From positions 92,325 through 156,324 of the forward strand of contig JAGORM010000002.1 in the NCBI GenBank assembly GCA_018062815.1: DNA of 64,000 bases, in the 5' to 3' direction. Position 1 is the stretch's first letter. Each line of letters opens with the position of its first letter. This document shows, one piece after another, positions 1-64,000 of this stretch. A program made the position numbers and the translations under genes. Source of the stretch: Candidatus Levyibacteriota bacterium. Lineage in GTDB: Bacteria; Patescibacteriota; Microgenomatia; Levybacterales; GWA1-39-11. Under the pieces are notes generated by a model. That model was given only the letters and a program-made list of their open reading frames with translations. It had not been told where the DNA came from and ran no database searches.

Positions 1-516
1 GAGGTGTCTTATTAAGTTAAGAAACGAGTGCAACCCCTATCTTGTGTTAAATATTCACAAGAGACTGCCCCGATTTTATCGGGGAGGAAGGAGGGGCGGA
101 CGTCAAGTCCGCATGGCCCTTATACCTTGGGCTACACACACCCTACAATGGCGAAAAACAATGCGTCGCAAGCCGGTAACGGCAAGCTAATCGCTGAAAT
201 TTCGCCTCAGTTCAGATCGAGGTCTGAAATTCGACCTCGTGAAGTCGGAATTGGTAGTAATCGCAAATCAGCAGGTTGCGGTGAATACGTTCTCGGGTCT
301 TGTACACACCGCCCGTCAAGGCAGCAAAGTCGGAAGCTATCGAATCCCACCTTTCTGTGTTTGATTTTAAGTATAGTTTTAAATCATTTTGAGATTTGAT
401 TTATTAAGCTAACTTTTTAATCGATCGTAGAAAGGTGGGAGAGATAGAGTTCGATGATGAGGCTTAAGTCGTAACAAGGTATCCCTAGCCGAAGCTGGGG
501 ATGGATCACCTCCTTT
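1..516 (+). rRNA. rrs: 16S ribosomal RNA, partial 3' end (about E. coli position 1070 to the end), with an AT-rich insertion at the tip of helix 44
   Basis: Conserved blocks are gcaacccctatc, ggaggaaggaggggcggacgtcaagtc, gggctacacacaccctacaatgg, gaagtcggaatt.gtagtaatcg, gtacacaccgcccgtca, aagtcgtaacaaggta and 3' ggatcacctcctttct (anti-SD). About 60 nt extra (tgtgtttgattttaag...cgatcgta) sit between cccacctttc and gaaaggtggg. Confidence 0.9.
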
Positions 517-766
517 CTAAATTTTTTTCCTATTACCTTTTTGGCGATAGGAAAACGATTTCGCTCGTCCAAGCGCCTTTAAGTACAAAAGGAATGGGCA
601 ACCATTCCTACCACTTTCTAAGCATCTTTAACTTTCTATCTACAAAGTGCAAAATAGTTGATGATAAACTCAACTGCTTTTGTATTTACTTGTGGATTTA
701 TATAATAAGCCTTGGGGAAATCCTGAGGTTTTTTTGTGGCTAAATTTAAAAAAAATAGAAGCTTTT

Positions 767-841
767 TGGAGGTACGGACGGGATTTGAACCCGTGAATGG
801 CGGTTTTGCAGACCGCTGCGTTACCACTTCGCCACCGTACC
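767..841 (-). tRNA. tRNA-Cys (anticodon GCA), CCA encoded
   Basis: Minus strand reads GGTACGGTGGCGAAGTGGTAACGCAGCGGTCTGCAAAACCGCCATTCACGGGTTCAAATCCCGTCCGTACCTCCA. It folds as a cloverleaf with anticodon loop CTGCAAA, a 3-bp D-stem, T-loop TTCAAAT and discriminator U typical of tRNA-Cys. Confidence 0.85.
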
Positions 842-1058
842 AAGTGTATGAATTGTACCAAATGGACAGCCTTAATTCTACAGAGTGGTATAATAAATAT
901 ATGAGTAAAGAAAGCGCAGGGGTTTCTGAGAAATTGAAAATAGCTGGTTTGCTGACATCAGCCATAGGTATATTAGTATCTACTGCACCACTAATTGCAT
1001 TAGGGGTATTAACGTATGTAGCAGGTAGTAGTATGTCTAATCGTCAAAAAACATAAAT

Positions 1059-1424
1059 ATGGTAAAAATTGAAGAAGAAGTATTTGAAGGAGTGGTTTTC
1101 TCAGAAGAGGATGAAATGTCTGCTTTAGATCACCAGATTTTGGCTGGTGAATGGAAGAATCTTACTAAAAATGAGTATTATCATAAGAGAACTCGAGCGG
1201 GCAAGATTATAGCCATGCATCAGGCAATCTCAAATCGTATAAAACAACTTGAAAAACTCTTTTACCCTCTTGTTCGTGACCATCCAGGAAGAGCAGAAAA
1301 GCTACTTATGGAGATTAAAAAGTTAAGATACTTACAGCAGTATTTACTACAAGCATATGTATGGGAAAATCAGGGAGAATTGAACGAGCATGAAATTCCA
1401 AGTGAGCTTGAAGACCTTCTGTAG
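1059..1424 (+). CDS. hypothetical protein (121 aa, acidic, cytoplasmic)
   Basis: Clean ORF between the two tRNAs; no recognisable motif. Confidence 0.35.
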   Translation: MVKIEEEVFEGVVFSEEDEMSALDHQILAGEWKNLTKNEYYHKRTRAGKIIAMHQAISNRIKQLEKLFYPLVRDHPGRAEKLLMEIKKLRYLQQYLLQAYVWENQGELNEHEIPSELEDLL

Positions 1425-1556
1425 ATATGTGTGTCGCAGTGGAACGGAATGCTCAATGCGCATGAGTTCATTTGCGATCTAAGCGATGACAAATGTAGGG
1501 ATGCAATTATTCGCCTCTTTCTTTAGGGTATGAATTATTTCTCCTGAAATCTAAAG

Positions 1557-1628
1557 TGGGTCGTAATGGAGTCGGACCATTCGCCTCTTTCTTATCAGGA
1601 AAGCGTTCTACCGCTGAACTAACGACCC
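1557..1628 (-). tRNA. tRNA-Ile (anticodon GAU), no encoded CCA
   Basis: Minus strand reads GGGTCGTTAGTTCAGCGGTAGAACGCTTTCCTGATAAGAAAGAGGCGAATGGTCCGACTCCATTACGACCCA. It has a canonical D-arm (GTTC AGCGGTA GAAC), anticodon loop CTGATAA and T-stem AATGG/CCATT. The T-loop TCCGACT is slightly atypical. Confidence 0.7.
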
Positions 1629-1829
1629 TCGGTATTAACGATTTCAGGAAAAATTTAATTGTAAAAGTTCATGTTCGCGGACAAAGTCCACCAACAAAGT
1701 TTTTTTAGGCGCACCCTATTAAAGGGATGACCATCACAAGTTTTGTTTACGCTGAGATAACAATCCCCGACATAATTACTTGATCTGATATTTTAACAAA
1801 AATGTAGGCATGAAGACAACATCATGTAT

Positions 1830-2576
1830 TTAGAGGAGGAAGATAATAATTCCACCTATTACTGTTATTACAATTCCGCCAATGATTCCGACCGTAGCTC
1901 CTATGGATCCACTAGGAGGGATAGTAGGTTGAATGGGCTGGCTAGTCGGAATAACAGGGTTGTTAACTATTGGCGGTGGGTTATTCACTGGAGGATTAAC
2001 CACAACCGGTGTTTTTGTAGGCGATGGAGTAGGAGTAGGCGTCAGTGTAGGAGTAGGCGTAGGAGTAGGTATTTTTGTTGGTGTAGGTGAGGGAGTAGGA
2101 GTAGGCGTCAGTGTAGGAGTAGGCGTAGGAGTGCTTACAGGAATAGTAGGGGTTGGGGTTGCCGTTGGAGGTGGAGGGGTGCAAGAACTGGTAGCACTTC
2201 CAACGCCACTGGGTCCGCATGTATTTTTTGCTATAACCTCACATCTGTATGATTTTCCTTCCTCTGGTTGGAATGTGATAGAAGTTGCCGTGGTGTTGCC
2301 TGCGAGTAATTGTGTATTTGTTGACAGGTCTATAATCTTATAATCATATGATGTTGCCCCCGATACCGCGTTCCATGAGCATTTTCCCGCATCAACTGGA
2401 CATGCATTAGGGGCTTGAGAGATGCGTTGAGGTGGCTGGGGTGTAGTTATTTTTTGAATAAGAAAAACCAGTGTCGGAATAACAATCACTAATGTAACGA
2501 TTCCTATAATAAGTATTTTTTTCTTTAGTTTTGTATTCATATTATTGACATATTCCGCTATAAATTGGCAAACCAT
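1830..2576 (-). CDS. surface protein with an N-terminal TM helix, an FN3-like domain, a Pro/Thr-rich repeat linker and a C-terminal hydrophobic anchor
   Basis: N-term MNTKLKKKILIIGIVTLVIVIPTLVF (likely true start near 2540). The linker has PTPTPTLTPTPTPSPT repeated. The C-terminal IGGIVITVIGGIIIFLL is hydrophobic. Confidence 0.55.
   Translation of the reverse strand: MVCQFIAEYVNNMNTKLKKKILIIGIVTLVIVIPTLVFLIQKITTPQPPQRISQAPNACPVDAGKCSWNAVSGATSYDYKIIDLSTNTQLLAGNTTATSITFQPEEGKSYRCEVIAKNTCGPSGVGSATSSCTPPPPTATPTPTIPVSTPTPTPTLTPTPTPSPTPTKIPTPTPTPTLTPTPTPSPTKTPVVVNPPVNNPPPIVNNPVIPTSQPIQPTIPPSGSIGATVGIIGGIVITVIGGIIIFLL
2030..2160. repeat. approximately 60-bp tandem direct repeat (2 copies) encoding the PTPTPTLTPTPTPSPT linker
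   Basis: gtaggagtaggcgtcagtgtaggagtaggcgtaggagt recurs about 60 bp apart within the CDS. Confidence 0.6.
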
Positions 2577-3549
2577 TTATATTAGACACGCTACAAATAC
2601 CGCTTATACAATCCGTAGGTACAGAGCATGAAGATCCTGGTTTTCCAACATTACTTTTAGGAGTTGGGGTAGCTGTTGGAGCTCTTGTTGGAGTAACTGT
2701 TGGTTGATTCCCCGTTGGGGTTATTGGTGTCTGATCTCCTGAAGTGGGAGAAGGAATAGGTGTGCTTATTTTAGGTGTAGGAGTAGGTATTACGCTTGAT
2801 CCGCCATCACAGCCGATACAGGTAACAATTACGCCTGCAGGAGTTCCAGGTACAGGACATGCTAACGTAGGCGTAGGAGTTCCAGGTACGTTTGTTGGCG
2901 GTGGGGTATTTCCAGGGGGTTGAGTTACTCCTACGGTAGGAGTAGGTATTTTTGTAGGCGATGGTGTTGGGGTAGATTCTGTTGTTGGTGTAGGCGAGGG
3001 TGTTGGAGGAGTTTCACAGTCAAAATAGAAAAAGAATGACATTTCCGTTCCGTTCCTACTTTTTATATTGTCTGACTGTGTTGCGTCTGGAAGATATACA
3101 TCAGGTGTCCCATCGCCTGCATACACCCTACATGTACCGTTAAATGATCCACCTGAGAAATAAGCGTTTACCTGAAGATTATCATCGCAGCCACCTGAAC
3201 TGCACCCAATTGTTTGGATGTCCCCATATGAGGCTGTGCCATTAAATGGTGAAGTAGTAGTTGAGTCTGATCTTTTTAAACATTTTACCTCGCTGGTGCA
3301 GGCAGGGGCTCCAACATCAATTCTAAAGACTTGATTTGGAGGAATATTCTTACCAGTTATCTTGAAATTAAGCCCAACAGAGTCTACAAAGTTTACTCCC
3401 GGGTAAATTTCAGATACAGGTACATTTCCTGCCCCTGGGCAAGTGTCCCAACTCTTTGCGCAAGCAACATTGTCAGAGGTGTTTATGCCAATAAAATAGA
3501 GTGCTATAAAAAATACGACCCCTATAAATATTTTTTTAATTCTGTTCAT
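2542..3549 (-). CDS. secreted protein with a signal peptide, Pro/Thr-rich linkers and a Cys-rich C-terminal knot
   Basis: N-term MNRIKKIFIGVVFFIALYFIG has the hydrophobic h-region of a signal peptide. PTPSPT tracts follow. The C-term reads SSCSVPTDCISGICS...SGICQ. Confidence 0.5.
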   Translation of the reverse strand: MNRIKKIFIGVVFFIALYFIGINTSDNVACAKSWDTCPGAGNVPVSEIYPGVNFVDSVGLNFKITGKNIPPNQVFRIDVGAPACTSEVKCLKRSDSTTTSPFNGTASYGDIQTIGCSSGGCDDNLQVNAYFSGGSFNGTCRVYAGDGTPDVYLPDATQSDNIKSRNGTEMSFFFYFDCETPPTPSPTPTTESTPTPSPTKIPTPTVGVTQPPGNTPPPTNVPGTPTPTLACPVPGTPAGVIVTCIGCDGGSSVIPTPTPKISTPIPSPTSGDQTPITPTGNQPTVTPTRAPTATPTPKSNVGKPGSSCSVPTDCISGICSVSNINGLPIYSGICQ

Positions 3550-3550
3550 A

Positions 3551-4405
3551 TCATCTTGAACTGTCTATGTACTGATTTACAGTATCATACTTTGAATTAT
3601 TTGCTTCTTTAACTTGAGCTAATATAATAGATCCGCCTGGGGATACTAAAACTTGAGATGTTTGACCTGGTTTAAGCATAAAAAATGCATCTTTAAATAA
3701 CGGATTCCAACTTGAATTTTTAGTTACATATTCATTTGTGAAAAGCTTTATTGTTGGGTCAAAGCTTGCAGAATTTTTAATTTGATTATATGCTTCTTCT
3801 AAGCTTTCTCCTTGTGTTGTGAGTGCACGAATTTGATTGAGAGTGTCTACGGCCTCACTTGCGTCTTTATCATAGGTGTCACTAAGTGGATTTTTAAAAA
3901 CGCTCACAAAATCTATAGTTCTTGAGTTAACAACCTGTTTTTCTAAACTATCCTCAGTTTTATTTTGAAGTGTTTGGTAGCTAGCGTCTTCGGTGGAGGA
4001 AATTTTAGAATTTGAAATTCCTGCTTTAATTGCTGCCTGTCTAATCTGAATGTTTTCTGCCGCGGCAGCGCGCAGTTTTGGATCGTTTTTTGCCTGATCG
4101 TAGTATGGTCCCCATATTTTTTTCATTTCACTATCTATTTCTGCTTTTGTTAAGGATGATGTAAGAGACTTTTCTTCAACGCTTACAGTGTTTTGGGTTT
4201 GGGTATTCAATTGATTAGATAAAAACAAAAAGGCGCCAACTGGTACTATAACAAGAAATCCAAGTATAACTCCTAACACATAAAACTTATTTGGCGAAAA
4301 TTTTTTATAAGACGGTGGATGAATATTTGCAGTATTCTCCATCTGAAGGTTTCTTTGCTGAATATATTTTTCGTATCTGTCTTTAAATTGATTTTGTGGA
4401 TCCAT
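3551..4405 (-). CDS. membrane-anchored protein with a degenerate PpiC-type (parvulin/SurA-like) C-terminal domain
   Basis: Single TM (FYVLGVILGFLVIVPVGAFLFL). C-term FMLKPGQTSQVLVSPGGSIILAQVKE loosely matches the parvulin FxLKPGEISxPVxTxxGYHIIKV. Confidence 0.4.
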   Translation of the reverse strand: MDPQNQFKDRYEKYIQQRNLQMENTANIHPPSYKKFSPNKFYVLGVILGFLVIVPVGAFLFLSNQLNTQTQNTVSVEEKSLTSSLTKAEIDSEMKKIWGPYYDQAKNDPKLRAAAAENIQIRQAAIKAGISNSKISSTEDASYQTLQNKTEDSLEKQVVNSRTIDFVSVFKNPLSDTYDKDASEAVDTLNQIRALTTQGESLEEAYNQIKNSASFDPTIKLFTNEYVTKNSSWNPLFKDAFFMLKPGQTSQVLVSPGGSIILAQVKEANNSKYDTVNQYIDSSR

Positions 4406-4476
4406 AAAGAAATAAAACCGATAAATTCGGGTACTTCTTTATAGTAGAGAGAAAGGGAAAAAGTGTCAAGGAGAAG

Positions 4477-5439
4477 TTAATCACCTCTTCTTGTTGCAAA
4501 TCCGCGAAGAAGTATGTTTAAATCCCGTGGATCCATGACTCCGTTATCATTTAAGTCAGAAAGTACTTTATATTCGTTTGTGCAATCTGTTCCAGCATAG
4601 CATGACAAAAGAATAGAATAGTCATTTATGTCTAATAAATTATTTGAAGATCCTTCTGATTGAATATCACCTGAGACCACCACAACAGGAGGTGTAGTCG
4701 CGGTTATACTTTGTGATAACTGATGAACTCCGGGTATAGTTTTTGTGAGTGAGTTTGCGGCGCGCACTTTTATGGTGTAAGGTCCGCTTGCAATATTATT
4801 AAATATTGCGTTTCCCTTATATACACCATTGTCATAGGTAAGTGTTGCGGTTGTTTTTCCTGCTTCAGTATTTTGCTCATCATATGCGTATACATCAAAT
4901 GCTCTGGAGGGGTGTTGCGGTTGGTTATTTTCTCCCAATGCAGTGTTTGAGCCAATTCCAGGAAGGGAAACTGCAAGAGTTATTGCTGCACCCTGTGATG
5001 TGCTCGGTGTTGTACTTAAAGCAGGAGAGGGTATGGGTGTTGCTGTAGGATTTGGAGTTGGAGTAACCATAATGCACTGAATGCAGTTGGTTTGATTTGG
5101 ATTATTAGGCGAGTCTTGGCAGGATTTTGCGAAACTTCCCTGATAGGGACCAGAGGGAATGTACTGCCAACATGAATATTGTCCGACTTCACAGGAGACA
5201 TGGTCGGTTCCGCCGCAATACTTAACTAATGTAGCGGAAGAAGGATTTTCGGATTCTGAGTTAGTTGTTGTAAAGTCCACGGAAGCTGCACGTTGACGGA
5301 TATCTTGCTGTTGGTTTGTAAGCATAACCGTTACCGGGATAGAAAGAATAAGAACAACAATTATCAGAGACCCTATCACCCTTTTTTTGGAAGAAAGGAA
5401 AAGTTCTTCAAAAATACTGCCAAAAGAGCTTGGATTCAT
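4477..5439 (-). CDS. secreted Pro/Thr-rich protein with a C-terminal dockerin-like Ca-binding repeat
   Basis: N-terminal TM is followed by LTNQQQDIRQRAAS. The C-terminus has GDIQSEGSSNNLLDINDYSILLSCYAG and SDLNDNGVMDPRDLNILLRGF. The second segment fits the dockerin loop D-x-N-x-N-G-x-x-D-x-x-D-L-x-x-L-L. Confidence 0.55.
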   Translation of the reverse strand: MNPSSFGSIFEELFLSSKKRVIGSLIIVVLILSIPVTVMLTNQQQDIRQRAASVDFTTTNSESENPSSATLVKYCGGTDHVSCEVGQYSCWQYIPSGPYQGSFAKSCQDSPNNPNQTNCIQCIMVTPTPNPTATPIPSPALSTTPSTSQGAAITLAVSLPGIGSNTALGENNQPQHPSRAFDVYAYDEQNTEAGKTTATLTYDNGVYKGNAIFNNIASGPYTIKVRAANSLTKTIPGVHQLSQSITATTPPVVVVSGDIQSEGSSNNLLDINDYSILLSCYAGTDCTNEYKVLSDLNDNGVMDPRDLNILLRGFATRRGD

Positions 5440-5517
5440 ATACTAATCATAGGTAGATTTTTTTATTTTTGCAAGACCTTGGGATTTGCTGTTTTATAAA
5501 AGTGCAGAATTTTAGAT

Positions 5518-5964
5518 TTAGTTTTCTGTAGTTGAAACAGTACAGGATGCAAGAGCGTTAGGTAAATTGTTCTCCATAGGTTTAGACGGATCAAGAAGTG
5601 ATATTTTCCAAGTAGTTTCAGGTTTATCAAATTTATAGATTATTGTGTCTTCCTTTTTTTCAACAATTGAATATCCATCTGCGGGTTCAATGTATGGTTC
5701 AGGTGCATATGGGTATGAGACTACTAAAAGTTCAGATGTTTCCCCCGGTCTTATTGTTCCAGGCGTAAAGATACATGCGGGTGTACTATCTGCTGCTTGT
5801 TGTCTGACATCTTGCTGCTGATTTGCAAGATAAAATGTTAAGGGGACAGCACCTAACACAAACAATACAAAAAACACGCTAATTGTTCTTTGCGGAGAGG
5901 AAAATAGTGCTTTTCCTAGTACATACCCAATTGAGCGTTTTTCAACAACTTTCATTCCATACAT
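5518..5964 (-). CDS. small secreted protein sharing the TM-NQQQDxRQxAA N-terminal module with the 4477..5439 protein
   Basis: The N-terminus reads VFFVLFVLGAVPLTFYLANQQQDVRQQAAD. Confidence 0.45.
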   Translation of the reverse strand: MYGMKVVEKRSIGYVLGKALFSSPQRTISVFFVLFVLGAVPLTFYLANQQQDVRQQAADSTPACIFTPGTIRPGETSELLVVSYPYAPEPYIEPADGYSIVEKKEDTIIYKFDKPETTWKISLLDPSKPMENNLPNALASCTVSTTEN

Positions 5965-6075
5965 ATCATAGTAACGTTTTTTTTATTTTGCAAGAAGAAA
6001 ATGTTACTTGCGAAATTATCCGGATTTGGATAGTATTGTTCCATACGTTCACTTTGGTAGAAAGTTTTTAAAATT

Positions 6076-6648
6076 ATGGTACTTTCAGACAGAGATATAA
6101 AAAAAGCATTAGAGGAGAAACGAATTGTTATCTCTCCCCAGCCTGACATATTAACTCAACTAGGATCTTGCTCAATAGATTTACGATTAGGAAATTTGTT
6201 TAGAATTTTCGATCACAGTAAGTATCCGTTCATAGATCCATACAAAAAAGATTACGGTGCAGATATAACACGTGAAGTAGAACTTAATGGTACAGACCAG
6301 TTTATTATGCAACCTGGAGATTTTGTGCTTGCCGTAACAATGGAAAAAGTAACAATTCCTGATAATCTGATGGGTAGATTAGAGGGTAGATCGTCATTGG
6401 GGAGGATGGGAATAGTTGTTCATTCGACCGCATCTATTTTTGATCCGGGGTGGAATGGGAAATGTGTTTTAGAATTGGGTAATTTAGGGCGTATGGCTGT
6501 TGCCCTTACTCCTGGGATGAGAATTTGTGCAATGACCTTTGAAGAGTTAAGTTCGCCCTCAGAAATGCCATACAGTAAAAGACAGGACGCAAAATACGTT
6601 ATGCAAGAAGGGCCAATAGAAAGCAAAATTGCGCAAGAGAGCCAGTAG
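6076..6648 (+). CDS. dcd: dCTP deaminase
   Basis: MVLSDRDIKKALEEKRIVISP...SIDLRLGNLFRIF...SSLGRMGIVVH...FDPGWNG matches Dcd/dUTPase-fold signatures. Confidence 0.8.
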   Translation: MVLSDRDIKKALEEKRIVISPQPDILTQLGSCSIDLRLGNLFRIFDHSKYPFIDPYKKDYGADITREVELNGTDQFIMQPGDFVLAVTMEKVTIPDNLMGRLEGRSSLGRMGIVVHSTASIFDPGWNGKCVLELGNLGRMAVALTPGMRICAMTFEELSSPSEMPYSKRQDAKYVMQEGPIESKIAQESQ

Positions 6649-6710
6649 TAGCAATTAGATAGTCGTATATATTACATATTTGAGAATTTATACTTACTAC
6701 ATACTGCTTA

Positions 6711-7406
6711 ATGCATAATACTATTATGAAATACAATATAAATCTTGATATATCACTTAAAGAAAACCCATATCCTGGTTCTTATATAGCTCTTGAAGGA
6801 ATAGATGGAAGTGGGAAAACAACTCAGGTAGAATTGCTTGCAAAATACTTTAGGTCTCTTGGAAAAGAAGTAGTAACAACCAGGGAGCCAAGAAAAGAAG
6901 GACTAATTGGTGATTTAGTTCAGAAGGTGCTTTTAGGAAAGGAAAAATTACCCTCGGTTTCGCTACAGTATCTTTTCTCCGCGGATAGATCAGCGCACCA
7001 CGAAGAACTTGTAGAGCCGTCTTTAAAAGAGGGGAAGATTGTAATCTCTGATAGATGTTTTTGGTCGGCAATTGTTTATGGAATACTTGACAGAACAGGC
7101 GGTAAGTATGACACTAACGTTTCTGATTTATTATTAATTTCACAATCAATTCTTTCTATGTATCATCAATTCATCATCCCTGACCATACGTTTTATCTTA
7201 GAATTTCTCTTGAAACGGCAATTAAAAGACTGAGTGGGAAAAAAGAAACTGTAGAAATTTATGAGGAAAAAAGTAAACTTGAAAAACTTATTACTGGGTA
7301 TGACTTCTTAGAGAAAAAGTTTTCAGATAACATAATAACGTTAAGTGGTGAAGGGGATACTGGTATGGTCACAAAACGTATTTTAGAAAGGATTAAAGAT
7401 AAGTGA
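6711..7406 (+). CDS. tmk: thymidylate (dTMP) kinase
   Basis: P-loop IALEGIDGSGKTTQVELLAKYF, then DRCFWSAIVYG (the DR(Y/F)xxS motif). Confidence 0.85.
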   Translation: MHNTIMKYNINLDISLKENPYPGSYIALEGIDGSGKTTQVELLAKYFRSLGKEVVTTREPRKEGLIGDLVQKVLLGKEKLPSVSLQYLFSADRSAHHEELVEPSLKEGKIVISDRCFWSAIVYGILDRTGGKYDTNVSDLLLISQSILSMYHQFIIPDHTFYLRISLETAIKRLSGKKETVEIYEEKSKLEKLITGYDFLEKKFSDNIITLSGEGDTGMVTKRILERIKDK

Positions 7407-7942
7407 TTTTAGAACCCAAGTTGCTTTTACAATTAGTTAAGAAAAATAAACTTGTTGAAAATCTTGCGGATAGGGAGTTAACAAATCCAGAGGGTGCAGG
7501 ATTTGATCTTCGAATTGGTAAGGTTTTTAAACTTCAGGGAGACTCATTTTTAGGAATTGATGAGCGTAAAACTCCAGATGTAAAACTTGTTGCAGAATTT
7601 AATCCTAAAAAGATATCTAAAATTGTTATAAAGCCGGGAGAAATTTATCTGACAGAAACATATGAAAAATTTAATATGCCGCTTGATTTAGTCGGGATTC
7701 TAAAGCCCAGAACAACACTTCAAAGGTCGGGAATTATTGCGCGTATGGCAATTGTTGACCCGGGGTATAGTGGGACGGTTCATCCGCTTTTATATAATGC
7801 CGGACCGGCAACTGTGACAATTGAAATGGGTGCGCGGTATATTTTTGCAATGTTTATGGAAATAAAAGGAAAAGGAAGTCAGTATAGAGGGCAATGGCAA
7901 GGTGGACGCGTCGCCGCAACAAAAAAAGAGAGACAAGTTTAA
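7403..7942 (+). CDS. second dCTP deaminase/dUTPase-fold protein; possibly a Dcd-type dUTP diphosphatase
   Basis: GAGFDLRIGKVF...KPRTTLQRSGIIARMAIVDPGYSG shows the Dcd/Dut family jelly-roll motifs but is distinct from 6076..6648. The start overlaps the tmk stop by 4 bp. Confidence 0.65.
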   Translation: MILEPKLLLQLVKKNKLVENLADRELTNPEGAGFDLRIGKVFKLQGDSFLGIDERKTPDVKLVAEFNPKKISKIVIKPGEIYLTETYEKFNMPLDLVGILKPRTTLQRSGIIARMAIVDPGYSGTVHPLLYNAGPATVTIEMGARYIFAMFMEIKGKGSQYRGQWQGGRVAATKKERQV

Positions 7943-8597
7943 CTCCTCTATGAGTTCTTACAGAGCATACATCTTTGATCTAGATGGAACGATTACTAAT
8001 ACTATGGTAGTTTGGTTAGATCTTTTTAGGCAAGCACTTGCTCATTTTAAGGTCCCATCACCAGAAGATTCTATGATTATGAAATACACCCATGATTGGA
8101 GAGAGATGGTAAACCTTGGGCTACCAGAAGAAAAAGTCTTGGAATTTTCTTCTTACATGACAGAAAAAGCACATACCCATTTGCCTGAAGCAGCATTTCA
8201 TGTGGGTGCTTATGAAACGCTCGATTCACTGAAAAACAACAGGGAAAAAATTGCAATATTTTCCAATATGGATCGTCCGTTATTTGAATCTGCTATAAAA
8301 CATAGGAATTTACATACCATTACGTCTGTTACGATTGCTGGAACTGACGTGCCTCACAGAAAGCCAAAACCTGACGGAATACTACGCGCATTGGAACTTC
8401 TAAAAATTCCAAAAAAAGAACATACAAACGTTGTTTATATAGGAGATAAAGAAACTGATATTCAATCAGCGCGCGCTGCTGGGGTTACTAGTATCTTGTA
8501 CTATCCAGCATCCCATCAGAACATGTATAAATTAGAGGAATTAAAGCTGCATAAACCGGATCGCATTATTACGGATTGGTCACAGCTCTTAACTTGA
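7902..8597 (+). CDS. HAD-superfamily hydrolase (phosphatase; plausible nucleotidase)
   Basis: Motif I reads YIFDLDGTITNT and motif IV reads VYIGDKETDIQSARAAG. The true start is probably the internal Met MSSYRAYIF near 7947. Confidence 0.7.
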   Translation: MDASPQQKKRDKFNSSMSSYRAYIFDLDGTITNTMVVWLDLFRQALAHFKVPSPEDSMIMKYTHDWREMVNLGLPEEKVLEFSSYMTEKAHTHLPEAAFHVGAYETLDSLKNNREKIAIFSNMDRPLFESAIKHRNLHTITSVTIAGTDVPHRKPKPDGILRALELLKIPKKEHTNVVYIGDKETDIQSARAAGVTSILYYPASHQNMYKLEELKLHKPDRIITDWSQLLT

Positions 8598-8634
8598 AAA
8601 AACGCTTTAAAGAGTTTATAAATAAACAGTCATT

Positions 8635-9627
8635 ATGGCAAACCAAAAACATCAGGAATATCAATATTTAGACTTACTGAAAGAAGCCTTAGAGCATGGG
8701 GAACGCAAGGTTGATCGTGGGACAGATATAAAGCTGTATAGTTTGTTTGGTCGTCAAACTCGATACGACTTGTCAGAAGGATTTCCGCTTTTGACCACTA
8801 AAAAAGTTTACTGGAAGGGTGTTATTCATGAACTTGCGTGGTTTATGTCAGGCGACACAAATATTAAATATTTAGTGGATAACAACGTACATATCTGGGA
8901 CGACTACCCATACAAAATTTTTAAAACAAAAAATGCTAAATCTAAATTCACAAAAGATGAGTTTATTGAAAAAATTCGGGAGGACGCAAAATTTGCAAAA
9001 AAGTGGGGAGACCTTCCTCGGATATATGGAGAAATGTGGAGGAAATGGCCTACCCATTCGGCAAGCTCAGGGCGAGCTAAAAAACCTCGAACAATTGATC
9101 AGTTGGCCTGGGTGATGCAGGAGTTAAAAGAGGATCCAGATGCAAAAAATGCAATTGTTACTTCCTGGAATCCAGAATATATGTATACCATGGCGTTGAA
9201 AAAGGAGGCAAATAGATTTCCCATCTGCCACAACATGTATCAAGTTTCCAGGCGTGGGAACAAGTTATCATTACAGCTCTATCAAAGAAGCGCAGACTTG
9301 TTCTTAGGAGTTCCATTTAATATTGCTTCATATTCTCTGCTTATCATTATTCTTGCAAACATTATGGATTTAGAACCCGGAGAATTTATTCATACCTTTG
9401 GAGACGCGCATATTTATGAAAATCATATACCACAGGTAAAAGAACAGTTAACTCGTGTGCCAAGACCTTTTCCAAAGATAAAAATAAATCGGAAAATAAA
9501 ATCTATTGATGATTTTAAAGCAGAGGATATTGAGCTTTTAGAATATGATCCGTATCCTGCCATGAAAGCAGAGCTGACAGTTGCGGGAGGTCTGTATGAC
9601 AAAAAAACCGGCAAAATGGCCGGATGA
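8635..9627 (+). CDS. thyA: thymidylate synthase (ThyA), long form with an about 50-aa insertion
   Basis: LLTTKKVYWKGVIHELAWFMSGDTNIKYL, the active-site region FPICHNMYQ, and DLFLGVPFNIASYSLL. Confidence 0.85.
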   Translation: MANQKHQEYQYLDLLKEALEHGERKVDRGTDIKLYSLFGRQTRYDLSEGFPLLTTKKVYWKGVIHELAWFMSGDTNIKYLVDNNVHIWDDYPYKIFKTKNAKSKFTKDEFIEKIREDAKFAKKWGDLPRIYGEMWRKWPTHSASSGRAKKPRTIDQLAWVMQELKEDPDAKNAIVTSWNPEYMYTMALKKEANRFPICHNMYQVSRRGNKLSLQLYQRSADLFLGVPFNIASYSLLIIILANIMDLEPGEFIHTFGDAHIYENHIPQVKEQLTRVPRPFPKIKINRKIKSIDDFKAEDIELLEYDPYPAMKAELTVAGGLYDKKTGKMAG

Positions 9628-9662
9628 GGTTGGTAGTAAGTAGACAGTAGTATGTATTAAGT

Positions 9663-10037
9663 ATGAATACGAAAATACATTCATTTACAGACTTGAATGC
9701 TTGGAAAGAGTCTCACATGTTAGTACTTCAAATATATAAAATAACAAAAGAATTTTCTGCGGATGAAAAGTTTGGACTTGTAGACCAGATGAGAAGATGT
9801 GCGGTGTCAATTAGTAGTAATATTGCGGAAGGATTTTTCAGGAGAACAAAAAAAGAAAAAGCCCAATTTTTCTATATGGCACTTGGATCTTTAACAGAAC
9901 TTCAGAATCAGCTATTAATCTCTCGTGATTTAACGTATATTGATAACAAGACGTTTACGGATTTAGCCGAGCAAACAGTAACCATAAGTAAACTTGTTAA
10001 TGGTTTGGTGAAGAGTTCGAGGAATTTTAATACATAA
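9663..10037 (+). CDS. four-helix-bundle protein (23S rRNA intervening-sequence protein family)
   Basis: DLNAWKESHMLVLQIYKITKEF...DQMRRCAVSISSNIAEGF is the hallmark pattern of that family. Confidence 0.65.
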   Translation: MNTKIHSFTDLNAWKESHMLVLQIYKITKEFSADEKFGLVDQMRRCAVSISSNIAEGFFRRTKKEKAQFFYMALGSLTELQNQLLISRDLTYIDNKTFTDLAEQTVTISKLVNGLVKSSRNFNT

Positions 10038-10047
10038 TACTTACTAC

Positions 10048-10488
10048 ATGATACACAATACTCGTATTTCTACCGTTGCAGCGCTTGCGTTTAAAGATGA
10101 TAAAGTTCTTTTAGTAAGGCATGGAGAAGCGGCCCATCATTTAACAGGCGTATATGGCTTACCAGGAGGAAGACTTGACGAGGGTGAAAATCTTTTAGAC
10201 GGTGCAGCACGCGAATTTCAAGAAGAAACTGGGCTTATTGCTGATAAATCATCAATGGTTCAGATTCCAATCAGTTACGAAGCAGAAATTCCCAGAAAAG
10301 GTGGGGAAATTTTAAGTACATCATGGAGCGTGTTTTTAGTAAAAAATTACCAAGGAGATTTGTTGGATTCAAAAGACACTGATGAAACAATTCCCGAATG
10401 GGTTGAAGTAGGCAGCGTAGCAGAACTTAATTTGCTGCCGAATACAGAAGATGCTATAAAGGAGGGGCAACAAATTCTTAACTTATAA
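10048..10488 (+). CDS. NUDIX hydrolase
   Basis: The Nudix box reads GLPGGRLDEGENLLDGAAREFQEETGL. Confidence 0.75.
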   Translation: MIHNTRISTVAALAFKDDKVLLVRHGEAAHHLTGVYGLPGGRLDEGENLLDGAAREFQEETGLIADKSSMVQIPISYEAEIPRKGGEILSTSWSVFLVKNYQGDLLDSKDTDETIPEWVEVGSVAELNLLPNTEDAIKEGQQILNL

Positions 10489-10491
10489 TTC

Positions 10492-11058
10492 ATGATACAA
10501 AATACCAGGGTTAGTATAATTGCGGCAATTGGGAAAAACAGAGAACTTGGAAAAGAAGATAGACTGCTGTGGGAAATTCCAGAGGATGCAAAATTTTTTA
10601 GAGACATGACACGCGGGCATGTGAATATTATGGGAAGGAAAACCTATGAATCTTTGCTTCACTATTACAAAGGAAAGCCCATGCCAAAAAGAGTAAGTGT
10701 TGTAGTGACTCGTGACGCAAAATATAAAGCAGCCGATGGTGTATTTGTTTTTACTGACATGAAAGAGGCGGTAGAGTTTGCCAAAAAAAAAGAGCAGGAG
10801 ATTTCTAAGATTGAAGAGTATAAGAATGCACGAGACCTAAGGTCTCTGGAGGCTGAAGTGTATGACATAGGTGGAGGACAGATTTATGCGCTTGGTCTTC
10901 CCTTTGCTGATAGATTATATCTGACATTTGTAGACGGTGAATTTCCTCAGGCAGATGCCTTTTTTCCGGAATTTCCAGAATTTACTAAAGTTGTGGGGGA
11001 GAAAAAAGGTTTAAAGGGTGAATATGATTACACATTTAAAACTTTAGAACGGGGATGA
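10492..11058 (+). CDS. folA: dihydrofolate reductase
   Basis: VSIIAAIGKNRELGKEDRLLWEIPEDAKFFRDMTRGHVNIMGRKTYES and the C-terminal DIGGGQIYALGLP. Confidence 0.85.
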   Translation: MIQNTRVSIIAAIGKNRELGKEDRLLWEIPEDAKFFRDMTRGHVNIMGRKTYESLLHYYKGKPMPKRVSVVVTRDAKYKAADGVFVFTDMKEAVEFAKKKEQEISKIEEYKNARDLRSLEAEVYDIGGGQIYALGLPFADRLYLTFVDGEFPQADAFFPEFPEFTKVVGEKKGLKGEYDYTFKTLERG

Positions 11059-11119
11059 TCTTTTTAAAGGGATTAATTGATAGACTTCTTCAATCTTATT
11101 TTAAAAACCATATAATCTT

Positions 11120-11575
11120 ATGAAAAAGCTGAAGAAGTATGAATTTTATCCACCTCACAAGCATTTTGTGCGTTTTCTTAAGCGTGTTGAATATAAAAGA
11201 TATTTTTTGTACTTAATCCGTTGGCAATTATCAACTCCTATACTTGCACCCATTGTAGCCTGGGTAAAACATTCACCATCTATTCTTGGTACTCCTGAAG
11301 ATTGGTATGCTGCGGGAATCGCAAATCTTATAGGAGGTCTTATTTTCTTTTGGGTTGACCTTTTTATATTCAAATCTCAATCTTTGGCTACACAATGGGA
11401 AATTAAAGAAAATATTAGATGTACGGATTGCAGAAAGATTGCTCGTGGTTATAGACTAGTTAAAACACCAAAATATGACAGGACAAAAGATATAAATCCT
11501 GAATTTAGGTGTGAAAATTGTTCTATGAAAAAGTCAAAAAAATTAAGAGAAAGAGGTATTTCTACTGAAGGGTGA
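11120..11575 (+). CDS. hypothetical membrane protein with a C-terminal CxxC...CxxC zinc-ribbon
   Basis: Two predicted TM helices, then CTDCRK...CENCSMKK. Confidence 0.4.
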   Translation: MKKLKKYEFYPPHKHFVRFLKRVEYKRYFLYLIRWQLSTPILAPIVAWVKHSPSILGTPEDWYAAGIANLIGGLIFFWVDLFIFKSQSLATQWEIKENIRCTDCRKIARGYRLVKTPKYDRTKDINPEFRCENCSMKKSKKLRERGISTEG

Positions 11576-12194
11576 TCGTGAGGGGTCGAGTATCTTTAAG
11601 GATAGAGCCCTGAGTAGTATTTGTTGTCACCTTTGTTTCTTTCCCAAATGTAATACTTGCAGAAGCACTTGTTCCTTTTATCACAGTAAATGCTAATTTC
11701 CCAATACTTCCGGTCCCATTTACAGGCAAGCCGTTTGTGCTTATAACTTCTGCAAAAGTTAGCTTTCCGGGAACTGAAGTATCTGTAAATAGTGTCATAT
11801 GAGATCCGGGATTGTTTCCGAAAAGTGAATTAGTGGTTTCAGACGGAAGAATCTTAACATTTGTTATCTGTTTTGGGTCATAAAGAATTTCTGCTTGGGC
11901 ACCAGTTATAGGGGTACCTGCCGTTTCAACAATTATGTCAACGGTCGCTGATGGTGTAGTTGAGGTTGAAAGGTCTAACACTGCAGGAAAAAAAGAGACG
12001 CTAGCCGTTTTCATAACTGTTGGGGTGGGGGTAACTGTTGCAACTGTAACTGCTGGTTTATTTTGGGATCCAATCCAAATGGAAAGCCCGAGTAGTGCAA
12101 CCGTTAGAGTAACTAAAAAAGATATCAGAATTAATGTTTTTCCTGGGATACTCCTCATATATTTATTATGCCCATAAGGGCAAAAAAATTGCAA
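11562..12194 (-). CDS. secreted or membrane-anchored cohesin-like domain protein
   Basis: N-terminal TM and a PT linker, then VDIIVETAGTPITGAQAEILYDPKQITNVKI...GKLTFAEVISTNG...GSIGKLAFTVIKGT...ITFGKE. This resembles the type-I cohesin pattern (xFxYDPxxLxxxxV ... G.F.F...G.AxxxFxV). Confidence 0.45.
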   Translation of the reverse strand: MQFFCPYGHNKYMRSIPGKTLILISFLVTLTVALLGLSIWIGSQNKPAVTVATVTPTPTVMKTASVSFFPAVLDLSTSTTPSATVDIIVETAGTPITGAQAEILYDPKQITNVKILPSETTNSLFGNNPGSHMTLFTDTSVPGKLTFAEVISTNGLPVNGTGSIGKLAFTVIKGTSASASITFGKETKVTTNTTQGSILKDTRPLTITLQ

Positions 12195-12208
12195 GAGGAG
12201 AGGTTATA

Positions 12209-13093
12209 CTATGTCCCATGCATTTTCCTAGCTTTAGCATATGCGGAAATTGCCTGTGCAGTATCTTGAAGTGTGACTTGAGGGAAACGCTTTTCGTATG
12301 TTATCCATTGTGTATTTTTCCCGTTTAGCCATCCTATGTCAGAAGAATGAAAAGCTCCAATACCTTTCCCCATAGTTATCTGTTCACCTGCTCTAATAGC
12401 AAGATCAACTGTTCTTATAAGTCCACCCGAATCACGCCATTTCCATATCTCTTCCGGTGATAGAGTAATTTTTTTATTTAGTGGGAAAATTTTTCCGGTA
12501 TTTAACGCGTCTTCATGTGTTCTCATGTCTTGATCAAATCCCCCAAAATCAACCGCAATTCCTATTACTTTTCCCGGATTTTCTTTTGTCTTTTCCTCAA
12601 GTGCGTGCATATTTTCTATTAGCTTAGGATAATCTTTATATACTAATGCCATATTTTCTCTAATCTTTTTCCTTCCTAAGTGAATAAATCTTCCTCCTAT
12701 TAAATCTAAATGCTCTTCAATTTTTGGAATTGTTTTATTCATGAGAGTCATAAGTCCATCAATTTCTTTTGGTGGCCTGAGCCAGTTATCAGTTGAGAAT
12801 CCCCATGCAATAGCTGTTTGTGTTGGGATATCTTTATGGGAGAGCACTTTAAGTTGAAGGAGTAAATTGTCTGTTCCCATTTGATAGGCTGTGGAAGTCT
12901 CAATTCTTGCATCTTGTGCAAATCTTCTTTGACCATCCGGGATGATGAGAACAGACTTTGGAAACTCCTCATCGCTGAGACTTTTGAGTTCAGGAGAATT
13001 TCTAAAATTCACTTTGTAGGCCAAGTCTATCCACCTTTTTTTATCCAGATCACGTTTCAGCAAATTGTATGAATGTGCCTCTTTAAGGTTCAT
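12209..13093 (-). CDS. uppS: isoprenyl transferase of the undecaprenyl-diphosphate synthase (cis-prenyltransferase) family
   Basis: VLIIPDGQRRFAQ (compare IIMDGNGRWA) and AIAWGFSTDNWLRPPKEIDGLMTL (compare YAFSTENWKRP). Confidence 0.6.
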   Translation of the reverse strand: MNLKEAHSYNLLKRDLDKKRWIDLAYKVNFRNSPELKSLSDEEFPKSVLIIPDGQRRFAQDARIETSTAYQMGTDNLLLQLKVLSHKDIPTQTAIAWGFSTDNWLRPPKEIDGLMTLMNKTIPKIEEHLDLIGGRFIHLGRKKIRENMALVYKDYPKLIENMHALEEKTKENPGKVIGIAVDFGGFDQDMRTHEDALNTGKIFPLNKKITLSPEEIWKWRDSGGLIRTVDLAIRAGEQITMGKGIGAFHSSDIGWLNGKNTQWITYEKRFPQVTLQDTAQAISAYAKARKMHGT

Positions 13094-13179
13094 GAGAGAA
13101 ACAATAGTACTACTTTAGCCGTCATAGCGCAACTTTTATGACTATCTTTTACTTATAAAATTTATGATATAATCTGGCT

Positions 13180-14442
13180 ATGAAGGTAAAAGATGTAATG
13201 CAGACCTCAGTCATTTCAGTTTCTGAAGACGCTCTTATCAAGGAAGTTGCTCAGATGATTTTCTCCATAGGTATTTCAGGCGCACCCGTTGTTAAGGGGA
13301 ATAATCTGGTTGGTATTGTTACGGAAGAAGATATCCTAGCACATATGTACACAAATGATAAAAAGAATACGCAGGATTATATGGGAGTTCAAGACTTTAA
13401 TTTGGTAGAGCATAATATAGTTAGCCTTTTGGATAAACCGGTAAGTACTATTATGAATAGAAATGTTTTATCAATAACTGGGGATGAGCCTGTCATGAAG
13501 GCGCAAGGGTTAATGCTTAACAAGAAATTCAGTAGGGTACCGGTAGTAAACAAAAAAAAAGAACTAATCGGGATAATTTCTCAAGGAGATATTTTTAGAG
13601 AAGTTTTAAAAGAAGAAATGCCCGTATTAGAGAAAGATCGATTCGCGAGTTTTATGTCGACAAACTATGACATGATGATTGATTGGGAGCAGAGATTTGA
13701 GGAAGAATTTCCATCTCTTTTTAGAATATTTAAAAAAGAAAGCGTGCAAAAAGTTTTAGATTTGGGCGTGTGGAGTGGCATATTTAGTATAGGGCTTGCA
13801 CAAGAGGGGTTAAGCGTAACTGCGCTTGAACAAAATAAACTTATGCTAGAAATTGCAAATAAAAAACGAGAAGCCCTTTCACCCGTAATAAAAGACAATA
13901 TACAATTTTTCAACACAGACTACTCAGATATTAAAAGTGTAACAAATGGTGAATATGATGCAGCGCTTTGTTTAGGTAATGCACTTCTGTACATGCCGGG
14001 GGATCTGTCTCATATATTTACGCAAGTGCATAGTGTGTTAAAGCAAAATGGGATATGTATTATTCAAATAATAAATGTGAATCGTGTGTTAGAGAAAAAA
14101 AAGAGACTCCTTAATTTTCAAATTCAAAAACCATCCGAACTTTCTGGTCATGAAAGATTATTTTTGGAGTTTCTTGATAAAAAGGACAAAGACATAGTAC
14201 GTCATAATCTTGCAGTTTTTGATTCATCTGGGGGAAGTTGGGTATACCAGGGGGGAACGGCTATAGATATGAAGTTTGTTCAGGAAAAAGAAATTTCTAA
14301 AACTTTGAAAGAAGTTGGGTTTTCAGATATATCAGTTGGAGGGTATCAGGGCGAGTATCAGGGTGAATATAGTCCTATTTCTTTTATTAAACCATTCGAT
14401 GCTTCTACAAGCGATTGGATGACAATTGTTGCAAGAAAGTAG
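13180..14442 (+). CDS. CBS-pair domain fused to a class I SAM-dependent methyltransferase
   Basis: Two CBS motifs (VMQTSVISVSEDALIKEV..., IMNRNVLSITGDEPVMKA...) followed by the MTase motif I VLDLGVWSGIFSIGLA. Confidence 0.6.
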   Translation: MKVKDVMQTSVISVSEDALIKEVAQMIFSIGISGAPVVKGNNLVGIVTEEDILAHMYTNDKKNTQDYMGVQDFNLVEHNIVSLLDKPVSTIMNRNVLSITGDEPVMKAQGLMLNKKFSRVPVVNKKKELIGIISQGDIFREVLKEEMPVLEKDRFASFMSTNYDMMIDWEQRFEEEFPSLFRIFKKESVQKVLDLGVWSGIFSIGLAQEGLSVTALEQNKLMLEIANKKREALSPVIKDNIQFFNTDYSDIKSVTNGEYDAALCLGNALLYMPGDLSHIFTQVHSVLKQNGICIIQIINVNRVLEKKKRLLNFQIQKPSELSGHERLFLEFLDKKDKDIVRHNLAVFDSSGGSWVYQGGTAIDMKFVQEKEISKTLKEVGFSDISVGGYQGEYQGEYSPISFIKPFDASTSDWMTIVARK

Positions 14443-14455
14443 TTTTTAATACGAA

Positions 14456-15391
14456 TTATTTTTTCCCTTCGCAAATTACTACGGGAAGATTCTTTATCGG
14501 GAATCCATTGTTAAATAGATAATCATATCCTCTTGCCGGTTTTACAGGTGCTTCACTTACCGCGATATTACTAAAGTGAGGACGGAGTAGGGCTAATTGC
14601 TCCGCTGACAAATGACTTCCTGATATATCTTCCATGCCTGGATAGTATGCAAAAAATGTAAATACTCCCTCTTTGCTGTACAGTATTTTTGTGAGCGTTG
14701 CGATATCTTCTATGTCATTAACGCCTGTTTCCGTTTTTTCTAGAGGGAAAGTATCTGAAATTATAATGTTAAATTTTTTCTTTTCATTCTCAAGACGTTG
14801 TGTAACCTCTCTTGCATCTCCTTCATGTATGACAATATCTATATCATATTTTATTCCTGATCTTTCACTCTTATCCTTTATGGATCTCATCATAATATCT
14901 TTCCATGCATAAACCCCAAATTCTTCATTTTGTAAAACATCCTGATTAAGTTCAATAACATGATATTCCCCGGATCCTCTTTGCATAAGATGATCAATTA
15001 CTTTTGTCCCTGCAATATTAAGTCCTGCGCCTCTCTCTAGTACTCTTAATTTGTGCTTGGGGTTCATGCCTTTTATGGTTTTTGTTGCAAAAGCTTGATC
15101 TACTGTTTCAACAGCCCATGGAGCCTCGCAAGTATCCATTACTTGCATGGTTGTATTATCGGCCTCTATAAGCAATCTTTTCCCGTCGCCATATCGGTAA
15201 GTATTTCCATCCCGATCTGTTATACGACCCCCTGGATAGCCAATAACCTTAGCGGATGCATTTTTCCACAACTCTATGGAAGACGTTAAATCTTTAGTGT
15301 CAGTATTGTCTATTGCCGACTCTTTATTTAGTCTAAATTTTGATTCTGCAAGCGGAATTCCGCCCAACGTATTTTCGGATGAGTATCCCAT
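14456..15391 (-). CDS. putative SAM-dependent methyltransferase or spermidine-synthase-like protein
   Basis: LRVLERGAGLNIAGTKVIDHL resembles a Rossmann-fold motif I. Otherwise unrecognised. Confidence 0.3.
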   Translation of the reverse strand: MGYSSENTLGGIPLAESKFRLNKESAIDNTDTKDLTSSIELWKNASAKVIGYPGGRITDRDGNTYRYGDGKRLLIEADNTTMQVMDTCEAPWAVETVDQAFATKTIKGMNPKHKLRVLERGAGLNIAGTKVIDHLMQRGSGEYHVIELNQDVLQNEEFGVYAWKDIMMRSIKDKSERSGIKYDIDIVIHEGDAREVTQRLENEKKKFNIIISDTFPLEKTETGVNDIEDIATLTKILYSKEGVFTFFAYYPGMEDISGSHLSAEQLALLRPHFSNIAVSEAPVKPARGYDYLFNNGFPIKNLPVVICEGKK

Positions 15392-15496
15392 ATTTTTAGA
15401 CGCAAAAACAACCGAGTATACAAATATATCCGGTTTGAGACTTATTATATATCCTAGAGCGTGAACAAGTCAAGAAAACTACGAGTAAAAGGAGTA

Positions 15497-16852
15497 TTAA
15501 GGTAGGGGGAACTTTATTGCAAATTCTTTAACCTCACGACCAATTTTTTGTAAATTTTTATTACTCATTATTTCTTTTTTCTGGTTTTTCCACCATTCAG
15601 CTCTTTTTTCTTTCTCTTTTGGAGCTTCATTTCCCAAAACCTGATTTACCGCGTCATTCATCCATTTTGCTACTTTTTTCATGTCCCGTTCCTTGAGCCC
15701 CCGAGTAGTTATAGCGGGAGTTCCCAATCTGATTCCGGACGGGTAGAATGGTGGGTTAGTATCAAAAGGCACGCCGTTTTTGTTTAGCACTATGCCTGCT
15801 TGCTCTAGTGCAAGCGCTGCTACATTCCCGCTTACTTTTTTGTTTCTAAGGTCTATTAAAATCAGATGATTGTCTGAGCCTCCGCTAACTAAACTAAAAT
15901 TATATTTAAGTAGCTCCTCAGCAAGTGCTTTGGTATTTTTTACAATCTGTTCACCATATCTTTTAAATTTTGGGGAACTTGCTTCTTTTATGGAAACAGC
16001 AATTGCTGCTGTTTGATTATCATGTGGGCCTCCCTGAAGCCCAGGAATAATAGCAGTATCAATAAGCTTTGGTAGATCAGGGTTTTTTGTAATTCCCTTT
16101 TCAGTTACCATAATAAGTCCCCCCCTGGGCCCTCTTAACGTCTTGTGAGTTGTTGTGGTTACAATATGTGCATAGGGAACAGGAGAGGGGTGAACGCCTG
16201 CTACAACTAATCCTGCGATGTGTGAGATATCAGCAAGTAAATAAGCTCCTACCTTTTCCGCAATAGCACCAAATTTCTTAAAATCTATAATTCTGGGATA
16301 TGCAGTGAAACCACAGACAATAATATCTGGTTTTTCAGCTAATGCCAGTTTTTCAATAGCCGCATAGTCAAGTTTTCCGTCTTTCCCCAGTTCATATAAT
16401 ACAGACTTAAAGAACTTTCCTGATGCTGATTGAGGCTGTCCGTGAGTTAAATGCCCTCCAAAGGCAAGAGAAAGTCCCATTATCTTTCCTTTTAACGGTT
16501 GCAAAAGTGCAAAGTATACAGCAAGATTCATAACTGACCCTGAAAGGGGCTGCACGTTAACATAGGGGATATCCAGTAATTTTTTAATTCTCTCTTGAGC
16601 CAAAAGTTCAACCTCATCAGCGACCGCGTTTCCCTGGTAGTATCTTTTCTTAGGATATCCCTCTGAATATTTGTTGTTAAGACTGGTACCAAGTGCTTCA
16701 AGAACCGCAGAAGATGCGTAATTTTCTGAGGGGATCATTTCTAGGACTTCTTTTTGTCTCTTGTCCTCTGCTTTTATAAGTTTAAAAATTTCAGGATCTT
16801 GCTGCTTGAGGTTCATACAGTTCAATATACTAAAAAAAATCCTTACAAACAA
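15497..16852 (-). CDS. glyA: serine hydroxymethyltransferase
   Basis: EMIPSENYASSAVLEALGTSLNNKYSEGYP...THKTLRGPRGGLIM. The likely true start is MNLKQQD near 16816. Confidence 0.9.
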   Translation of the reverse strand: MFVRIFFSILNCMNLKQQDPEIFKLIKAEDKRQKEVLEMIPSENYASSAVLEALGTSLNNKYSEGYPKKRYYQGNAVADEVELLAQERIKKLLDIPYVNVQPLSGSVMNLAVYFALLQPLKGKIMGLSLAFGGHLTHGQPQSASGKFFKSVLYELGKDGKLDYAAIEKLALAEKPDIIVCGFTAYPRIIDFKKFGAIAEKVGAYLLADISHIAGLVVAGVHPSPVPYAHIVTTTTHKTLRGPRGGLIMVTEKGITKNPDLPKLIDTAIIPGLQGGPHDNQTAAIAVSIKEASSPKFKRYGEQIVKNTKALAEELLKYNFSLVSGGSDNHLILIDLRNKKVSGNVAALALEQAGIVLNKNGVPFDTNPPFYPSGIRLGTPAITTRGLKERDMKKVAKWMNDAVNQVLGNEAPKEKEKRAEWWKNQKKEIMSNKNLQKIGREVKEFAIKFPLP

Positions 16853-16859
16853 CTTGTAT

Positions 16860-16888
16860 TTGACAGCAGAGTAAAGCTTTGAAATACT
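16860..16888 (+). promoter_or_regulatory. candidate sigma70-type promoter (TTGACA-17-AATACT) for the 16898 ORF
   Basis: Read directly from the divergent intergenic region. Confidence 0.3.
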
Positions 16889-16897
16889 GTTAGTTAT

Positions 16898-17479
16898 ATG
16901 AGTAATAAAAAGATACTGGTAGGTGTTGTTTTTGCAGTTGCTATGTTGGGTGGCGCTATTTTTTTAGCTTTTAGAAATTATCAGTCGCAAGTAAATGAGA
17001 TGCCAGTGAGTGCTTTGAGTGAATTTAGTAATGCCAATTTGGATGAAAGTAATTATAAATCAGCAAATCTTGCTCAGTTTTCTATTTCATTCCCGAATTC
17101 TTTTACTTCATCTGAACATATACTTTCAGGTGATGAAGGAGTGTCGCTTGTTTTAAATTCCGAAGACCTTGATAAGAATTTGGCGTCATTTACAATAGAA
17201 AAATACCCCGTAGATAAAGTGGAATTAAAATCATTAATTGAGTACTTTAATAGATCTAAGTTGTCACAAAGAGATATTTTTTTAGGTCAGACAAAAATTC
17301 AGGCAGTATATTTTACAGGAGCGGCTCCTTCACTACAGGGGCCAGTACAGCAAAATGTTATTCTTCTAAGCCATAATGGGTATGTATATAAAATACAGAT
17401 GTCGTACACATCAGAGGAAAGAAATGTTGAGTTAGAGGAAGAATTCAAGAATATTTCCTCAACAATTAATTTTCTATAA
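16898..17479 (+). CDS. hypothetical membrane-anchored protein
   Basis: N-terminal TM (ILVGVVFAVAMLGGAIFLAF); no motif. Confidence 0.35.
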   Translation: MSNKKILVGVVFAVAMLGGAIFLAFRNYQSQVNEMPVSALSEFSNANLDESNYKSANLAQFSISFPNSFTSSEHILSGDEGVSLVLNSEDLDKNLASFTIEKYPVDKVELKSLIEYFNRSKLSQRDIFLGQTKIQAVYFTGAAPSLQGPVQQNVILLSHNGYVYKIQMSYTSEERNVELEEEFKNISSTINFL

Positions 17480-17489
17480 TAAATAGTGG

Positions 17490-18482
17490 CTAGTCGCCAA
17501 TTACTCCTCCCCATTCAACTGCTGTAAATCCTTTTCTTTCAGGAGCGGGAGTAATAGTGAGTTGTATAACGTTTTTAGGATTTATGAGAGGTGCAAAATA
17601 AGCAATAAACTCTATGAAAGTATCAGGTTTGGGTGTAATTAAAACACTATCCTGACGTTCTTTTTCCTCTTTTTCTAATACGGAAAAGAAGATATAGTTA
17701 GTATCAAGTTCTTGTAGTCGTGGGATCCAGAAGTCTAAAAATTCATCTTGTTCGTCTTTTTTTGTAAGACCCAGCAATATGATTTTATCCCTTAAGTTAC
17801 TTTTCAGGTTTTCTTTTGAGAGAACAATTCCTTTTTTGGGACGGTTAACTTTTCCCGATTCTATTTCATAAAATAATTCTCTGTATGTTTTTCCCATATA
17901 TTCAAGTTTTCCGCTAGGGTGTGCGAGTACATTTTTCCATCCACCGGATGGGTAGAGCGGATCACTAACAATTATCTTTCCTTGCGTTTTAACTGTCACA
18001 TTTACATATGTTTCAGTAGTTGGGTAAAGATAGATAACTGGTTTTCCTATGCAGTATGATCCATCTCCATAGTTAAGGTTTGTCTCACAAAATATGTATT
18101 GATTGCAAAAGTCAGCCTTAGCTTGAGTATCAAACGGGTTTTCAACTACACATCTCTTATTTTTGCATGTGAACATTCCTTGACGTGCTTTGCATATGCA
18201 TGGAAGTGTAACCGGTTTTCCGGTGTCAACAGGGCATATGGATGTGTCTTCCTGGTCTGGAGTTGATTCGGTTACTGTAGGGACAAGGGTTTTGGGTTGT
18301 GCCGGGTTAAAAGTATCTATCTGTATGTTAGCGCGTGGATTATTTGATGCAATTTTTGCAGCTTTAGGAGTTTTTGCAATTAATATTGCGGCAAAAACAG
18401 CACATGTCACAAGAAGTAAAATTCCTATTTTGATAAATGATATTCTATGTGCCTTTTTACTAATGTTTTTCTTTCTTTTCAT
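17490..18482 (-). CDS. hypothetical secreted Cys-rich protein
   Basis: N-terminal TM, a Cys-rich block (CPVDTGKPVTLPCICK...CKNKRC), and an uncharacterised C-terminal domain. Confidence 0.35.
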   Translation of the reverse strand: MKRKKNISKKAHRISFIKIGILLLVTCAVFAAILIAKTPKAAKIASNNPRANIQIDTFNPAQPKTLVPTVTESTPDQEDTSICPVDTGKPVTLPCICKARQGMFTCKNKRCVVENPFDTQAKADFCNQYIFCETNLNYGDGSYCIGKPVIYLYPTTETYVNVTVKTQGKIIVSDPLYPSGGWKNVLAHPSGKLEYMGKTYRELFYEIESGKVNRPKKGIVLSKENLKSNLRDKIILLGLTKKDEQDEFLDFWIPRLQELDTNYIFFSVLEKEEKERQDSVLITPKPDTFIEFIAYFAPLINPKNVIQLTITPAPERKGFTAVEWGGVIGD

Positions 18483-19079
18483 TTATTTTGTGTTAATTTC
18501 CAGATTTACTTTTCCTAGTACAACATTTGGAGTTTGTGGAGAGGACGCAAAAGATGCTTGGTCAATTTTTATAATTGCGGAAGTTGTTCCCTGTGTAAGT
18601 TTTCCGGTTACTTTTGCAATTATTCCCTTCCCTTTTGGGTATGGAATTGAAGTGGGTATCAGATAAGACTGGCTAATTGTTCCTTGTTCAGGGTTGCTTT
18701 GTTTGATTCCTGCGGTGAGATTTACAGAATAGGATAAGGCAGAGGAAGGATCATTTACGGATATAATTTTAACATTACTAACTTGAAGCGGATCATACGA
18801 TAGCGCAATTGTAATTTTAGAGACGGGGATGCCATAGCTATCAAATAGTATGCTTGAGGTAAATGTGGACTGTTTATTTATGGTTATTGTGTTGGGTGAG
18901 AAAGAAACCATCATAGTAGGAGATTCTTGTTTGGGTGTTTGAGTAGGAACTATTTTTTGAGTTAATGAAGGAGGAGGGGTATTTTCATTGAGAAATACAA
19001 AAAAAACAATAAATATAAAAATAACTATAGATACTAAAAATAAAATAAGCGTCAATTTTTTTTTGAAAACACCAGTCAT
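18483..19079 (-). CDS. membrane-anchored cohesin-like domain protein
   Basis: ITIALSYDPLQVSNVKIISV...GKGIIAKVTGKLTQGTTSAIIKIDQASF resembles the cohesin pattern and the 11562..12194 protein. Confidence 0.4.
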   Translation of the reverse strand: MTGVFKKKLTLILFLVSIVIFIFIVFFVFLNENTPPPSLTQKIVPTQTPKQESPTMMVSFSPNTITINKQSTFTSSILFDSYGIPVSKITIALSYDPLQVSNVKIISVNDPSSALSYSVNLTAGIKQSNPEQGTISQSYLIPTSIPYPKGKGIIAKVTGKLTQGTTSAIIKIDQASFASSPQTPNVVLGKVNLEINTK

Positions 19080-19093
19080 ATCTTTATCTTATA

Positions 19094-21226
19094 TCATATA
19101 CATACTCCTGCGCCAGGATTGTTTGTAAAGACACAGGCAGTACCCGTTTTCATTTGTAGGCACTGATTATTTCTGGTGCAGCTTGTTACGTTTACTTCAG
19201 AGTTGGTGGATGCTGTACTGCCTGAAGTACCTGTGCAGCAGATATTTCCTTTTCCTGATTTCTGACATGAATAATTATGTCCCAATGGAGAAGCCAGAGT
19301 GCCTGATTTACACGTGTTTCCTGACTCACAGTGATAAGAGCTTGTATTGCAGTATGCGCCTGATTCTGAGGGGTCTTTGTATACACAATATGATGTTGCA
19401 GTTCCCGTACTGCTTGTACACTTAAATTCAGGGGCACAGTCGCTATTCCCATTATAACAGTGGTCGTTTTCCCTTCCTGATCCTCCCGTATTTCCTCCAC
19501 CACCTGATGAGGGAGCAACACAACTAGATTTATTTGCCATGCATTTCCCTTGCGCTTCACAATAGCGTTCAGTAAATCTACAGCAGTAAGTCTGGTTTGA
19601 GGAGTTATTTGCGTCTTTCCATCCGGGGTAGCATGCGTTATCTGAGCTTCCTCCGCAAGAGCTTCCCTGAGTTGTGCATGATTGACCTATCTGATTATCG
19701 CTGTTATTGCCGTTTTCACCGGTATTGTTTCCCGGGGGAGGATTTTCTTTTTTTTGATCATCATTTTTGGGAGGACTATTATTATTTCCAGTGTTTTCAA
19801 GACAACAAACAGAGCGAGAACTGCCATACGCGTTTGCGCATGCTAAATTTGCTTCTTGTTGCGTAGCGTTTGTGTCAGGCTTAAATCCAGTGCCACATGC
19901 CGTTGCCTGACAGGTATTCACTTTTCCAGAAGGACCTATGTTATTGCATGCGCTTGGACGGAATGTGCACTTAGCTCCATCCCAATAAGGAGTAGGGTCT
20001 TTACAGGTCTGTCCTTGAGGAGGCTGAGGGAGTGTGCCTGAGTTGTCTTGCACCCAGGGGAATTTGTTACATATCTTCATGAGACCGTTTTTAGGTGTAA
20101 AATCATAGGTTTTATCAGCACAAAGATAGACATCATAATATTTACCCGTCGCATAGGGATTTGGGGTTGATTTTGCTTTTTGATCTGTAAATAGACCCAG
20201 TTTATAGTTTTCATTTGTGGGTTGGGTTGTCATGCATATTGGCCCGTAATATCCGTTGGGATAGGAATCTGTATTAACCCCGTTTTTCTCTTTGCAGATG
20301 ACTGTGGTAGAAGATTTACCCGTGCCGGGATTTTGTTGGAAATTATTACCTTCACCTTCAAAATAAGCGCTTTTTTTAAGTGTCTCTTTTTCTCTTAAGT
20401 TAAAATTTCCTCCTGGGAAAACGCCTTGATCACCCATTATGGAATTTTTATATTCTGGGGAATTAACGGGATATCCTATCTCGTTCGGATGAGAAAGTCC
20501 AAATGTATGTCCTAGTTCATGAGCTATAGCTCCCGTGCCCTGTCTGCTAGTGGGCATTTTTTCAGAAGTACACCTATCAACGGAATTAATCGGGTCATTT
20601 TTGTAATAATATTTTTTTATTCTATTACAGTTTTTGTCCAACTCTGGGTAAATGGAGACATCTCCAATTACGGCAGTCGCAAGTTCACCATTTGCGCCCG
20701 CGTATCCTCCGCCACCCATAAATGCTACAATATTAATTGTTCCAAACTGAGGTCGTCCTATTTCTTGAAGTATATTGCCCATGCCATCTTTTTGAATACA
20801 CTCTGTCTCTCCGTTGCTGCACCAATACCATTCTGAATCTTTTTTCCCAATAACTGTTTTTACCGGTTGCAAAACAAATGTTTTCCCGTTCAATTGCTTA
20901 CCGTAATATGTGCGTATTTCATCCATTTTCTGATTAATATGATTTACTACAGCGTTATCTACTGGATAGTCTGTTGGAAAAAATACTATTGGTTGAACAG
21001 AAAAAGCATTATCCGCTATGCGAGAAGTTGTGGGCTGATTTACCTGGTTTGGGTTGCGAGTTAAACTATTTAAAAAAGAAAGTCCTCCAAACGGAACAAA
21101 GATTGCTATCGCAACGGTTGCAAGTGTGAGGAGAGACAAAAAACCTGAGGACTTATTTATTGTTTTATTGCTAGGTTTAATAAAAGAAGTTTTCATAAAA
21201 TAGGTTTGTTTTAAGAAATCACACAT
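19094..21226 (-). CDS. secreted zinc metalloprotease of the metzincin type with a long Cys/Gly/Asn-rich C-terminal region
   Basis: AHELGHTFGLSHPNE is the HExxHxxGxxH signature, with a downstream SIMGD Met-turn candidate. There is an N-terminal TM/signal. The roughly 300-aa C-terminal tail has many Cys, with N/G/S-rich low-complexity stretches. Confidence 0.6.
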   Translation of the reverse strand: MCDFLKQTYFMKTSFIKPSNKTINKSSGFLSLLTLATVAIAIFVPFGGLSFLNSLTRNPNQVNQPTTSRIADNAFSVQPIVFFPTDYPVDNAVVNHINQKMDEIRTYYGKQLNGKTFVLQPVKTVIGKKDSEWYWCSNGETECIQKDGMGNILQEIGRPQFGTINIVAFMGGGGYAGANGELATAVIGDVSIYPELDKNCNRIKKYYYKNDPINSVDRCTSEKMPTSRQGTGAIAHELGHTFGLSHPNEIGYPVNSPEYKNSIMGDQGVFPGGNFNLREKETLKKSAYFEGEGNNFQQNPGTGKSSTTVICKEKNGVNTDSYPNGYYGPICMTTQPTNENYKLGLFTDQKAKSTPNPYATGKYYDVYLCADKTYDFTPKNGLMKICNKFPWVQDNSGTLPQPPQGQTCKDPTPYWDGAKCTFRPSACNNIGPSGKVNTCQATACGTGFKPDTNATQQEANLACANAYGSSRSVCCLENTGNNNSPPKNDDQKKENPPPGNNTGENGNNSDNQIGQSCTTQGSSCGGSSDNACYPGWKDANNSSNQTYCCRFTERYCEAQGKCMANKSSCVAPSSGGGGNTGGSGRENDHCYNGNSDCAPEFKCTSSTGTATSYCVYKDPSESGAYCNTSSYHCESGNTCKSGTLASPLGHNYSCQKSGKGNICCTGTSGSTASTNSEVNVTSCTRNNQCLQMKTGTACVFTNNPGAGVCI

Positions 21227-21264
21227 TATTACATTAGCATGTGTAATCTATAAGTCAACAGGTC

Positions 21265-21780
21265 TTAGCTACAGTTTGTTTTTTCAAATTCCTTTTCTGC
21301 TTTTATTGTTCCCCCTGTCAAATCATTCCCTGATGCAGTGCCGCCTTCATAAAGAATTACTTGCCAGGATTTAGTATTAAATCCATCTGTATTATCCAAC
21401 ACCAAATCATTCACTTGAACGTTTTGTTGATTTGGTTCGAAAGAGTTATAGATGTTTTCATTTATGGTTACCGGCGTAAAAATTTCTCCATTTTTGATTT
21501 CTATTTTGTAGTGTCCATTGGCTGTTCCATGAAACGCAAGGGTAACATTTGAGGTATTATTTGTGCTGTCACACTGTACGCTTGAGGGGAGTTCTATTCT
21601 CCAGCTACTGGAAGGAGTTGCCTGCGGAGATCCAGTATCATTTGCATTTCCATTATTTTTCTTACTGTTTTCTGCCTGAAATAAAAACTGTCCACCTACA
21701 AGTAAAAATGCACCAACAATGACTATAAATATAATAAGAAATTCAATTTCGCCCCTGGTAGTTTTTAATAATTGCTTCAT
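21265..21780 (-). CDS. TadE-like pilin-like (pseudopilin) secreted protein
   Basis: N-term TTRGEIEFLIIFIVIVGAFLLVGG has a Gly followed by Glu at +5 then a hydrophobic helix. This is the class III (prepilin-type) signal as in TadE/TadF. Confidence 0.4.
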   Translation of the reverse strand: MKQLLKTTRGEIEFLIIFIVIVGAFLLVGGQFLFQAENSKKNNGNANDTGSPQATPSSSWRIELPSSVQCDSTNNTSNVTLAFHGTANGHYKIEIKNGEIFTPVTINENIYNSFEPNQQNVQVNDLVLDNTDGFNTKSWQVILYEGGTASGNDLTGGTIKAEKEFEKTNCS

Positions 21781-22811
21781 GGTGTCGGAGTAAGGTTTGT
21801 GCTACCTCCTGTTTCCTCGCAGATCTTGTCCGCAATCTGCCCATAAATTGCCTTAATATCCTCAGGTTTTGTTGTTTTATAAAATGAATTGGGTGAGGCA
21901 ACAGCTTGCATCATGGTTGTAAGCTTGCTTTCAAACGGTCCATCTGTCTTTGGATCAAATACCAGAATCGAGAACACTCTGACATTTTTTCCATTTATGT
22001 TTTTTAGTGCTTGTATTTGTTGGGCAATTTGAGGATTTGTGGTCGGATCCTGATCCGCATCAAAGCAACGGCACGTTCCGGTTTGGTACGCACACATTGG
22101 ATATCTAGCGCTGGAAAAAGATGAGCATGCTGTTGCTGTTGGTACTCCAACACCGTCTCCTTCAGGAATACCATCAGAAATAAAAACCAGATTAAATGAA
22201 TTGTCTTTAAATTTAGGATCAGAAACTGCTTTTGTTAGATCCTCAAGCTCTGCTGCAAAAGCGGTGCGCGTATTAGTTCCGCCTGAGGCTACCAACTGAT
22301 TCACGGCTGCATTAAATTGTGATTTGTTGTTTTTATAAAAATCAATTTCAACCGGTCGGGAAGTTGCTGTTGAGCCTGTATCACTTGAGCTATAACGCCT
22401 AAGACCTGTGATAGAATCATTCGTAAAATTGCTTGCAAAGTCTTTAAGTGAGGATTTAATTATTTGTATTTTATTACCGCGTTCCATTGAGCCTGATGTA
22501 TCAACAAGAAAGTCAATAGCAGCACGGTTACTACATGCTGCAAATCTTATGGTTTTTAGCTGTAGCGCATTTTTTTGTGTTGAGTTTTCGCGGATTGGTT
22601 CACCTATGACATTACTACCCGATTCAGACAGCTTAAATTGAGGACCACCAGAAACCAGAAGAAAAGCACCAAATATTATGACTCCAATAAGTAAATAAAG
22701 CGCAACTTCTCCGCGTTGCCAGAAGAGAAAACTCTTTTTTAGTGTGTGTTTTGATAAATTTGAGGATTTTTTTTTCTTTGAGTTTTTATGGGGAATAGAT
22801 TTTTTCTTCAC
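21777..22811 (-). CDS. von Willebrand factor A domain protein with a TadE-like pilin-type N-terminus (TadG-like putative pilus-tip adhesin)
   Basis: N-term QRGEVALYLLIGVIIFGAFLLVSGG is paralogous to the upstream protein's N-terminus. The MIDAS motif reads FLVDTSGSMERG. It overlaps the previous gene by 4 bp. Confidence 0.55.
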   Translation of the reverse strand: MKKKSIPHKNSKKKKSSNLSKHTLKKSFLFWQRGEVALYLLIGVIIFGAFLLVSGGPQFKLSESGSNVIGEPIRENSTQKNALQLKTIRFAACSNRAAIDFLVDTSGSMERGNKIQIIKSSLKDFASNFTNDSITGLRRYSSSDTGSTATSRPVEIDFYKNNKSQFNAAVNQLVASGGTNTRTAFAAELEDLTKAVSDPKFKDNSFNLVFISDGIPEGDGVGVPTATACSSFSSARYPMCAYQTGTCRCFDADQDPTTNPQIAQQIQALKNINGKNVRVFSILVFDPKTDGPFESKLTTMMQAVASPNSFYKTTKPEDIKAIYGQIADKICEETGGSTNLTPTP

Positions 22812-22983
22812 ATTTTATTGTATATATATGTAGTTTTATTAGTCAACAATTAGTTTAAAAACAGGAATAGTAATATTTATTCTTGCTTGTAAGTTAAAAT
22901 CTTCAGTCTCTTAAAGACGTAGTGAAGTATCCTAAATTTGTGCTACAAAATAATATACAGTGGGTAAAGCCATGAAAGCTTTA

Positions 22984-23011
22984 TTGTAATTTGTGAGCTT
23001 GTTTGCTATAA
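22984..23011 (+). promoter_or_regulatory. sigma70-type promoter with an extended -10 (TTGTAA-17-TGcTATAAT) upstream of rpsB
   Basis: ttgtaatttgtgagcttgtttgctataat. The leader downstream contains the inverted repeat cattcggg...cccgaatg. Confidence 0.5.
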
Positions 23012-23082
23012 TGCATTATTCGGGAAACCGAAAATTCACACATTCGGGATGAATATAGTTCTGACTAATCCTCAGAACCCGA

Positions 23083-23958
23083 ATGGAGGATCAGCCATCT
23101 TTAAAATTATTATGGCTGATAAAAAGAACTATGAGAGATATAACCCTTGAAGAATTACTTACAGCAGGTTGCCATTTTGGCCATCAGGTAAATCGTCGCA
23201 ATCCAAAAGCAGACGATTATATATTTGAGGCGCGTTCAAATGTACACATTATAAACCTTGAAAAGACTCGCGAGGGGCTAATTGCTGCAGCAAAATATGT
23301 GAAAGAATTATCAGCTCGTGATGGATCACTAGTTGTAGTTGGAACAAAACGACAAGCAAAACAAATCGTCAGAGAAGAAATTGCAAGGGCAGAGAAAGAG
23401 GCGCCCGGTAAGTTGTACACAATAACTGCAAGGTGGGTTGGCGGAATACTCACCAATTTTAATGAAGTCGCAAAAAATATAAAGAAACTCAAAAATCTTG
23501 AAGAATTACTCTCAACTAGTAAGAAGGATGCATATACTAAGCGTGAACAGGTACTTTTTGAGCGAGAACGTCAAAAATTATCAGACTTTTATGGTGGAAT
23601 TTCTGAGATGACTGATATTCCTGATGCATTATTTATTGTAGGTACTCAATCTGAAGCTATAGCAGTAAGTGAAGCCAAGAGAATGAATTCAGAGATTGTG
23701 GGAATAGTTGATACAAATGCAGATCCATCCGTTATTGATTACCCAATTCCTGCAAACGATGACGCTGTGGGTTCAATAAAGCTTATTACAAGTTATATTA
23801 TGGATGCATGGATAGAAGGGAAAAAAGAAGCTGCAAAAAAGAGCGCAGATGAAGCAATTGAGGAAAAGAAAAAATCTGAAGCAGAAGTGGTAGTTGAGGA
23901 TATTGAAAAAATAAAAGAAGTGAAAAGCAAAAAAACTACCAAGAAATCTAAAGAATAA
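23083..23958 (+). CDS. rpsB: 30S ribosomal protein S2 with a Lys/Glu-rich C-terminal extension
   Basis: LLTAGCHFGHQVNRRNPKADDYIF...HIINLEKT. The true start is possibly the internal Met MRDITLEELL. Confidence 0.9.
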   Translation: MEDQPSLKLLWLIKRTMRDITLEELLTAGCHFGHQVNRRNPKADDYIFEARSNVHIINLEKTREGLIAAAKYVKELSARDGSLVVVGTKRQAKQIVREEIARAEKEAPGKLYTITARWVGGILTNFNEVAKNIKKLKNLEELLSTSKKDAYTKREQVLFERERQKLSDFYGGISEMTDIPDALFIVGTQSEAIAVSEAKRMNSEIVGIVDTNADPSVIDYPIPANDDAVGSIKLITSYIMDAWIEGKKEAAKKSADEAIEEKKKSEAEVVVEDIEKIKEVKSKKTTKKSKE

Positions 23959-23976
23959 TATTTTATACTTACTACT

Positions 23977-24432
23977 ATGGCTGTTGATACAAAACTGATA
24001 AAAGAACTACGAGACAAAACAGGCGCAGGAATTGCTGACTGTAGAGAGGCTATTGAGGAATCAAAGGGTGACTTGAAAAAGGCAGAGGAGATTCTTCAAA
24101 AAAAAGGATTTGAAAAAGCGGCAAAAAAAGGTGATCGTGAAACCAATTCAGGATTAATAGATTCTTATGTGCATGCAGGAAGAATTGGAGTTTTAGTAGA
24201 ACTTCTTTGTGAAACTGACTTTGTTGCGCGCACAGATGAATTTAAGACCTTATCTCATGAGATTGCCCTTCAAATATCTTCCATGAATCCAAAGAATGCA
24301 AATGAGCTTCTTGAGCAGGAGTATATACGGGATTCTTCAAAAACTATAGAGATTTTAATAAAAGAGTCTGTTGCAAAATTAGGCGAAAACATTATTCTTG
24401 GCCGATTCTCCCGAATTGAACTCGGCAAATAA
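23977..24432 (+). CDS. tsf: elongation factor Ts (short form)
   Basis: LIKELRDKTGAGIADCREAIEESKGDLKKAEEIL is the UBA-like N-terminal domain of EF-Ts. It sits directly downstream of rpsB. Confidence 0.75.
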   Translation: MAVDTKLIKELRDKTGAGIADCREAIEESKGDLKKAEEILQKKGFEKAAKKGDRETNSGLIDSYVHAGRIGVLVELLCETDFVARTDEFKTLSHEIALQISSMNPKNANELLEQEYIRDSSKTIEILIKESVAKLGENIILGRFSRIELGK

Positions 24433-24440
24433 TATATAAT

Positions 24441-24683
24441 ATGGGAAGGCGCAATGAACAAATTAGTTCTTATATGGGCTTTAAAAGCGAACTAAGTGGT
24501 TCTCATAGTAAAGGCGTAATTGAGGAAATGAAGAGAAACAGGAAGTTGATCAAGATGCAACAGAAGAGAATTGGAAAAAAGCCTGAGCAGTCAAAAGAAG
24601 CTCAACCACATGAAATTCTGTTAGATGTTCCAGAATTTACCATTCACCCAAACCGTAAGATTGATTTTACTAGCAATCATTAA
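24441..24683 (+). CDS. hypothetical small basic protein (doubtful)
   Basis: ORF only; no motif. Confidence 0.2.
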   Translation: MGRRNEQISSYMGFKSELSGSHSKGVIEEMKRNRKLIKMQQKRIGKKPEQSKEAQPHEILLDVPEFTIHPNRKIDFTSNH

Positions 24684-24710
24684 TCCCCCTTTATTTACAT
24701 TTTATTTCTT

Positions 24711-25838
24711 GTGTATAATATCTCCATAATGATTTTAACTATTTTTGCTTTTATTATTATTCTTTCAGTTCTTGTTCTTATTCATGAACTTGGGCATTTT
24801 TTGACTGCTAAAAAGTTCGGAATTAAGGTTGAAGAATTTGGATTTGGATTTCCTCCTCGTGTTTTTGGTATAAAAAAAGGAGAAACTTTGTATTCAATAA
24901 ATCTTCTACCTGTTGGGGGGTTTGTGAAACTATACGGTGAAGATGCAGCAGGAGGAGGAAGTGTGAAGAATACGGGTAAAAAGGATTTACCCACAAAAGA
25001 CATAAGGCGTGCGTTTTACGCGAGACCAGTCTGGCAGCGTTTTTTGGTAGTGGTCGCGGGTGTAGTTATGAACTTTGTTTTAGCGGTAGTTCTAATTTCC
25101 TATGTATTTAGTACCACAGGAATTGCAGTTCCCTCATCAACTGTTAAGATTACTGAAGTTTTAAAAAATAGTCCTGCAGCATTAAGCGGGCTTATGGTAG
25201 GAGATGTGGTGGGGGCAGTAAATGGTAAAAGTACAACCTCTACAAAAGAATTTATCCAGACAATCAAAAAAAATGAAGGGAAAAAAGTTACGCTTTTAGT
25301 AGTAAGAGAAGGAGTATCGCAGGATATTCAATTGACACCAAGAAGCAATTATCCAAAGGGTCAAGGTCCGGTTGGAGTAGGTATAACAGATATAGAAATT
25401 AAAAAATATCCATGGTATCAAGCGCCTTTTTTTGGAACAATCGAGGCGTTCAAATTTTCATGGATGATTGTCTCAGGTCTAGGTCAGATGATATACACGC
25501 TTTTTTTTGAAGGACATAAGCCTGAGGGGGTGGCAGGGCCGATTGGTGTTGCCCAGCTTACGGGTCAAGCGGTTTCATCCGGTGTAACCGTTACTTTATG
25601 GTTTACAGCATTATTGTCTATAAACCTTGCGGTTTTAAATGTCTTGCCAATTCCGGCACTAGATGGTGGAAGGCTTTTCTTTATTGTGACAGAGGCAGTA
25701 ACTCGCAGGAAAATAAATCCAAAATACGAATCATACGCGCATGCTGCAGGACTCGTGGTGCTTTTAGGGCTTATGCTTATAATCACGCTGTTTGATATCA
25801 TCCGTATTGCCTCAGGGCAAAGCCTTCTTCCAAAATAA
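24711..25838 (+). CDS. rseP: RIP site-2 metalloprotease (M50, RseP-like) with a PDZ domain
   Basis: LIHELGHFLTAKKFGI carries the HExxH in a TM helix. A PDZ-like segment and the C-terminal LDGG motif follow. Confidence 0.8.
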   Translation: MYNISIMILTIFAFIIILSVLVLIHELGHFLTAKKFGIKVEEFGFGFPPRVFGIKKGETLYSINLLPVGGFVKLYGEDAAGGGSVKNTGKKDLPTKDIRRAFYARPVWQRFLVVVAGVVMNFVLAVVLISYVFSTTGIAVPSSTVKITEVLKNSPAALSGLMVGDVVGAVNGKSTTSTKEFIQTIKKNEGKKVTLLVVREGVSQDIQLTPRSNYPKGQGPVGVGITDIEIKKYPWYQAPFFGTIEAFKFSWMIVSGLGQMIYTLFFEGHKPEGVAGPIGVAQLTGQAVSSGVTVTLWFTALLSINLAVLNVLPIPALDGGRLFFIVTEAVTRRKINPKYESYAHAAGLVVLLGLMLIITLFDIIRIASGQSLLPK

Positions 25839-25993
25839 TACCAGACGTATATTTTTGCATATTCATTTTCACGGTTTGTTTAAAAATATCAATTTTCTGG
25901 AAAGTTTAAGCAAAAAAACAGATGCGGAGAATGTGCTTGGGAGAAGTGATGATTGATTATTAGGAAAGGTTTTGTTATTCTCATAGGTATTCT

Positions 25994-26551
25994 ATGGATA
26001 CAATTACCCCGGACGTGAAGCAAAAGATGCAAAAAGCATTGGATTCAGTAAGATTGGATTTTGCAACCGTCAGAACAGGCAAGGCATCCCCGTCTCTAGT
26101 TGAGAATATTGTTATTAAGGCGTATGGTGGAGCAACGCCCCTTAGAGTAATGGAACTTGCAACTATTCATGTACAAGACGCACATACACTTGTGCTTACA
26201 CCATTTGACCACAGTGTCATAGGTGAAATTGAACATGGGATTCAAGACGCTAAGATAGGGATAAATCCCATTATTGATGGAAATTTTCTTCGAATTAATT
26301 TACCGCCTTTATCTGAGGATAGAAGACGCGAATTTGTAAAAATGGTAAAGCAAAAAGGAGAGCAAGGAAAAGTTATGATGAGACAGATAAGGCATGACGG
26401 TATGGAAGACGCAAAAAAACTGGAAAAAGAAGAGGTTTCAGAAGATGAGATAGTACGCGTTGAAAAAGAGATACAACGCTTAACTGACCATTTTATAAAA
26501 GAAATTGATGATCTTGCCGCTCAAAAAGAAGAAGAACTCATGAAGGTATAG
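25994..26551 (+). CDS. frr: ribosome recycling factor
   Basis: VRTGKASPSLVENIVIKAYGGATPL...RINLPPLSEDRRREFVKMVKQ. Confidence 0.9.
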   Translation: MDTITPDVKQKMQKALDSVRLDFATVRTGKASPSLVENIVIKAYGGATPLRVMELATIHVQDAHTLVLTPFDHSVIGEIEHGIQDAKIGINPIIDGNFLRINLPPLSEDRRREFVKMVKQKGEQGKVMMRQIRHDGMEDAKKLEKEEVSEDEIVRVEKEIQRLTDHFIKEIDDLAAQKEEELMKV

Positions 26552-26630
26552 TAGTTTTTATCCACGTTGATCTGTTTGTTTATTTTTTTAAATAATCTGA
26601 TTTTGTAGATTCTCAGACCAGTTTACAGGA

Positions 26631-27278
26631 ATGTATATGTTGGTTATTTGTTATATAATGGTTACCGTTATGCGACTACCTAAAGCTCTTTCCCGTGTTA
26701 TTGAAGATTTTGAACGATTGCCTGGAGTCGGACCAAAGTCTGCTCAAAGACTTGCGTTCTATCTGCTTCATGTGCCCCAGAGTAACCTAGAACAGTTTGC
26801 AAATGATTTAGTGCATTTAAAGAAAGAAACTGTTTTGTGTTCACTGTGCTATAACATTGGTGACATTGACCCTTGTTTTATTTGTGCTGATCCAGGGCGG
26901 GATAAGGCAACTCTTTGTGTAGTTGAAGATGCATTGGATGTTTTGGCAATTGAACGAAGCGGAAAATATGGAGGGGTATACCATGTTCTTCATGGAGTTG
27001 TAGACCCGCTTAACAGCATAGGTCCGGATGATATATATATTCCGCAATTATTAAGTAGGGTAAAAACATTGGGAAGTGATCTTGAGGAAATTATTTTTGC
27101 AACAAATCCTACCATGGAAGGGGAGGCCACTGCAATGTACATAGTGAGACAATTAAAGGAAAAGGCTGATGGGGTAAAGCTCACGCGCATAGGTCATGGA
27201 CTTCCTATTGGGGCAGACATAGAATATGCTGATGAAACAACACTAGACCGCGCACTTGAAGGAAGAAGGGAGTATTAG
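26631..27278 (+). CDS. recR: recombination protein RecR
   Basis: LPGVGPKSAQRLAFYLL (HhH), a C4 zinc finger (CSLC...CFIC), and Toprim DxD (VVEDALDVLAIE). The true start is probably MRLPKALS near 26670. Confidence 0.85.
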   Translation: MYMLVICYIMVTVMRLPKALSRVIEDFERLPGVGPKSAQRLAFYLLHVPQSNLEQFANDLVHLKKETVLCSLCYNIGDIDPCFICADPGRDKATLCVVEDALDVLAIERSGKYGGVYHVLHGVVDPLNSIGPDDIYIPQLLSRVKTLGSDLEEIIFATNPTMEGEATAMYIVRQLKEKADGVKLTRIGHGLPIGADIEYADETTLDRALEGRREY

Positions 27279-27360
27279 CCCAAGTTTCAATTAGGGTAGT
27301 TCTTGCAAGCTCGAATGATATTAAATATTGACATAAATTAACAATTCGGTATAATCACAA

Positions 27361-28827
27361 ATGAAACCCTCCCAAAAAAGTAAAGAAAAAATGGCAACCT
27401 CTGGAAGACTACCAGGACTCTATATTCCACCATCTCCGCACGTAGATCAGATTCCTGACAATAAATTATTCGCCCTGTCAACGGTTGATGGGCGGGATCG
27501 TCGTTTAACCAAATCAATAGCTCCTTATTTTTCAGAGTTTGCTACATTCGCAACTAGGGCAGAGATATCAGGGAAATATCTTATTGCGTTAGATAAAATG
27601 GGCGGAGTGCTTCCTCGAGCCTTAACACAGGAAGAAACTGAAACACTAGATACTTTTGGGGAGAAAATGACTGAGGCTGATGTAGAAGAGGTTAAGGCTT
27701 TTGAAAGGAAGACCAATCATGACGTTGTGGCACTACGCTTACATATGAAGAAAAAATTCAGCACGTCCTCACTAGCGGATCTTTCAGAATTTAATGATAT
27801 TTTTTTGACCTCAGATGATAAAAATAATCTCACTTTCAGACTTAACTTGATGCGGGCAACCCATGCAGTGATTCTTCCAATCCTGAATAATCTTGAATCT
27901 AACCTTGGGGGGGTGAGACAAGAGCACGCAGAAACTGTTGAGGAGGCACGAACGCATGGTCAGGCTGCCGGACCTACTACAGCTGGAAAAGAGTTTGGTG
28001 TTTTCCATGAACGACTAAGGAAACAGGTGAAAAAATTAGCAGAGCAACGTTTGACTGGAAAGTTGAATGGCGCAGTGGGAAATTGGAGTTCTATGAGGTA
28101 TGTTCATCCTGAAAAAGACTGGATTAACTTTTCAAGGGATTTTGTAGAATCCCTTGGGCTTACTCCAAATGACATGACAACGCAGATAAATCCATATGAT
28201 GATGTTGCAGAGTATCTGCAAAATTATACTAGAATTAATAACATACTTGTAGGTTTAGATGATGATATGTGGCATTATATTTCGGATAATTGGATTGTTC
28301 AGATACCAAAAGCAGGTGAGGCAGGATCTTCTGCAATGCCACAAAAAGTTAATCCAATTGATTTTGAAAAGAGTGAGGGAAATTTGGAGGAGGCAACTGA
28401 CCTCATGGAGGGATTCGCACGTAGACTTCCTAGATCCCGATTTCAAAGAGATCTGAGAGACAGTACTCAGATAAGAAACGTTGGTTTGGCTTTAGGGCTT
28501 GCGACTGTAGGTTATGCATCAATACTTGAAGGCTTTCCAAAAACTGCGATAAACGCTTCGGTGATGAAAGATGTTCTTAATAGTGACTGGACTATATTGA
28601 GCGAGCCAGTGCAGGTTTACTTACGGAGATTTACTGATGTTGCAGATCCTTATGAATTAATGAAGCAATTAGTGAGAGGTAATCATATGGGGCAAGAGCA
28701 ATGGCACGAATTAATTGATAATCTACCGGTTAGTAAGGATCATAAGGATCACTTGAAAAAACTAACACCGGAGACTTATCTTGGTTATGCTGTAGAGTTA
28801 GCAAAAGGAGTTTCAAAAAAAATATAA
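27361..28827 (+). CDS. purB: adenylosuccinate lyase (fumarate-lyase superfamily)
   Basis: LSTVDGRDRRL (compare SPVDGRY), ERKTNHDVVAL (compare ERTTNHDVKAV), and the signature GSSAMPQKVNPIDFE. Confidence 0.75.
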   Translation: MKPSQKSKEKMATSGRLPGLYIPPSPHVDQIPDNKLFALSTVDGRDRRLTKSIAPYFSEFATFATRAEISGKYLIALDKMGGVLPRALTQEETETLDTFGEKMTEADVEEVKAFERKTNHDVVALRLHMKKKFSTSSLADLSEFNDIFLTSDDKNNLTFRLNLMRATHAVILPILNNLESNLGGVRQEHAETVEEARTHGQAAGPTTAGKEFGVFHERLRKQVKKLAEQRLTGKLNGAVGNWSSMRYVHPEKDWINFSRDFVESLGLTPNDMTTQINPYDDVAEYLQNYTRINNILVGLDDDMWHYISDNWIVQIPKAGEAGSSAMPQKVNPIDFEKSEGNLEEATDLMEGFARRLPRSRFQRDLRDSTQIRNVGLALGLATVGYASILEGFPKTAINASVMKDVLNSDWTILSEPVQVYLRRFTDVADPYELMKQLVRGNHMGQEQWHELIDNLPVSKDHKDHLKKLTPETYLGYAVELAKGVSKKI

Positions 28828-28889
28828 AAGATTGTGTATCAAATTGCGCCATAACAAATACATGAGGTATTGAAGTGACATTTTTTCAG

Positions 28890-28911
28890 CCTCAATTGAG
28901 GTCGAACCTCA
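28890..28911 (+). terminator. hairpin candidate downstream of purB (cctcaattgagg / ttgaggtcgaacctcaa)
   Basis: Perfect palindrome, but no strong downstream T-tract. Confidence 0.25.
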
Positions 28912-28968
28912 ATTAGCTTTATGTTCCTGAAAACTACACTGGTTTTACATCGGATATTGTTTTTTCTC

Positions 28969-28997
28969 TTGACAAAGAATAGATAGAGTCGTATTAT
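28969..28997 (+). promoter_or_regulatory. sigma70-type promoter TTGACA-17-TATTAT upstream of the 29020 ORF
   Basis: ttgacaaagaatagatagagtcgtattat. Confidence 0.5.
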
Positions 28998-29019
28998 CAG
29001 CATATCTTACCCCAAAGAC

Positions 29020-29676
29020 ATGTCAGAAAAAACAAAACCCACACAAGAACAGGTATTTCTTCTTGAAGAGGCTCGTAAAAAGAAACAAGAGGCATCTGCC
29101 TTAGAGGCAAGCATTAATGAAGCGCGTACCCATGTTCCTGAATTAAAAGTAAAAGTTGAAGAGCTCTTGGGTATTCCTCCTGTTCAACCAAAAGTAAATA
29201 TGACACAAGAACAGGTGAAGGAAGCTCTTGAAAACCGCTTAACCAAGCCTAACATGGGGAATATTATGAATGAGATAAATCTTGATCTGGGGAATGAATG
29301 GGTTTACTTCCACAATTCCTATGTTGTATTAGGTGCTTCAGTTGATAATTCTGTTAAGGTGGATGTATTTAAAGGATTAGGCAGGGATGGAGGACGTGAT
29401 TATAACAATGACGACATTACAATAGTAATTCCTGATTTAGGAATGAAATTGATTTTACCTGATAAATCAAACAATGCTAGCATAGAATCTACACATAGAG
29501 GGAGTGAGCCGTTCACGATGCATACCACCATAGGTGCTCCGGTAAAGTCTTGGCCATTATGGAAAAGGGATATGACTATGGAGGATTATAAGCACTTTGA
29601 TGCGTTGCTAGATAGACTAACTCAGTCAGATGTGGAGAAGACTGAAGTAAAAAGACCTACAAGGCGGACTAGATAA
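29020..29676 (+). CDS. hypothetical cytoplasmic protein
   Basis: Clean ORF with its own promoter; no motif. Confidence 0.4.
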   Translation: MSEKTKPTQEQVFLLEEARKKKQEASALEASINEARTHVPELKVKVEELLGIPPVQPKVNMTQEQVKEALENRLTKPNMGNIMNEINLDLGNEWVYFHNSYVVLGASVDNSVKVDVFKGLGRDGGRDYNNDDITIVIPDLGMKLILPDKSNNASIESTHRGSEPFTMHTTIGAPVKSWPLWKRDMTMEDYKHFDALLDRLTQSDVEKTEVKRPTRRTR

Positions 29677-29699
29677 TTTACTCTGGATTTAGGATCTGA

Positions 29700-30386
29700 T
29701 TAGATTATAGTCTGCGTTAAAACAGAGTTGGCAGTTTTTTCAGAGATTATCCTAACTTCAATTTTTTTACCATCATATTTAAATCCAAGTTTAATTGTGT
29801 TTGATTCGTTATTTTTAACATACAAATTTTGTTGTGCGTTTGCTTCAGGATTTCCAGGCATAGAATAAATAGAAACACCATATTCACGTGGAATCTCAGG
29901 AATAGCCATAAAATCATGGTTAGTTGGAGCTGTAGACTTAAGACCTGCGTCTTTTGCTGCCCAGTAGATAAGTGATGCTAAATGACACACTCCGTCTCCT
30001 ATAAGATATCCGTCATGCTTATAGCCATCTTGCTCCGCAAAATTAACATCAATAGTTTTTGCTATAGAATCTTTATACTCGGGAAGTGAATCTCTTTGGA
30101 AGGTGTAGGTTTCCCCAGGCTTAAGCTCGAAGCTAAAATCAAAGGGTCTGCGTACGGTTTCCCAGTCTGGAGTAGCTGAAACAGGCATACCACGCATATA
30201 AGAAAGAGTAAGCAGAATATTATCCTTCATAACCTCATTCATGAATGATCCAGGCATTGCACGGTTTTCAAGACTCATAGAGCGCCCAACCTCAGTTTGA
30301 GGCTGATTCACTTGAGGCATTCCTCCAAAAAGAAGGGTATTTGCTACCAAAGCAAATAGAGATATGGTTAAAAATGCGTGTTTCAT
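29700..30386 (-). CDS. secreted VanW-like domain protein
   Basis: The signal peptide reads MKHAFLTISLFALVANTLLFGG. KPGETYTF...GDGVCHLASLIYWAAKDAGL...TNHDF match the VanW core (GGGVCQVSTTLYNAAL...NHS). Confidence 0.5.
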   Translation of the reverse strand: MKHAFLTISLFALVANTLLFGGMPQVNQPQTEVGRSMSLENRAMPGSFMNEVMKDNILLTLSYMRGMPVSATPDWETVRRPFDFSFELKPGETYTFQRDSLPEYKDSIAKTIDVNFAEQDGYKHDGYLIGDGVCHLASLIYWAAKDAGLKSTAPTNHDFMAIPEIPREYGVSIYSMPGNPEANAQQNLYVKNNESNTIKLGFKYDGKKIEVRIISEKTANSVLTQTII

Positions 30387-30567
30387 ATAGTTCGAACGTA
30401 ATAGTATAGCTATTGCGTTCGAAGAATACGATCTGTGCGTAAACTGTGCCTGGGGATCTTGAGAGAAGTAGACCTATAATATAGCACAAAATTGGGAAAA
30501 TGTCAAGTAGTAGAGACTTTTAAAATTGCGTCTTTACAACCCTAATGTTTTTTACCTATTATAAATT

Positions 30568-31311
30568 ATGTCCAAAAAAACATTACATAAAAAAACGATT
30601 CATAGATCTAAGAAAAAAATTCTAAGAACTAAAAAAGTTATAGTATTGTTTCTGGGTGGGGCACTCGTGTTATTACTTGGTGTTTTAAGTCTCACTTTTA
30701 TTACTCAGGAAAAGTTTTGTGCCAACTCAATTTCCTGCATTACTGATTTATCAGGAAAATATGAAGATCATGCAAAGACAGGAGTATTTTCAGGCAAGAC
30801 GATTAAGGTTCCTGTGCAAGTTGCGTTAGCTTACACAAACCCTTCGAAAAACGTATTAGGTGAAACAAGCGGAAAGAAAAAAATTAAAGTTGATTTATCA
30901 AGCCAAAGACTATATGCATATGAAGGCGATCAGATGATCATGGATTTTCCTGTTTCGACAGGAAAGTGGAATAAAACACCAACGGGTATATTTAATATTT
31001 GGGTAAAGTTATTATATACACGGATGGCAGGTGGTAGTGGGGCAGACTATTATAATCTACCAAACGTGCCCTACACTATGTTTTATTCAAACGCAGAGGT
31101 TCCGCGGGGGGCAGGATATAGTATACACGGGGCATACTGGCATAATAATTTTGGACACCCAATGAGTCACGGATGTGTGAATATGAGAATTGCTGATGCT
31201 GGCCTGCTTTTTGCGTGGGCCGATCCACAGACAACCGGATGGAACTCTAAAACCACAGAGGTAAATCAAGGCACTGAAGTTGAGGTGTACGGAGAAACAC
31301 CAGTTGAGTGA
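30568..31311 (+). CDS. L,D-transpeptidase (YkuD family), membrane-anchored
   Basis: N-terminal TM. The catalytic region reads YSIHGAYWHNNFGHPMSHGCVNMRIADAGLLFAW (H...SHGCxxM). Confidence 0.75.
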   Translation: MSKKTLHKKTIHRSKKKILRTKKVIVLFLGGALVLLLGVLSLTFITQEKFCANSISCITDLSGKYEDHAKTGVFSGKTIKVPVQVALAYTNPSKNVLGETSGKKKIKVDLSSQRLYAYEGDQMIMDFPVSTGKWNKTPTGIFNIWVKLLYTRMAGGSGADYYNLPNVPYTMFYSNAEVPRGAGYSIHGAYWHNNFGHPMSHGCVNMRIADAGLLFAWADPQTTGWNSKTTEVNQGTEVEVYGETPVE

Positions 31312-31314
31312 TTA

Positions 31315-31854
31315 TTATGTAGTTGCAAGATGAGGAACAAGATTTCCCAAGGTGCTTGATAGTCTTTCCTTTAATTCATCTAAAGATCTGTTATTTGTCC
31401 TTATGACTAGCGTAGTAACTTCAGCTCCACGTTGTCCTACCGTCCTATGATCATCTGTTTCAGCAAAATCTTCTGAATTATCAAGACCTCCATGGATCCG
31501 AAGTGCATATACAGATTCACCCTTTTGTATAAGAAACCCAACTCTAACGAGTGTATTTGGACTAAATAATGAGAAGGGGGCATCTGGGTTTTGAGCAGAT
31601 AATTTGTTGGCTTTGTTCCCTAAATTTTTATCAAAGTCTATATAAAATGCCTTTTCTTGTATTCCTCTTTTTTTTGAATCCCGTTTTTCTAAAACGTTAA
31701 CTTCATCTTTGATTCCCTCAGGGAGTTCATCGAAAAAATCATACACAGTGTTTTTTAAAAGATTTAAAAAAGATGCCTGCTCTTGAGGCAGGTTTTCAAA
31801 CGAATTAGGTTTAAAATGCAGATTGCTGTAATCTTCAGGTTCAGGCATAATCAT
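31315..31854 (-). CDS. hypothetical protein
   Basis: ORF only. Confidence 0.3.
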   Translation of the reverse strand: MIMPEPEDYSNLHFKPNSFENLPQEQASFLNLLKNTVYDFFDELPEGIKDEVNVLEKRDSKKRGIQEKAFYIDFDKNLGNKANKLSAQNPDAPFSLFSPNTLVRVGFLIQKGESVYALRIHGGLDNSEDFAETDDHRTVGQRGAEVTTLVIRTNNRSLDELKERLSSTLGNLVPHLATT

Positions 31855-31903
31855 ATTATACCAGTGGATTGAGTATAAAAAAACATGTTACAATGTTTTC
31901 TTC

Positions 31904-33181
31904 ATGAAAAAAGCTCTTATTCTTTTTCCTGCGTTTAACAGTAAAAATTACCGATACTATTTTATAGGTCAATTAATATCTCTTGCTGGAACATGGCTCC
32001 AAGTTGTAGCAGAGGGATGGCTTGTTCTAACCCTTACAAACTCAGCCTTTCTTATAGGGGTTGTAGCTGCTTGCGCAACTCTTCCAACTCTTTTTTTCTC
32101 CTTATTCGGAGGAGTAATAATTGATAGATTTTCAACTAAGAAAATTTTACTTGTGACGCAATTTTCGGCGATGGTATTGGCAGGCATATATGGAATGTTA
32201 ACGGTTCTTCATCTCATTGATATTTGGTCAATTATGCTTTTAGCATTTTTATTAGGTGTAGTTTCAGCAATTGATTTTCCTGCAAGACAAGCATTTACTG
32301 TGGAGTTAGTTGGCCGTGAGCATCTGTCCTCAGCAATTGCTCTGAATGCGGGCATTTTTAATGCAGCCAGGATAATAGGCCCTGGGTTTGCGGGAATTCT
32401 TATAGCGTTATTTGGACCTGGTGGGGCTTTTTTGGTAAATTCAGTCACATATATCGCGGCAATCATAAGTACCAATATGATAAAAACAGAAGCTAAAAAG
32501 AAAGTTATTCACCCTCATCCGATTCGTGCGATTAAAGAAGGGTTATCCTACACATTTTCCCATCCTACTATCCGAACTCTTATTATATTGGCAGCCATAA
32601 TCTCCATATTTGGGTGGTCATACACGACAATAATGCCATATATTGCAAAAAACACATTACACGCAAATGCGGCAACTTTGGGTTACCTTTATGCCGTTGC
32701 GGGAGTTGGTGCGCTTGTTGCTACATTCATAGTTTCTGCGTTGAGTAAAAAAATAAGCGGGACGGCGTTTATTGTTGGAGGGACTCTTTTGTATGCAGTA
32801 TCAATTTTTGGTTTCACATTTGCTAAAAGTTTCTTGTTTGCTTTTCCATTTCTTTTTCTGTCAGGAATAGGATTGTTATCTGCGTTTGCAAATATTAATT
32901 CGTCAGTTCAGCACTCAGTTGCAGATAAGTTTAGGGGCCGTGTTTTGAGTATTTATATTCTCTCATTTATTGGATTGCTGCCATTTGGTAACTTTCAAAT
33001 TGGACTTGTGTCAGAGTATTTTGGTCCAGAAAATGCTATAAGAATAGGGGCTGTTATTGTATTTTTTGCTGCTGTTTGGTTCTATTTTTCTCGCAAAAAA
33101 AGAAATATTGATCAGGAGAAGTATAATAAATCTCAACTTCAGGAAATTCCTGAGCCAATATTGGCTCAAGGCGAGGCTTAA
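31904..33181 (+). CDS. MFS transporter
   Basis: About 12 TM helices. The loop 2-3 reads GGVIIDRFSTKKILL, an MFS-type G-x-x-x-D-R/K motif. Confidence 0.7.
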   Translation: MKKALILFPAFNSKNYRYYFIGQLISLAGTWLQVVAEGWLVLTLTNSAFLIGVVAACATLPTLFFSLFGGVIIDRFSTKKILLVTQFSAMVLAGIYGMLTVLHLIDIWSIMLLAFLLGVVSAIDFPARQAFTVELVGREHLSSAIALNAGIFNAARIIGPGFAGILIALFGPGGAFLVNSVTYIAAIISTNMIKTEAKKKVIHPHPIRAIKEGLSYTFSHPTIRTLIILAAIISIFGWSYTTIMPYIAKNTLHANAATLGYLYAVAGVGALVATFIVSALSKKISGTAFIVGGTLLYAVSIFGFTFAKSFLFAFPFLFLSGIGLLSAFANINSSVQHSVADKFRGRVLSIYILSFIGLLPFGNFQIGLVSEYFGPENAIRIGAVIVFFAAVWFYFSRKKRNIDQEKYNKSQLQEIPEPILAQGEA

Positions 33182-33268
33182 TCTACTTGACTTTTTTTTA
33201 AAAATTCAGCACACTAGAAATGTAAGAAATTATACGTAAGGAGGTGAAGATATATTAATCACAAAGCA

Positions 33269-33475
33269 TTGAGAATAACTACATACGTTTTGGTAATTAT
33301 TGGAGCGTTAAATTGGGGAATTATTGGAGTGTTAGGAGTAAATTTTATTAATGTATTACTTGCTGGCTCACCAGTTATTGAAAAAATTATTTATATTTTA
33401 GTTGGAGCTTCTGCAGTTTATGACATTATGATAGCACGCGGAATGGGAAGATCTTACTCCAAAAAGAAAAAGTAG
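33269..33475 (+). CDS. DUF378-family small membrane protein
   Basis: GALNWGIIGVLGVNF...YILVGASAVYDI. A strong SD aaggaggtgaag lies upstream. Confidence 0.6.
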   Translation: MRITTYVLVIIGALNWGIIGVLGVNFINVLLAGSPVIEKIIYILVGASAVYDIMIARGMGRSYSKKKK

Positions 33476-33491
33476 ATATCCAAAATAGATT

Positions 33492-34448
33492 TCACTTTAG
33501 CATAATATCAATTTCTGAGATTGTATCTTTTGCTGTATGAAATTCCATAAGTCTTAGTCTCATTTCTGAAGCGCCTTCAAATCCGGCAAGATATGCCTTA
33601 TAAAATTTTTTCATAATCTCAAAATTTTTAGTATTTTCCCAGGTGGTATCAAAAAGTGAAATATGTTTTTTTAGCAGGTTTAATCTGTCATAAATAGAGA
33701 TATCTTCAGTTTTTCTTCCTGAAAATACCCATGGGTTGTGTAGCATTCCACGACCGATCATTATTCCATCAACACCGTAATTTTTTACAATTTTTTCTCC
33801 CATGTTTTTGTCTAAAATATCTCCGTTTGCCACTATGGTAGTTTTTTTACTTATCTTATTTCTTAGATTTACTGCTTTCCCAAATTCCTCAAAGTGAGCT
33901 GGAACTTTAGACATTTCAGAGGCAGTCCTTGCGTGGACAGTGATTGCAGCAGGTTTAAGCGTAAGTAAAAAACCGATCCAGTCTTCAGTTACGATTTTGT
34001 TGTATCCAATTCTTGTTTTTATAGACACAGGCAAACTGTTTCCTGCACCTTCATTTGCGGCAAGATACAGTTCTTGTGCTAGATTGGGGTTATTGATGAG
34101 CCCTGCACAGCATCCGTTTTTCACTATTTTTTTATCCGGACATCCCATATTTATATCGATTCCGTCATAACTTAGGTCTTTTAGTATTTTTGCTGCTTTA
34201 AAATAGTGATCTGGATTTTTTCCCCAAATTTGAGCAATCAAAGGGCGTTCAACATCTGTATATTTAAGGCGCTGATGAATATACCTTTCCCCGCCTTTTA
34301 TTATCCCGTCAGCATTTGTAAATTCAGTAAAGTATAAATCAGGTTTTCCAACAGAGGCGAGTACCTGTCTGAAGACGGTATCAGTCACATCTTCCATGGG
34401 CGCTTGAACAAAAAATGGAGAAGTAAGTTTTTCCCAAACGGTTTTCAT
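33492..34448 (-). CDS. dus: tRNA-dihydrouridine synthase
   Basis: FFVQAPMEDVTDTVFRQVL...YFTEF...GIDINMGCP...ITVHART is a TIM-barrel FMN Dus signature. Confidence 0.85.
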   Translation of the reverse strand: MKTVWEKLTSPFFVQAPMEDVTDTVFRQVLASVGKPDLYFTEFTNADGIIKGGERYIHQRLKYTDVERPLIAQIWGKNPDHYFKAAKILKDLSYDGIDINMGCPDKKIVKNGCCAGLINNPNLAQELYLAANEGAGNSLPVSIKTRIGYNKIVTEDWIGFLLTLKPAAITVHARTASEMSKVPAHFEEFGKAVNLRNKISKKTTIVANGDILDKNMGEKIVKNYGVDGIMIGRGMLHNPWVFSGRKTEDISIYDRLNLLKKHISLFDTTWENTKNFEIMKKFYKAYLAGFEGASEMRLRLMEFHTAKDTISEIDIMLK

Positions 34449-34528
34449 ATCATGGAATTATACCATTTGTATGATAAAAAAATGAAAATTTAGAGATAAT
34501 ATTGAATAAATATTTAGGTGTTTTGTTT

Positions 34529-34557
34529 GACATTTGAAAGATCAGGTATTATAGTTA
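34529..34557 (+). promoter_or_regulatory. sigma70-type promoter TTGACA-17-TATAGT upstream of the tandem receiver genes
   Basis: ttgacatttgaaagatcaggtattatagt. The downstream ORF appears to use a GTG start. Confidence 0.45.
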
Positions 34558-34561
34558 GCTT

Positions 34562-34930
34562 GTGGAAGAGAAAACTGACAAGAGGGTATTAATAGTAGAT
34601 GATGATACAGAATTTATTAAGGAGTTCTCACAGAAAATAGAAACGCAAGGATTACAGGTTCACAGTGCAATAACGCCAAAAGAAGCACTTGATTATATTG
34701 CTCAAAACGAAGTTGATTTTATAATACTCGATTTTGTTATGCCTGAAATGGACGGATACTCTGTATATCACATCATAAATAATGATATGAGAAAAAATAT
34801 TCCAACAATAATTTTAACTAATTTTCCAAACGCAAAAGATATGCCACAAGATCTTGAAATATATGTTAAATCTGAAACAAATCTCAACAAGTTAGCCGCA
34901 GAAATTAAAATGAAATTGAGCTCAAAATAA
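34562..34930 (+). CDS. standalone response-regulator receiver domain protein (CheY-like)
   Basis: VLIVDDD...IILDFVMPEMDGY...IILTN. Confidence 0.75.
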   Translation: MEEKTDKRVLIVDDDTEFIKEFSQKIETQGLQVHSAITPKEALDYIAQNEVDFIILDFVMPEMDGYSVYHIINNDMRKNIPTIILTNFPNAKDMPQDLEIYVKSETNLNKLAAEIKMKLSSK

Positions 34931-34932
34931 AT

Positions 34933-35310
34933 ATGAACGAAGATACAAAGAAAAAAATTCTTATAGTAGATGATGATGTAGAGTTTACAAATCGTTTTTC
35001 GGAGCGAGTGGAAGCATCTGGTCTGCACGCCGTTGTTGCGGTTACGGGTAAAGAAGCGCTTGACTATTTAACGGAGCATGAGGTTTCATTTATTGTCTTG
35101 GATTTTGTTATGCCTGAAATGGACGGATATACTTTTTATCATATATTGAAGCATGATATGAGAAAAAATATTCCTACTGTAATACTTACAAATATGGCAG
35201 GAACTCAAGATGCAGATGATCTTGAAGTGTTTATCAAATCAGAAACAAACCTTGATGAACTGATAGGTAAGATTAAAAGCCGCGTAGACGAGTTGTCGAA
35301 TGTTAAATAA
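34933..35310 (+). CDS. standalone response-regulator receiver domain protein (tandem paralog)
   Basis: ILIVDDD...IVLDFVMPEMDGYTFYHILKHDMRKNIPTVILTN is near-identical in its core to the upstream gene. Confidence 0.75.
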   Translation: MNEDTKKKILIVDDDVEFTNRFSERVEASGLHAVVAVTGKEALDYLTEHEVSFIVLDFVMPEMDGYTFYHILKHDMRKNIPTVILTNMAGTQDADDLEVFIKSETNLDELIGKIKSRVDELSNVK

Positions 35311-36010
35311 TTTTTATACCTCTTTACAAAACAAAAAAGACCCAGAAAGAGCACGCGTATCCTCCAGATTTTTCAAAACTGGAATTGGAGAGTATGGTGA
35401 GGGGGATGTTTTTATAGGACTTTCAGTTCCAGTGTCAAGAAAATTAGCCATAGAATATTCAAATTTACCGCTCTCAGACATTTCCCTATTGCTTAAATCA
35501 AGAATTCATGAAGAACGATTAATAGCGTTACTCATATTGATTATCAAATTTCAGAGAGGTGACGGTATCGCAAAACATCAGATTTACTCAAGTTACTTAA
35601 GTTATAAAAAATACATTAATAATTGGGATTTAGTAGATTTATCAGCCCCTAAAATAGTGGGTGAATATTTGAGAACCCAGAAAGATAGATCTATTCTAAT
35701 AGAGTTAGCGGAATCTAAGAGTTTATGGGATAAGCGTATTGCTATGCTTGCAACATTTCAATTTATTGTAAAAGATAGGAATTTTATTGATACATTTAGA
35801 GTGGCAACAATTTTAATACCTGAAAGGCATGATCTTGTTCAAAAGGCAGTGGGTTGGATGTTAAGAGAGGTTGGAAAAAGGATATCCGGAAAAACTGAAA
35901 AAGAATATCTAAAAATACACTACAAAAGTATGGGAAGGACGGCGTTGAGATACGCAATTGAAAGGTTTGATGAGAAAGAAAGGAAAAAATATTTATATGG
36001 CAAAATATAA
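35300..36010 (+). CDS. DNA alkylation repair enzyme (AlkD/AlkC HEAT-like repeat family)
   Basis: FFKTGIGEYGEGDVFIGLSVP...NNWDLVD...WDKRIAMLATF...QKAVGWMLREVGK. Confidence 0.65.
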   Translation: MLNNFYTSLQNKKDPERARVSSRFFKTGIGEYGEGDVFIGLSVPVSRKLAIEYSNLPLSDISLLLKSRIHEERLIALLILIIKFQRGDGIAKHQIYSSYLSYKKYINNWDLVDLSAPKIVGEYLRTQKDRSILIELAESKSLWDKRIAMLATFQFIVKDRNFIDTFRVATILIPERHDLVQKAVGWMLREVGKRISGKTEKEYLKIHYKSMGRTALRYAIERFDEKERKKYLYGKI

Positions 36011-36482
36011 GAAAGCACTTATTGTTGGGAGATTTCAGCCATTTCACTTGGGGCATAAATATTTAATAGAGAAAGCGCTTGAGCTTGCAGACACTGTCAT
36101 AATAGGGTTAGGAAGCTCAAATATTACTGATGATAAAAATCCATTTAGTCTTGAGACAAGGAAAAGTTTTATACAAGAGTTTTTAATTCAGGAAAAATTA
36201 AATTCCAAAATCTTAGAAATAATTCCAATAGAAGATGTTCCAAATGATGATGAATGGATGAGGATTATAGAGGGAAAAGTAAAAGAGATAGATGTTGTAA
36301 TTGGGGATAACGATTGGGTTAATGGAATTTTTGAGAAAAGAAAAATTCCGGTTGTCAAAATAGGATATTTAAAAAGACATATTCTTACAGGCACAGAAAT
36401 AAGGAAGAACATGAAAGAAAAAAAATCATGGGAGGAGAGGGTCCCTTCATATTTAGTTCCGTATATTAAAAACGCAGTATAA
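35958..36482 (+). CDS. nicotinamide-nucleotide adenylyltransferase (NadM/archaeal-type cytidylyltransferase fold)
   Basis: ALIVGRFQPFHLGHKYLIE shows the (H/T)xGH nucleotidyltransferase motif in the GRFQPFHxGH context. The true start is likely MAKYKK near 35997, overlapping the upstream gene end. Confidence 0.65.
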   Translation: MKGLMRKKGKNIYMAKYKKALIVGRFQPFHLGHKYLIEKALELADTVIIGLGSSNITDDKNPFSLETRKSFIQEFLIQEKLNSKILEIIPIEDVPNDDEWMRIIEGKVKEIDVVIGDNDWVNGIFEKRKIPVVKIGYLKRHILTGTEIRKNMKEKKSWEERVPSYLVPYIKNAV

Positions 36483-36528
36483 GCGGTTTATTTAGCAAAA
36501 GCAGAAAGATAATTGGTATAGTAATTAT

Positions 36529-37185
36529 GTGGCAATATTATTCTTTGTTGAATTGTTGATTCTTTTTTTTATTTCTCAAAAAACGACTCAAAGCATTTCC
36601 CAATTTTTATACAAAATAACGAAAAGTAAAAGGATAACAATATTTTTTCTTGCGTTCTTATTTCTTCCGGGGACAATAATTCATGAGTTTTCACATGCTA
36701 TAGCTGCTGCTATTACAGGTGTGCGGGTAGGAAGAATGGATTTAATGCCAGAATACATTCAAGGTGGCTTAAAGCTTGGGAGTGTTCAGGTGGGGAAAGC
36801 AGATATTGTGCGCAATTTTTTTATTGGTATTGCGCCATTTATAAGTGGGACAATACTGCTTCTGGTTATTATTTATATCGTGTTATCATATTCATTTTTT
36901 GCATCATTTGGAATAACAATTCTTAGTCTTTATTTAGTTTTTGTGATTTCAAATACTATGTTTTCATCAAGAAAGGATATGGAGGGCGCAGTCGAATTTT
37001 TTATACTTATTGCAGTTTTTTTACTGGCATTTTACTTACTTGGCTTACGGTTTGATACAATCAGCTTGAATTTTTTATCAATTTTTAATCACATGTTTAA
37101 AATCGGCTCTTACTATTTATTAGTACCATTAGGAATTGATATTTTTATAATCACGTTTACTGCAATAATATTTAGAAGCCACTAG
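36529..37185 (+). CDS. polytopic membrane protein with an HExxH motif (putative membrane-embedded metalloprotease)
   Basis: TIIHEFSHAIAAAITG sits within a TM region; about 6 TM helices. Confidence 0.3.
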   Translation: MAILFFVELLILFFISQKTTQSISQFLYKITKSKRITIFFLAFLFLPGTIIHEFSHAIAAAITGVRVGRMDLMPEYIQGGLKLGSVQVGKADIVRNFFIGIAPFISGTILLLVIIYIVLSYSFFASFGITILSLYLVFVISNTMFSSRKDMEGAVEFFILIAVFLLAFYLLGLRFDTISLNFLSIFNHMFKIGSYYLLVPLGIDIFIITFTAIIFRSH

Positions 37186-37189
37186 ATTG

Positions 37190-38884
37190 TTACCTCCAGA
37201 AATAGTAGAAAGGAGTGTTTTTGGACTTGTTAACGGAAATTTCATTAGTTGCTGAGTTGTTATTTTGATCATACGCAACTACCTTTACTTTGTGTTGCCC
37301 CTTAGATATATTTTTTGTATTCCATGAATAGGTAAATGGTCTTTGAGTATCAACCCTATTTAATTTTCCGTCGATATAAAACTCTACTGCTGAAACGTTT
37401 CTATTATCTGTTGCGTTAACTTGAATTGACGTTGTATTTTTAGATATTAAGGAATTGTTTCCTGGATTTAGAATTACAATTTCAGGCGCGAGTGTATCAG
37501 CTGCGACGGGTGTAGCTGTAGGACGAATAGTTGGCGTTGGTGTTGGAGGTCTGGGTGTAGCTGTAGGACGAATAGTTGGCGTTGGTGTTGGAGGTCTGGG
37601 TGTAGCTGTAGGCAGAGGAGTGACCTTTGCAGTTGGAGTAGGATTTTGCGTAATGGTTGTTGGAGATACAGTTGTTACTGTAGGAGATGGAAGAATTAAA
37701 TTCAGAGTAAATGGTCTCCTATACATTGTGTGATAGACAGTGTTATGTTGTCCTTTTGAATAGTATAAATATCCATTCTGATTAGTTTCCCATGCACCGG
37801 GTGTATTTGGAGAAATTAGGGTAGCGTAGTAATACCATACGTCTCCAGTTGCTAAGCTTCCAAGATTTTTAGGAAATGTGATCGGTATCATTTGAGGCGT
37901 TTCAAAAAAAATTCCATCTGTAGACAGAGTGGTGTAAAAACCGTTTGATGCCTGAAATAAAAGCAGATACCTATTAAGATATGTATTAAAGCTTATGTTT
38001 GCAAGAGAAATAAATACACTTTCAGAGACCGGTTCAGGACGGGAGATAACAGGCGTGCTTTCTCCTCCCAAGCCTGGAGTAGAGAATTCCCCGTTATGCC
38101 ATTTTTTATAACTTCCTGGAATAGCGGCTAAATTGAATGGTGCACGGGCTAGATATATTTGATCAGGACTACCAGTACTCCAATCTGTGTAATATACATA
38201 AATGTAATCTCCGATTTTTATAGCCGAGGGTTGGCCGGCGCCACTTACTCGTGGTTTATCGCAACTTACATCATGTGTTCTTCCTGTAATTATTGCGCCT
38301 TTGCGGTTCCATGATATTCCTCCATCGGTAGATGTAGCTACCCCAACCGTTGCAGTATAAGGATTATTTGGTTTTCCTGGGCAGTGATGTTCAGCGTGAT
38401 AAATTCCGATTAGCTCTCCAGGGTTTTGACCAGGCAATACACTCCCGAATCCCACATAATCCGCGTCAAATTCACTACCCCCAGGATTGCTAGGGAGAAA
38501 AATAGGAATAGGGTTTCCGCTTGATGTTCTTGCTTGAGGAGTTAAATTGTTTAAATCTGACCCGCTATATCTATATGATCTCACCTCCGAAGTAAGCCAG
38601 AGTTTTATGCCGTTTGCGTCTTTTACCATGGAAAGGGTAGTATCAGGCCAGCTTCCCAATAATTCGTTGGGAATGTTTGGAAAACCTGCTTCCTCAGCTC
38701 CCAGCGTTATTGTGTATTGTGTACTGCTTTGAGCAGGTGCCCTGTAGTCAAAAAGATGATTTGTTTTCAAAAGAGCATATGTTCCGATACCCAAAATTGC
38801 TAAGACAATAATAGAGAAGTAAGGATTGCCAATAAGTCGGCGAAGTGAAAATTTATTTTTTTTCCTTTGGATAGCTTTCACCAT
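37190..38884 (-). CDS. secreted or membrane-anchored protein with a beta-propeller/glycosidase-like N-terminal domain, a PT repeat linker and a C-terminal Ig-like domain
   Basis: N-terminal TM. The linker has PRPPTPTPTIRPTAT repeated. The C-terminal segment VEFYIDGKLNRVDTQRPFTYSWNTKNISKGQHKVKVVAYD resembles an Ig-like domain. Confidence 0.45.
   Translation of the reverse strand: MVKAIQRKKNKFSLRRLIGNPYFSIIVLAILGIGTYALLKTNHLFDYRAPAQSSTQYTITLGAEEAGFPNIPNELLGSWPDTTLSMVKDANGIKLWLTSEVRSYRYSGSDLNNLTPQARTSSGNPIPIFLPSNPGGSEFDADYVGFGSVLPGQNPGELIGIYHAEHHCPGKPNNPYTATVGVATSTDGGISWNRKGAIITGRTHDVSCDKPRVSGAGQPSAIKIGDYIYVYYTDWSTGSPDQIYLARAPFNLAAIPGSYKKWHNGEFSTPGLGGESTPVISRPEPVSESVFISLANISFNTYLNRYLLLFQASNGFYTTLSTDGIFFETPQMIPITFPKNLGSLATGDVWYYYATLISPNTPGAWETNQNGYLYYSKGQHNTVYHTMYRRPFTLNLILPSPTVTTVSPTTITQNPTPTAKVTPLPTATPRPPTPTPTIRPTATPRPPTPTPTIRPTATPVAADTLAPEIVILNPGNNSLISKNTTSIQVNATDNRNVSAVEFYIDGKLNRVDTQRPFTYSWNTKNISKGQHKVKVVAYDQNNNSATNEISVNKSKNTPFYYFWR
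37512..37612. repeat. perfect 45-bp tandem direct repeat (2 copies plus an 11-bp partial third)
   Basis: gtagctgtaggacgaatagttggcgttggtgttggaggtctgggt occurs at 37512..37556 and again at 37557..37601. It is in frame and encodes PRPPTPTPTIRPTAT. Confidence 0.85.
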
Positions 38885-38976
38885 GAGTTAAGCGTATTAT
38901 CTGTTAGGACTATTTGTCAAGTGTATGTTTAAAATGTCTATTGACAATTGAGTGAAAGACTGACAATAATAAATAT

Positions 38977-39531
38977 ATGCCAAAATCAGCCACTCACGAA
39001 ACATTACGTCACCATCACAATTTACTACTTCTTTGTATACTTGCTCTATTTGTAATTCTTGGAATTTTAGGCTTTAAATACTTAACAGTGAAAAAGGAAT
39101 GGCGTGGCCATGCTGTTCAGCTTCAAGGAGGAATTCAGAAATACCAAGACCTTGAATCTATTGAGGAGGCAAACATTATAGGTACAACAGTAACTTCATT
39201 CCCTCCAATTATTCCGCTTATTAAAATTCCAGGTCAATTGCAATCGTACATAGAGGCAATTGGTAAGGAAACGGGAAGAGATATAGTAGTAGTTGATAAA
39301 AACAAGAAAATAATAGCTGATACTAATCCTGCTGAAGTTGGACAGACTTATAATTTCGATACAAACGGAGAACTTGCAAAGACTATGTTTGATGGGACTC
39401 CACGTTCTTTCACAGAAAAGAGCACTGCTTACCCGGACGGAATTATACTGGAGACTGTTCAATTAAAAGACTCGAAAGGAACTATTATAGGAGCAATTCT
39501 TATCTCCCCATCGAACGTATTTAGTAAATAA
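38977..39531 (+). CDS. hypothetical membrane-anchored protein
   Basis: N-terminal TM; no motif. Confidence 0.35.
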   Translation: MPKSATHETLRHHHNLLLLCILALFVILGILGFKYLTVKKEWRGHAVQLQGGIQKYQDLESIEEANIIGTTVTSFPPIIPLIKIPGQLQSYIEAIGKETGRDIVVVDKNKKIIADTNPAEVGQTYNFDTNGELAKTMFDGTPRSFTEKSTAYPDGIILETVQLKDSKGTIIGAILISPSNVFSK

Positions 39532-39575
39532 TTTCCTATATACTCCAATACTTTACTTATGATACAATCCTTCAC

Positions 39576-40238
39576 ATGATAAATGTGCTTATCCCTACTG
39601 GGAAAATGGACCTGCTTGTATCCGTATACATTTTTTGCATAGTTGCCTCTGAGTTAATGGGTGCAAAGACATTTCCTCTTGTAAATATTTTAGGTTATCA
39701 ACTGAATGCAAGTATTGCGATATTTTTATTTCCTTTTATTTTTACCATAAACGATATTGTCGCTGAAGTATACGGTAAAGAGCGCGCAAGAAGTGTTGTA
39801 AGATCAGGAATTTTTATTGTGTTCCTTTTATTTCTTTTCACTATTCTCGCAACATCCCTGCCTCCATCTATGAGATTTACAAGAAGTGAGAGTGCATATG
39901 ACACAATTTTTAGTTTTTCCACAAGACTTGCAGCAGCATCACTTATTGCGCTAATAATTTCAGAATTTACAGACGTGTATATTTTTTTAAAAATTAAAAA
40001 AAAATTAGGTCACAAAGCACTTTGGTTTCGTAACAACATCTCAAATGTTATAGCTCAATTGTGCGATACGGTTTTATTTATAACCTTAGCTTTTTACGCG
40101 CTTGATAAGCCCGTTCACGACAATATAATATTTCTTTCAAGTATAATACTTCCATATTGGCTTCTGAAGTGTTTCGCATCTATAATTGAGACTCCTTTTG
40201 TCTACTTAGGTGTTAAGTGGCTAAGAGAGAAAAAGTAA
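39576..40238 (+). CDS. queuosine-precursor transporter (YhhQ/DUF165 family)
   Basis: ASIAIFLFPFIFTINDIVAEVYGKERARSVV... with 6 TM helices is typical of YhhQ. Confidence 0.6.
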   Translation: MINVLIPTGKMDLLVSVYIFCIVASELMGAKTFPLVNILGYQLNASIAIFLFPFIFTINDIVAEVYGKERARSVVRSGIFIVFLLFLFTILATSLPPSMRFTRSESAYDTIFSFSTRLAAASLIALIISEFTDVYIFLKIKKKLGHKALWFRNNISNVIAQLCDTVLFITLAFYALDKPVHDNIIFLSSIILPYWLLKCFASIIETPFVYLGVKWLREKK

Positions 40239-40775
40239 GTGTCCTCCATGAATATTATTCTACTTGCGGTCTCCAGCATTAATGGGAAAATAACGTCTGA
40301 TAAGAATTCCGATATTTATATGTGGACAAGTAAGGAGGATAAAGAAATATTTTTTTCAGAAATTAATAACGCAGAAGTTATATGTATGGGATCAAAAACA
40401 TACGACTCAGCAAGGCATCTTATGGTACACAAAAAGGGGAGAGTAAGAATAGTCTTTACAAGAAACAAAAAAAGATACAAAAATGAGGAAATACCAGGAT
40501 GTCTTGAATTTACTACAGAAGCACCAAAAAAGATTATAGCTAAATACAAACAAAATGGGGTAAGGCAAGTGTTAGTGGTTGGGGGAGGAGAGATTAATTC
40601 ACTATTTCTCAAACAAAAACTTATTTCCAAAATTTACCTTACCATAGAGCCGGTCATTTTAGGCAAAGGAAAACCTCTCATTAAAGATGTTGAAGCATAT
40701 TGTAATCTAAAGCTAGAGAGCGCTAAGAAGTTAAATAAAAAAGGTACCATGCGTTTAATTTATAAAGTGGTCTAG
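40239..40775 (+). CDS. dihydrofolate-reductase-like (RibD C-terminal/YwjB family) protein
   Basis: MNIILLAVSSINGKIT...VLVVGGGEINSLFLKQKLISKIYLTIEPVILGKG. Confidence 0.55.
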   Translation: MSSMNIILLAVSSINGKITSDKNSDIYMWTSKEDKEIFFSEINNAEVICMGSKTYDSARHLMVHKKGRVRIVFTRNKKRYKNEEIPGCLEFTTEAPKKIIAKYKQNGVRQVLVVGGGEINSLFLKQKLISKIYLTIEPVILGKGKPLIKDVEAYCNLKLESAKKLNKKGTMRLIYKVV

Positions 40776-40809
40776 TTTAGAGACTTCGTATCTGATTAAA
40801 TATATCAAT

Positions 40810-42381
40810 ATGAGAAACGCTCTTCAGATAATAGGCATTGTTTTAATTCTACTCCCATTTTATTTTTTTCTTTATAAAATTTTCTCAGTGAGAGCATTAT
40901 CATTTGGATGTTTTGATGATTGCGGAAATTATATGGCGGGGTATTTCATGAATCAAGGTAGAGTGCTGTATTCGGAGATATTCTATAACCATATTATGGG
41001 TGCGGCCTGGCTATCCTATTTTATACAAAAATTTCACAGCTCAATAAATGTTTATGATTTAGTACTTGTTCACAGACAAGTAATATTGATTATCTCATTT
41101 ATGTTTAGTGTAATTTTCATAAAACGATTTGGCTGGTTGGGATTTTATTTTATCGTATTTTATGAGCTGAGTAAATTTTATTTTTTTGGTGACAGATTTT
41201 TGGCTGAATCAATTGTTGTATTTGCAGCGGCCTATTTGGTAGGTGTACTTTTCTATAAGTACCAATACAAACAATTAAAAACTTTTGACATTCTCTTTTC
41301 TGGATTTTTAACTTTTTTAATTATATTTTTACGTGAGCCTTATATTCCATTAGCTGTATTTTTATATACAGCTATTTTATACGGAAAACAGTACAAAAAA
41401 ATAAAAACAGTATCAATTATGATATTTTTATTCTTAATTTTTATTGTCGCAATAAATACACAAGTTAAAGATTTTTTTTTCAACGATTTTACGGTAAATA
41501 TGCAGACTGCAATAAAAGGTGAGATTGGTAGAAATAACACATTTGGTGTTGGGATAATACAGGTGTTTTTCTACCCCGTGTTTATATTTATGTATGGGAA
41601 AATTAACGCATTGCGCTTTTTTGAAGTTGCGCTAAGTATTGCGTTTATTTTTGGAATAGTTTTTGTATTTCTGAAAAAAAGAAAAAGGACAATGGCTATC
41701 CTTGTTGTATTATCACTTGCGCTTGCAAATATACGAGTAACACCTCCCGGGACATCCTACTATGAGGCATATCATATGCTTGTTTGGTACGGTATGTATA
41801 TCTTTATAACTCTAGCACTGCTTATGGTATTAATGAAAAAGTATAAAAAGTTAGGAATCGCGCTTTCTGTAATTCTAGCTGTTTCATGGGGGTATTTGGT
41901 CTTTTTACCGGGATCATATCTGTATGACAAAATAGACCTGCAGGAGCAGCTGCTTACGAATTTTGGAAATGATATGAACATAGGAAATGTTATTAATCAT
42001 TTATCAGATTCATCTGACACGTTATTTTTAGATGGGGGAGATGACATGATTTATTGGGTTTCTAAAAGAAATTCACCTTATAAATACAGTTTATATACGG
42101 GGGTAATGCCACAGATAAAATTGTATAAAGATGCAAGAATTAATATGTTTAAATCTGATCCTCCTGACTTTTTTTATGATTTCTGTTCACCTAGAGCTCC
42201 TTATAATACTCAGCTCCCATCTTTTGTAAAATCATCTTATGTTCAACTCCTTTATAATGGAAAACCTAGCTGTTTATATATAAGAAAAGAAAAGATGAAA
42301 AAAATAACTCCTGCCCAGTGGAGAGCAGCAAATGAGGGGTTTTTTAGTTTATCTCAAAACAAAGAAAATAAAAATGAATAA
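40810..42381 (+). CDS. large polytopic membrane protein (possibly a PMT/ArnT-like glycosyltransferase or polymerase)
   Basis: More than 10 TM helices; no catalytic motif confidently seen. Confidence 0.35.
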   Translation: MRNALQIIGIVLILLPFYFFLYKIFSVRALSFGCFDDCGNYMAGYFMNQGRVLYSEIFYNHIMGAAWLSYFIQKFHSSINVYDLVLVHRQVILIISFMFSVIFIKRFGWLGFYFIVFYELSKFYFFGDRFLAESIVVFAAAYLVGVLFYKYQYKQLKTFDILFSGFLTFLIIFLREPYIPLAVFLYTAILYGKQYKKIKTVSIMIFLFLIFIVAINTQVKDFFFNDFTVNMQTAIKGEIGRNNTFGVGIIQVFFYPVFIFMYGKINALRFFEVALSIAFIFGIVFVFLKKRKRTMAILVVLSLALANIRVTPPGTSYYEAYHMLVWYGMYIFITLALLMVLMKKYKKLGIALSVILAVSWGYLVFLPGSYLYDKIDLQEQLLTNFGNDMNIGNVINHLSDSSDTLFLDGGDDMIYWVSKRNSPYKYSLYTGVMPQIKLYKDARINMFKSDPPDFFYDFCSPRAPYNTQLPSFVKSSYVQLLYNGKPSCLYIRKEKMKKITPAQWRAANEGFFSLSQNKENKNE

Positions 42382-42456
42382 ATATGAGAAATGCATCATT
42401 AAATTAATAAAGTAGCCCTTGAACTTTTTTGTGGTAGGTATAGAATTATTATAGAC

Positions 42457-42909
42457 ATGTTAAGAACAAATGACTATTTTTGGGAAAAAAGATTAGTACC
42501 CTTTATCTCCTCATGGTATCTTTATTTTGCAAGACTTTCTCTTTTTATTATTTATTTCTACTTTGGGTTTATAAAAATACTTGGGAGCTCACCTGCCGGA
42601 CCACTTGTGTACGCACTGGAAAGACAAACTCTTCCTTTGATTCCATTTAATGTTTTTTATATATCTTTTTCTCTTTTTGAAATGTTGATAGGTGTGTTAT
42701 TTTTATTTCCTCGCCTAACTCGGTTAGTATTTATTTTATTTGTTATTCATATCGCAACCACAATGATGCCGCTTTTTATATTACCTGCATATTCGTGGCA
42801 AAGTACTTTTATACCAACAATAGAAGGTCAATATATGATCAAAAATATTGCATTAATTGCCCTTGCTTGCAGCATCTTGGTAAATACGAAAATAAAAAAG
42901 AAAAGTTAG
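42457..42909 (+). CDS. hypothetical membrane protein (4 TM)
   Basis: Hydrophobic ORF. Confidence 0.35.
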   Translation: MLRTNDYFWEKRLVPFISSWYLYFARLSLFIIYFYFGFIKILGSSPAGPLVYALERQTLPLIPFNVFYISFSLFEMLIGVLFLFPRLTRLVFILFVIHIATTMMPLFILPAYSWQSTFIPTIEGQYMIKNIALIALACSILVNTKIKKKS

Positions 42910-42974
42910 TGGACCTCAAGTATTTTACGCGCCTTGAATTTTAAATGAAATTTTTTGTTTGAAGAATACCGAGT

Positions 42975-44627
42975 CTACCAGTTAGTTCTTAAATGAGACA
43001 TCGCATAAGACAAAGTTCCTCCTATTTTTTTTCTGGGATTAAATATGTTCTGGGGATCAAAAATATTTTTTGTTTCAGAAAATAAATCGTATATTTTCTC
43101 TCCGTACATTTGTTTTAAATAAGGTGTTCTTACTAATCCATCGTTGTGTTCTCCCGTAATAGATCCGTGATACGAAATTACAAGATCATATACTTGACGC
43201 GAAATTTCTGGAATTGCTCGTCTTACGGAAGGTTTTGTAATATCAACTAGGGGAATAATATGAAAATTGCCGTCCCCAACGTGACCTGCTACTGTAAAAA
43301 TAAATTCTTTGTGTTTTTTTATGATGCTGACAACTTTTGGAATTACCTCTGCTATATATTCTGGGCGAATTACAAAATCATCTATAAACGGAGCAGTATG
43401 TTTATTTTTTATTTTCTGTCGTAGTAGGTTAAAACTTTCACGTCTTATGAGCCAATATTTTTGTTCCTGATTTTCGATTGCTATTTTCGATTTTGGGTGA
43501 AGTGGCTCAAGTTTTTTTTTCAAAGATGCTATTTTTCGCTTTAATTCTTCAGCATCATTTCCTGTAAAGTCTATTTGTAGGACAAGCTTAGGCAATCCTC
43601 CACGGGCAACCATCATAAATTCCGGCAAAAAAGCAATCCCTGTGCCAATGATCCCTTTTGCCCCCAGTTTTTTCGCAAATTCAGGGAAGTATTTTAATGC
43701 AAGCTTTAGGGTGTTGTCATCGTAAGATTCAAAACTTTCTGGATGCTCGGACATAACTATTTTTATAATTTCCCCAAGGTGAGAGAGGTCATGCAGAAAC
43801 ACTATCATCATCTCTCTGTGCATATGAAGAGGAACCAGATCTATCTTTGCTTCAAGAAGTATCCCGAGTGTTCCTTGTGCGCCGACCCAAAGCTTAGAAA
43901 GATCAAATGTCTTTTCTTCTTTATTGTATACATTCCATAAATTATATCCAGCCGAATTTTTTGACACCATGGGTTTTGCGTCCATTATCTGTTTATAATT
44001 TTTGTCAATTAAATGAAACATTTTTTTATAAATTTCTCCTTCTAGGTTTTTTTGTAACATTTTTTTATTAAGCACATCCTCTGATATCTTATGAAAGTTG
44101 TAAATGTTACCGTCTCGTAAAACAACTTTTACACTGTGTACATATTTTTCAGTTTTCCCGTAATATAAAGACTTCTCTCCTCCAGAGTTATTATTTACAA
44201 TTCCCCCCATAGCGCAAATTTCACGAGAAGCAGGATACGAAGGGAAAATTAGTCCTTCTCGTATTGTCTCTTTTTCAAAATCCCTATAGAAGACTCCAGG
44301 TTCGGTTATAGCAAGCCTATCATCTATTATTGGTGTGTGATTAAAATATTTTCCGAATGCAACAATTATGGAATCGTTTATGCTTCCTCCACCCATATCA
44401 GTTCCCCCAGATCTTGCTGTAAGTGATAGGGTAGGATGATTTTTCTTATGTCTTTCTACAAACGTTACAAGACTTGTAACATCCTTTTCACTTTTAGGAA
44501 AAACAACAAGTTGAGGTTTTACCTCAAACAAACTTGCATCGTGTGAGTATTCAGAAAGAGTATTGGGATCGTTTTCTATATCCCCACTAAAAACTTTTTT
44601 TAGTTCATCTATCAGTTGTTCATCCAT
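42975..44627 (-). CDS. FAD-linked oxidase (PCMH-type FAD-binding; GlcD/D-lactate dehydrogenase-like)
   Basis: SLTARSGGTDMGGGSIN (FAD_binding_4) and C-terminal GHVGDGNFHIIPL...GSITGEHNDGLVR. Confidence 0.75.
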   Translation of the reverse strand: MDEQLIDELKKVFSGDIENDPNTLSEYSHDASLFEVKPQLVVFPKSEKDVTSLVTFVERHKKNHPTLSLTARSGGTDMGGGSINDSIIVAFGKYFNHTPIIDDRLAITEPGVFYRDFEKETIREGLIFPSYPASREICAMGGIVNNNSGGEKSLYYGKTEKYVHSVKVVLRDGNIYNFHKISEDVLNKKMLQKNLEGEIYKKMFHLIDKNYKQIMDAKPMVSKNSAGYNLWNVYNKEEKTFDLSKLWVGAQGTLGILLEAKIDLVPLHMHREMMIVFLHDLSHLGEIIKIVMSEHPESFESYDDNTLKLALKYFPEFAKKLGAKGIIGTGIAFLPEFMMVARGGLPKLVLQIDFTGNDAEELKRKIASLKKKLEPLHPKSKIAIENQEQKYWLIRRESFNLLRQKIKNKHTAPFIDDFVIRPEYIAEVIPKVVSIIKKHKEFIFTVAGHVGDGNFHIIPLVDITKPSVRRAIPEISRQVYDLVISYHGSITGEHNDGLVRTPYLKQMYGEKIYDLFSETKNIFDPQNIFNPRKKIGGTLSYAMSHLRTNW

Positions 44628-44743
44628 ATATTAATTTATGCATAAAAAAACTATTGATGCAACAATTTTATAATTTTTCTTATTTAATAAATTTTATTCT
44701 TCTATTCTTGATTCTTCGGGTGGGTTTCATTTATTATTAATGT

Positions 44744-45415
44744 ATGTCACAAGTAGATTCTGAAGAAAAAAAGATAGAAGGAGATGTCGAGAACATAATA
44801 GATGAAAATAGAGTAGTTAACTTTTCTGATGCAGTATTTGCTTTTGCTGCGACTCTTCTTGTTCTAAAAATTGATATTCCACAAATAAATTCTGGATTTG
44901 TAGAGACACAACTTATTACTTCTCTGGTTAATTTATGGCCGCAGTATTTTGCAAATATAATCTCATTTTTGATAATAGGATATTATTGGCTAACTCATCA
45001 TATGGTTTTCGGATTGCTCAGAAAATTTAACAGAACTGTAGTCTGGATGAATATAGTTTTTCTAATTCTTGTTTCCTTTATTCCTTTTCCGGTTGATTTA
45101 TATGGAGATTTTAATAACGTTCCTGCGGTTGTGGTATTCTATTCAGCTAGTCTTGCGCTGGTAGGATATATGCTTGCAATCATTTGGTGGTATGCATCTG
45201 CAAACAACAGATTAATTTCCCCTGAAATGACCAAGAGAAAAATATCATTTATTACCGCTAAAATACTGGTTGCCCCTGTTGTTTTTACGTTATCTATGCC
45301 TCTAGTTTATTTTCATCCGATCATGGCTCAAGCATCATGGGTACTTATTATTTTAGGTGTTTTTATGATTAACAAGAAATTTCACTATAAATCCTCAACA
45401 GATACTGGAGTTTGA
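44744..45415 (+). CDS. DUF1211/TMEM175-family putative K+ channel
   Basis: RVVNFSDAVFAFAATLLVLKI carries the RxxxFSDGxxAxAxTLLV signature in TM1; 6 TM helices. Confidence 0.55.
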   Translation: MSQVDSEEKKIEGDVENIIDENRVVNFSDAVFAFAATLLVLKIDIPQINSGFVETQLITSLVNLWPQYFANIISFLIIGYYWLTHHMVFGLLRKFNRTVVWMNIVFLILVSFIPFPVDLYGDFNNVPAVVVFYSASLALVGYMLAIIWWYASANNRLISPEMTKRKISFITAKILVAPVVFTLSMPLVYFHPIMAQASWVLIILGVFMINKKFHYKSSTDTGV

Positions 45416-45417
45416 TA

Positions 45418-46086
45418 TTATTGAATGAGAGAAATAGCACGAGAGGCCACCATTCCAATAATGATAAGTGATATTGTTGCCTCCATCATCATCAGAAGCT
45501 TCACTCTTTTAGTGAGCGGTAGAGTATCAGCAGGAGAGAAGCCTGTACTAGTAAAAAATGAGAAAAAAACGTAGTCTAAAAATTTAGGCTTAAAATTATC
45601 CCAACCGGGAATTTTTGATTGATATTGAGGGAAAAGAAGGTCATACCTTGTTTCATTTTCTGCTAATTCACGGGCAACGGGTCCGTTTCGGTCTACAATC
45701 CAATACCACAGCGAAAAAACTAGTAGGCTAGACAGCCAAATAATTAGTGCATCAAGTAAAATCGCTTCTCCGTTTTGACTAATCTGTTTATTTAAAATGA
45801 GCTCAACTAAGTTTACAAAAATGTGGTATGTCATAAAAGCAAGAAGCCCCATAAAGATCCATCTCAGAAATTTACCCATCTTAAAAATTATCCCGAAACA
45901 GCTTGCAATTATGTAAAGAAGATATACGCTAAAAGAAAGAGGAACACTGGTGAAAAAAGTGTAGATATTTTCACTTTTATCAGAAAGATTAGCAAGCAGT
46001 ATGTTGTTAAGAACTGCAATCGCTAGGATAACAATAAATATTTTAAATTCAACTGAAAGAATATTTTTCCCACCTATTTTTGACAT
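45418..46086 (-). CDS. hypothetical polytopic membrane protein
   Basis: 6 TM helices. FTSTGFSP weakly resembles a K-channel filter but lacks GYG/GFG. Confidence 0.3.
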   Translation of the reverse strand: MSKIGGKNILSVEFKIFIVILAIAVLNNILLANLSDKSENIYTFFTSVPLSFSVYLLYIIASCFGIIFKMGKFLRWIFMGLLAFMTYHIFVNLVELILNKQISQNGEAILLDALIIWLSSLLVFSLWYWIVDRNGPVARELAENETRYDLLFPQYQSKIPGWDNFKPKFLDYVFFSFFTSTGFSPADTLPLTKRVKLLMMMEATISLIIIGMVASRAISLIQ

Positions 46087-46122
46087 ATATTAATAATGGC
46101 AAAAATTTAATTAAAAAGAAAG

Positions 46123-46734
46123 ATGTATAATAACAATATGTATTTGTGTCCAATGCATCATAGTGTAACCTCAAAGAGATCAGGTAAGTGTCCTATATGC
46201 GGAATGGAGCTTGAGCAAAAGATTGGTGGGAAAATAATATTACACGAGGAAGCAATAACACATTCTAGCTACAATCCGTTAATTATTATAATAGGAATCA
46301 TATTTATTTCTTCACTTTTTACTACTTACCCCAATTTTGAAATTGCATTAATTATTCAAAACTTTATGATTGGATTTTTTATTGTATTCGCAGCGTTCAA
46401 GTTAATTGATCTCAAGGGTTTTTCTGAAGGTTATAGGACATATGATCTTCTTGCGGAAAGATTTAGTTTCTATGGTTATATATATCCCTTTATTGAGTTG
46501 GCGTTTGGACTAATAATGATTTTAGGCTTTTTTCAACAAGAAGTGCTAGTAATTGAGATGATTATTATGACGTTTTCTGGATTAGGTGTAATCCTAAAAC
46601 TAATGAAGCATGAAAAATTTAAATGTGTGTGTCTTGGTACTTTTTTAAAAGTACCGTTGACAAAAGTGTCTCTTGTTGAAAATTTTGGTATGGCATTTCT
46701 TGGACTTGTGTCATATTTACTGTTCTACCTGTAA
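46123..46734 (+). CDS. heavy-metal-binding (CPMH...CPICGM) domain fused to a MauE/DoxX-like membrane domain
   Basis: YLCPMHHSVTSKRSGKCPICGMEL matches the HMBD seen in CusB/CopA N-termini. TM helices follow, with a KCVCLGTF Cys-x-Cys motif like MauE. Confidence 0.5.
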   Translation: MYNNNMYLCPMHHSVTSKRSGKCPICGMELEQKIGGKIILHEEAITHSSYNPLIIIIGIIFISSLFTTYPNFEIALIIQNFMIGFFIVFAAFKLIDLKGFSEGYRTYDLLAERFSFYGYIYPFIELAFGLIMILGFFQQEVLVIEMIIMTFSGLGVILKLMKHEKFKCVCLGTFLKVPLTKVSLVENFGMAFLGLVSYLLFYL

Positions 46735-46824
46735 TTACATATTTCTTACATTCTTTTTATTCCCCTCTTACCCGTTATCTATAAACTTTAAAAATCTAAA
46801 AGTAAAAGGAGGTGATGTTGGTTT

Positions 46825-47145
46825 ATGATAAAAGAAAGAAAAAGAAAGAGTAACGGAACAAATTCAGTAGCTGCGGCAGGAATAGGCGCAGTAATTGGTG
46901 CAAGTGTCGCGATTGCAGCATCCGAAGCACTCAAAAATCCTAAAACAAAAGAAAAAGTAATTCATACTCTTGAGATTGTTAAGAATCAGGCAATAGATAA
47001 GATACCGCAAGCGGTATATGAAGGAAAAAAGAATGCAGAGTTAAAGAAATTAGGAAAAAACATAACAAAGAAAGTAAATAAAAGGGCAGATAGGATAAAA
47101 GGCGCAGTAAAAAATAATACTAAAGTTCCTACTGCAATTAATTAA
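46825..47145 (+). CDS. hypothetical small protein (YtxH-like?)
   Basis: An SD aaaggaggtga lies upstream. There is an N-terminal hydrophobic segment followed by a Lys-rich tail. Confidence 0.3.
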   Translation: MIKERKRKSNGTNSVAAAGIGAVIGASVAIAASEALKNPKTKEKVIHTLEIVKNQAIDKIPQAVYEGKKNAELKKLGKNITKKVNKRADRIKGAVKNNTKVPTAIN

Positions 47146-47585
47146 GATTCATTTTCAGCTAAATTAAATTCTTTAAATCTGTCTTTGGGTACAAAGCGAA
47201 TTGAAAGAGAGTTGACGCAGTGTCTAGTGTTCTGGGGAGTAAGATTTTCGCCTATAAAAACATGTCCTAAGTGTGCGTTACAAGTAGCACATTGAATTTC
47301 TGTACGTATATTATCAGGGTCAGGTGTTCGTTTTACGGCTCCTGGATAATTTTCATCAAATGATGGCCAGCCACAGCCTGCGTCAAATTTGGATTTAGAA
47401 GAAAATAGCGGAGAATTGCATTGGCGGCAAATAAACAATCCGTCTTTATAGAAATTGTCATACTCCCCACTGAAAGGCGGCTCTGTGCCTTTATCAAGCA
47501 TTATGTGTTTTTCGTTGGGGGTAAGCGTGTTAAGCGTCATGCAGTATAAGTATACCAGAGATATTTTAATGTATTGAAGGAACAA
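47142..47585 (-). CDS. msrB: peptide methionine sulfoxide reductase MsrB
   Basis: CRQCNSPLF...GCGWPSF...IRTEIQCATCNAHLGHVF. Confidence 0.85.
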   Translation of the reverse strand: MFLQYIKISLVYLYCMTLNTLTPNEKHIMLDKGTEPPFSGEYDNFYKDGLFICRQCNSPLFSSKSKFDAGCGWPSFDENYPGAVKRTPDPDNIRTEIQCATCNAHLGHVFIGENLTPQNTRHCVNSLSIRFVPKDRFKEFNLAENES

Positions 47586-48294
47586 AAACTGTTTTATAAA
47601 ATTCTTTAAATTGCTGATTTTTTATAGGAAGTCGTTGTATCATTTCATCAGGGATACCGTTATTTGGTATATCTGAGGGTAAAATAAACATAAGCTTTAG
47701 ATCATTTGCAGGCTTTAATATAAGGTCTTTTTCGTGGAATTTTACACTTAAAAAATTATTGGCTCGTTTAAAGGGTTCTTCATTTTCCGCAATAAGTTTT
47801 GTGTTTACCTCTGATATATGGGAATCTGCATTCATAGATAGAGCTATTTTTTCTGGTCCAATTTTTAGTCCATATTGGTACAATTTTTTTACTTGTGTTA
47901 TTTTTTTATCATCTGAATGCTCAATAAGCATACCGTTTGGATGCCATGTTTTTCTCATTCCTCTTTTAGGGTTTTTAGATTTTGCCTCAGGATGAAGTGC
48001 TAGGAAGAATCTTGCAGTAGCTTGAGGAGACAGTATAGTTCTTAAATTTTGATTTTGTGTAATATGCAAATAATTATACGCAAATATTTCAAAGACTTTT
48101 CCGAGTGCATATGCAGTTGTACCTTGTTCTTTGTTGGTTCCCAGAGAAGATTTAACGCTTTGTCTTGCGTTATCTAGCGAACTGTCATGCAGAGCTCTGC
48201 GGAGTGCGTGGATAACATGAAGATTCAGCCCGGCTATAGCTTCATTTTGAGCTTCTGGTCTCTTTAGGTTTTCAATAAAAGTCATAAGGGGCAA
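47566..48294 (-). CDS. hypothetical protein (overlaps the msrB start by 20 bp)
   Basis: ORF only. Confidence 0.35.
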   Translation of the reverse strand: MPLMTFIENLKRPEAQNEAIAGLNLHVIHALRRALHDSSLDNARQSVKSSLGTNKEQGTTAYALGKVFEIFAYNYLHITQNQNLRTILSPQATARFFLALHPEAKSKNPKRGMRKTWHPNGMLIEHSDDKKITQVKKLYQYGLKIGPEKIALSMNADSHISEVNTKLIAENEEPFKRANNFLSVKFHEKDLILKPANDLKLMFILPSDIPNNGIPDEMIQRLPIKNQQFKEFYKTVFVPSIH

Positions 48295-48336
48295 ATTATA
48301 CCAAAAATAAGCAGAAATAAAAACATTTGTGGTCTC

Positions 48337-48996
48337 TTACAACCTGGCAAGATACATATATCCTTTGTTTTTGGTAGAGTAGACTATATCTACGTCTATT
48401 TTCTGTCGTAACCTCCTTATTATTCCATTAAGTTTATTTATATCTCCTGTGTTAGTTAGTGAAATTAGTTCTTGATTTGGTATGGCTCTATTAGTGTTTT
48501 GAGTTAAAGCAAAGAGTATTTCAAATTCATTTTTGGTAACTGGAATATTTTGTCCATTGTTTTCGACCCTTAGTCTTTCAATATCTATTTTAAGCCCCTG
48601 TGTATTTTCCACGGGCTTATGCACTTCCGGGCTAATCATTCTATTCTGTATAGCTTGCATATGAGCAGATAACACTTCAGGTGATTCAGAAGTAATGTGC
48701 ACGTGATCCGCACCTTTATTTAGATATTCAGTAGTTTTTCTGTAGGAAAGTTGAGAAGGTGACATTGCGACAATCGTTCCGCGTGGAAATACATTTTTTA
48801 AATCTTTTAGACTAGACTCTGCGACAAGAAAGATATCATTTTTTTGGCGTAAGCTCATAGCCTCGCTAGCGTTTTGGATATAAGTTACTTTATGACCCAA
48901 TGATCGTAAATCTTGGGTAAACAACAGTTCATCCTCCATTTTTGCATCAAGTGCTACCACGGAGGCTTTATGTGATCGTAATATTTCTTGTTGCAT
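48337..48996 (-). CDS. OmpR/PhoB-type winged-helix regulator with a degenerate receiver domain
   Basis: C-term TKNEFEILFALTQN...LNGIIRRLRQKI...STKNKGYM matches the OmpR wHTH. The N-terminal domain lacks the clear DD...D...K receiver residues. Confidence 0.5.
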   Translation of the reverse strand: MQQEILRSHKASVVALDAKMEDELLFTQDLRSLGHKVTYIQNASEAMSLRQKNDIFLVAESSLKDLKNVFPRGTIVAMSPSQLSYRKTTEYLNKGADHVHITSESPEVLSAHMQAIQNRMISPEVHKPVENTQGLKIDIERLRVENNGQNIPVTKNEFEILFALTQNTNRAIPNQELISLTNTGDINKLNGIIRRLRQKIDVDIVYSTKNKGYMYLARL

Positions 48997-49100
48997 AAGT
49001 ATATTTTGGTATTATACACCTGTAAAAACGGTTTTCAAATATTCTTATTGTTTTAAGTTCTTGCTTTACAAATTAAGATTCAGGGGCTATTATTAAAAAA

Positions 49101-49442
49101 ATGCCATCAAAAGAAAGAGATAATAGTTCTGAATATAATTTAACAAACAGAGAGAGGGTTCAGCAAGCGCAAAGGAGACAGATTCAGGATAAAAAAGTTG
49201 ATAACTTGTCCACTGAAACTTCCGTAAGTAAAAAAAATAGATTTGCGTTCCAAAAAGACGCAAGAATTGAAGGAATGAAGACATTGTCTGAAGTAACGCA
49301 ATTTATTAGGGAGGAAAATACGGGTATTTCCATTTCAGACAGAACGTTTTATGATAAATTGCAGTCAATGAGCTCAAATGGGTCCTTGCCTCAATCCGAT
49401 GGCACGACTAGTGCTTTACGAAAAATTCTTCGCAGAAGGTAG
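49101..49442 (+). CDS. hypothetical protein
   Basis: ORF only. Confidence 0.3.
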   Translation: MPSKERDNSSEYNLTNRERVQQAQRRQIQDKKVDNLSTETSVSKKNRFAFQKDARIEGMKTLSEVTQFIREENTGISISDRTFYDKLQSMSSNGSLPQSDGTTSALRKILRRR

Positions 49443-49469
49443 TATTGTGACTTATTTCCTTGACATCGT

Positions 49470-50102
49470 ATGGTTTCGTGTTACTATTACTTTGTGAGTG
49501 TAAAACTTTGGTTAATTATAGGCGCAGCAGTAGTAATATTTGCCGGTCTTTTTGGATTCATGTATCTGCAAAGCATGACAAATAGAGCAGCAACAAACAC
49601 TATGATGAAAAAATCTTCGTCTACCGAATCATCCGCATTTTCATCACTATCAGACATATTTACAAATAAATCCTTAAGTTTAACTTGTGACTTTATAGAT
49701 AAGGAAGGTAAAAAAACAAAAATTTATATTAAAAGTGGAAAAGTAAGGGCAGAAATTACGGGTAATGAAGTTGAAGATTCGGGGAATGTAATAGTAAAAG
49801 AAGACACAATGTATTTCTGGAATGGAACGCAAGGTATGATGATGAAATATGATACTGAAAAAATGAAAGGTGATAACGCTCAGAATTTGAATGCTGTTCA
49901 GGGGCAAGCAGTTCTTCAGGGGATAGAGCAATATAGGCAGTCATGTTCTCCTGCAGTAGTTTCTGATTCTCTATTTACTCCACCTGTAAATATCAAATTT
50001 CAGGACTTGTCAGAAATGATGAAAATAATGCCAAGCGGTGCAACTGTACCAAGCATTAACCCTTCACAATATCAAGACTTGATGGAGCAATATCAGCAGT
50101 AA
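49470..50102 (+). CDS. hypothetical membrane-anchored secreted protein (paralog of 51214..51747)
   Basis: N-terminal TM. KKTKIYIKSGKVRAEI...TMYFWNG...IEQYRQSCSPAVVSDSLFTPP aligns with the paralog's TKTKTYIKNGKIYIQV...HVYIWDS...IEKYRDSCVEADVSDAIFIVP. Confidence 0.4.
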   Translation: MVSCYYYFVSVKLWLIIGAAVVIFAGLFGFMYLQSMTNRAATNTMMKKSSSTESSAFSSLSDIFTNKSLSLTCDFIDKEGKKTKIYIKSGKVRAEITGNEVEDSGNVIVKEDTMYFWNGTQGMMMKYDTEKMKGDNAQNLNAVQGQAVLQGIEQYRQSCSPAVVSDSLFTPPVNIKFQDLSEMMKIMPSGATVPSINPSQYQDLMEQYQQ

Positions 50103-50112
50103 TTTCAGGGTT

Positions 50113-51156
50113 TTAGCTCATAATCCCAGTAATCATTGCTACTACTTTATTTTCCTCATTGTCTAATCCGTCTATTTTTTTTAGTTTCTTAGCGTTTGCC
50201 ATTTTTTCCCAGTTTGAGAGTATAGAGCCTTTTATGTAAGCATCTATAACATGAGGATGAATGTAGTATTTTCTGCAGGTATTAGGTTTATTTCGCAAGT
50301 GACTTGCTACTTTTTTTACAATTTCAACAATATTTTTTTTTGAATCTTCCTCTTGAGCTGGAATTCCTGCTTTGTCAAATGCCGTGGCTGCAAGAACAGT
50401 TCCTCCCCAGGTTCTAAAGTCTTTTGCTGTAATTTCTGCACCTGTTATCTCCTGAAGATATGTATTTACATCTTGGGAGGAAATAGATTGAATAATTCCT
50501 TCTTCATCTTTGTATTCAAATAGATCTTGACCGGGAAGCTCTTTGCATCTTCTTACAATTTTTGCTACTTTTTTATTTTTGATACTTACATTGTGGTATA
50601 CGCCTGACTTTCCCTTGAACTGAAAAACAATATTTGATTTATAGGAAACACTTGCGTGTTTATTCTTGAGCGTAGTAAGTCCATAGGATTTATTCTCGCG
50701 CTCGTATTCCTCGTTACCAATTCTGATTAGTGTGTTTTCAAGAAGCCAGACCACAGCAGATATTACTTTTCTTCTCTGAATTCCCATAAGTGTTAGATCC
50801 TGCTTGACGGTAGCTCTTATTTTGGGAAGATGCTGTGCAAACTCCAAGAGATGTGAAAATTTTTCTTGCTGTGAAATTTGATTCCAAAGCGGGTTGTACC
50901 TATATTGTTTTCTTCCCCGAGCGTCATATCCTGTTGCTTGAAGATGTCCGTTTGCATGAGAGCATATCCAAACATTTTTGTATGCGGGGGGTATTGCAAG
51001 TTTTTGTATTCGATCAACTACTTTTTTATCTGTAATTTTTTTTCCTTCGGTATCAAAATACTCAAACGTGTTTCTGACTCTTTTTCTTGTGTATCCAGGT
51101 TTTTTGTCCGTAGAGTATCTTAGGTTTGTATTCTTTAGGAAATCGTTATCAGTCAT
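50113..51156 (-). CDS. type IB DNA topoisomerase (poxvirus/bacterial TopIB type)
   Basis: N-term LRYSTDKKPGYTRKRVRN...IPPAYKNVWIC...GYDARGRKQYRYNP. The C-terminal RKYYIHP region is the candidate active-site Tyr. Confidence 0.7.
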   Translation of the reverse strand: MTDNDFLKNTNLRYSTDKKPGYTRKRVRNTFEYFDTEGKKITDKKVVDRIQKLAIPPAYKNVWICSHANGHLQATGYDARGRKQYRYNPLWNQISQQEKFSHLLEFAQHLPKIRATVKQDLTLMGIQRRKVISAVVWLLENTLIRIGNEEYERENKSYGLTTLKNKHASVSYKSNIVFQFKGKSGVYHNVSIKNKKVAKIVRRCKELPGQDLFEYKDEEGIIQSISSQDVNTYLQEITGAEITAKDFRTWGGTVLAATAFDKAGIPAQEEDSKKNIVEIVKKVASHLRNKPNTCRKYYIHPHVIDAYIKGSILSNWEKMANAKKLKKIDGLDNEENKVVAMITGIMS

Positions 51157-51213
51157 TCACCTATTATAGAGTATTACTTGAATGATGAATAGGCTTTTTT
51201 GTAATATTAATGA

Positions 51214-51747
51214 GTGCGAATAAAAATAGGAATTTTTCTACTAATTATCTTTATAGTTTTAATGTTTCTTGGGGGATATGTAGTTATTCAGAATGCAAGA
51301 AAGATGTTTACTCCGGAAAAAAGTTCTTCTCAGGCAGCTCTTTTCACTTCATTAGAAGATATTCTTACAAAAAAAATGAGTATAAGATGTGAGTATACTG
51401 ATGAAGCCGGAACAAAAACAAAAACTTACATAAAAAACGGGAAAATATATATCCAGGTTATTTCAGTAGATCCCTTTGAAAACCTAACGGTTATATACGA
51501 AAATAATCATGTCTACATTTGGGATAGCAAGAACGCAACAAAAATTTTACTGCCTGATAATCTGATAAAAACAGCAAGTATAGGCATGCAACAGCAAATT
51601 TCCCAGGGTATTGAAAAATATAGAGATAGTTGTGTTGAGGCAGACGTTTCAGATGCCATTTTTATAGTTCCTAAAGACATAGAATTTATTGATGCGTCGG
51701 ACTCAAAGAGCGGGGGAAATGCTCTGTTAAAACTTATAAACAGATAA
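51214..51747 (+). CDS. hypothetical membrane-anchored secreted protein (paralog of 49470..50102)
   Basis: See 49470..50102. Confidence 0.4.
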   Translation: MRIKIGIFLLIIFIVLMFLGGYVVIQNARKMFTPEKSSSQAALFTSLEDILTKKMSIRCEYTDEAGTKTKTYIKNGKIYIQVISVDPFENLTVIYENNHVYIWDSKNATKILLPDNLIKTASIGMQQQISQGIEKYRDSCVEADVSDAIFIVPKDIEFIDASDSKSGGNALLKLINR

Positions 51748-51803
51748 TAGAAGGGTGTGGGGAGGTATAATTCTTATTTGAAACAGTTATTTTTGTACTA
51801 TGG

Positions 51804-52295
51804 TTATGCTTTCTCGTACTCGCCCATTTTAAGCCATTCAATGTAGGCGCACCCCGTTGCCATACGTTTTTCCTTGTCCCATCCTGCAGTTTGGCATTTT
51901 TTCATTTTTTTACCTGTTGCTGTGGTATAAAGTACTAATTTTTTTCCGCACATGGGGCAATCCTCATCTAATTCTTCGCTTGATCCGTTTATCCACTCAA
52001 CAAAATCGCACCCTGTTGCTTTTTTTGATTCCTTATCCCAAATGTTTGTACTGCATTTTTTCATTTTCTTCCCGCTTTTAGTTGTAGCCATTACAAGTGG
52101 ACTTCCGCATTTAGGACATGGCTCTGATAAGGCTTCAGGTTCTATTTCTAGCCACTTAACATAATCGCATCCAATATTTTTTCTCTCATCCTTGTCCCAT
52201 GATCCAGAAGAGCATCTTTGAAGTTTTTTACCCGTTGTCGTAATGGATATTGGGGATAATTCTGATCCGCATTTAGGACATGTTTTTTCAGACAT
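51804..52295 (-). CDS. protein made of three tandem topoisomerase-type C4 zinc-ribbon repeats
   Basis: Three repeats follow the pattern CP(K/M)CG...L......(T/S)G(K)K(M/L)(K/Q)(R/K)C(S/Q)...WDK(E/D)......GC(D/A)(Y/F)(V/I)(K/E)W. Confidence 0.55.
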   Translation of the reverse strand: MSEKTCPKCGSELSPISITTTGKKLQRCSSGSWDKDERKNIGCDYVKWLEIEPEALSEPCPKCGSPLVMATTKSGKKMKKCSTNIWDKESKKATGCDFVEWINGSSEELDEDCPMCGKKLVLYTTATGKKMKKCQTAGWDKEKRMATGCAYIEWLKMGEYEKA

Positions 52296-52353
52296 AGTAT
52301 CTAATACTATGTGAGATGCTTTTACATGTCAATACTTGACATTGATATATTAA

Positions 52354-52566
52354 GTGTTTCATAGTGATAATATGCCAAAGAAAAAAGCCAAAACATATTC
52401 AAAGGAGAACTTATGGGAGAAGTATAAAATATTTATTATCCCGTCACTAATAGGTGGGGTAGTAGCATGGTTCTTTTCAGCAAGTTTTGAGTTAGGTGTT
52501 GTTGTTTTTATAGCGGTTTGGATAGGAAATTGGATAGGATTGCAAACACGGTCGAAAAATAAATAG
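52354..52566 (+). CDS. hypothetical small membrane protein
   Basis: ORF with 2 hydrophobic helices. Confidence 0.25.
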   Translation: MFHSDNMPKKKAKTYSKENLWEKYKIFIIPSLIGGVVAWFFSASFELGVVVFIAVWIGNWIGLQTRSKNK

Positions 52567-52669
52567 TATTTATAATTCTTTAAAATACTCTCGGGTGGTT
52601 TTATATGGGTCTTTGTTGTCTTCCAAAAATTAAATAAAAATATTCCGTGTGAATAAGTGAATAGCCAGT

Positions 52670-52909
52670 ATGACAAAAGATCATTCTAAAAGTTTCAAGG
52701 TACTATCAGTAGTTCTCATATTTTCAGTTATTGTTCTTTTTCTTTTTATACCGGTTGCAACTTTTGGGACAACGTTTGAGAACACGACAGATCAGACGGT
52801 AGACGTAGTTGATCATGCAGATGGGAAAAATAATTTTACTCCAGGAAAGATAAAGGGCCAGAATATATTGCAAAAAATACACACTTCATTTAACGGAAAA
52901 GGTGTGTAG
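52670..52909 (+). CDS. hypothetical small secreted protein
   Basis: N-terminal signal-like segment. Confidence 0.25.
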   Translation: MTKDHSKSFKVLSVVLIFSVIVLFLFIPVATFGTTFENTTDQTVDVVDHADGKNNFTPGKIKGQNILQKIHTSFNGKGV

Positions 52910-52913
52910 TTGA

Positions 52914-53420
52914 TTGCTTATTCTAGATAAATTTGAAATACTAAATGTTATGAAGCTTGTAAGGTTTATTGTGGCATTGTCTATTTGTTTCATTATTGCA
53001 GGGCTTGGAAGTCTGGTGACATATCCCTCAATTCCCACATGGTATGCTAATTTAATAAAACCTTTTTTTACTCCCCCAAGTTTTGTATTCGGACCAGTCT
53101 GGACAATTCTATACATTATGATGGGAACAGCTTTATATATTGTTTGGGATAAAAAAACTAAAAAAAGAAAATTAAAAAAACTTGCGGTGAAGGTTTTTTT
53201 GTTGCAATTGGTGTTAAATTTTCTTTGGTCTTATGTGTTTTTTTATCTCAACATGCTTTGGATGTCAGTTTTAGTAATAGTATTTCTTTGGGTAAGTATT
53301 TTTATATGTATAAAATTATTTTCTAAAATTTCAAAAACAGCGAGCTATTTATTGTATCCTTATATTGTATGGGTTAGTTTTGCCACACTTTTAAATATCG
53401 CAATATCCGTGTTAAATTAA
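52914..53420 (+). CDS. tspO: TspO/MBR family tryptophan-rich sensory protein
   Basis: WYANLIKPFFTPPSFVFGPVWTILYIMMGTALYIVW...LLQLVLNFLWSYVFF. Confidence 0.75.
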   Translation: MLILDKFEILNVMKLVRFIVALSICFIIAGLGSLVTYPSIPTWYANLIKPFFTPPSFVFGPVWTILYIMMGTALYIVWDKKTKKRKLKKLAVKVFLLQLVLNFLWSYVFFYLNMLWMSVLVIVFLWVSIFICIKLFSKISKTASYLLYPYIVWVSFATLLNIAISVLN

Positions 53421-53452
53421 CTAATTACCCAATTCTTTGCTACAATGTATTT

Positions 53453-54103
53453 ATGACCTCAGAAGTAAGACAAAAACTAGATACATTCTTTTCTCAATAT
53501 AGGTCTCACTTAGTTAAAAAAGGTGAAATTATTATAAGAGCTCAAGAAGAGCCTTTGGGGATTTTCTATTTAAACTCTGGAGTAATTAAAGAATATCTAA
53601 TTTCAAAGAAAGGAGAAGAACTGGTAGTGAATGTTTTTAAACCGTATTCTTTTTTTCCTATGTCTTACGCATTAAATAATACAAGAAATAATTATTATTT
53701 TGAGGCAGTCAGTGACTGCGAGTTTAGAAGAGCGCCCAGAGAAGACGTTTTAACATTTGTTAAAGAAAACTCAGATATACTGTTTGATCTATTAGCACGC
53801 GTGTATTCTGGTACAGACGGCATGATGGTGCGAATGGCGTACCTAATGGGTGGGAGTGCATATGAACGCTTAGTTTCAGAGTTGGTAATTCAGTCAGAAC
53901 GATTCGGAGAAAAAGATTCGGTCGGGAGAATTGTGCTTTCTATTTCAGAGAAGGACTTGGCGGCGTTGACAGGCATGACCAGAGAGACCGTAAGTCGTGA
54001 GCTCAAGATACTAAAGGATAAAAATTTAGTAAGTTTTAACAGGAATTTTTTAGTAGTTGAAAGCATAGATAAGTTAAAAGAAGAAGTTATAAACGGGGTT
54101 TAA
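53453..54103 (+). CDS. Crp/Fnr-family transcriptional regulator
   Basis: A cNMP-binding-like N-terminal domain and the C-terminal HTH LTGMTRETVSRELKILKDKNLV. Confidence 0.75.
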   Translation: MTSEVRQKLDTFFSQYRSHLVKKGEIIIRAQEEPLGIFYLNSGVIKEYLISKKGEELVVNVFKPYSFFPMSYALNNTRNNYYFEAVSDCEFRRAPREDVLTFVKENSDILFDLLARVYSGTDGMMVRMAYLMGGSAYERLVSELVIQSERFGEKDSVGRIVLSISEKDLAALTGMTRETVSRELKILKDKNLVSFNRNFLVVESIDKLKEEVINGV

Positions 54104-54459
54104 ATTGAACTTCTTGTAATTACTTCTTCTGTGGGAATTATTCTTGCCTTTTTTCTTTCATTTTCAGGCATGCTATTGGGCAGCAGGTATCCTTGCCAAT
54201 GACCTTCTCCAATAAAAAGCTCTAAATGAGTTAAGTCGGTAAGATTTGGTTCTTTTTCTACTTCATAAATTCGGTAATTGCCCCTAGAAAGTACGCAGTT
54301 TATGTCCTGATTATTTGTCACTTGAGCAATCATTTCTCCGATATCCTCAGCCAATATTAATGCAAATGACTTAACCTCATCCATAGATATGATCTTTGTA
54401 TTGGTTTTTGTTTCAAAAAGAATGTAATGTCCGATTTTGATTAGCCTAATCACCCTCAC
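54100..54459 (-). CDS. hypothetical protein
   Basis: ORF only. Confidence 0.3.
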   Translation of the reverse strand: MRVIRLIKIGHYILFETKTNTKIISMDEVKSFALILAEDIGEMIAQVTNNQDINCVLSRGNYRIYEVEKEPNLTDLTHLELFIGEGHWQGYLLPNSMPENERKKARIIPTEEVITRSSI

Positions 54460-54487
54460 ATGTTAAATGTTTTAGGGTTTATTGTCG

Positions 54488-54501
54488 TTGATTTTAATCA
54501 A
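54488..54501. promoter_or_regulatory. Crp/Fnr-family binding-site candidate TTGAT-N4-ATCAA upstream of the cupin gene
   Basis: ttgattttaatcaa is a perfect palindrome about 145 bp upstream of the 54646 start, adjacent to the Crp/Fnr gene. Confidence 0.45.
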
Positions 54502-54645
54502 TGAAGTAGTGGCAGAAAAGTTCTATAGTATTTTTAAAATGAAGTTAATATTTAGATTTACTGTAGGTGAATTTATGGAATATTTTCATGATATAAAAAT
54601 TTTATGGAAATTTTACAAACATAGTATTGGTTAAGGAGGTGAAGC

Positions 54646-55011
54646 ATGTTTAAAATAGACATTCATGATATTACACAAAAAAACACTTTTTTTAGGAAGG
54701 TGCTGCATACAGGAGAAAAAGCTCAGCTTGTAGTAATGAATATCCAAAAGGGTGGTGAGGTAGGGCAAGAGGTGCATGTTGGCACAGATCAGATTCTGGT
54801 TTTAATTGAAGGTAAAGCTAAGGCTGTTATAAATGGTGAGGAGAAAGATTTTTCTCTGCACGAATTGTTATTTGTACCGGCAGGTGCAGCTCACAATATA
54901 ATAAACTTAGGTGATTCGGATTTAAAGCTATATACAATTTACGCACCGCCTGAGCATTTAGATGGAACCATACACAAAACACAAGAAGAAGCTCTACGTG
55001 AGCGTGATTAG
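54646..55011 (+). CDS. cupin-domain protein
   Basis: GGEVGQEVHVGTDQILVLIEGKAKAVINGEE...FVPAGAAHNIINLG shows cupin motifs. A strong SD aaggaggtgaagc lies upstream. Confidence 0.6.
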   Translation: MFKIDIHDITQKNTFFRKVLHTGEKAQLVVMNIQKGGEVGQEVHVGTDQILVLIEGKAKAVINGEEKDFSLHELLFVPAGAAHNIINLGDSDLKLYTIYAPPEHLDGTIHKTQEEALRERD

Positions 55012-55072
55012 TTAAGTAAAAAGCAAGACTTAAAATCCCTGATTCTTTTTGGTAGAATATAAAATAACTTAA

Positions 55073-56293
55073 ATGCGAAAGCTTTTTCGCGTTTATTTTT
55101 TTATGCATAAGAACAGGAATCTATTAATTATTGCACTTATCGCAATGGTGAACATGTTAGGGTATGGAATAATTATTCCTATTCTCTATGGGTATTCTAA
55201 GAAATACGGATTATCGGATTTTGATAATGGTCTTCTCTTTGCGCTTTTCTCAATTTGTCAGTTTGCTTCAACACCAATTATAGGTCGTTTATCAGATAAG
55301 TATGGTAGACGTCCTTTGCTGATTACTTCAATCTTAGGAACAGTTGCATCTTTTTTTGTCATGGCATTTGCTCCGAACGCTCTGTTTCTGTTTCTTGCCC
55401 GAGCCTTGGATGGTTTAACCGCGGGGAATATTCCGGTTGTATTTGCTGTAATATCAGATTCCACAAAGCCTGAAGACCGCCCGCGGGCGTTTGGTTTGGT
55501 TGGTGCGGCTTTTAGTTTTGGCTTCGTGTTTGGTCCTGCAGTGGCTGCATTTACAGTAGGTTTTGGAGAGGGCGTTCCGTTTATTATTGCCGGAATAGTA
55601 ACGTTAATCGCAGCAATATTAACCATTGTTTTTCTTCCTGAAACAAATAAACATATGGGTGAGGTAAGACATGGAAAATTATTTGATTTTCCTCTAATGT
55701 TAAAAACACTTATAAACCCTGAAGTCGGTCCGACCTTTCTTATTTCGCTTATTTTCTTTCTTGCCTTCTCTTGCTCAATTATTTACGGGTTTCAGCCATT
55801 TGTTTTGAATGTGTTGCACATGTCATCTTCCCAAAACGCTATGCTCTTTACACTTTTTGGTGTCGTTGGGCTAATCACTCAAACGCTTCTGGTTCAGAGG
55901 TTTTCTAAATGGTTAGGAGTGAAGCGTGCATTCATGACGTCGATTGTTTTTACAGCAATTGCGATGCTTATCATGCCATTATTTAATTCAATTAGCATTT
56001 TTATCTTTGCGATGATTATTCTGGGACTTTTTAACAGTATAGTACAGACATTGATCCCTGCAATTTTATCTCAGGAGGCGGATGCAAAATCACAGGGATC
56101 TATAATGGGATTAAATGCTTCATATCAAAGCATTGGGATGATTATAGGTCCGATATTGGGAGGAGTTCTTGCAACAATTGCTATACCTCTCCCTTTTATA
56201 GTGGGTGGGTTATTGGTTATACTATGTTTTTTCCTTTCCTTTAAGGTTATGCAAAAGGGTATGAAGAAAGATTCAGCCTTCAAATCCTCCTAA
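55073..56293 (+). CDS. MFS transporter (drug:H+ antiporter-like)
   Basis: GRLSDKYGRRPLL (MFS motif A) and 12 TM helices. Confidence 0.75.
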   Translation: MRKLFRVYFFMHKNRNLLIIALIAMVNMLGYGIIIPILYGYSKKYGLSDFDNGLLFALFSICQFASTPIIGRLSDKYGRRPLLITSILGTVASFFVMAFAPNALFLFLARALDGLTAGNIPVVFAVISDSTKPEDRPRAFGLVGAAFSFGFVFGPAVAAFTVGFGEGVPFIIAGIVTLIAAILTIVFLPETNKHMGEVRHGKLFDFPLMLKTLINPEVGPTFLISLIFFLAFSCSIIYGFQPFVLNVLHMSSSQNAMLFTLFGVVGLITQTLLVQRFSKWLGVKRAFMTSIVFTAIAMLIMPLFNSISIFIFAMIILGLFNSIVQTLIPAILSQEADAKSQGSIMGLNASYQSIGMIIGPILGGVLATIAIPLPFIVGGLLVILCFFLSFKVMQKGMKKDSAFKSS

Positions 56294-56446
56294 GCCTTAA
56301 GACCTTGGTGCCTGATTTGCTACTTGTGAATATAAAAATTGCTTGATACTCTATATAGAAGCGAGGATTTTTATGTATACACCTCTTGCCGCCACTTATC
56401 TTACAGACAAACCAGGTTTTCATTTTTTATTTTTATTTGAAGGGAG

Positions 56447-56653
56447 GTGACGATAATGAAAGTATTAACAATGGTTGCATTTGTTCTTTTAATAGTAGGC
56501 GGATTGAATTGGGGTCTGGTTGGATTATTTCAATTTGATCTAGTTGCGGCTATATTTGGTGTAGGATCACTTATTTCAAATATAGTGTATATTCTTGTGG
56601 GTCTTTCTGCGGTGTATGTTGCGGTAGTTGTACTACCAAAACAAATGAAGTAA
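56447..56653 (+). CDS. DUF378-family small membrane protein (paralog of 33269..33475)
   Basis: GGLNWGLVGLFQF...YILVGLSAVYVA. An SD gaagggaggtgacg lies upstream. Confidence 0.6.
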   Translation: MTIMKVLTMVAFVLLIVGGLNWGLVGLFQFDLVAAIFGVGSLISNIVYILVGLSAVYVAVVVLPKQMK

Positions 56654-56760
56654 TTGTTACTTCAGTGGCACAAACAATCTTTGTGCCACTCTTAGCAATA
56701 ACTACAAAGCATCTATGTAAAGTGAAAAGTTAATTGCTTAGTTTAAGTCTTGCCCGTCAT

Positions 56761-57153
56761 TTAATTCCCTTTTATATAGAGATATATATTATTCTTATGT
56801 GTCACCTCTTTCCATTCGGGAAGTAAATAATAATTTGTAAGAACTCTTGTTCCAGCTTTTAATTCTTTCATTAATTTTTTTGCCAGAGGTAATAATATAT
56901 CTGGCATGGGGTAGACTGTGACAATATCAAATTTGGATAGATCAGTTTTCCAAAAATCCTCATTAACTATGTTTATTTTTTGATTTACTTTTGCCTGCCT
57001 AGCCAAATCATTTGATTTGTAAATTAAATTCTGATTCAATTCATATCCTGTTACAATCCCACCTTTTTTGGCAAAAGCTATAGATATTCTTCCGTCTCCT
57101 GAACCTAAATCAGCAACTGTTTCACCATGTTTAATAGATGATAGTTCGACCAT
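56761..57153 (-). CDS. small class I SAM-dependent methyltransferase-domain protein
   Basis: VADLGSGDGRISIAFAKKGGIVTGYELN is motif I, followed by an acidic residue. Confidence 0.5.
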   Translation of the reverse strand: MVELSSIKHGETVADLGSGDGRISIAFAKKGGIVTGYELNQNLIYKSNDLARQAKVNQKINIVNEDFWKTDLSKFDIVTVYPMPDILLPLAKKLMKELKAGTRVLTNYYLLPEWKEVTHKNNIYLYIKGN

Positions 57154-57265
57154 TGTTTCAACTTTGTATCTGGAGGTTTCAAAATACGGAATAAGAGGGT
57201 AGGTAGTTATATGTATATTTTACACTATTCGCAACTGATGACATTAGCAGTATAATAAGTGAAAT

Positions 57266-57946
57266 ATGCAAGACAAAAAATATAAATTATCACCTTCGGA
57301 TTTTGGATATTTATGGAACGACTGTAAGCACTGTTACTATCATAAGGTAAAGTATGGAATCGCTTCACCTGGTATCTTTCCGTCAATGTTTGGTCGCATA
57401 AATAAGCTACTCCAAGACTCAATTATGGGTAACAACCTAAACTCTATCCACCCCGACCTTCCTTCAGGCGTTATTTCAGTACAGGAAGGGTTCCTAAGAT
57501 CAACTCCTGTTCCTGGGGCAACAAATTGTTACATTCAGGGAAGATTTGATATCTTAACGCGGTTGGATGATGGTACACATACAGTAATAGATTTTAAAAT
57601 AACTGCACCAGATGAGGAAAAACTACTTGATAAATATTCAAGTCAATTACACGCCTACAAGTTTGCTTTGGAAAATCCTGAGAGAGGTGAGCCTGTACAA
57701 ATCTCAAAATTAGGAATTGTAAGCGTAAATCCGGAAGAAATGGCGCTAAAAAACGGGAAAATAATTTTTACGACAGTGCCCAGATATCACGAAGTTAAGA
57801 CTGATATGAATAAATTTTACTCACTTATTTCAGATATCTCAAAAGTTTTAGACGGAGACAAACCACTTCCCTCTGATTCATGCACTCTTTGTAAATATAG
57901 AGCGTATTTTATAAATTCTGAATCTGAAAGTGATATTCCTTTTTAG
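57266..57946 (+). CDS. PD-(D/E)xK nuclease, Cas4/RecB-like, with four Cys
   Basis: GRFDIL...HTVIDFK (D...D/ExK), QLHAYKFAL (the Q..Y motif), N-terminal CKHC and C-terminal CTLCKY. Confidence 0.45.
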   Translation: MQDKKYKLSPSDFGYLWNDCKHCYYHKVKYGIASPGIFPSMFGRINKLLQDSIMGNNLNSIHPDLPSGVISVQEGFLRSTPVPGATNCYIQGRFDILTRLDDGTHTVIDFKITAPDEEKLLDKYSSQLHAYKFALENPERGEPVQISKLGIVSVNPEEMALKNGKIIFTTVPRYHEVKTDMNKFYSLISDISKVLDGDKPLPSDSCTLCKYRAYFINSESESDIPF

Positions 57947-57949
57947 GTA

Positions 57950-58540
57950 TTACTCATTGAAGGGTTGAATTGATTGAGAACTTTCTACGGTTATAGATTG
58001 TGAGCACGAATCAAACGGACCGGTTATCAAATATTCAGAACTCTGAGTCAGTGCAGTTTTTGAAAAATGGTTTTTAAATACTATTCTTAGAACGGAGTTA
58101 TCGCTTCCTATAAGAACCGTACGATTATTAGTTTTTTCACCTATAAAAGCTTCAAGTAATGGTATATAGGAGAAAAGATTAGGTTTTAGAGAATCTTCGT
58201 AGTTGAGTGTATTAATTTTCCCAATTCTTGTTTGAATCCCTTTTTCGCAAAAAGCTCGCGAGCCGCCCAGAACTCCGAATGTGCCTAGAACAACCGCAAT
58301 TCCCATTACTCCAAGTGAGCCCTTCAGGGTAAAGGAAAATGCTTTCTGTTGTTTGATTTCTTCCAGTAGTTTTGTGATCTTACGCAGAGGGTTTCCAATA
58401 TGTATATCTATTAGCTCGTCATCTTGTGCCTTTCGTACACGAGAATTATCATGAAGAAGAGACATAAGAGGATTTGACCTTTTTTCAGTCACAGTTTCTT
58501 GTGGTTTATCTTTTTCGTTTTGAGGTGATGCTTCAACCAT
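57950..58540 (-). CDS. hypothetical membrane-anchored protein
   Basis: One internal TM (LGVMGIAVVLGTFGVLGG). Confidence 0.3.
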   Translation of the reverse strand: MVEASPQNEKDKPQETVTEKRSNPLMSLLHDNSRVRKAQDDELIDIHIGNPLRKITKLLEEIKQQKAFSFTLKGSLGVMGIAVVLGTFGVLGGSRAFCEKGIQTRIGKINTLNYEDSLKPNLFSYIPLLEAFIGEKTNNRTVLIGSDNSVLRIVFKNHFSKTALTQSSEYLITGPFDSCSQSITVESSQSIQPFNE

Positions 58541-58703
58541 GAAAGTATAACTATATTTAGAATAATAAAAAAAATACAGGTAATCAACTGGCAGAAGTGG
58601 GAATTTATGTGTGTAATGAAAAACTTTATTTAGTTTAAGTTATTCGGAAATAACAAAATAATATCACGTTCTAAGTACGGAACCTACCATGTTGATCCAA
58701 TTT

Positions 58704-58928
58704 TTATTTTGTACTGAGAAGTTCAGACAGTTCTATTTTTAAGACCTCAGAAATTTTTATTAAAAGTTTGAGAGAGGGGTAGTATCTACCTTGCTCAATA
58801 TATCCCATATAGCTTCTGCTGATCCCTAGTTGAATCGCAAAATCTTTTTGGGTAAGATTATTTTTTTTTCTAAGCATTTGGATTTTAAGCCCTAATGTTT
58901 TAAGTGTGTTATTTTGAGTAAGTTTCAT
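58704..58928 (-). CDS. XRE-family helix-turn-helix transcriptional regulator
   Basis: LTQKDFAIQLGISRSYMGYIEQGRYYPSLKLLIKISEVL. Confidence 0.7.
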   Translation of the reverse strand: MKLTQNNTLKTLGLKIQMLRKKNNLTQKDFAIQLGISRSYMGYIEQGRYYPSLKLLIKISEVLKIELSELLSTK

Positions 58929-59226
58929 GTTTTCCTAATACGATTGTCTATTTTACTAAAAGGAGGCTTGAAAAGTAAACATGTATTAATAGCGTAGTAA
59001 ACGCTTGACTTGAATGCTTATATATACTAAGCTTTTTATTAGTATTATTTAGATATTCCATGAATGGGTAAATATTATTCTGGTTATGTCTAGGTTATTT
59101 ACGTTTGGAAGCTAAAAATAAATTTACTTCTGATGCGTTACAGCTGAATACCTTAAGTTTATTTTTAAGGGTTTTAATAAAAGGCTGTACCAGGAGAGAT
59201 AAGCATCGCGCATTAAAAACTTTTTC

Positions 59227-61050
59227 ATGAAGTTAAAAACGCAATTATTTCTTATAACAGTTTTTTTTATAACTCTTGCTTTTATTATTGGACTCATCTT
59301 CATTTTAAGTATGCAGCAAGTTTCTAATTCGGCAAAGCAGGGTCAAAAAACCTACATGTTAATAAGAAACATTCTCTGGAGCAGTAAGATATTAAGTAGC
59401 TACAGTTTGTATCATGAGGATAGATTTAGGGCGCAATGGGAATCAAAGCACCATTCTATTGAGCTTTTAACAAATTCGGTATTGCCTGGTTATACTAGTT
59501 CTTGGGATAAACAGGTATTAAAAGATCTTCAAGAAAAAAATACAATCTCAGGTGAAATGTTTATCAATTTAGTTAATGCGTACAAAGTTGGCTCTTCTCA
59601 GGCTAAGAAAGACCAGCTAGAAAATAGTCTAATCGCAATTTCTCAGGATATGCTAGATTCTGGCATAATGTTGTCAGACAGTAACATCGGAAAGACTGAG
59701 AAAATACTTAATATCTATAATCTTTTAATTACAGCACTACTGGCTATTTTTACACTTGCTTCCTTAGTTTTTATATTCGTTATTTTTAAAAGTTTTATTC
59801 GCCCCATGTCCAAGCTTCAAAAAGGAATTGAGACCATTACAAGCGGAAATCTTGACTATAGACTTGATATCAAAAGTCATGATGAGATAGGGCAACTTGC
59901 AGCCGCGTTTAATAAAATGGCTAAAAATTTGAAAGAATCAAATGAGAAAACATTATTAAATAGTCGGGACTTGAAAAAATTTAAAATGGCTGTTGAATTC
60001 GCCTCTGATCAAATTGTTATTACAGACAAAGCGGGTACTGTAGTTTATGCAAATAAAGCGACAGAAAAAATAACCGGGTATAGTGTTGATAAGGCAATGG
60101 GAAAAAAAGCAGGAGTCTTGTGGGGAGGACAAATGGAAAAAGCTTTTTATATGAACATGTGGAAAGCTATAAATGAAAAAAAGGATTTTGAAGCTGAAAT
60201 AACAAACAAGAGAGTAAACGGCGAGAAATACATAACTGAGATTCATATATCCCCGGTACTTGATGACGTAGCAAACATTCTATTCTTTGTTTCCATAGAA
60301 CGTGATATTACAAAAATAAAGGAGATAGATAGAATGAAATCAGAGTTTATTTCGCTCGCCTCTCATCAATTGAGGACACCTCTTGGGATTTCTAAATGGT
60401 ATTTAGAGGTAATACAAAAAGATGCTTCTTTTAAAAAATTGCCAAAAATTGAGAGAGAATATATAGCTGAAATATATACAAGTAATGAGCGTTTGCTAAG
60501 TCTTGTACGGGAATTACTTTCTGTTTCTCGTATTGATCAGGATAGAGTAAAAAATAATCCTCAGAAAGCCAGCATTTTAGAACTTACAAAAAATGTAGTA
60601 AAAGAGATGAATGTATTAGCCAAAAAAAAGAACATAAAGCTTGATTTGGCAATAAAATCTACAGATATTCCGCTTTTCAATATTGATTTAGAAAGGCTGC
60701 ATGAAACAATTGAAAACCTTATCGCAAATGCTCTACAGTACACTCCGGATCAGGGAAGGGTCAATGTAACTATTGATAGGTACATGAATAAATGGGTAAG
60801 CATTTCCGTACAGGACTCAGGAATTGGTATTTCTCAAGCAGATCAGAAAAAGTTGTTTTCAAAATTTTTTCGTACTGAAAATGGTTCATTAAAAAATACT
60901 TCCGGATCCGGGCTTGGGCTGTATATTGTAAAGTCATATGTTGAAGAATGGGGTGGGAAGATAATAGTTGAGAGTACTGAGGGGAAAGGTTCAACGTTTA
61001 TTGTTAGGTTACCCTTTAATATAAGTAAAAAAAATCACACAGCAACATAG
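59227..61050 (+). CDS. sensor histidine kinase (2 TM with a periplasmic domain, HAMP, PAS, HisKA, HATPase)
   Basis: HAMP reads IGQLAAAFNKMAKNL. PAS reads FASDQIVITDKAGTVVYANKATEKITGY. The H-box reads SEFISLASHQLRTPL. The G-boxes read DSGIGI...GSGLGLYIV. Confidence 0.85.
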   Translation: MKLKTQLFLITVFFITLAFIIGLIFILSMQQVSNSAKQGQKTYMLIRNILWSSKILSSYSLYHEDRFRAQWESKHHSIELLTNSVLPGYTSSWDKQVLKDLQEKNTISGEMFINLVNAYKVGSSQAKKDQLENSLIAISQDMLDSGIMLSDSNIGKTEKILNIYNLLITALLAIFTLASLVFIFVIFKSFIRPMSKLQKGIETITSGNLDYRLDIKSHDEIGQLAAAFNKMAKNLKESNEKTLLNSRDLKKFKMAVEFASDQIVITDKAGTVVYANKATEKITGYSVDKAMGKKAGVLWGGQMEKAFYMNMWKAINEKKDFEAEITNKRVNGEKYITEIHISPVLDDVANILFFVSIERDITKIKEIDRMKSEFISLASHQLRTPLGISKWYLEVIQKDASFKKLPKIEREYIAEIYTSNERLLSLVRELLSVSRIDQDRVKNNPQKASILELTKNVVKEMNVLAKKKNIKLDLAIKSTDIPLFNIDLERLHETIENLIANALQYTPDQGRVNVTIDRYMNKWVSISVQDSGIGISQADQKKLFSKFFRTENGSLKNTSGSGLGLYIVKSYVEEWGGKIIVESTEGKGSTFIVRLPFNISKKNHTAT

Positions 61051-61080
61051 ACTAGAGTTGCCTTGCAGCGCAATATATAG

Positions 61081-61452
61081 ATGAAAAAAATACTGATCAT
61101 TGAAGATGAGGAAGCATACAGAAGAATTATTTATGATCAACTCATAAAGAATGGATATGAGGTTATCGTAGCCGTTGATGGAGAAGAGGGATTAAGAATG
61201 GCATTGAAAGACAAACCAAATCTTATACTCCTTGATCTTATGATGCCTAAATTAGAAGGTTTAAAAATGTTAAATAATTTAAACAGATTTAAAGAAGGTC
61301 TTTCTATACCTGTATTTATACTTACTAATGTGAATGATTCAAATATAACTACTGAGGCTATGTACAGTCATGCAAGTAAATATTTCGTAAAGTCAGATAC
61401 GAAAATAGAAGATTTACTAGGGAATATAAATACATATTTAAAAGGGGGGTGA
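61081..61452 (+). CDS. standalone response-regulator receiver domain protein
   Basis: ILIIEDE...LILLDLMMPKLEG...FILTN. Confidence 0.75.
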   Translation: MKKILIIEDEEAYRRIIYDQLIKNGYEVIVAVDGEEGLRMALKDKPNLILLDLMMPKLEGLKMLNNLNRFKEGLSIPVFILTNVNDSNITTEAMYSHASKYFVKSDTKIEDLLGNINTYLKGG

Positions 61453-61826
61453 TGAAAATAAAAAAAATACTAATTGTTGAAGATGAACCATCATATTCTA
61501 AATTACTTCATGAGGAGTTAGGGAGTAGCGGATATAAAATTATTGAAGCAACTAACGGAAAAGATGGTTTACTTGTGGCAAACGCTGAATTTCCAGATCT
61601 TATAATTCTTGATATAAAAATGCCCGTAATGAATGGTATGGATATGTTATCCGAAATAAGAAAAAGTGAATACGGCAAATCAGTAAAGGCGATTGTTTTA
61701 ACGAATCTGGAGCCGGATGATGAGATTATCCAAAAAGTAGTAAAGGATAAACCCACATATTATTTGATAAAAAGCGACATCCAGCTAAATCAGCTTATCG
61801 AAAAAATAAAAGAAACACTTAAATAA
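61449..61826 (+). CDS. standalone response-regulator receiver domain protein
   Basis: ILIVEDEP...LIILDIKMPVMNG...IVLTN. It overlaps the previous gene by 4 bp. Confidence 0.75.
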   Translation: MMKIKKILIVEDEPSYSKLLHEELGSSGYKIIEATNGKDGLLVANAEFPDLIILDIKMPVMNGMDMLSEIRKSEYGKSVKAIVLTNLEPDDEIIQKVVKDKPTYYLIKSDIQLNQLIEKIKETLK

Positions 61827-61874
61827 TTTTTAAGGCTGAAAACCACAATATATTGCCAAAATTCATGCGGAGGC

Positions 61875-62822
61875 TTAAAAGAGGTCTTTGGTAAGTTCAG
61901 TTAAAGAAAATTCTACCTCAAAAGTGGTTCTGTCACCAACATTTACATATAATGACAACGTGTCTTTTTCCTCTTTTTTTATAAGTCCACCACAGGAATA
62001 TATAACGCGTCTTTCTTCTGGATGCAACTCCTCTATAAGCGGAGTACCATCCTTGTTTAGAAAATTATCCGGAGTTAGTATGGGGTCGGGAGCTACCACA
62101 ACTTTAAATTGATTTTCTTGTCTAATTAATTTTGCGCGTCCTATGCTATATACATACTTTTCTGACCCGTCAATTATTTTTTTTGATATACCGTGGATTA
62201 TAAAAAGTGCTTCATGTGGGGTAATCCATAGTGGAGGCATAGTAGTACCTATTCTCCACATCGCCCAGGGTAAGTTAACAGGAAAGACAATATCACCGAG
62301 TTTTTCTGGCACTTGTGAATGGAGAGAGAAAGCTAAGAGCTTGTGATAATAATCTTCTGATTCAGGGCGAAAAAGGTAAGTAGTGTTATCAATCGGAGTT
62401 AAATTTTTCCCTGGACCAAAAGTTCCTATAAAAAGAAACGGAGGAAGCTCCTGTTTCCAGGATTGTAGGGAATCTATTTTGACAATTGCCGGAAATGGTA
62501 CTGGTTTTCCTGTTTTGCTTCTTAAAACAGAAGTGAGCCCTATGAGTAAATTACCATTGCTTAGGAGGAGGGCACGTGGATCTTCTAAGCTAATATTATC
62601 ATATAACGGTTTCCATATTATACGTTCATGAATATTTGCTCCGTATTGATCTATCTCAAACAGTTTTAGAATTCCAGTATCAGGTTCACCATTTTCCCCG
62701 GGTGTTGTTACTTCACGACCTATAAAACAGACAGAATTATCATCTGTTTTTTGCCATACAGCCAAATTGTAACGCGCTACGTCTATATTTGGAAAGATAT
62801 ATTTTATTTGTTTAATTTTCAT
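61875..62822 (-). CDS. hypothetical protein, possibly a beta-propeller glycosidase/phosphorylase-like fold
   Basis: No confident motif. It is co-oriented and overlapping with the downstream glycosidase-like gene. Confidence 0.3.
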   Translation of the reverse strand: MKIKQIKYIFPNIDVARYNLAVWQKTDDNSVCFIGREVTTPGENGEPDTGILKLFEIDQYGANIHERIIWKPLYDNISLEDPRALLLSNGNLLIGLTSVLRSKTGKPVPFPAIVKIDSLQSWKQELPPFLFIGTFGPGKNLTPIDNTTYLFRPESEDYYHKLLAFSLHSQVPEKLGDIVFPVNLPWAMWRIGTTMPPLWITPHEALFIIHGISKKIIDGSEKYVYSIGRAKLIRQENQFKVVVAPDPILTPDNFLNKDGTPLIEELHPEERRVIYSCGGLIKKEEKDTLSLYVNVGDRTTFEVEFSLTELTKDLF

Positions 62823-63969
62823 TTAATTGTGTAATTATAATACTTGACATTAAATATGATACCTGCGATTCCGCTCCTTGATTAAGATTGACACGATCCG
62901 GGTGTAAACCGTCGTAGCAACCCCCATTTGTATAATCATATAGTGCTTTTTTTAAACTGTTATTACCCAAAAACCAACTAAAGCAGATATTAGCTAATTT
63001 CCTATAATTGTCCTTTCCAGTGTAACGGTATGCACTTGCTAACGCAAGAATCATTGATGCTGGATCTTCCGGTTGTTGGTCATAGCTGCTTCTTTTCTCT
63101 TTATTTTTATACCAATGTGTGTGTCCAATTGGTATGTATGTTTTAGAAAATGTTTTGCTAATAAGAAATTGTAAGCTTAACACTCCTTGAATGCCATATT
63201 TTTCATTTTTTAATGTTTCCGAGGCTATAATAAGACTTTCGGGGAGGAGTGCATTGTTATAGTTTAAGTCATGTTCAAACCATCTCCAAGACTTAATAGA
63301 GTTTTTTGCCAATGCGTGGAGTAAGGAATCTGCATGTTCCTTTATTTTTGCTTTGAGTAGAGGCTGCATTTCAGGAAGAACCGTTAAAGCCAGGGAGAAA
63401 GATTTTATTGCCAATGCTTTTGCGCGTAGATGGGTGAGTTTTATGTCTTGTTTCAGATTAAGAAGAAAAATTCTTTTCGCCTCTTGTCTTATCCCTGGTG
63501 AGATATTTTTGTTTGTCATTATTTCAGATAATCCCCATAAGGCACGCATTTGTGCATCTTCTAAATCTTCTATGCCGTTTTGTTTAGTAGGTGTTTTATC
63601 ACCAAATTCAACATAATTCATGAATGATCCGTCTTTTTGTTGACAATTCTTAATAAATGTAAGATATACTTTCAGTAGCCTTTTCACTTTATTTGTATAG
63701 CCAATTTTAATCAGCCAACTGCAGACTATAAGTGCGCGCGTATTGTCATCTAATGTGTAGCCAAAATCTTTATCCGGATCTGAAAAGCGTGCAAACTGGA
63801 ATAAGCCAAAATTATCCGTCATATGTATGAGATGGTCTAGTTTTATAGGAGGTATAGATAATTTTCCAAGAAGTGACAAATATTCACGTGCTACATTACT
63901 CCACATCATGCTGCGCGTATTTTTATAAGCATTTTTGTGCATTCGCAAAAGTCTCTTCTTGTCTCCCAA
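62812..63969 (-). CDS. putative six-hairpin (alpha/alpha)6 glycoside-hydrolase-like protein; the N-terminal limit is uncertain near the window edge
   Basis: Trp/Tyr/Asp-rich helical repeats (YTLDDNTRALIV..., DAQMRALWGL...). The family is not identified. Confidence 0.3.
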   Translation of the reverse strand: MGDKKRLLRMHKNAYKNTRSMMWSNVAREYLSLLGKLSIPPIKLDHLIHMTDNFGLFQFARFSDPDKDFGYTLDDNTRALIVCSWLIKIGYTNKVKRLLKVYLTFIKNCQQKDGSFMNYVEFGDKTPTKQNGIEDLEDAQMRALWGLSEIMTNKNISPGIRQEAKRIFLLNLKQDIKLTHLRAKALAIKSFSLALTVLPEMQPLLKAKIKEHADSLLHALAKNSIKSWRWFEHDLNYNNALLPESLIIASETLKNEKYGIQGVLSLQFLISKTFSKTYIPIGHTHWYKNKEKRSSYDQQPEDPASMILALASAYRYTGKDNYRKLANICFSWFLGNNSLKKALYDYTNGGCYDGLHPDRVNLNQGAESQVSYLMSSIIITQLNEN

Positions 63970-64000
63970 CAGGTTAAGTATTGCACTTGTTAATGCAGGA

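Follow-up and report, generated by a model that had tools for sequence, protein, structure and literature searches.

CPR bacteria are largely episymbionts of which few have been cultured; the organization of their surface and the way in which they attach to their hosts are largely unknown, and most of their surface proteins remain unannotated. A protein of 320 residues encoded in a 64-kb stretch of DNA (referred to here as the window) raises the question of whether a Candidatus Levybacteria MAG (CPR, Microgenomates) encodes a genuine dockerin and, if so, to which partner this module attaches its carrier. A preliminary description of the window, which correctly took it to come from a CPR-like genome, had proposed a dockerin at the C-terminus of a Pro/Thr-rich protein and a surface complex with two cohesin-like proteins encoded elsewhere in the same stretch.

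Organization and Conservation of the XDoc Gene

The protein is built, in this order, of a leader, a Cys-rich domain, a Pro/Thr-rich (PT) linker, an X-module and a dockerin (Table 1). The C-terminal peptide quoted in the preliminary description (GDIQSEGSSNNLLDINDYSILLSCYAG...SDLNDNGVMDPRDLNILLRGFATRRGD) is present in this ORF, and the Pro/Thr-rich character attributed to the protein resides in the linker that precedes it. A dN/dS of 0.13 for the whole gene against its ortholog demonstrates that the gene, named here XDoc after its two C-terminal modules, is real and under purifying selection; its orthologs share 79–80% identity and conserved synteny. Among the segments of the protein, the PT linker has the highest dN/dS (0.32), while that of the Cys-rich domain is 0.07. 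The latter domain, for which Pfam gives no match, corresponds to the region that differs from member to member in the family, and it is conserved only in two close orthologs.

Table 1. Coordinates of the XDoc gene, of the segments of its product and of the other genes discussed.
Feature	Position	Strand	Description	Basis
XDoc surface-protein gene	4477..5439	(-)	320 aa, ATG start, stop 4477..4479	ORF listing
N-terminal leader	5284..5439	(-)	aa 1-52	homologue alignment
Cys-rich "cargo" domain	5071..5283	(-)	aa 53-123, 6 Cys	sequence
Pro/Thr-rich linker	4984..5070	(-)	aa 124-152	sequence
X-module	4690..4983	(-)	aa 153-250	AF2 model, alignment to 4u3s_B and 2b59_B X-modules, Foldseek
Dockerin	4480..4689	(-)	aa 251-320	profile matches to solved dockerins, model helices
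Putative Ca-loop 1	4621..4668	(-)	DIQSEGSSNNLLDIND, aa 258-273, atypical	
Cys280-x5-Cys286	4579..4602	(-)	between dockerin helices 1 and 2	co-variation
Putative Ca-loop 2	4522..4557	(-)	DLNDNGVMDPRD, aa 295-306, canonical D1, N3, N5, G6, D9, D12	
Upstream neighbour	5518..5964	(-)	148 aa	leader HMM, E=5.4e-16
Coh1 (NCBI KBC00_01725)	11562..12158	(-)	cohesin, 198 aa from conserved start MRSIPGK; ORF 11562..12194, cohesin domain at about 11565..12014	
Coh2 (NCBI KBC00_01760, MBP6913313.1)	18483..19079	(-)	198 aa; cohesin module at about 18486..18917	Coh1-family HMM

The leader follows the pattern EE.F.SSKKR, then a hydrophobic helix (..LSIPVT..) and then QQQDIRQRA, and the hydropathy peak lies at residues 21–39. 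It is presumed to be a Sec signal peptide or a signal anchor with a conserved motif behind the helix. Its HMM matches 98 of the 150 representatives of the XDoc family. No match to the leader was obtained in Pfam or NCBIfam, the motif was not found in a literature search, and its profile retrieved 10 short fragments and nothing else from a set of 5.8 billion proteins. The upstream neighbour of the XDoc gene also carries this leader, with QQQDVRQQA as its motif, joined to a domain of about 85 residues and no dockerin, and it is kept beside the XDoc gene in seven related loci (L001–L004, L012, L013 and L016).

Identification of the X-Module–Dockerin Dyad

Sequence matches to the PDB, a family profile and a structure model establish that the last ~170 residues of the protein form a type II dyad, in which an Ig-like X-module is joined to a dockerin with two repeats. 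A phmmer search of residues 152–320 against the PDB retrieved the solved XDocs 4u3s_B (E=1.9e-9), 2b59_B (3.9e-6) and 5k39_B (3.3e-4), with alignments over query positions 43–164, which comprise the C-terminal half of the X-module and the dockerin. The family profile matched XDoc dyads at E=3.8e-12, as well as about 25 solved dockerins, and sequence homology to solved XDocs extends over both modules. The dockerin announced in the preliminary description is therefore real and, more precisely, one half of a type II X-module–dockerin dyad.

The AF2 model of both modules (pLDDT 94.9) contains seven strands, at fragment positions 2–8, 28–36, 42–53, 56–62, 69–77, 83–91 and 96–98, with a helical turn at 16–18 between the first two, and three helices in the dockerin at 121–132, 138–144 (short, in the middle) and 154–163. 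The seven-stranded X-module lies directly N-terminal to the dockerin and is packed on it, a topology that fits the published description of XDocs (PMC5141474). In a Foldseek search of the PDB (E=2e-6), the top five structures were all XDoc chains from cohesin complexes (4u3s_B, 4wi0_B, 2b59_B, 5k39_B and 5m0y_B), aligned over 167–171 columns that include both modules. Dockerins are defined by two tandem, antiparallel segments of ~22 residues, in each of which a Ca-binding loop of 12 residues leads into a helix. The window dockerin has two such F-hand loop-helix repeats (sequence repeats at residues 258–285 and 295–316, each with its model helix), with the short helix in the middle, and ends in the conserved RxGD; the paired loop-helix fold for which the preliminary description had suggested a structure prediction is thus present. 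Since homology and model span 170 residues, a chance EF-hand-like motif was rejected as an explanation.

The dockerin profile search also suggested at that time, over residues 250–320, turned out negative. Pfam Dockerin_1 (PF00404) gave nothing for the whole protein or for its C-terminal 69 or 169 residues, even at E≤10, so that the gathering threshold is not reached, and NCBIfam did not find a dockerin in the protein or its C-terminal fragments. Given the phmmer, profile and Foldseek matches, this result represents a failure of sensitivity and not counter-evidence. On the X-module, Pfam yields weak CarboxypepD_reg, SdrD_B and Y_Y_Y matches at residues 190–238, in agreement with the carboxypeptidase-D-like fold published for X-modules (PMC5141474). 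The window protein is not a scaffoldin in the sense of a cohesin-bearing protein with an XDoc at its C-terminus, as it bears no cohesin.

Putative Calcium-Binding Loops and the Cysteine Pair

The window dockerin is expected to bind Ca2+; its two loops differ in how well their ligands are preserved. Loop 2 fits the F-hand pattern at positions 1, 3, 5, 6, 9 and 12, as had been described, and its residues are conserved among the 150 family representatives: D295 in 148, N297 in 133, D or N at position 299 in 148, G300 in 136, D303 in 114 and D306 in 148. Loop 1, already regarded as less canonical, contains a four-residue insertion (GSSN) and has Q260 and E262 instead of N/D at ligand positions 3 and 5. 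This insertion occurs in only 16 of the 150 representatives (134 lack it), D or N occupies all five loop-1 ligand positions (1, 3, 5, 9 and 12) in 81 of them, and the closest orthologs differ at position 5 (N, W, K). The conservation of Ca ligands, proposed earlier as a check, is thus seen in loop 2 (D295, N297, N299, D303 and D306) and is less regular in loop 1.

An equivalent four-residue insertion is found in loop 1 of the Acetivibrio cellulolyticus ScaA XDoc, where it forms a beta-turn (4U3S), yet two Ca2+ ions are bound (PMC5141474). The window dockerin differs from that protein in the Q/E residues that take ligand positions 3 and 5 of its loop 1. Between the first two dockerin helices, Cys280 and Cys286 co-vary, with both present in 140 of the 150 representatives, neither in 8 and a single one in 2, a pattern that suggests that they probably form a disulfide.

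The XDoc Family and Its Genomic Linkage to Cohesins

At a threshold of E≤1e-30, the XDoc family comprises at least 930 clusters (50% identity). In 146 of 150 representatives, the XDoc is the very last part of the polypeptide. Most members share the conserved leader and the RxGD ending, in the general layout of leader, variable cargo, PT linker and XDoc. In a Pfam census of 151 members, Dockerin_1 (counted at E≤0.001) was found in 82, Cohesin in 19, SdrD_B in 19, CAP in 12, fn3 in 8, PAN_4 in 7 and VWA in 6; about one member in eight therefore carries a cohesin in the same polypeptide as the XDoc. Judging from these domain matches, the cargo of the family is adhesin-like (VWA, CAP, PAN, fn3, SdrD_B and cohesin).

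XDoc genes lie directly upstream of a gene for a TM-helix cohesin in three other genomes (L006, L007 and L008). Furthermore, an ortholog of Coh1, one of the two cohesins of the window, is found 4–7 kb from an XDoc gene in L001–L003, L012, L013, L014 and L016; this synteny crosses a housekeeping block, and general collinearity alone might explain it. Among the matches listed there are at least seven related loci, two of them labelled "uncultured Gammaproteobacteria", for which mislabelling is suspected.

Candidate Cohesin Partners in the Window

Both cohesin-like ORFs named in the preliminary description exist, and both encode cohesin homologues. In Coh1, a PT-rich spacer connects the single N-terminal TM helix to a single cohesin module. 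It scores 24.0 bits against Pfam Cohesin (PF00963), for which the cutoff is 24.1 (E=4.9e-5), and the same family is present in 12 of 23 Coh1 homologues; in the PDB, all 19 matches of the Coh1 profile are cohesins. The AF2 model (pLDDT 93.7) is all-beta with the cohesin jelly-roll, and the top 48 structures retrieved with it from the PDB by Foldseek are all cohesins (best 6kgf_C, E=1.8e-9, TM 0.74–0.76). The model is closest to the type I cohesin CohA2 (TM 0.72–0.78, against 0.55–0.65 for type II cohesins), and it lacks the additional helix that, along with beta-flaps, characterizes type II. By its model, Coh1 is structurally closer to type I than to the type II cohesins known to bind XDocs. 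It is a candidate membrane anchor for the XDoc.

In Coh2, an N-terminal TM helix and a spacer precede a cohesin module of divergent sequence. Queried alone, it gave no match in Pfam or the PDB. A Coh1-family HMM built without Coh2 matches it over the entire domain (E=7.7e-11), and BLASTP aligns it to Coh1 with 31% identity (E=1e-6); on this sequence evidence, it is a divergent paralogue of Coh1. The nine-stranded jelly-roll of ~140 residues that defines cohesins is thus recognized in Coh1 by model and sequence and in Coh2 by sequence. The lone hydrophobic helix near the N-terminus of both proteins presumably anchors them to the cell.

The window contains one XDoc and two single-cohesin proteins. 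The XDoc HMM detected no other dockerin among the window proteins at E<0.5, including the 710-residue metalloprotease-like protein encoded upstream of Coh2, which was considered as a possible carrier of a hidden dockerin and rejected.

Proposed Surface Display and Alternative Explanations

The combination of a real dockerin, two real cohesins with TM helices and a CPR genome is best explained by a surface complex, an explanation strengthened by the adjacency of XDoc and cohesin genes in the three other genomes. Specifically, we propose, with a probability of about 0.62, that the secreted Levybacteria XDoc protein is tethered through Coh1/Coh2 in a non-cellulosomal system for the display and scaffolding of surface adhesins. 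Its non-cellulosomal nature is suggested by the adhesin-like cargo and by the cohesins within the family, and the presence of a dockerin and two nearby membrane-anchored cohesins probably reflects surface display rather than cellulose degradation. As a precedent, cohesins and dockerins outside cellulosomes have been suggested to act as adhesins in symbiotic consortia (PMC10553843, PMC10066038).

According to this proposal, the leader would direct Sec export, with probable cleavage after QQQDIRQRA. The dockerin, whose fold is supported by model and homology, would form around Ca2+, with a canonical site 2 and a site 1 that contains the insertion, and would be stabilized by the probable Cys280–Cys286 disulfide and by the tightly packed X-module. 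The one cohesin module present in Coh1, in Coh2 or in each of them would then receive the XDoc, a binding that we infer, while these proteins would presumably be held in the membrane by their hydrophobic helix. The Cys-rich domain would thereby be tethered to the cell surface, projecting on the PT-rich linker. Such a display system plausibly serves attachment to host cells or substrates.

The position of XDoc genes beside TM-cohesin genes in three genomes, the fusion of XDoc and cohesin in 19 of 151 members and the fact that all the dockerins matched in the PDB are cohesin binders make it unlikely that a real XDoc has a partner other than Coh1 and Coh2, acting in trans as an adhesin for a cohesin or receptor on another cell (host or sibling) or for a non-protein ligand. 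This alternative would suit the largely episymbiotic life of CPR bacteria and the resemblance of Coh1 to type I rather than type II cohesins. Moreover, if the leader helix remained uncleaved, the protein would be anchored in the membrane by its own helix, with a different geometry, and its XDoc could face outward. A dockerin-domain protein of the cultured Saccharibacterium Southlakia epibionticum (SEML1_0315) is essential and has been proposed to target host glycans (PMC10633639).

It appears more doubtful still that the dockerin-like fold is a Ca2+-stabilized cap or a C-terminal sorting element without a cohesin partner, next to unrelated cohesin-fold proteins. The near-invariant RxGD end and the strict C-terminal position resemble a sorting signal, loop 1 is degenerate in the clade of the window protein, and a few family members show weak Por_Secre_tail matches (E about 1e-4); however, these matches plausibly stem from the Ig-like X-module, CPR bacteria are monoderm-like and not known to possess T9SS, and the adjacency and fusion of XDocs to cohesins point to a functional pair. 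Finally, a bona fide cellulosome, a polysaccharide-degrading complex in which carbohydrate-active enzymes bearing dockerins join a scaffoldin with several cohesins and a CBM, is very improbable in spite of the cellulosomal scaffoldin XDocs that are the nearest solved relatives and of the interpretation of Microgenomates cohesin and dockerin genes as cellulosome components by Bell et al. 2022 and Geesink et al. 2020 (PMC9123182). The cargo in the window is a 70-residue Cys-rich domain and no enzyme, the Pfam matches of the 151 members include no family of glycoside hydrolases, lyases, esterases or CBMs, and the window encodes two single-module cohesin proteins and no multi-cohesin scaffoldin.

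Comparison with Known Systems

The closest parallels to the window XDoc come from cellulosomes. Like the XDoc of Clostridium (Acetivibrio) thermocellum CipA/ScaA, which pairs with SdbA/ScaF (2B59, 3KCP, 5G5D, 5K39, 5M0Y), it combines a seven-stranded Ig-like X-module with a two-F-hand dockerin that lies at the extreme C-terminus, both similar in sequence (by the profile match) and in dyad geometry (Foldseek TM 0.55–0.66), and it is presumed to be anchored to a cell-bound cohesin. In contrast, its carrier is a 320-residue protein with a tiny Cys-rich domain instead of a multi-cohesin CBM scaffoldin, and its candidate partners are compact, type-I-like proteins without the type II helix, held on an N-terminal TM helix instead of SLH modules. 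The window family also adds the inter-helix Cys pair and the RxGD C-terminus. The best single-sequence match is the A. cellulolyticus ScaA XDoc in complex with ScaB Coh3 (4U3S, 4WI0), but identity to it is only ~23% and its context is that of a cellulosomal adaptor scaffoldin.

The use of these modules outside cellulose degradation is shared with non-cellulosomal cohesins and dockerins (Peer et al. 2009, cited by PMC10066038), such as the cohesin of Archaeoglobus fulgidus (2XDH) and the cohesin-like modules of Clostridium perfringens (2JH2, 2VO8), three structures that are also among the Foldseek neighbours of Coh1, and the adhesin candidates of ANME/SRB and Omnitrophota. Adhesin-type cargo and proposed roles in cell–cell association (PMC10553843, PMC10066038) are likewise common to this group and the window family. 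Unlike these modules, as described, the window family has an X-module dyad, a conserved leader and TM-anchored single cohesins.

Within the same superphylum, annotated cohesin or dockerin domains have been reported for Ca. Shapirobacterales (Microgenomates), with both kinds of gene expressed, for Ca. Roizmanbacterium (Microgenomates), with "cellulosomes" (both in PMC9123182), and for S. epibionticum. The preliminary description was therefore wrong in calling this a lineage without any such report. These reports differ from the present analysis in relying on domain annotation and in interpreting the genes in terms of cellulose or glycan breakdown; as far as their available parts extend, they describe neither the XDoc dyad and the leader nor the membrane-anchored cohesins and the adhesin-type cargo.

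Implications for CPR Surface Biology

The finding is not a major surprise, as it extends a well-understood pair of modules to a superphylum in which cohesin and dockerin genes had already been noted. It shows, however, that a genuine XDoc in a Levybacteria genome is missed by a standard annotation pipeline, since Pfam gives no match, and it calls for caution before cellulose degradation is deduced from the cohesin and dockerin genes of Microgenomates. A family of at least 930 clusters with adhesin-type cargo and candidate membrane-anchored cohesin partners provides a concrete and testable model of surface display in Levybacteria, in which the XDoc–cohesin interaction can be addressed with recombinant domains and no need of culture.

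More tentatively, and at odds below even, Levybacteria, together with related Microgenomates, may have a dedicated surface-assembly system throughout their lineage, made up of a conserved N-terminal sorting leader (SSKKR, TM helix, QQQDIRQRA), hundreds of swappable adhesin-type cargos, single cohesins anchored in the membrane and a C-terminal XDoc with RxGD at its end. If so, "cellulosome" annotations in CPR genomes would be misread, and head-to-tail chains or branched scaffolds could be built from adaptors with both cohesin and XDoc and from proteins with two XDocs. The adhesive surface of these ultra-small episymbionts, and with it their attachment to hosts, would then depend mainly on such a system.

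Identity of the C-terminal module

The surface protein considered here (the XDoc protein) is a 320-aa product starting with ATG; the ORF listing places it where the preliminary description had put it, and its sequence contains the C-terminal peptide quoted there. Its gene shows a dN/dS of 0.13 overall against a 79%-identical ortholog (L002, one of the related loci L001-L016 in other genomes), with every segment below 0.35, and is therefore a real gene under constraint.

Neither the whole protein nor the isolated C-terminus gave a dockerin match in Pfam or NCBIfam, even at E ≤ 10, and aa 190-238 matched Y_Y_Y, SdrD_B and CarboxypepD_reg weakly. When aa 152-320 were compared with all PDB sequences by phmmer, the matches were solved dyads of X-module and dockerin (XDoc) from cellulosomal scaffoldins: A. 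cellulolyticus ScaA (4u3s_B, E=1.9e-9; 4wi0_B, E=2.4e-9), C. thermocellum CipA (2b59_B, 3kcp_A and 5g5d_B, E=4e-6 to 3e-5) and 5k39_B (E=3.3e-4). The alignments cover the whole dockerin together with the C-terminal half of the X-module. With a 25-member family profile, E improved to 3.8e-12 and about 25 ordinary type I dockerins were also matched.

The AlphaFold2 model built from the 25-member alignment is confident (pLDDT 94.9, pTM 0.88), with seven beta-strands, the first two separated by a helical turn, and then three helices. Its best five Foldseek neighbours in the PDB were XDoc chains, all out of type II cohesin-XDoc complexes (E=2.4e-6 to 1.8e-5, TM 0.54-0.66, about 168 columns), and unrelated beta-sandwiches followed below the fifth rank. 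PDB sequence matches, family profile, model and structural neighbours all indicate that the C-terminus is an XDoc dyad, so that the dockerin originally proposed is borne out as more than a dockerin loop.

Features of the window and of related loci (aa, residues of the XDoc protein; TM, transmembrane)
Feature	Position	Strand	Basis or remark
XDoc gene	4477..5439	-	ORF listing
Hydrophobic N-terminal leader	aa 1-52, 5284..5439	-	sequence
Small six-Cys domain	aa 53-123	-	sequence
Pro/Thr-rich linker	aa 124-152	-	sequence
Beta-rich segment	aa 153-250	-	sequence
Dockerin-like tail	aa 251-320	-	sequence
R-x-G-D-COOH end	4480..4491		
Leader, second occurrence	5770..5964	-	
Promoter-like elements	5446..5474; 5965..5993	-	
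Surface-protein genes 1 to 5	1830..5964	-	
Gene 1		-	148-aa leader protein
Gene 2		-	XDoc protein
Gene 3		-	284-aa TM protein, weak PpiC/PrsA-type rotamase similarity
Gene 4		-	335-aa PT- and Cys-rich protein
Gene 5		-	248 aa: fn3-like domain, long PT stretch, C-terminal TM helix
Nucleotide-metabolism block	6076..11058		
Coh1	11562..12194 (conserved start 12158, 198 aa)	-	Pfam, profile, model
Coh2	18483..19079	-	Coh1-family HMM
710-aa secreted protein	19094..21226	-	
16S rRNA gene, 3' part	1..516	+	
tRNA genes	770..841; 1557..1628	-	
Cohesin with two XDoc dyads	L005:4483-6519	+	
Trp-rich dockerin-like protein	L012:8834-9994	+	
XDoc gene, then TM-cohesin gene	L006		cargo: Cys-rich
XDoc gene, then TM-cohesin gene	L007		cargo: VWA + SdrD_B
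XDoc gene, then TM-cohesin gene	L008		cargo: cohesin

Calcium loops and family-specific residues

Conservation was counted over the aligned top 150 representatives of the family. Canonical in sequence, loop 2 (aa 295-306, DLNDNGVMDPRD) is also strongly conserved, with D295, D/N299 and D306 in 148/150 each, G300 in 136, N297 in 133 and D303 in 114. The first repeat had been called less canonical, and it is: the window protein falls in a 16-member subgroup with a four-residue insertion (GSSN, aa 263-266), absent in the other 134, and its third and fifth ligand positions are occupied by Q and E. In 81/150, loop 1 has D/N throughout its five ligand positions. In an alternative register, position 5 is N, W or K across the closest orthologs of the window protein. 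The ScaA XDoc, the best PDB match, has an "unusual four residue insertion" in loop 1 and binds two Ca2+ nonetheless (PMC5141474); because of this likeness, site 1 of the window XDoc may be functional, though uncertainly so.

Between helices 1 and 2, Cys280-x5-Cys286 is complete in 140 representatives, wholly missing in 8 and reduced to a single Cys in 2, a strong co-variation that suggests a disulfide. The extreme C-terminus is R-x-G-D-COOH in 115/150 and ends in GD in 126/150; interface, processing or sorting are its possible roles. Clostridial XDocs aligned to the family have neither such a Cys pair nor this end.

The two cohesins

Both proteins first called cohesin-like, Coh1 and Coh2, proved to belong to a cohesin family. 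Coh1 reaches 24.0 bits against Pfam Cohesin (cutoff 24.1), PF00963 is carried by 12 of its 23 homologues, and all 19 PDB matches of its family profile are cohesins. The 48 nearest PDB neighbours of its all-beta model (pLDDT 93.7) are cohesin modules, headed by C. acetobutylicum CohA2 (Foldseek, E=1.8e-9, TM 0.72-0.78), with type II cohesins at TM 0.55-0.65. Compact and without a helix, the modelled Coh1 is judged to resemble type I cohesins more than type II. Coh2 on its own matched nothing in Pfam or the PDB; a Coh1-family HMM made without it matches it domain-wide at E=7.7e-11.

In each protein a short spacer comes after one strong hydrophobic helix at the N-terminus, and the leader HMM found the leader motif in neither; both have the appearance of single-cohesin proteins anchored in the membrane. 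When all ORFs of the six reading frames were scanned with the HMMs, the 64-kb window yielded exactly one XDoc, two cohesins and two proteins with the leader. Coh1 is identical to KBC00_01725 and Coh2 to KBC00_01760 (MBP6913313.1), proteins of an NCBI "Candidatus Levybacteria bacterium" MAG, and related loci come from Levybacteria MAGs; the "CPR-like" label was therefore correct, the genome belonging to the Microgenomates group.

The gene lying 14 bp 5' of Coh2, the place of XDoc genes relative to cohesins in L006-L008, encodes a very Cys-rich 710-aa protein with an HExxH zinc-metalloprotease motif (HELGHTFGLSHP) and weak Reprolysin and serralysin matches; no dockerin was detectable in it.

The shared leader

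The strongly conserved leader comprises EE.F.SSKKR, a TM helix with LSIPVT, and QQQDIRQRA, and 98 of the top 150 representatives have it. It is common to proteins of unrelated cargo (homologues P0002-P0030, L012), and also occurs on the 148-aa neighbour of the XDoc protein, which has no dockerin. No Pfam or NCBIfam family matched it, a literature search did not find its motif, and its profile retrieved fragments only from protein sets. It may serve as a sorting or processing signal specific to the lineage.

Near-identical promoter-like elements (A-rich run, TTGCAA, 17 nt, TATGAT) lie immediately 5' of both leader-bearing genes. Their -10 hexamers end a few bases from the start codon, which suggests that the transcripts have a very short 5' UTR or none, and that the two genes are possibly co-regulated.

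Family and gene neighbourhood

A search of 1.84 billion representatives (clusters at 50% identity) with the XDoc profile gave 930 clusters at E ≤ 1e-30 and 2292 at E ≤ 1e-10, and in 146 of the top 150 no more than five residues follow the XDoc. Pfam matches among 151 members were Dockerin_1 (82), Cohesin (19), SdrD_B (19), CAP (12), fn3 (8), PAN_4 (7) and VWA (6), with FG-GAP, PKD, Big_7, CARDB and a few others also present.

The window arrangement is found again in L001-L003, L012, L013, L014 and L016, with XDoc identity down to 36%. The shared order is UPP synthase, Coh1, nucleotide-metabolism block, 148-aa leader protein, XDoc protein(s) and PrsA-like protein; L014 is without the leader and PrsA-like genes. 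The conserved block, syntenic in L001-L004 and L012-L016, holds two dCTP deaminase-like genes, deoxynucleoside/thymidylate kinase, thymidylate synthase, NUDIX and DHFR genes and, in several relatives, an inserted 23S_rRNA_IVP-family gene or BrnT/CopG toxin-antitoxin pair. Each of the five successive surface-protein genes codes for an exported or surface protein; the first four keep their order in L001-L004, and the ~283-aa gene comes after the XDoc gene in L012, L013 and L016. Neither a 23S gene nor same-strand tRNAs adjoin the 16S rRNA gene, both tRNA genes being on the opposite strand, and the rRNA genes appear unlinked at this locus.

The L012 protein combines the family leader with a Cys-rich region and an SdrD-like domain. 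At its C-terminus it has a Trp-rich pair of dockerin-like repeats (DDGVVDFLDFQWWKDEF ... DDAIDLLDFQIWKNI) of another kind and no X-module, suggesting that the lineage has a second type of dockerin.

Proposed surface tethering and known systems

Domain identities and topology are established here, as are the anchoring helices, the modular make-up of the family and the gene linkage. In the proposed mechanism, the leader would direct Sec export, with probable cleavage at its conserved motif. The XDoc, presumably held stable by Ca2+, X-module and disulfide, would bind the cohesin of Coh1 and/or Coh2 and so anchor the Cys-rich head at the cell surface via the PT-rich stalk. This tethering of an exported Cys-rich protein, with a role in attachment, is given a probability of roughly 0.6.

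In at least three other genomes (L006, L007, L008), a TM-cohesin gene above the Pfam threshold lies directly 3' of the XDoc gene; that the XDoc's partner instead sits on another cell, or is a ligand other than cohesin, is unlikely. Cohesin and XDoc also share one protein in P0006 and in L005 (N-terminal cohesin, Pfam 24.9 bits, and two tandem dyads), and such members could be adaptors or chain formers; a structural or sorting module without any partner is a still weaker prospect. The L005 record is labelled "uncultured Gammaproteobacteria", perhaps a mislabel given its CPR-like relatives. Glycoside hydrolase, lyase, esterase and CBM families are absent among the Pfam matches listed for the 151 members, and a true cellulosome is very improbable.

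It had been stated that no such system is described in the lineage, which is wrong: Bell et al. 2022 report that Ca. Shapirobacterales express cohesin and dockerin genes, and refer to Geesink et al. 2020 on "cellulosomes" of Ca. Roizmanbacterium (PMC9123182), and Wang et al. 2023 found a dockerin-domain protein of a Saccharibacterium essential (PMC10633639). The available excerpts of these two papers contain no description of the XDoc dyad, anchored cohesins, leader or cargo spectrum. Non-cellulosomal cohesin/dockerin adhesins have precedents in ANME/SRB consortia and Omnitrophota (PMC10553843, PMC10066038).

In outline the window system resembles its nearest known counterparts, the cohesin-XDoc anchors of type II found in C. 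thermocellum and A. cellulolyticus. It differs in that the XDoc carrier is not a scaffoldin, anchoring is by a TM helix instead of SLH modules, the candidate cohesin is type-I-like in architecture and the cargo is of adhesin type. Given such cargo, and since CPR bacteria live as episymbionts, attachment is the most plausible role of the XDoc-cohesin system.

Follow-up and report, generated by a model that had tools for sequence, protein, structure and literature searches.

Two adjacent genes in the 64-kb window (the whole 64,000-nt stretch of DNA analysed here) encode proteins that share an N-terminal module and do not align beyond it. This module is portable, sharply bounded, selected at the peptide level, and restricted to one lineage, with extracellular cargo and a link to dockerins and cohesins. 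On these grounds it appears to be an export or processing signal of a cell-surface display system, specific to this lineage and not described before. The strongest functional clue is that its proteins tend to end in dockerins and to be encoded beside membrane-anchored cohesins.

Two Genes Sharing an N-Terminal Module

The two genes, both supported by ORF and gene call, are on the minus strand, with 78 bp between them. One (4477–5439) encodes a 320-aa protein with a dockerin-like C-terminus (MBP6913295.1), the other (5518–5964) a 148-aa protein (MBP6913296.1, Candidatus Levybacteria); both are recorded as “hypothetical protein.” As delimited by ORF translation, BLASTP, and profile logo, the module spans residues 1–52 of the 320-aa protein (5284–5439, minus strand) and 1–58 of the 148-aa protein (5791–5964, minus strand). 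In the former, an n-region ending in LSSKKR is followed by a hydrophobic helix (V21–T41, with I-P-V-T; nt 5317–5379) and the polar motif NQQQDIRQRAA (N42–A52; nt 5284–5316). The corresponding parts of the latter, also on the minus strand, are FSSPQRT, a helix from I28 to A47 with V-P-L-T (nt 5824–5883), and NQQQDVRQQAA (N48–A58; nt 5791–5823). A 20-residue hydrophobic segment directly precedes the polar motif in each.

BLASTP aligns the two proteins over residues 5–52 and 11–58 only (38% identity, E 3e-10), with no alignment past residue 52/58. ORFs, motif positions, and this alignment confirm the original observation of a near-identical polar motif behind a hydrophobic helix in both. The shared unit exceeds that motif, also including a cytoplasmic S-S-x-(K/Q)-R and P-x-T within the helix. 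Searching all six reading frames of the 64-kb window with a regular expression placed the motif at these two sites and nowhere else, and a further 20 kb or so of flanking sequence contained no more copies.

Downstream of the module, alignment and an AF2 model indicate that residues 63–145 of the 148-aa protein (5530–5778, minus strand) are a small beta-sandwich of Ig-like type, in which two Cys are invariant (C64 and C141). Foldseek gave generic Ig-like matches for this passenger, none at E ≤ 1e-3. The protein itself has no dockerin, but a homologue (P0008) aligns as the same passenger followed by a PT linker and a dockerin. The 320-aa protein was originally described as dockerin-bearing, which stands in part: a local HMM built from family C-termini matches residues 244–319 (4483–4710, minus strand; E 7.6e-15), but the domain is divergent, its second Ca-loop (DLNDNGVMDPRD) intact and its first degenerate, and Pfam Dockerin_1 does not match at E ≤ 1.

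A Lineage-Restricted Family

The proposed search for other proteins with a transmembrane (TM) helix followed by the motif was run as an exhaustive HMMER scan (E ≤ 1e-3, counted as cluster representatives). It returned 480 representatives with the module, from 59 to 1144 aa long, and in all 150 matches listed the module is N-terminal. All taxon-named sources are Levybacteria (Microgenomates, CPR). Word-index protein searches were unsuited to so short and low-complexity a module, and only the exhaustive scan worked: a two-sequence profile gave no matches, a 145-sequence profile six short fragments only, and the 148-aa protein as query its own cluster only. No Pfam model covers the module N-terminus of family members, NCBIfam has no match for the window proteins (E ≤ 1) or for 104 members (E ≤ 0.01), and the searchable literature yielded nothing on the module, with dockerins in CPR mentioned only in passing.

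The consensus runs from S-x-K-R-T through a 20-residue uncharged helix with A-I-P-x-T to QQQ(D/E)(I/L/V)RQ(R/Q/H)A(A/S), with no indels from P-9 to A+7. Looser variants of the motif, such as QQEIRSRA and QQELRSKA, also occur. Position -24 is K or R in 143 of the 150 listed matches and in 71 of 82 in an independently selected set. The hydrophobic segment (-22 to -3) is nearly free of charged residues, with a median hydropathy of 2.58; Ala+7 is invariant (224/224 modules), Gln is found at +5 in 222, and a Cys occurs between -11 and +9 in just one. Positions Q-1 through A/S+8 each carry 2.6–4.3 bits of information, and those from +10 onward less than 0.7; background conservation is reached two residues past the invariant Ala. 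The same sharp boundary recurs in the independently selected set, at positions not selected by a DNA pattern. Module genes also occur in tandem arrays of two or three with variable downstream parts, and have a recurrent genomic slot beside genes for dCTP deaminase, Tmk, and ThyA.

The passengers are unrelated (mean column identity 6%). Together with the 480 representatives and the abrupt stop in conservation after the invariant Ala, this supports the original reading as a family-specific N-terminal signal; the opposite case it had named, a motif confined to two alignable paralogs, does not hold. A residue of recent tandem duplication with no signal function might have been read into two neighboring same-strand genes whose N-terminal 48 residues are 38% identical, but the lack of alignment beyond the module, the 480-member family with unrelated passengers, and the codon usage described next refute this very improbable explanation.

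The polar motif is encoded by 85 distinct 30-nt versions. R+4 is encoded by each of the six Arg codons, A+7 by each of the four Ala codons, and the conserved Gln and Asp/Glu positions by every synonymous codon as well; selection is therefore on the peptide. Conservation at the DNA or RNA level, for instance in a regulatory RNA or at a site where recombination shuffles cassettes, would suit the tandem arrays, variable downstream parts, and recurrent slot, but the codon analysis rejects it, down to the two window copies, which differ in the conserved Arg codon (CGT in one, AGA in the other), and its probability is close to nil.

Passengers, Dockerins, and Cohesins

Among the passengers, Pfam recognizes Dockerin (29 of 104 family members, as Dockerin_1), SdrD_B (15), VWA (5), and fn3 (5), as well as cohesin, CARDB, malectin, GH53, CAP, and CE2 domains. 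Some passengers are very short and Cys-rich, at 40–60 residues. The module leads nearly directly into folded or Cys-rich domains, with the first Cys a median of 6.5 residues after A+7.

With a local dockerin HMM, a C-terminal dockerin was found in 47 of 64 complete module proteins, compared with 7 of 100 neighboring proteins with a plain TM segment (Fisher p 2.5e-19); about a quarter of the complete module proteins thus have none. Small cohesin anchors show the reverse distribution, at 1 of 64 module proteins vs. 22 of 100 plain-TM proteins. Their typical form is about 200 aa, with a plain TM segment, a Pro/Thr-rich stalk, and a cohesin domain, and in 16 of 27 cases a same-strand module-plus-dockerin gene lies directly upstream. 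A Pro/Thr-rich linker after the TM segment is a feature of the cohesin anchors and not of the module proteins (Mann-Whitney p 2e-8). Because they are divergent, the cohesin anchors were missed by BLAST single-linkage clustering of the neighbors; they were first spotted by eye and then confirmed by Pfam and a local HMM. Pfam Cohesin matched seven of eight candidates tested (E 1e-11 to 5e-5), and the local cohesin-anchor HMM gave 26 strong matches among the neighbors and two in the window.

The first of the window pair (11562–12158, minus strand; 198 aa as called) has a plain N-terminal TM segment, a PT-rich linker, and a cohesin domain, and does not have the QQQDxRQxA motif. It matches the local HMM at E 3.6e-28 and Pfam Cohesin (PF00963) at E 4.9e-5, scoring 24.0 bits where the cut-off is 24.1. 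The second (18483–19079, minus strand; also 198 aa) is a TM-anchored cohesin-like protein by the local HMM (E 2.6e-12), with no Pfam match at E ≤ 0.05, and its assignment is weaker. Permanent anchoring of the cohesin proteins by their plain TM segments is presumed here, with the reservation that several have AIA- or ASA-like sites close to the end of the hydrophobic segment.

A Proposed Route to the Cell Surface

An even chance is given to the proposal that the module is a lineage-specific, three-part export signal whose passenger is released and then captured by a membrane cohesin through its dockerin. The first part would be the cytoplasmic basic patch S-x-K-R-T, the second the 20-residue uncharged membrane helix with its fixed A-I-P-x-T kink, and the third the extracytoplasmic polar stretch QQQ(D/E)(I/L/V)RQ(R/Q/H)A. 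The module would insert N-in/C-out, presumably through the general Sec pathway, and carry diverse extracellular passengers, most of them ending in a dockerin, across the membrane. The passenger would then be cut at or near the invariant Ala (...R-Q-R-A|A/S), by a signal-peptidase-I-type enzyme or a specialised paralogue able to recognise the polar stretch. Once released, the protein would be retained on the cell surface by binding of its dockerin to the small cohesin, often the product of the next gene, which its motif-less anchor and Pro/Thr stalk would keep in the membrane. With dockerins on the cargo and a cohesin domain on the putative cell-bound partner, both halves of a cohesin-dockerin system are present; the quarter or so of complete module proteins that have no dockerin, the 148-aa one among them, counts against the proposal.

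Cleaved Leader or Permanent Anchor

The N-terminal position, positive n-region, and uncharged h-region of the module are those of a Sec/signal peptidase I (SPase I) substrate. Sec h-regions are typically 7–15 residues, longer in monoderms, and at 20 residues the module segment is among the more anchor-like lengths. A cut after A+7 would have Ala at -1 in all 224 modules and Pro at +1 in none, as SPase I prefers, but Gln at -3 in 222, which violates the small-residue rule; a cut after +8 would have Arg, Gln, or His at -3. The original view that this is not a classical signal-peptidase motif thus stands with respect to -3, while the invariant Ala and the absence of Pro at +1 would fit SPase I.

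Cleavage at ...RQRA|A/S is considered probable. The polar stretch, at about 10 residues, is near the length of the nine-residue c-region (NTSDNVACA) in the classical signal peptide of a 335-aa ORF in the window. Some dockerin proteins of the same loci (L024, L061, L064) have classical AxA signal peptides, and the module therefore appears to fill the slot of a cleavable leader. The possibility to be weighed against this, one that we regard as real though rather less likely than release, is a permanent, uncleaved type II signal anchor, with QQQDIRQRA as a short stalk of helical structure. This stalk, the A-I-P-x-T helix, and S-x-K-R-T would jointly mediate lateral association in the membrane (with further copies of the module, with the cohesin anchor, or with some other membrane protein) and so organize a surface layer. 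The length and hydropathy of the helix suit a stable anchor, the Gln at -3 is non-canonical for SPase I, and there is conservation within the membrane and on both sides of it, that of S-x-K-R-T and A-I-P-x-T exceeding the needs of a simple leader. In the AF2 model of the 148-aa protein, a single helix (residues 24–58, pLDDT ~60) runs unbroken through the polar motif and stops exactly at AA, with A58 its last residue, although overall confidence is low (pLDDT 66), and the model and fold search are uninformative on cleavage. The absence of a co-localised peptidase gene from the 65 loci and about 85 kb of this genome (below) also counts for an anchor and against a leader.

On the other side, a C-terminal dockerin would be redundant on a protein already anchored, and with no Pro/Thr stalk, folded domains such as VWA, GH53, and CE2 would lie against the membrane, below the wall. 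The 40–60-residue Cys-rich passengers resemble released peptides, and the AxA signal peptides on neighboring dockerin proteins point the same way. Finally, the sudden loss of conservation just past A/S+8 and the lack of any Pro at +8 (0 of 224 modules, compared with 26 at +10 and 41 at +12) are typical of a processing site.

Other Signal Classes and the Search for a Processing Enzyme

Other signal classes fit poorly. A type IV prepilin has a short leader ending in Gly and a hydrophobic helix with Glu+5, its motif being N-terminal of the helix; here the motif is C-terminal of the helix, and none of 224 modules match G-[FMLIVYA]-x-x-x-E, in agreement with the original statement that this is not a prepilin motif. 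A lipobox (L-[ASTVI]-[GAS]-C) is likewise found in 0 of 224, as are YSIRK-G/S and KxYKxGKxW, for which NCBIfam/TIGRFAM gives no matches. Neither is there an NCBIfam match to the SipW-dependent type (TIGR04088), and no peptidase recurs in the 65 loci. Sortase, exosortase, and rhombosortase signals have the same parts in mirrored order at the other end of the protein; LPXTG occurs in 1 of 224 members, and neither the loci nor some 85 kb of this genome revealed a sortase, exosortase, or rhomboid.

On a Tat reading, the twin-arginine motif would be present in degenerate form as S-x-K-R-T, and the Sec-avoidance charges of a Tat c-region would be the two Arg ahead of the Ala. The resemblance to (S/T)-R-R-x-F-L-K is superficial, and basic residues do lie just ahead of the terminal Ala, but the full consensus occurs in 0 of 224 modules and RR in only 6.7% (KR is at 38%, SR 16%, KK 11%, and QR 6%). 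The strongly hydrophobic 20-residue h-region (with the median hydropathy given above) is unlike Tat, NCBIfam/TIGRFAM Tat-signal models do not match the module proteins, and the roughly 85 kb of this genome that were surveyed show neither tatA nor tatC. Further, the cargo, Cys-rich and equipped with Ca-dependent dockerins, is of a kind that normally folds outside the cell. Tat export is accordingly very unlikely indeed.

Enrichment of a specific peptidase or sortase-like gene nearby had been proposed as a check. None was found: across the 65 loci and about 85 kb of this genome there is no recurrent or adjacent dedicated peptidase, sortase, exosortase, or rhomboid. RseP-type M50 and M50B peptidases turn up in a handful of loci, where synteny with rpsB-tsf-frr alone accounts for them, and a membrane metzincin adjoining the second cohesin of the window has no homologue in the other loci.

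This bears directly on whether the module could be a true sorting signal with its own enzyme or machine, an N-terminal mirror of the LPXTG, PEP-CTERM, and GlyGly-CTERM signals, cut at the signature and perhaps coupled to cohesin loading or covalent attachment. The tripartite layout (a conserved outer signature, a TM helix with a helix-breaking Pro, and an inner basic cluster), the limitation to one lineage, the many unrelated surface proteins that carry the module, and the coexistence of ordinary signal peptides in the same genome would all be consistent with this. Against it, exosortase, sortase, and SipW genes frequently cluster with their substrates, and no recurrent candidate enzyme lies by the module genes in the 65 loci or in the roughly 85 kb around the window copy. 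Moreover, sortase-like transpeptidation at an N-terminal signal would form the acyl-enzyme with the leader instead of the cargo. On balance such a machine seems distinctly improbable. A bolder proposal is a new class of sorting signal, in which a dedicated Levybacteria membrane enzyme would cut QQQDIRQRA|A and hand the cargo to the membrane cohesin, so defining the whole displayed surface proteome of these ultra-small episymbionts; it is speculative, and on present evidence unlikely. Release by a signal-peptidase-I-type enzyme or a specialised paralogue, followed by cohesin capture, is still the preferred reading.

Implications and Comparison with Known Systems

The CPR/Patescibacteria make up a large share of bacterial diversity and live attached to other cells, yet to our knowledge almost nothing is known of how they build their surface. 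As a tag, the module offers a ready catalogue of the surface proteome of one lineage (adhesin-like, VWA, lectin, CAP, and Cys-rich proteins), and it points to a minimal cohesin-dockerin display system beyond the cellulose degraders. The single invariant Ala, two Arg, and run of Gln provide a testable handle for finding the processing enzyme. For annotation, hundreds of “hypothetical proteins” would become a defined class, and a new curated signal-domain model would be justified.

Close parallels among N-terminal signals are the Gram-positive surface-protein signal peptides with YSIRK-G/S (TIGR01168) or KxYKxGKxW (TIGR03715), which are thought to steer where and how a protein is exported, not whether. 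Like the module, each is a lineage-restricted conserved signature within an N-terminal Sec signal on many surface proteins. There is no sequence similarity, however; their signature sits in the n-region or where the h-region begins, while that of the module follows the helix, on the outer face, and their cargo is C-terminally LPXTG or serine-rich, where module cargo has C-terminal dockerins. In SipW-dependent-type proteins (TasA/CalY/TapA), a conserved stretch read by a specialised signal peptidase paralogue marks a small surface or matrix regulon. It runs from the last part of the hydrophobic region across the cleavage site, as in the module, where that site is putative, but the consensus is unrelated, and the SipW gene shares an operon with its substrates, whereas the module is unaccompanied by a peptidase gene.

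LPXTG/sortase, PEP-CTERM/exosortase, and GlyGly-CTERM/rhombosortase signals are similar in having a signature outside, a TM helix, and a basic cluster inside, and in being portable among unrelated surface proteins, lineage-specific, and present in many copies per genome. The module differs in being N-terminal, with the parts mirrored and no partner enzyme found nearby, and a transpeptidase mechanism of the sortase kind would fail to transfer its cargo. The lipoprotein export signal (LES) of Bacteroidetes is also a short, polar, charged motif right after a membrane-embedded signal. It decides surface exposure in a diderm and comes after a Cys that is lipidated, whereas the module has no lipobox.

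As to display, cellulosome-type systems (Clostridium thermocellum) and non-cellulosomal cohesin-dockerin pairs are alike in that dockerin-tagged secreted proteins are encoded with cohesin anchoring proteins. The anchor here is a single cohesin with an N-terminal TM segment and a PT stalk, in contrast to the SLH- or sortase-anchored multi-cohesin scaffoldin of cellulosomes, and the domains carried are for the most part adhesin-like or Cys-rich, in place of an arsenal of glycoside hydrolases. Module proteins also have a conserved leader of their own, absent from cellulosomal enzymes, and the host, unlike those of cellulosomes, is an ultra-small CPR bacterium.

The two module genes

The two genes carrying the module are adjacent ORFs on the minus strand, with that of the 320-aa protein (MBP6913295.1, 4477-5439) 78 bp downstream of that of the 148-aa protein (MBP6913296.1, 5518-5964). 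Both products are titled "hypothetical protein [Candidatus Levybacteria bacterium]". Each has a short polar start, a 20-residue hydrophobic segment and, immediately after it, the motif: NQQQDVRQQAA at residues 48-58 of the 148-aa protein and NQQQDIRQRAA at residues 42-52 of the 320-aa protein. Residues 11-58 of the former align with 5-52 of the latter (BLASTP, 38% identity, E 3e-10), with no alignment past residues 58 and 52. Scanned in all six frames, the 64-kb window has the motif in these two genes and at no third site, and some 20 kb of extra flank held no additional copy. The original prediction of a near-identical motif behind both N-terminal helices is therefore correct and the resemblance non-random, but the shared unit is larger than was noted: S-S-x-(K/Q)-R ahead of the helix belongs to it, and so does the intrahelical P-x-T.

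Size and conservation of the module family

Neither window protein has an N-terminus covered by a Pfam or NCBIfam model, and a word-index homology search with the module, a short and low-complexity query, returned nothing useful. An exhaustive HMMER scan of a two-sequence profile against 1.84 billion cluster representatives gave 480 proteins at E<=1e-3 (nine at E<=1e-10), from 59 to 1144 aa long; in all 150 of the matches listed, the module lies within the first few dozen residues. The N-termini are strikingly uniform and the rest of the proteins unrelated, with a mean column identity of 6% in a full-length alignment of 104 members. Simple paralogy, by which the neighboring window genes would share the segment through duplication, fails on this search and is given next to no probability: the module is a portable unit, not a pair of paralogues.

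In the logo of the 150 matches, S-27, K-25, R-24 and T-23 are followed by about 12 hydrophobic residues; next come A-11, I-10, P-9 (148/150), L-8, T-7 (141/150), V-6, x, L-4; and after two further x positions there are Q-1, Q0, Q+1 (149), D/E+2, I/L/V+3, R+4 (143), Q+5 (148), R/Q/H+6, A+7 (150/150) and A/S+8. There are no indels from P-9 to A+7, and information falls from more than 2.6 bits in the motif to less than 0.7 bits by +10. A DNA-level origin of this conservation, whether a DNA/RNA element or a recombination site, is ruled out by codon variety, leaving it a negligible likelihood. The motif is present in 85 distinct 30-nt versions, which between them use every one of the six Arg codons at R+4, every one of the four Ala codons at A+7 and either codon for Gln at each Gln; the two window genes differ at the conserved Arg, which is CGT in the one and AGA in the other. 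Selection is therefore on the peptide.

Looser versions (for example QQEIRSRA, QQELRSKA, QESRSRAS, QQRTRSKAS), some without P-x-T, were seen at loci from the genome-wide pattern scan (L013 893-2023; L061 2227-2895 and 5291-6253; L037 3205-4236; L060 3044-4108; L035 253-1374; L012 3504-6001). The minimal core is therefore approximately Q-Q-[DE]-x-R-[QS]-[RK]-A, and the strict pattern underestimates the size of the family.

Distribution among lineages

The pattern scan covered one genome from each of 185,579 species with a back-translated pattern of ~42 bits, fixing only P-x-T and QQ[DE]xRQxA, and found 65 loci. All 84 of 84 matches were genuine N-terminal modules of ORFs, none arising by chance, in DNA of 34-47% G+C. 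Positions left free by the pattern were conserved here too (A-11, I/V-10, Q-2, Q/K-1, R/H/Q+6, A/S+8, K/R-24), with conservation back at background after +9. Titles that name a lineage give Candidatus Levybacteria or Levyibacteriota, a group within the Microgenomates group of the Patescibacteria group; the remainder read "Patescibacteria group" or "bacterium", with one each of "Saccharimonadales", "Parcubacteria" and "Microgenomates". Every other named member looked up was also from Levybacteria, and the module is restricted to this one lineage.

Many CPR-like MAG contigs from a bulk TPA submission, with 34-47% G+C and Levybacteria-type genes, are titled "uncultured Gammaproteobacteria bacterium" (L003, L004, L007, L013, L014, L021, L022, L025-L029 and others). 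This label is evidently wrong, because one of them, L026, has the same pair of 148- and 319-aa proteins as the window.

Cargo and cohesin-dockerin context

Pfam searches of 104 full-length members found extracellular-type domains only: Dockerin_1 (29), SdrD_B (15), CarboxypepD_reg (8), VWA (5), fn3 (5), SpaA (4), cohesin (2) and CARDB (2), plus malectin, GH53, CAP, CE2_N and others. NCBIfam gave the same picture, with no recurrent signal or sorting-domain model among the members. In the 320-aa protein, residues 244-319 form a divergent dockerin that is missed by Pfam and recovered by a local HMM (E 7.6e-15). The 148-aa protein has as passenger a small beta-sandwich in which two Cys are invariant; an AF2 model (pLDDT 66) and Foldseek indicate "generic Ig-like" and nothing more. 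In P0008, a homologue of this protein, the passenger is followed by a PT linker and a dockerin.

Among N-terminal hydrophobic ORFs of the 65 loci there is a recurrent protein of ~190-230 aa that starts M(P/S)K(K/R)T and continues with a plain, motif-free hydrophobic segment, a linker rich in Pro/Thr and a ...GVQLELSYDP... domain, identified by Pfam as Cohesin in seven of eight candidates tested (E 1e-11 to 5e-5). A local HMM for these cohesin anchors finds 26 strong copies in ~24 loci (L004, L009, L013, L016, L024, L027, L028, L031, L036, L037, L043, L048, L051-L055, L060, L066 and others), plus two in the window, both on the minus strand (11562-12158, E 3.6e-28; a cohesin-like one at 18483-19079, E 2.6e-12). 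Counting only ORFs with their C-terminus inside the locus, C-terminal dockerins are present in 47/64 module proteins vs. 7/100 plain N-terminal hydrophobic ones (Fisher p 2.5e-19), and small cohesin anchors make up 1/64 and 22/100, respectively. A few module proteins have both cohesin and dockerin, in adaptor-like fashion. The module is a discrete, portable, peptide-level-conserved N-terminal unit heading extracytoplasmic cargo, statistically tied to dockerins and adjacent cohesins.

Module genes are often in tandem arrays of two or three, and the same-strand gene directly upstream of a cohesin anchor encodes module plus dockerin in 16 of 27 cases. Because the anchor gene so often follows immediately, this single-cohesin, TM-anchored family points to a minimal display system of cohesin and dockerin in Levybacteria. 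Module genes also adjoin dCTP-deaminase, Tmk and ThyA genes in 20 of the 65 loci, as they do in the window, and the pyrimidine-nucleotide cluster described below is a conserved neighbor in 10-20 of them; this is synteny, not functional linkage.

Other genes of the window

Immediately downstream of the module genes are two exported proteins without the module (2542-3549 and 3551-4405, minus strand): a 335-aa protein that is rich in Pro/Thr and has a classical signal peptide (...NVACA|KS) and a 284-aa TM-anchored one with weak PpiC/PrsA-type rotamase similarity. Ordinary signals therefore coexist with the module in this genome. In a 248-aa protein (1830-2576, minus), a long Pro/Thr linker joins an N-terminal hydrophobic segment to a hydrophobic C-terminal end GGIVITVIGGIIIFLL; since this second segment is at the extreme C-terminus, the protein may be anchored at both ends, or at the C-terminus after leader cleavage.

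A cluster of five genes encodes membrane-anchored proteins of 344, 171, 710, 198 and 330 aa. The 710-aa protein (19094-21226, minus), directly upstream of the second cohesin-like gene, has a metzincin zinc motif, HELGHTFGLSH, at residue 236, a Cys-rich C-terminus and Pfam Reprolysin matches below threshold. None of the other 65 loci has a homologue of it, so it is not a conserved partner of the module. The 344-aa VWA-domain protein (21777-22811, minus) and the 171-aa protein (21265-21780, minus) have R-G-E directly before the N-terminal hydrophobic segment (QRGEVALYLL, TRGEIEFLII), reminiscent of TadE/pseudopilin-type leaders.

In the pyrimidine-nucleotide cluster (6076-6648, 6711-7406, 7403-7942, 8635-9627, 10492-11058; plus strand), two dCTP-deaminase/dUTPase-fold paralogues flank a dNK/thymidylate-kinase gene, followed by HAD hydrolase, ThyA, NUDIX and DHFR genes. 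Within it is a gene (9663-10037, plus) for a four-helix-bundle protein of the 23S-rRNA-intervening-sequence type (Pfam E 2e-37; bAvd similarity weak), also found at L010 1988-2362 and four other loci. With no reverse transcriptase seen nearby, the gene probably does not belong to a diversity-generating retroelement. A type IB topoisomerase, uncommon in bacteria, is encoded at 50113-51156 (minus; Pfam Topoisom_I, E 7e-40, and Top1B_N_bact).

Predicted export route and possible processing

The basic patch, 20-residue uncharged helix and polar stretch predict N-in/C-out insertion through the general Sec/SRP route. The cargo would then be processed at or beside the invariant Ala, and the released protein held by dockerin-cohesin binding. 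Several features point to such processing. Conservation ends within two residues of this Ala; the putative -1 residue is Ala in 224/224 and +1 is Pro in 0/224, yet Pro is frequent from +10; and the polar stretch (~10 residues) is about as long as the 9-residue c-region (NTSDNVACA|K) of the classical signal peptide on the 335-aa protein. Other dockerin proteins in the same loci have classical AxA leaders, so the module stands where a cleavable leader would be. A Pro/Thr stalk is present in cohesin anchors, whereas module proteins lack one and pass almost at once into folded or Cys-rich domains (first Cys a median 6.5 residues after A+7; p 2e-8), and a C-terminal dockerin is sensible on a protein that has been released.

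Other features speak against cleavage. Gln is a non-canonical -3 residue for signal peptidase I, the helix is of anchor length and runs on through the motif in the AF2 model, and intramembrane and cytoplasmic-side conservation exceeds what a plain leader needs. They would suit a signal anchor that stays in place permanently and has a conserved juxtamembrane stalk, a reading that ranks second, at clearly less than even odds. A sorting signal served by a dedicated, hypothetical enzyme is improbable. The original prediction's family-specific signal is borne out by 480 proteins with unrelated cargo, but its dedicated peptidase is not: no peptidase or sortase-like gene recurs near module genes in the 65 loci or in the window and flank, which counts against cleavage as well. 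The reading with about an even chance of being right is a specialised leader that is cleaved off and supplies a cohesin-dockerin display system; the processing step and any partner enzyme we infer.

Relation to known signals

The module matches no curated model and is absent from Pfam (2025), NCBIfam (June 2026) and the searchable literature; the proteins that carry it go under the annotation "hypothetical protein". Tests for the motifs that define Tat, lipoprotein, prepilin, YSIRK, KxYKxGKxW and LPXTG signals came out negative, and a Tat signal, for all the basic patch ahead of the helix, is extremely improbable. The motif had been described as neither a classical signal-peptidase nor a prepilin one; this holds for prepilins and less so for signal peptidase I, whose rule fits at -1 and +1 but not at -3. 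The module looks like a lineage-specific export or sorting signal, and its tie, in a CPR lineage, to cargo with dockerins and to TM-anchored cohesins is previously undescribed. It is a usable tag for a CPR surface proteome and experimentally tractable. Lying outside the YSIRK, KxYKxGKxW, SipW-type and C-terminal tripartite signal families, it works most like the lineage-specific monoderm signal-peptide variants among them (YSIRK-G/S, KxYKxGKxW, SipW-type), while its layout resembles a mirror image of C-terminal tripartite sorting signals and its context a minimal, non-cellulosomal version of cohesin-dockerin systems.

Follow-up and report, generated by a model that had tools for sequence, protein, structure and literature searches.

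A conserved thymidylate operon in a Candidatus Levybacteria genome, with a putative Dcd-like dUTPase

The window analysed here is a 64-kb stretch of DNA from Candidatus Levybacteria (CPR/Patescibacteria), in which thymidylate and folate genes are grouped at 6076-11058, all on the plus strand (Table 1). The explanation that we lean towards for the region as a whole is that of a conserved thymidylate operon of this tiny genome, with a second Dcd-fold gene, here called X, acting as its dUTPase. X itself is most likely an archaeal-style (Dcd-like) dUTPase. This reading, though not secure, is the best one, because the residues of deaminases have been lost, the Asp residues of motifs I and III and the associated Tyr have been kept, and the protein is placed on the dUTPase side of the tree. 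Of 80 species-level loci examined in Patescibacteria, most show the gene order dcd-tmk-X-thyA-(nudix)-folA-(glyA), complete or partial, so that the arrangement is not a matter of chance.

Table 1. Genes of the thymidylate and folate region, with glyA, and the family matches of their products.
Gene	Product	Position	Strand	Family match
dcd	dCTP deaminase, 190 aa	6076-6648	+	TIGR02274 204.3 bits, cut-off 92.8
tmk	thymidylate kinase, 231 aa	6711-7406	+	TIGR00041 129 bits, cut-off 83.25; PF02223 123.8 bits
X	second Dcd-fold protein, candidate dUTPase, 179 aa	7403-7942	+	PF22769 75.8 bits
	HAD-IA family phosphatase, 215 aa	7950-8597	+	PF13419 113 bits; no equivalog above cut-off
thyA	folate-dependent thymidylate synthase, 330 aa	8635-9627	+	NF002496 365.6 bits, cut-off 325; PF00303 323 bits
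	four-helix-bundle / 23S_rRNA_IVP protein, 124 aa	9663-10037	+	PF05635 128 bits; TIGR02436 121.7 bits
	Nudix hydrolase, 146 aa	10048-10488	+	PF00293 57.9 bits; no equivalog above cut-off
folA	dihydrofolate reductase, 188 aa, internal insertion	10492-11058	+	PF00186 139.4 bits, two stretches
glyA	serine hydroxymethyltransferase, 439 aa as called	15497-16816	-	PF00464 on identical public contig

Dcd, Tmk and ThyA score past the curated cut-offs, and FolA and GlyA are strong Pfam matches. The ThyA translation shows the catalytic Cys within PICH and, within PFNIASY, the Asn that specifies dUMP. Open reading frames and family matches agree with the initial annotation on the positions of dcd, tmk, X, thyA, folA and the HAD and Nudix genes, and glyA, which had been placed about 4.5 kb away, was found at 4.4 kb. 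The four-helix-bundle gene in the gap between thyA and the Nudix gene had been omitted. The tight packing with 4-bp overlaps that had been described holds for one junction only, where the tmk stop and the X start share GTGA (7403-7406), whereas the remaining intergenic gaps measure 3-62 bp. The HAD reading frame is open back to a GTG at 7902, which would overlap X, but its start is most likely the ATG at 7950, as gene callers place it on public contigs. An identical tmk/X overlap was seen in 12 related loci. Across loci from Micro- and Parcubacteria X adjoins tmk, ndk or thyA, and many related loci have glyA as the last gene of the operon or close by.

Some genes in the run are less constant. 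The HAD gene was found in two of about 81 operons (among the related loci, in L036 alone) and the Nudix gene in roughly a quarter, with about 17 of 80 loci having it in the thyA-folA interval; neither, therefore, is core. Their products may, as had been proposed, sanitise or dephosphorylate nucleotides. The relatives of these enzymes in the PDB are generic, being phosphoglycolate-phosphatase-like proteins for the former and only MutT/MTH1-like proteins for the latter. The four-helix-bundle gene, which is missing in a 91%-identical relative (L008) and whose family recurs in about 11 loci at variable positions adjoining thyA or dcd, is an insertion outside the pathway. It and the HAD gene are accessory passengers, and the same is probably true of the Nudix gene.

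When aligned with 1xs1, 2qxx and 1ogh, the Dcd of the window has S111, R115, H121, A124, D128 and E138 all present (E. coli numbering). Its TIGR02274 score, the Ser111/Arg115/Glu138 set and the His121 loop place it among the dCTP deaminases, which is also its public NCBI name in a Levybacteria MAG. It is as close to the bifunctional enzyme of M. tuberculosis (157.8 bits) as to the Dcd of E. coli (157.3 bits), and Ser, Arg, His, Asp and Glu are residues that it has in common with the bifunctional dCTP deaminase:dUTPases (M. jannaschii MJ0430, M. tuberculosis Rv0321 and that of B. halodurans; PDB 1ogh, 2qxx, 4xjc). Motif IV is where they part. It reads KIGQ, RIGQ and RICQ in the M. tuberculosis, M. 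jannaschii and B. halodurans enzymes, respectively, and LIGA in the monofunctional E. coli Dcd, and (R/K)xxQ was taken from these four enzymes, rather than from a published rule, as the marker of bifunctionality. The window Dcd has MRICA, with the Arg kept and Ala where the bifunctional enzymes carry Gln. Assignment as a bifunctional Dcd:dut (EC 3.5.4.30) was considered, given the Glu, and rejected on this motif. Because the motif-IV Gln of all three solved bifunctional enzymes is absent, the Dcd is probably monofunctional, converting dCTP to dUTP, and the Ala at this position means that a separate dUTPase would therefore be needed. A search of all six frames of the 64-kb window found no dUTPase-superfamily ORF other than dcd and X, and no thyX was found by Pfam annotation of most of the ORFs in the 64 kb.

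X is recorded publicly at NCBI as a hypothetical protein, and members of its family are mostly annotated as dCTP deaminases; the family is uncharacterised and has been left unnamed or misnamed by databases. Its signature residues are E54, E85, Q107, D119, H127, A133 and F148. Assignment as a standard dCTP deaminase was rejected on the absence of the catalytic Glu (the equivalent of Glu138 is Leu129), the deletion of two residues from the His121 loop and a TIGR02274 score of 82.4 bits, below the cut-off. A classical bifunctional deaminase:dUTPase was likewise rejected on the missing Glu, and a canonical trimeric dUTPase on a TIGR00576 score of 29.9 against 102.55 bits, a PF00692 match restricted to residues 72-145 (30.3 bits) and the lack of motif V. 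Across the family the position of the deaminase Glu is occupied by Leu, Ala or Gly, never by Glu. In a test for anti-phage nucleotide-depletion systems, neither of the Dcd-fold proteins matched any PADLOC defence model, nor did any of six relatives.

X retains Asp35 (motif I), Arg103-Thr104-Thr105 (motif II), Asp119 and Tyr122 (motif III) and Arg145 (motif IV), together with a C-terminal lid of the Dcd type (YRGQWQGGR; Y161-R-G-Q-W-Q-G). It thus combines motifs I-III and the lid with the absence of the deaminase Glu, as do archaeal Dcd-like dUTPases. A check of the active site had been proposed, and it supports the dUTPase reading in the loss of the deaminase Glu and His loop and in the Asp and Tyr residues kept, but not in motif IV, which has R145 but Phe148 where dUTPases carry Gln, so that the Arg-x-x-Gln pattern is broken. 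In dUTPases this Gln hydrogen-bonds to and activates the alpha-phosphate (PMC3905902), and position 148 is Gln in all of the reference enzymes that are annotated as dUTPases or bifunctional (Pfu, T. pacificus, 9w59, Mtb, Mj, B. halodurans) bar that of S. tokodaii (His). Covariation between positions 107 and 148 suggests that Q107 may stand in for the lost residue.

Sequence, fold and phylogeny all group X with the characterised Dcd-like dUTPases and away from Dcds. It is 33% identical (83.6 bits) to the dUTPase of P. furiosus, whose activity has been experimentally established (PMC5122711), and is nearer to the Pyrococcus and Thermococcus enzymes than to the co-encoded Dcd (56 bits), with which it shares just 28% identity; the two are therefore ancient paralogues. 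A phmmer search of the PDB returned, in order, 9ln0 (dUTPase P45), 8y1w (T. pacificus dUTPase), 9w59 and 2yzj, while Foldseek with the AF2 model of X (pLDDT 84) placed the S. tokodaii dUTPase first (2yzj, 2zdc), followed by the T. pacificus and P45 dUTPases. The phylogenetic placement that had been called for puts X outside the plain dCTP deaminases: in the neighbour-joining tree all Glu/His-type Dcds are split from X and the archaeal dUTPases with 90.5% bootstrap.

The likeness to the archaeal enzymes compared (P. furiosus P45/PF1996, 9ln0; T. pacificus, 8y1w; S. tokodaii, 2yzj/2zdc; and the MJ1102 type, NF002598), which are the best matches of X in both sequence and fold, extends to a Dcd fold without the deaminase Glu or the His121 loop, an Asp and an aromatic residue in motif III, a (M/L)LYNA(S/G) strand and a Y-R/N-G-x-(Y/W)-Q-G lid replacing motif V. 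P45, like the X family, is routinely mis-annotated as a dCTP deaminase. The differences are that X comes from a bacterial (CPR) host, is only 25-33% identical to these proteins, has RTT rather than RSS in motif II and Phe for the motif-IV Gln, and reaches 79 bits against the archaeal Dut equivalog NF002598, for which the cut-off is 130; its relatives score 48-110 bits, all below it. The X family appears to be sister to these archaeal enzymes, and it fits neither curated family.

The family is compact, very conserved and essentially confined to Patescibacteria. It is encoded in at least 549 species loci, its length is fixed at 179 aa, identity across different CPR phyla is 58-64%, and 42 columns are invariant across 20 sequences that reach down to 58% identity. 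Since X has lost the deaminase Glu, and in this lineage also the Gln of motif IV, it might be taken for a redundant, decaying dcd duplicate, a pseudoenzyme without selected function. That reading is scarcely credible, and has effectively been refuted already by the conservation of length, sequence and operon position over so many loci in a paralogue so distant from Dcd.

Two variants of X were distinguished. That of the window, with Asp119, His127 and Phe148, belongs to type A, in which His127-Pro128 is 97-99% conserved. Type B, about 40% of the close family members, occupies the same dcd-tmk-X-thyA slot and carries Gln, Ala or Pro in place of Asp119, a loss paired with His148 in 45 of 46 cases; the archaeal enzymes compared show no such Asp-less, His148 variant. 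In human dUTPase an Asp-to-Asn change abolishes activity (PMC4827122). Since each type has its own strictly conserved polar set in the predicted active site, the pattern looks like re-wired catalysis and not loss. A 190-aa dcd was found nearby in one of 15 type A loci against 41 of 49 type B loci, and its absence near most type A loci is unforeseen by a simple Dcd-then-Dut model.

These variants bear on a reading that is unlikely but deserves attention, namely that X is not a dUTPase but binds nucleotides through its Dcd fold and has some other function linked to Tmk and ThyA. It might regulate by sensing dTTP/dUTP, act as a non-catalytic partner or be a pyrophosphatase whose substrate is a different (deoxy)nucleotide, for instance dCTP. 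The removal of dUTP would then fall to another protein, whether a bifunctional Dcd, the Nudix enzyme or the product of a dut gene not seen here. Type B orthologues without the catalytic Asp in the same slot, the missing motif-IV Gln of the window X, scores below both curated cut-offs, the coupling to tmk in 12 loci and adjacency to ndk in others are all consistent with it, and the Nudix hydrolase of the operon offers an alternative dNTP pyrophosphatase. However, most operons have no Nudix gene, the Dcd lacks the Gln of bifunctional enzymes, the phosphate-, Mg- and sugar-binding motifs of X are invariant, and types A and B each keep strict polar sets, with His148 present in nearly all cases where Asp119 is lost.

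The scarcity of dcd near type A loci would fit a further idea, in which X deaminates dCTP in a non-canonical way, either as a deaminase or as a deaminase-dUTPase, through another catalytic residue, for example His127, and is hence a functional dcd paralogue. His127 is specific to type A and shares a strand with the position of the missing Glu, although it does not occupy it, and a Dcd paralogue from Sungbacteria carries His exactly there. Most public annotations of the family, a TIGR02274 score slightly above that for NF002598, and a possibly related, CPR-rich Dcd clade that holds the functional Dictyostelium Dcd2 (PMC10733785) could also be cited in its favour. This idea nevertheless seems improbable, given the replacement of the Glu family-wide, a His121 loop deleted as in archaeal dUTPases, the position of X outside the Glu-containing Dcd group and the complete Dcd already next door in the window.

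The dUTPase reading, which the initial annotation had also advanced, is thus favoured by residues, tree and closest solved relatives and weakened by sub-cut-off scores, Phe148 and the Asp-less orthologues. Under it, Dcd would deaminate dCTP to dUTP, as its family membership and complete catalytic residue set indicate, and X, translationally coupled to tmk, would hydrolyse dUTP, releasing dUMP and PPi. Within the predicted active site Asp35 would hold the Mg-water, Asp119 would serve as general base for the attacking water and Tyr122 would stack on the deoxyribose; Arg103-Thr-Thr and Arg145 would complete the apparatus, with the Dcd-type lid in place of motif V. ThyA would then methylate dUMP to dTMP and Tmk would make dTDP, with FolA and GlyA regenerating methylene-tetrahydrofolate. 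The whole route from dCTP to dTDP plus folate recycling had been attributed to these genes; family matches uphold the steps of Dcd, ThyA, Tmk, FolA and GlyA, whereas the dUTPase step is assigned to X by inference.

Such a pathway would resemble the two-enzyme route of E. coli, where a Dcd that has S111/R115/E138 but lacks the motif-IV Gln is followed by a separate dUTP pyrophosphatase that feeds ThyA. It would differ in that the second enzyme is a Dcd-fold paralogue instead of the canonical five-motif trimeric Dut, and in that a single operon brings all the genes together, tmk, folA and glyA included. Overall, the pathway is an ordinary one, and the uncharacterised enzyme family to which X belongs is of modest interest.

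The ORF map bore out the seven genes named in the initial annotation (dcd, tmk, a second Dcd/Dut-fold gene, a HAD gene, thyA, a Nudix gene and folA), all on the forward strand and at the coordinates proposed, and their families were confirmed with Pfam and NCBIfam. The observation is a real one with minor errors. The gene for a four-helix-bundle protein had been overlooked, and the several 4-bp overlaps proved to be a single one (GTGA, at the tmk stop and the start of the second Dcd-fold gene, 7403-7406). A glyA gene does lie nearby, 4.4 kb downstream of the island, but on the opposite strand. In public annotation of the same sequences, dcd is labelled "dCTP deaminase" and the second Dcd-fold gene, encoding the 179-aa protein considered here, "hypothetical protein".

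Genes of the thymidylate and folate island and other features noted in the window
Feature	Position	Strand	Basis or remark
Predicted secreted protein	4477-5439	-	no family match
Predicted secreted protein	5518-5964	-	no family match
dcd	6076-6648	+	NCBIfam score above curated equivalog cut-off; Pfam
tmk	6711-7406	+	NCBIfam score above curated equivalog cut-off; Pfam
179-aa Dcd-fold gene	7403-7942	+	Pfam/NCBIfam family
HAD gene	start most likely ATG 7950	+	Pfam/NCBIfam family
thyA	8635-9627	+	NCBIfam score above curated equivalog cut-off; Pfam
Four-helix-bundle (23S rRNA-IVP family) gene	9663-10037		124 aa; between thyA and Nudix gene
Nudix gene	10048-10488	+	Pfam/NCBIfam family
folA	10492-11058	+	Pfam/NCBIfam family
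151-aa ORF	11120-11575		just downstream of folA
Vut_1 (YhhQ-like) transporter gene	39576-40238		
RibD_C/DHFR-like reductase gene	40239-40775		directly follows the transporter gene
Bacterial type IB topoisomerase gene	50113-51156	-	Top1B_N_bact + Topoisom_I

The neighbourhood consists of cellular housekeeping genes (rpsB, tsf, frr, recR, purB and uppS). A phage origin was rejected, given these surroundings and a PHROGs match that was only the generic "dCTP deaminase" phrog_1663, as was an origin in a defence system, neither Dcd-fold protein nor the relatives having a PADLOC match. Likewise, thyA is not regarded as a dUMP/dCMP hydroxymethylase, since its score exceeds the ThyA equivalog cut-off and the dUMP-type Asn is present. 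Comparison with the PDB and NCBIfam returned only generic matches bearing on the substrates of the Nudix and HAD proteins. Elsewhere in the window, the RibD_C/DHFR-like reductase is a second DHFR-fold gene besides folA. The two neighbouring proteins predicted to be secreted each have a transmembrane helix at the N terminus and, after it, the motif NQQQD(I/V)RQ(R/Q)AA. The 151-aa ORF, for which Pfam and NCBIfam gave no match, is predicted to contain membrane segments, and its C-terminal part carries a zinc-ribbon-like motif, CxxC...CxxC. A look-up of a mis-started ORF at 47566-48294 gave no matching gene record.

Relatives of the 179-aa protein are encoded at at least 549 loci when one genome per GTDB species is surveyed, and virtually all of the best 80 of these, in which gene context was read, come from Patescibacteria. 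The order dcd-tmk(-tmk)-X-thyA-(nudix)-folA-(glyA), X being the 179-aa gene, was found in full or in part in most of the 80, and the 4-bp overlap with tmk was seen again in 12 loci; the arrangement is more than chance. In Parcubacteria the gene adjoins either ndk or a fused thyA, the latter accompanied by a further Dcd paralogue or by a dCMP deaminase. Since the HAD gene (one further locus among the 80), the Nudix gene (about a quarter) and the four-helix gene are patchy among relatives, with a 91%-identical relative lacking both the HAD and the four-helix gene, the core is taken to be dcd, tmk, X, thyA, folA and glyA, and the remainder accessory. The pathway itself is unremarkable and is conserved across many CPR bacteria.

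Several variations on this arrangement were also observed among the related loci (L numbers). In many, two thymidylate-kinase-like genes, and in one case three, stand in tandem upstream of the 179-aa gene (L008 8650-10004; L015, L020, L032, L034, L044, L045, L051, L054, L056, L057, L061, L062, L078 and L080), the additional gene perhaps encoding a kinase that acts on a different dNMP. The four-helix-bundle family recurs after thyA (L014, L048, L052, L053, L056, L069 and L078) or before dcd (L019, L026, L055 and L077), which gives it the look of a small gene that is mobile or prone to insertion. The parcubacterial thyA fusion (484-510 aa; L006 8405-9937, L007 6636-8090, also L019, L021 and L023) has its thymidylate synthase domain preceded by an N-terminal MtrA-like domain and followed by DUF4346, a pterin-binding domain at the C terminus. 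One Dcd paralogue from Sungbacteria (L007 5326-5910), of the type represented by Burkholderia and Anaplasma (4dhk/3km3), has His at the position of the catalytic Glu (RIHISN) and Ser at that of Arg115. GTDB records with the typical Patescibacteria operon are often titled "uncultured Gammaproteobacteria bacterium" (L013-L016, L018, L020 and many others), apparently a placeholder mislabel, and an ndk-X record titled Woesearchaeota archaeon (L049) may reflect mis-binning of the contig or a genuine DPANN copy.

The two Dcd-fold proteins of the operon share 28% identity (56 bits) and are, judged by sequence, ancient paralogues; an identity this low rules out a recent duplication of dcd. They were aligned with enzymes found by PDB searches, namely E. 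coli Dcd, the bifunctional enzymes of M. tuberculosis, M. jannaschii and B. halodurans, and the dUTPases P. furiosus P45, T. pacificus, S. tokodaii and 9w59. The 190-aa dcd product has the full deaminase residue set (S111, R115, H121, A124, D128 and E138, E. coli numbering). The 179-aa protein has Leu in place of the deaminase Glu and a His121 loop shortened by two residues, exactly the loss and the deletion found in archaeal dUTPases, while it retains the motif I Asp, the motif II Arg, Asp119 and Tyr122 of motif III and a Dcd-type C-terminal YRGQWQGG. It is nearer to the P. furiosus enzyme (33% identity, 83.6 bits) than to dcd; the former, as PMC5122711 summarises, was shown to act as a dUTPase and to lack deaminase activity. 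Its AF2 model (pLDDT 84) best matched the S. tokodaii dUTPase, followed by the B. halodurans Dcd:dut, the T. pacificus dUTPase and P45. In the NJ tree, all Glu/His-type Dcds, that of the window included, were split from the 179-aa protein and the archaeal Duts with 90.5% bootstrap. Phylogeny, residues, similarity and fold model together favour the proposal in the initial annotation that the 179-aa protein serves the dUTPase step.

Whether the product of dcd would require such a step depends on its being mono- or bifunctional. Overall similarity (157.8 bits to the M. tuberculosis and 157.3 to the E. coli enzyme) and tree placement (bootstrap 20% versus 6.5%) were uninformative here, and motif IV was used instead. 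It reads KIGQ, RIGQ or RICQ in three solved bifunctional enzymes, LIGA in the monofunctional E. coli Dcd, and MRIC(A/S) in the dcd of the window and its operon orthologues. In trimeric dUTPases, the motif-IV Gln and the motif II Ser form hydrogen bonds that activate the alpha-phosphate (PMC3905902). Because this Gln is missing, dcd probably releases dUTP, to the extent that a marker drawn from four enzymes applies, and a dUTPase would therefore be needed. No other dUTPase-superfamily ORF was found in any of the six frames across the 64 kb, nor thyX or dut among the annotated neighbours in the window, and the 179-aa protein is the only dUTPase candidate in the operon besides the non-universal Nudix protein.

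The 179-aa family falls into sharply separate active-site types on a scaffold that is otherwise about 60% identical.

Active-site types of the 179-aa family, with residues at positions 54, 85, 107, 119, 127, 133 and 148
Type	Residues	Occurrence
A1	E E H D H A N	mostly Parcubacteria
A2	E E Q D H A F	lineage of the window
B	typically H K F Q T E H	most other, largely Levybacteria-type loci

The sets E54/E85/H107/D119/N148, E54/E85/Q107/D119/F148 and H54/K85/F107/Q119/H148 are mutually exclusive within one scaffold and one operon slot. Type B was observed in the dcd-tmk-X-thyA slot at L009 (7960-8499), L010 (10001-10540) and about 50 of loci L028-L091. A gene for the 190-aa dcd lies nearby in 41 of 49 type B loci and in one of 15 type A loci. 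No genome was seen with both types, the sole MAG with two loci among the best 80 carrying two type B copies. Type B proteins have Gln, Ala or Pro for the catalytic Asp of motif III, which orients the attacking water and whose change to Asn kills human dUTPase activity (PMC4827122; PMC3905902). In these proteins His invariably takes the place of the motif-IV Gln. Since loss of Asp119 is paired with His148 in 45 of 46 sequences and the residues at 107 and 148 change together, in the pairs (H,N), (Q,F) and (F/Y,H), catalysis may have been re-wired rather than lost, and in the protein of the window, which has Phe148 where dUTPases have the motif-IV Gln, Gln107 may stand in for the missing residue.

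An archaeal-type dUTPase is the best-supported reading of the 179-aa protein, and we put it at slightly better than an even chance. What tree, residues and fold favour is nevertheless insecure, because neither the protein nor any tested relative reaches the curated cut-off of the Dcd or of the archaeal Dut equivalog, because of Phe148, and because of the split active-site types. We regard as possible, at rather less than even chance, that the family forms a functional branch of its own within the dUTPase superfamily, with relocated catalytic residues or a different activity or role. With relocation, dUTP hydrolysis would use His148 in place of Asp119 as general base and Gln107 in place of Gln148 as the alpha-phosphate ligand; otherwise the family might have a new activity on nucleotides, or act as a regulator, in connection with Tmk and Ndk. 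The literature searched contained no description of this 179-aa CPR family. A CPR-rich Dcd clade that includes the functional Dictyostelium Dcd2 has been described (PMC10733785), and is unlikely to be the same family since the 179-aa protein lacks the Glu. The family is uncharacterised, mis-annotated and unusual in its active-site variation.

The CPR/Patescibacteria have a minimal metabolism, and how they obtain nucleotides is central to understanding their symbiotic way of life. The operon indicates that many of them keep a complete and compact route from dCTP to dTDP together with folate recycling, with the 179-aa protein as the candidate for the dUTPase step. As this candidate dUTPase family, present in at least 549 species genomes, is labelled "hypothetical" or "dCTP deaminase" in databases, it could be miscounted when pathways are reconstructed or dUTPase-less bacteria are surveyed (PMC5122711). 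The natural variants without Asp and with His148 would offer a ready test of how fixed the mechanism of the dUTPase superfamily is.
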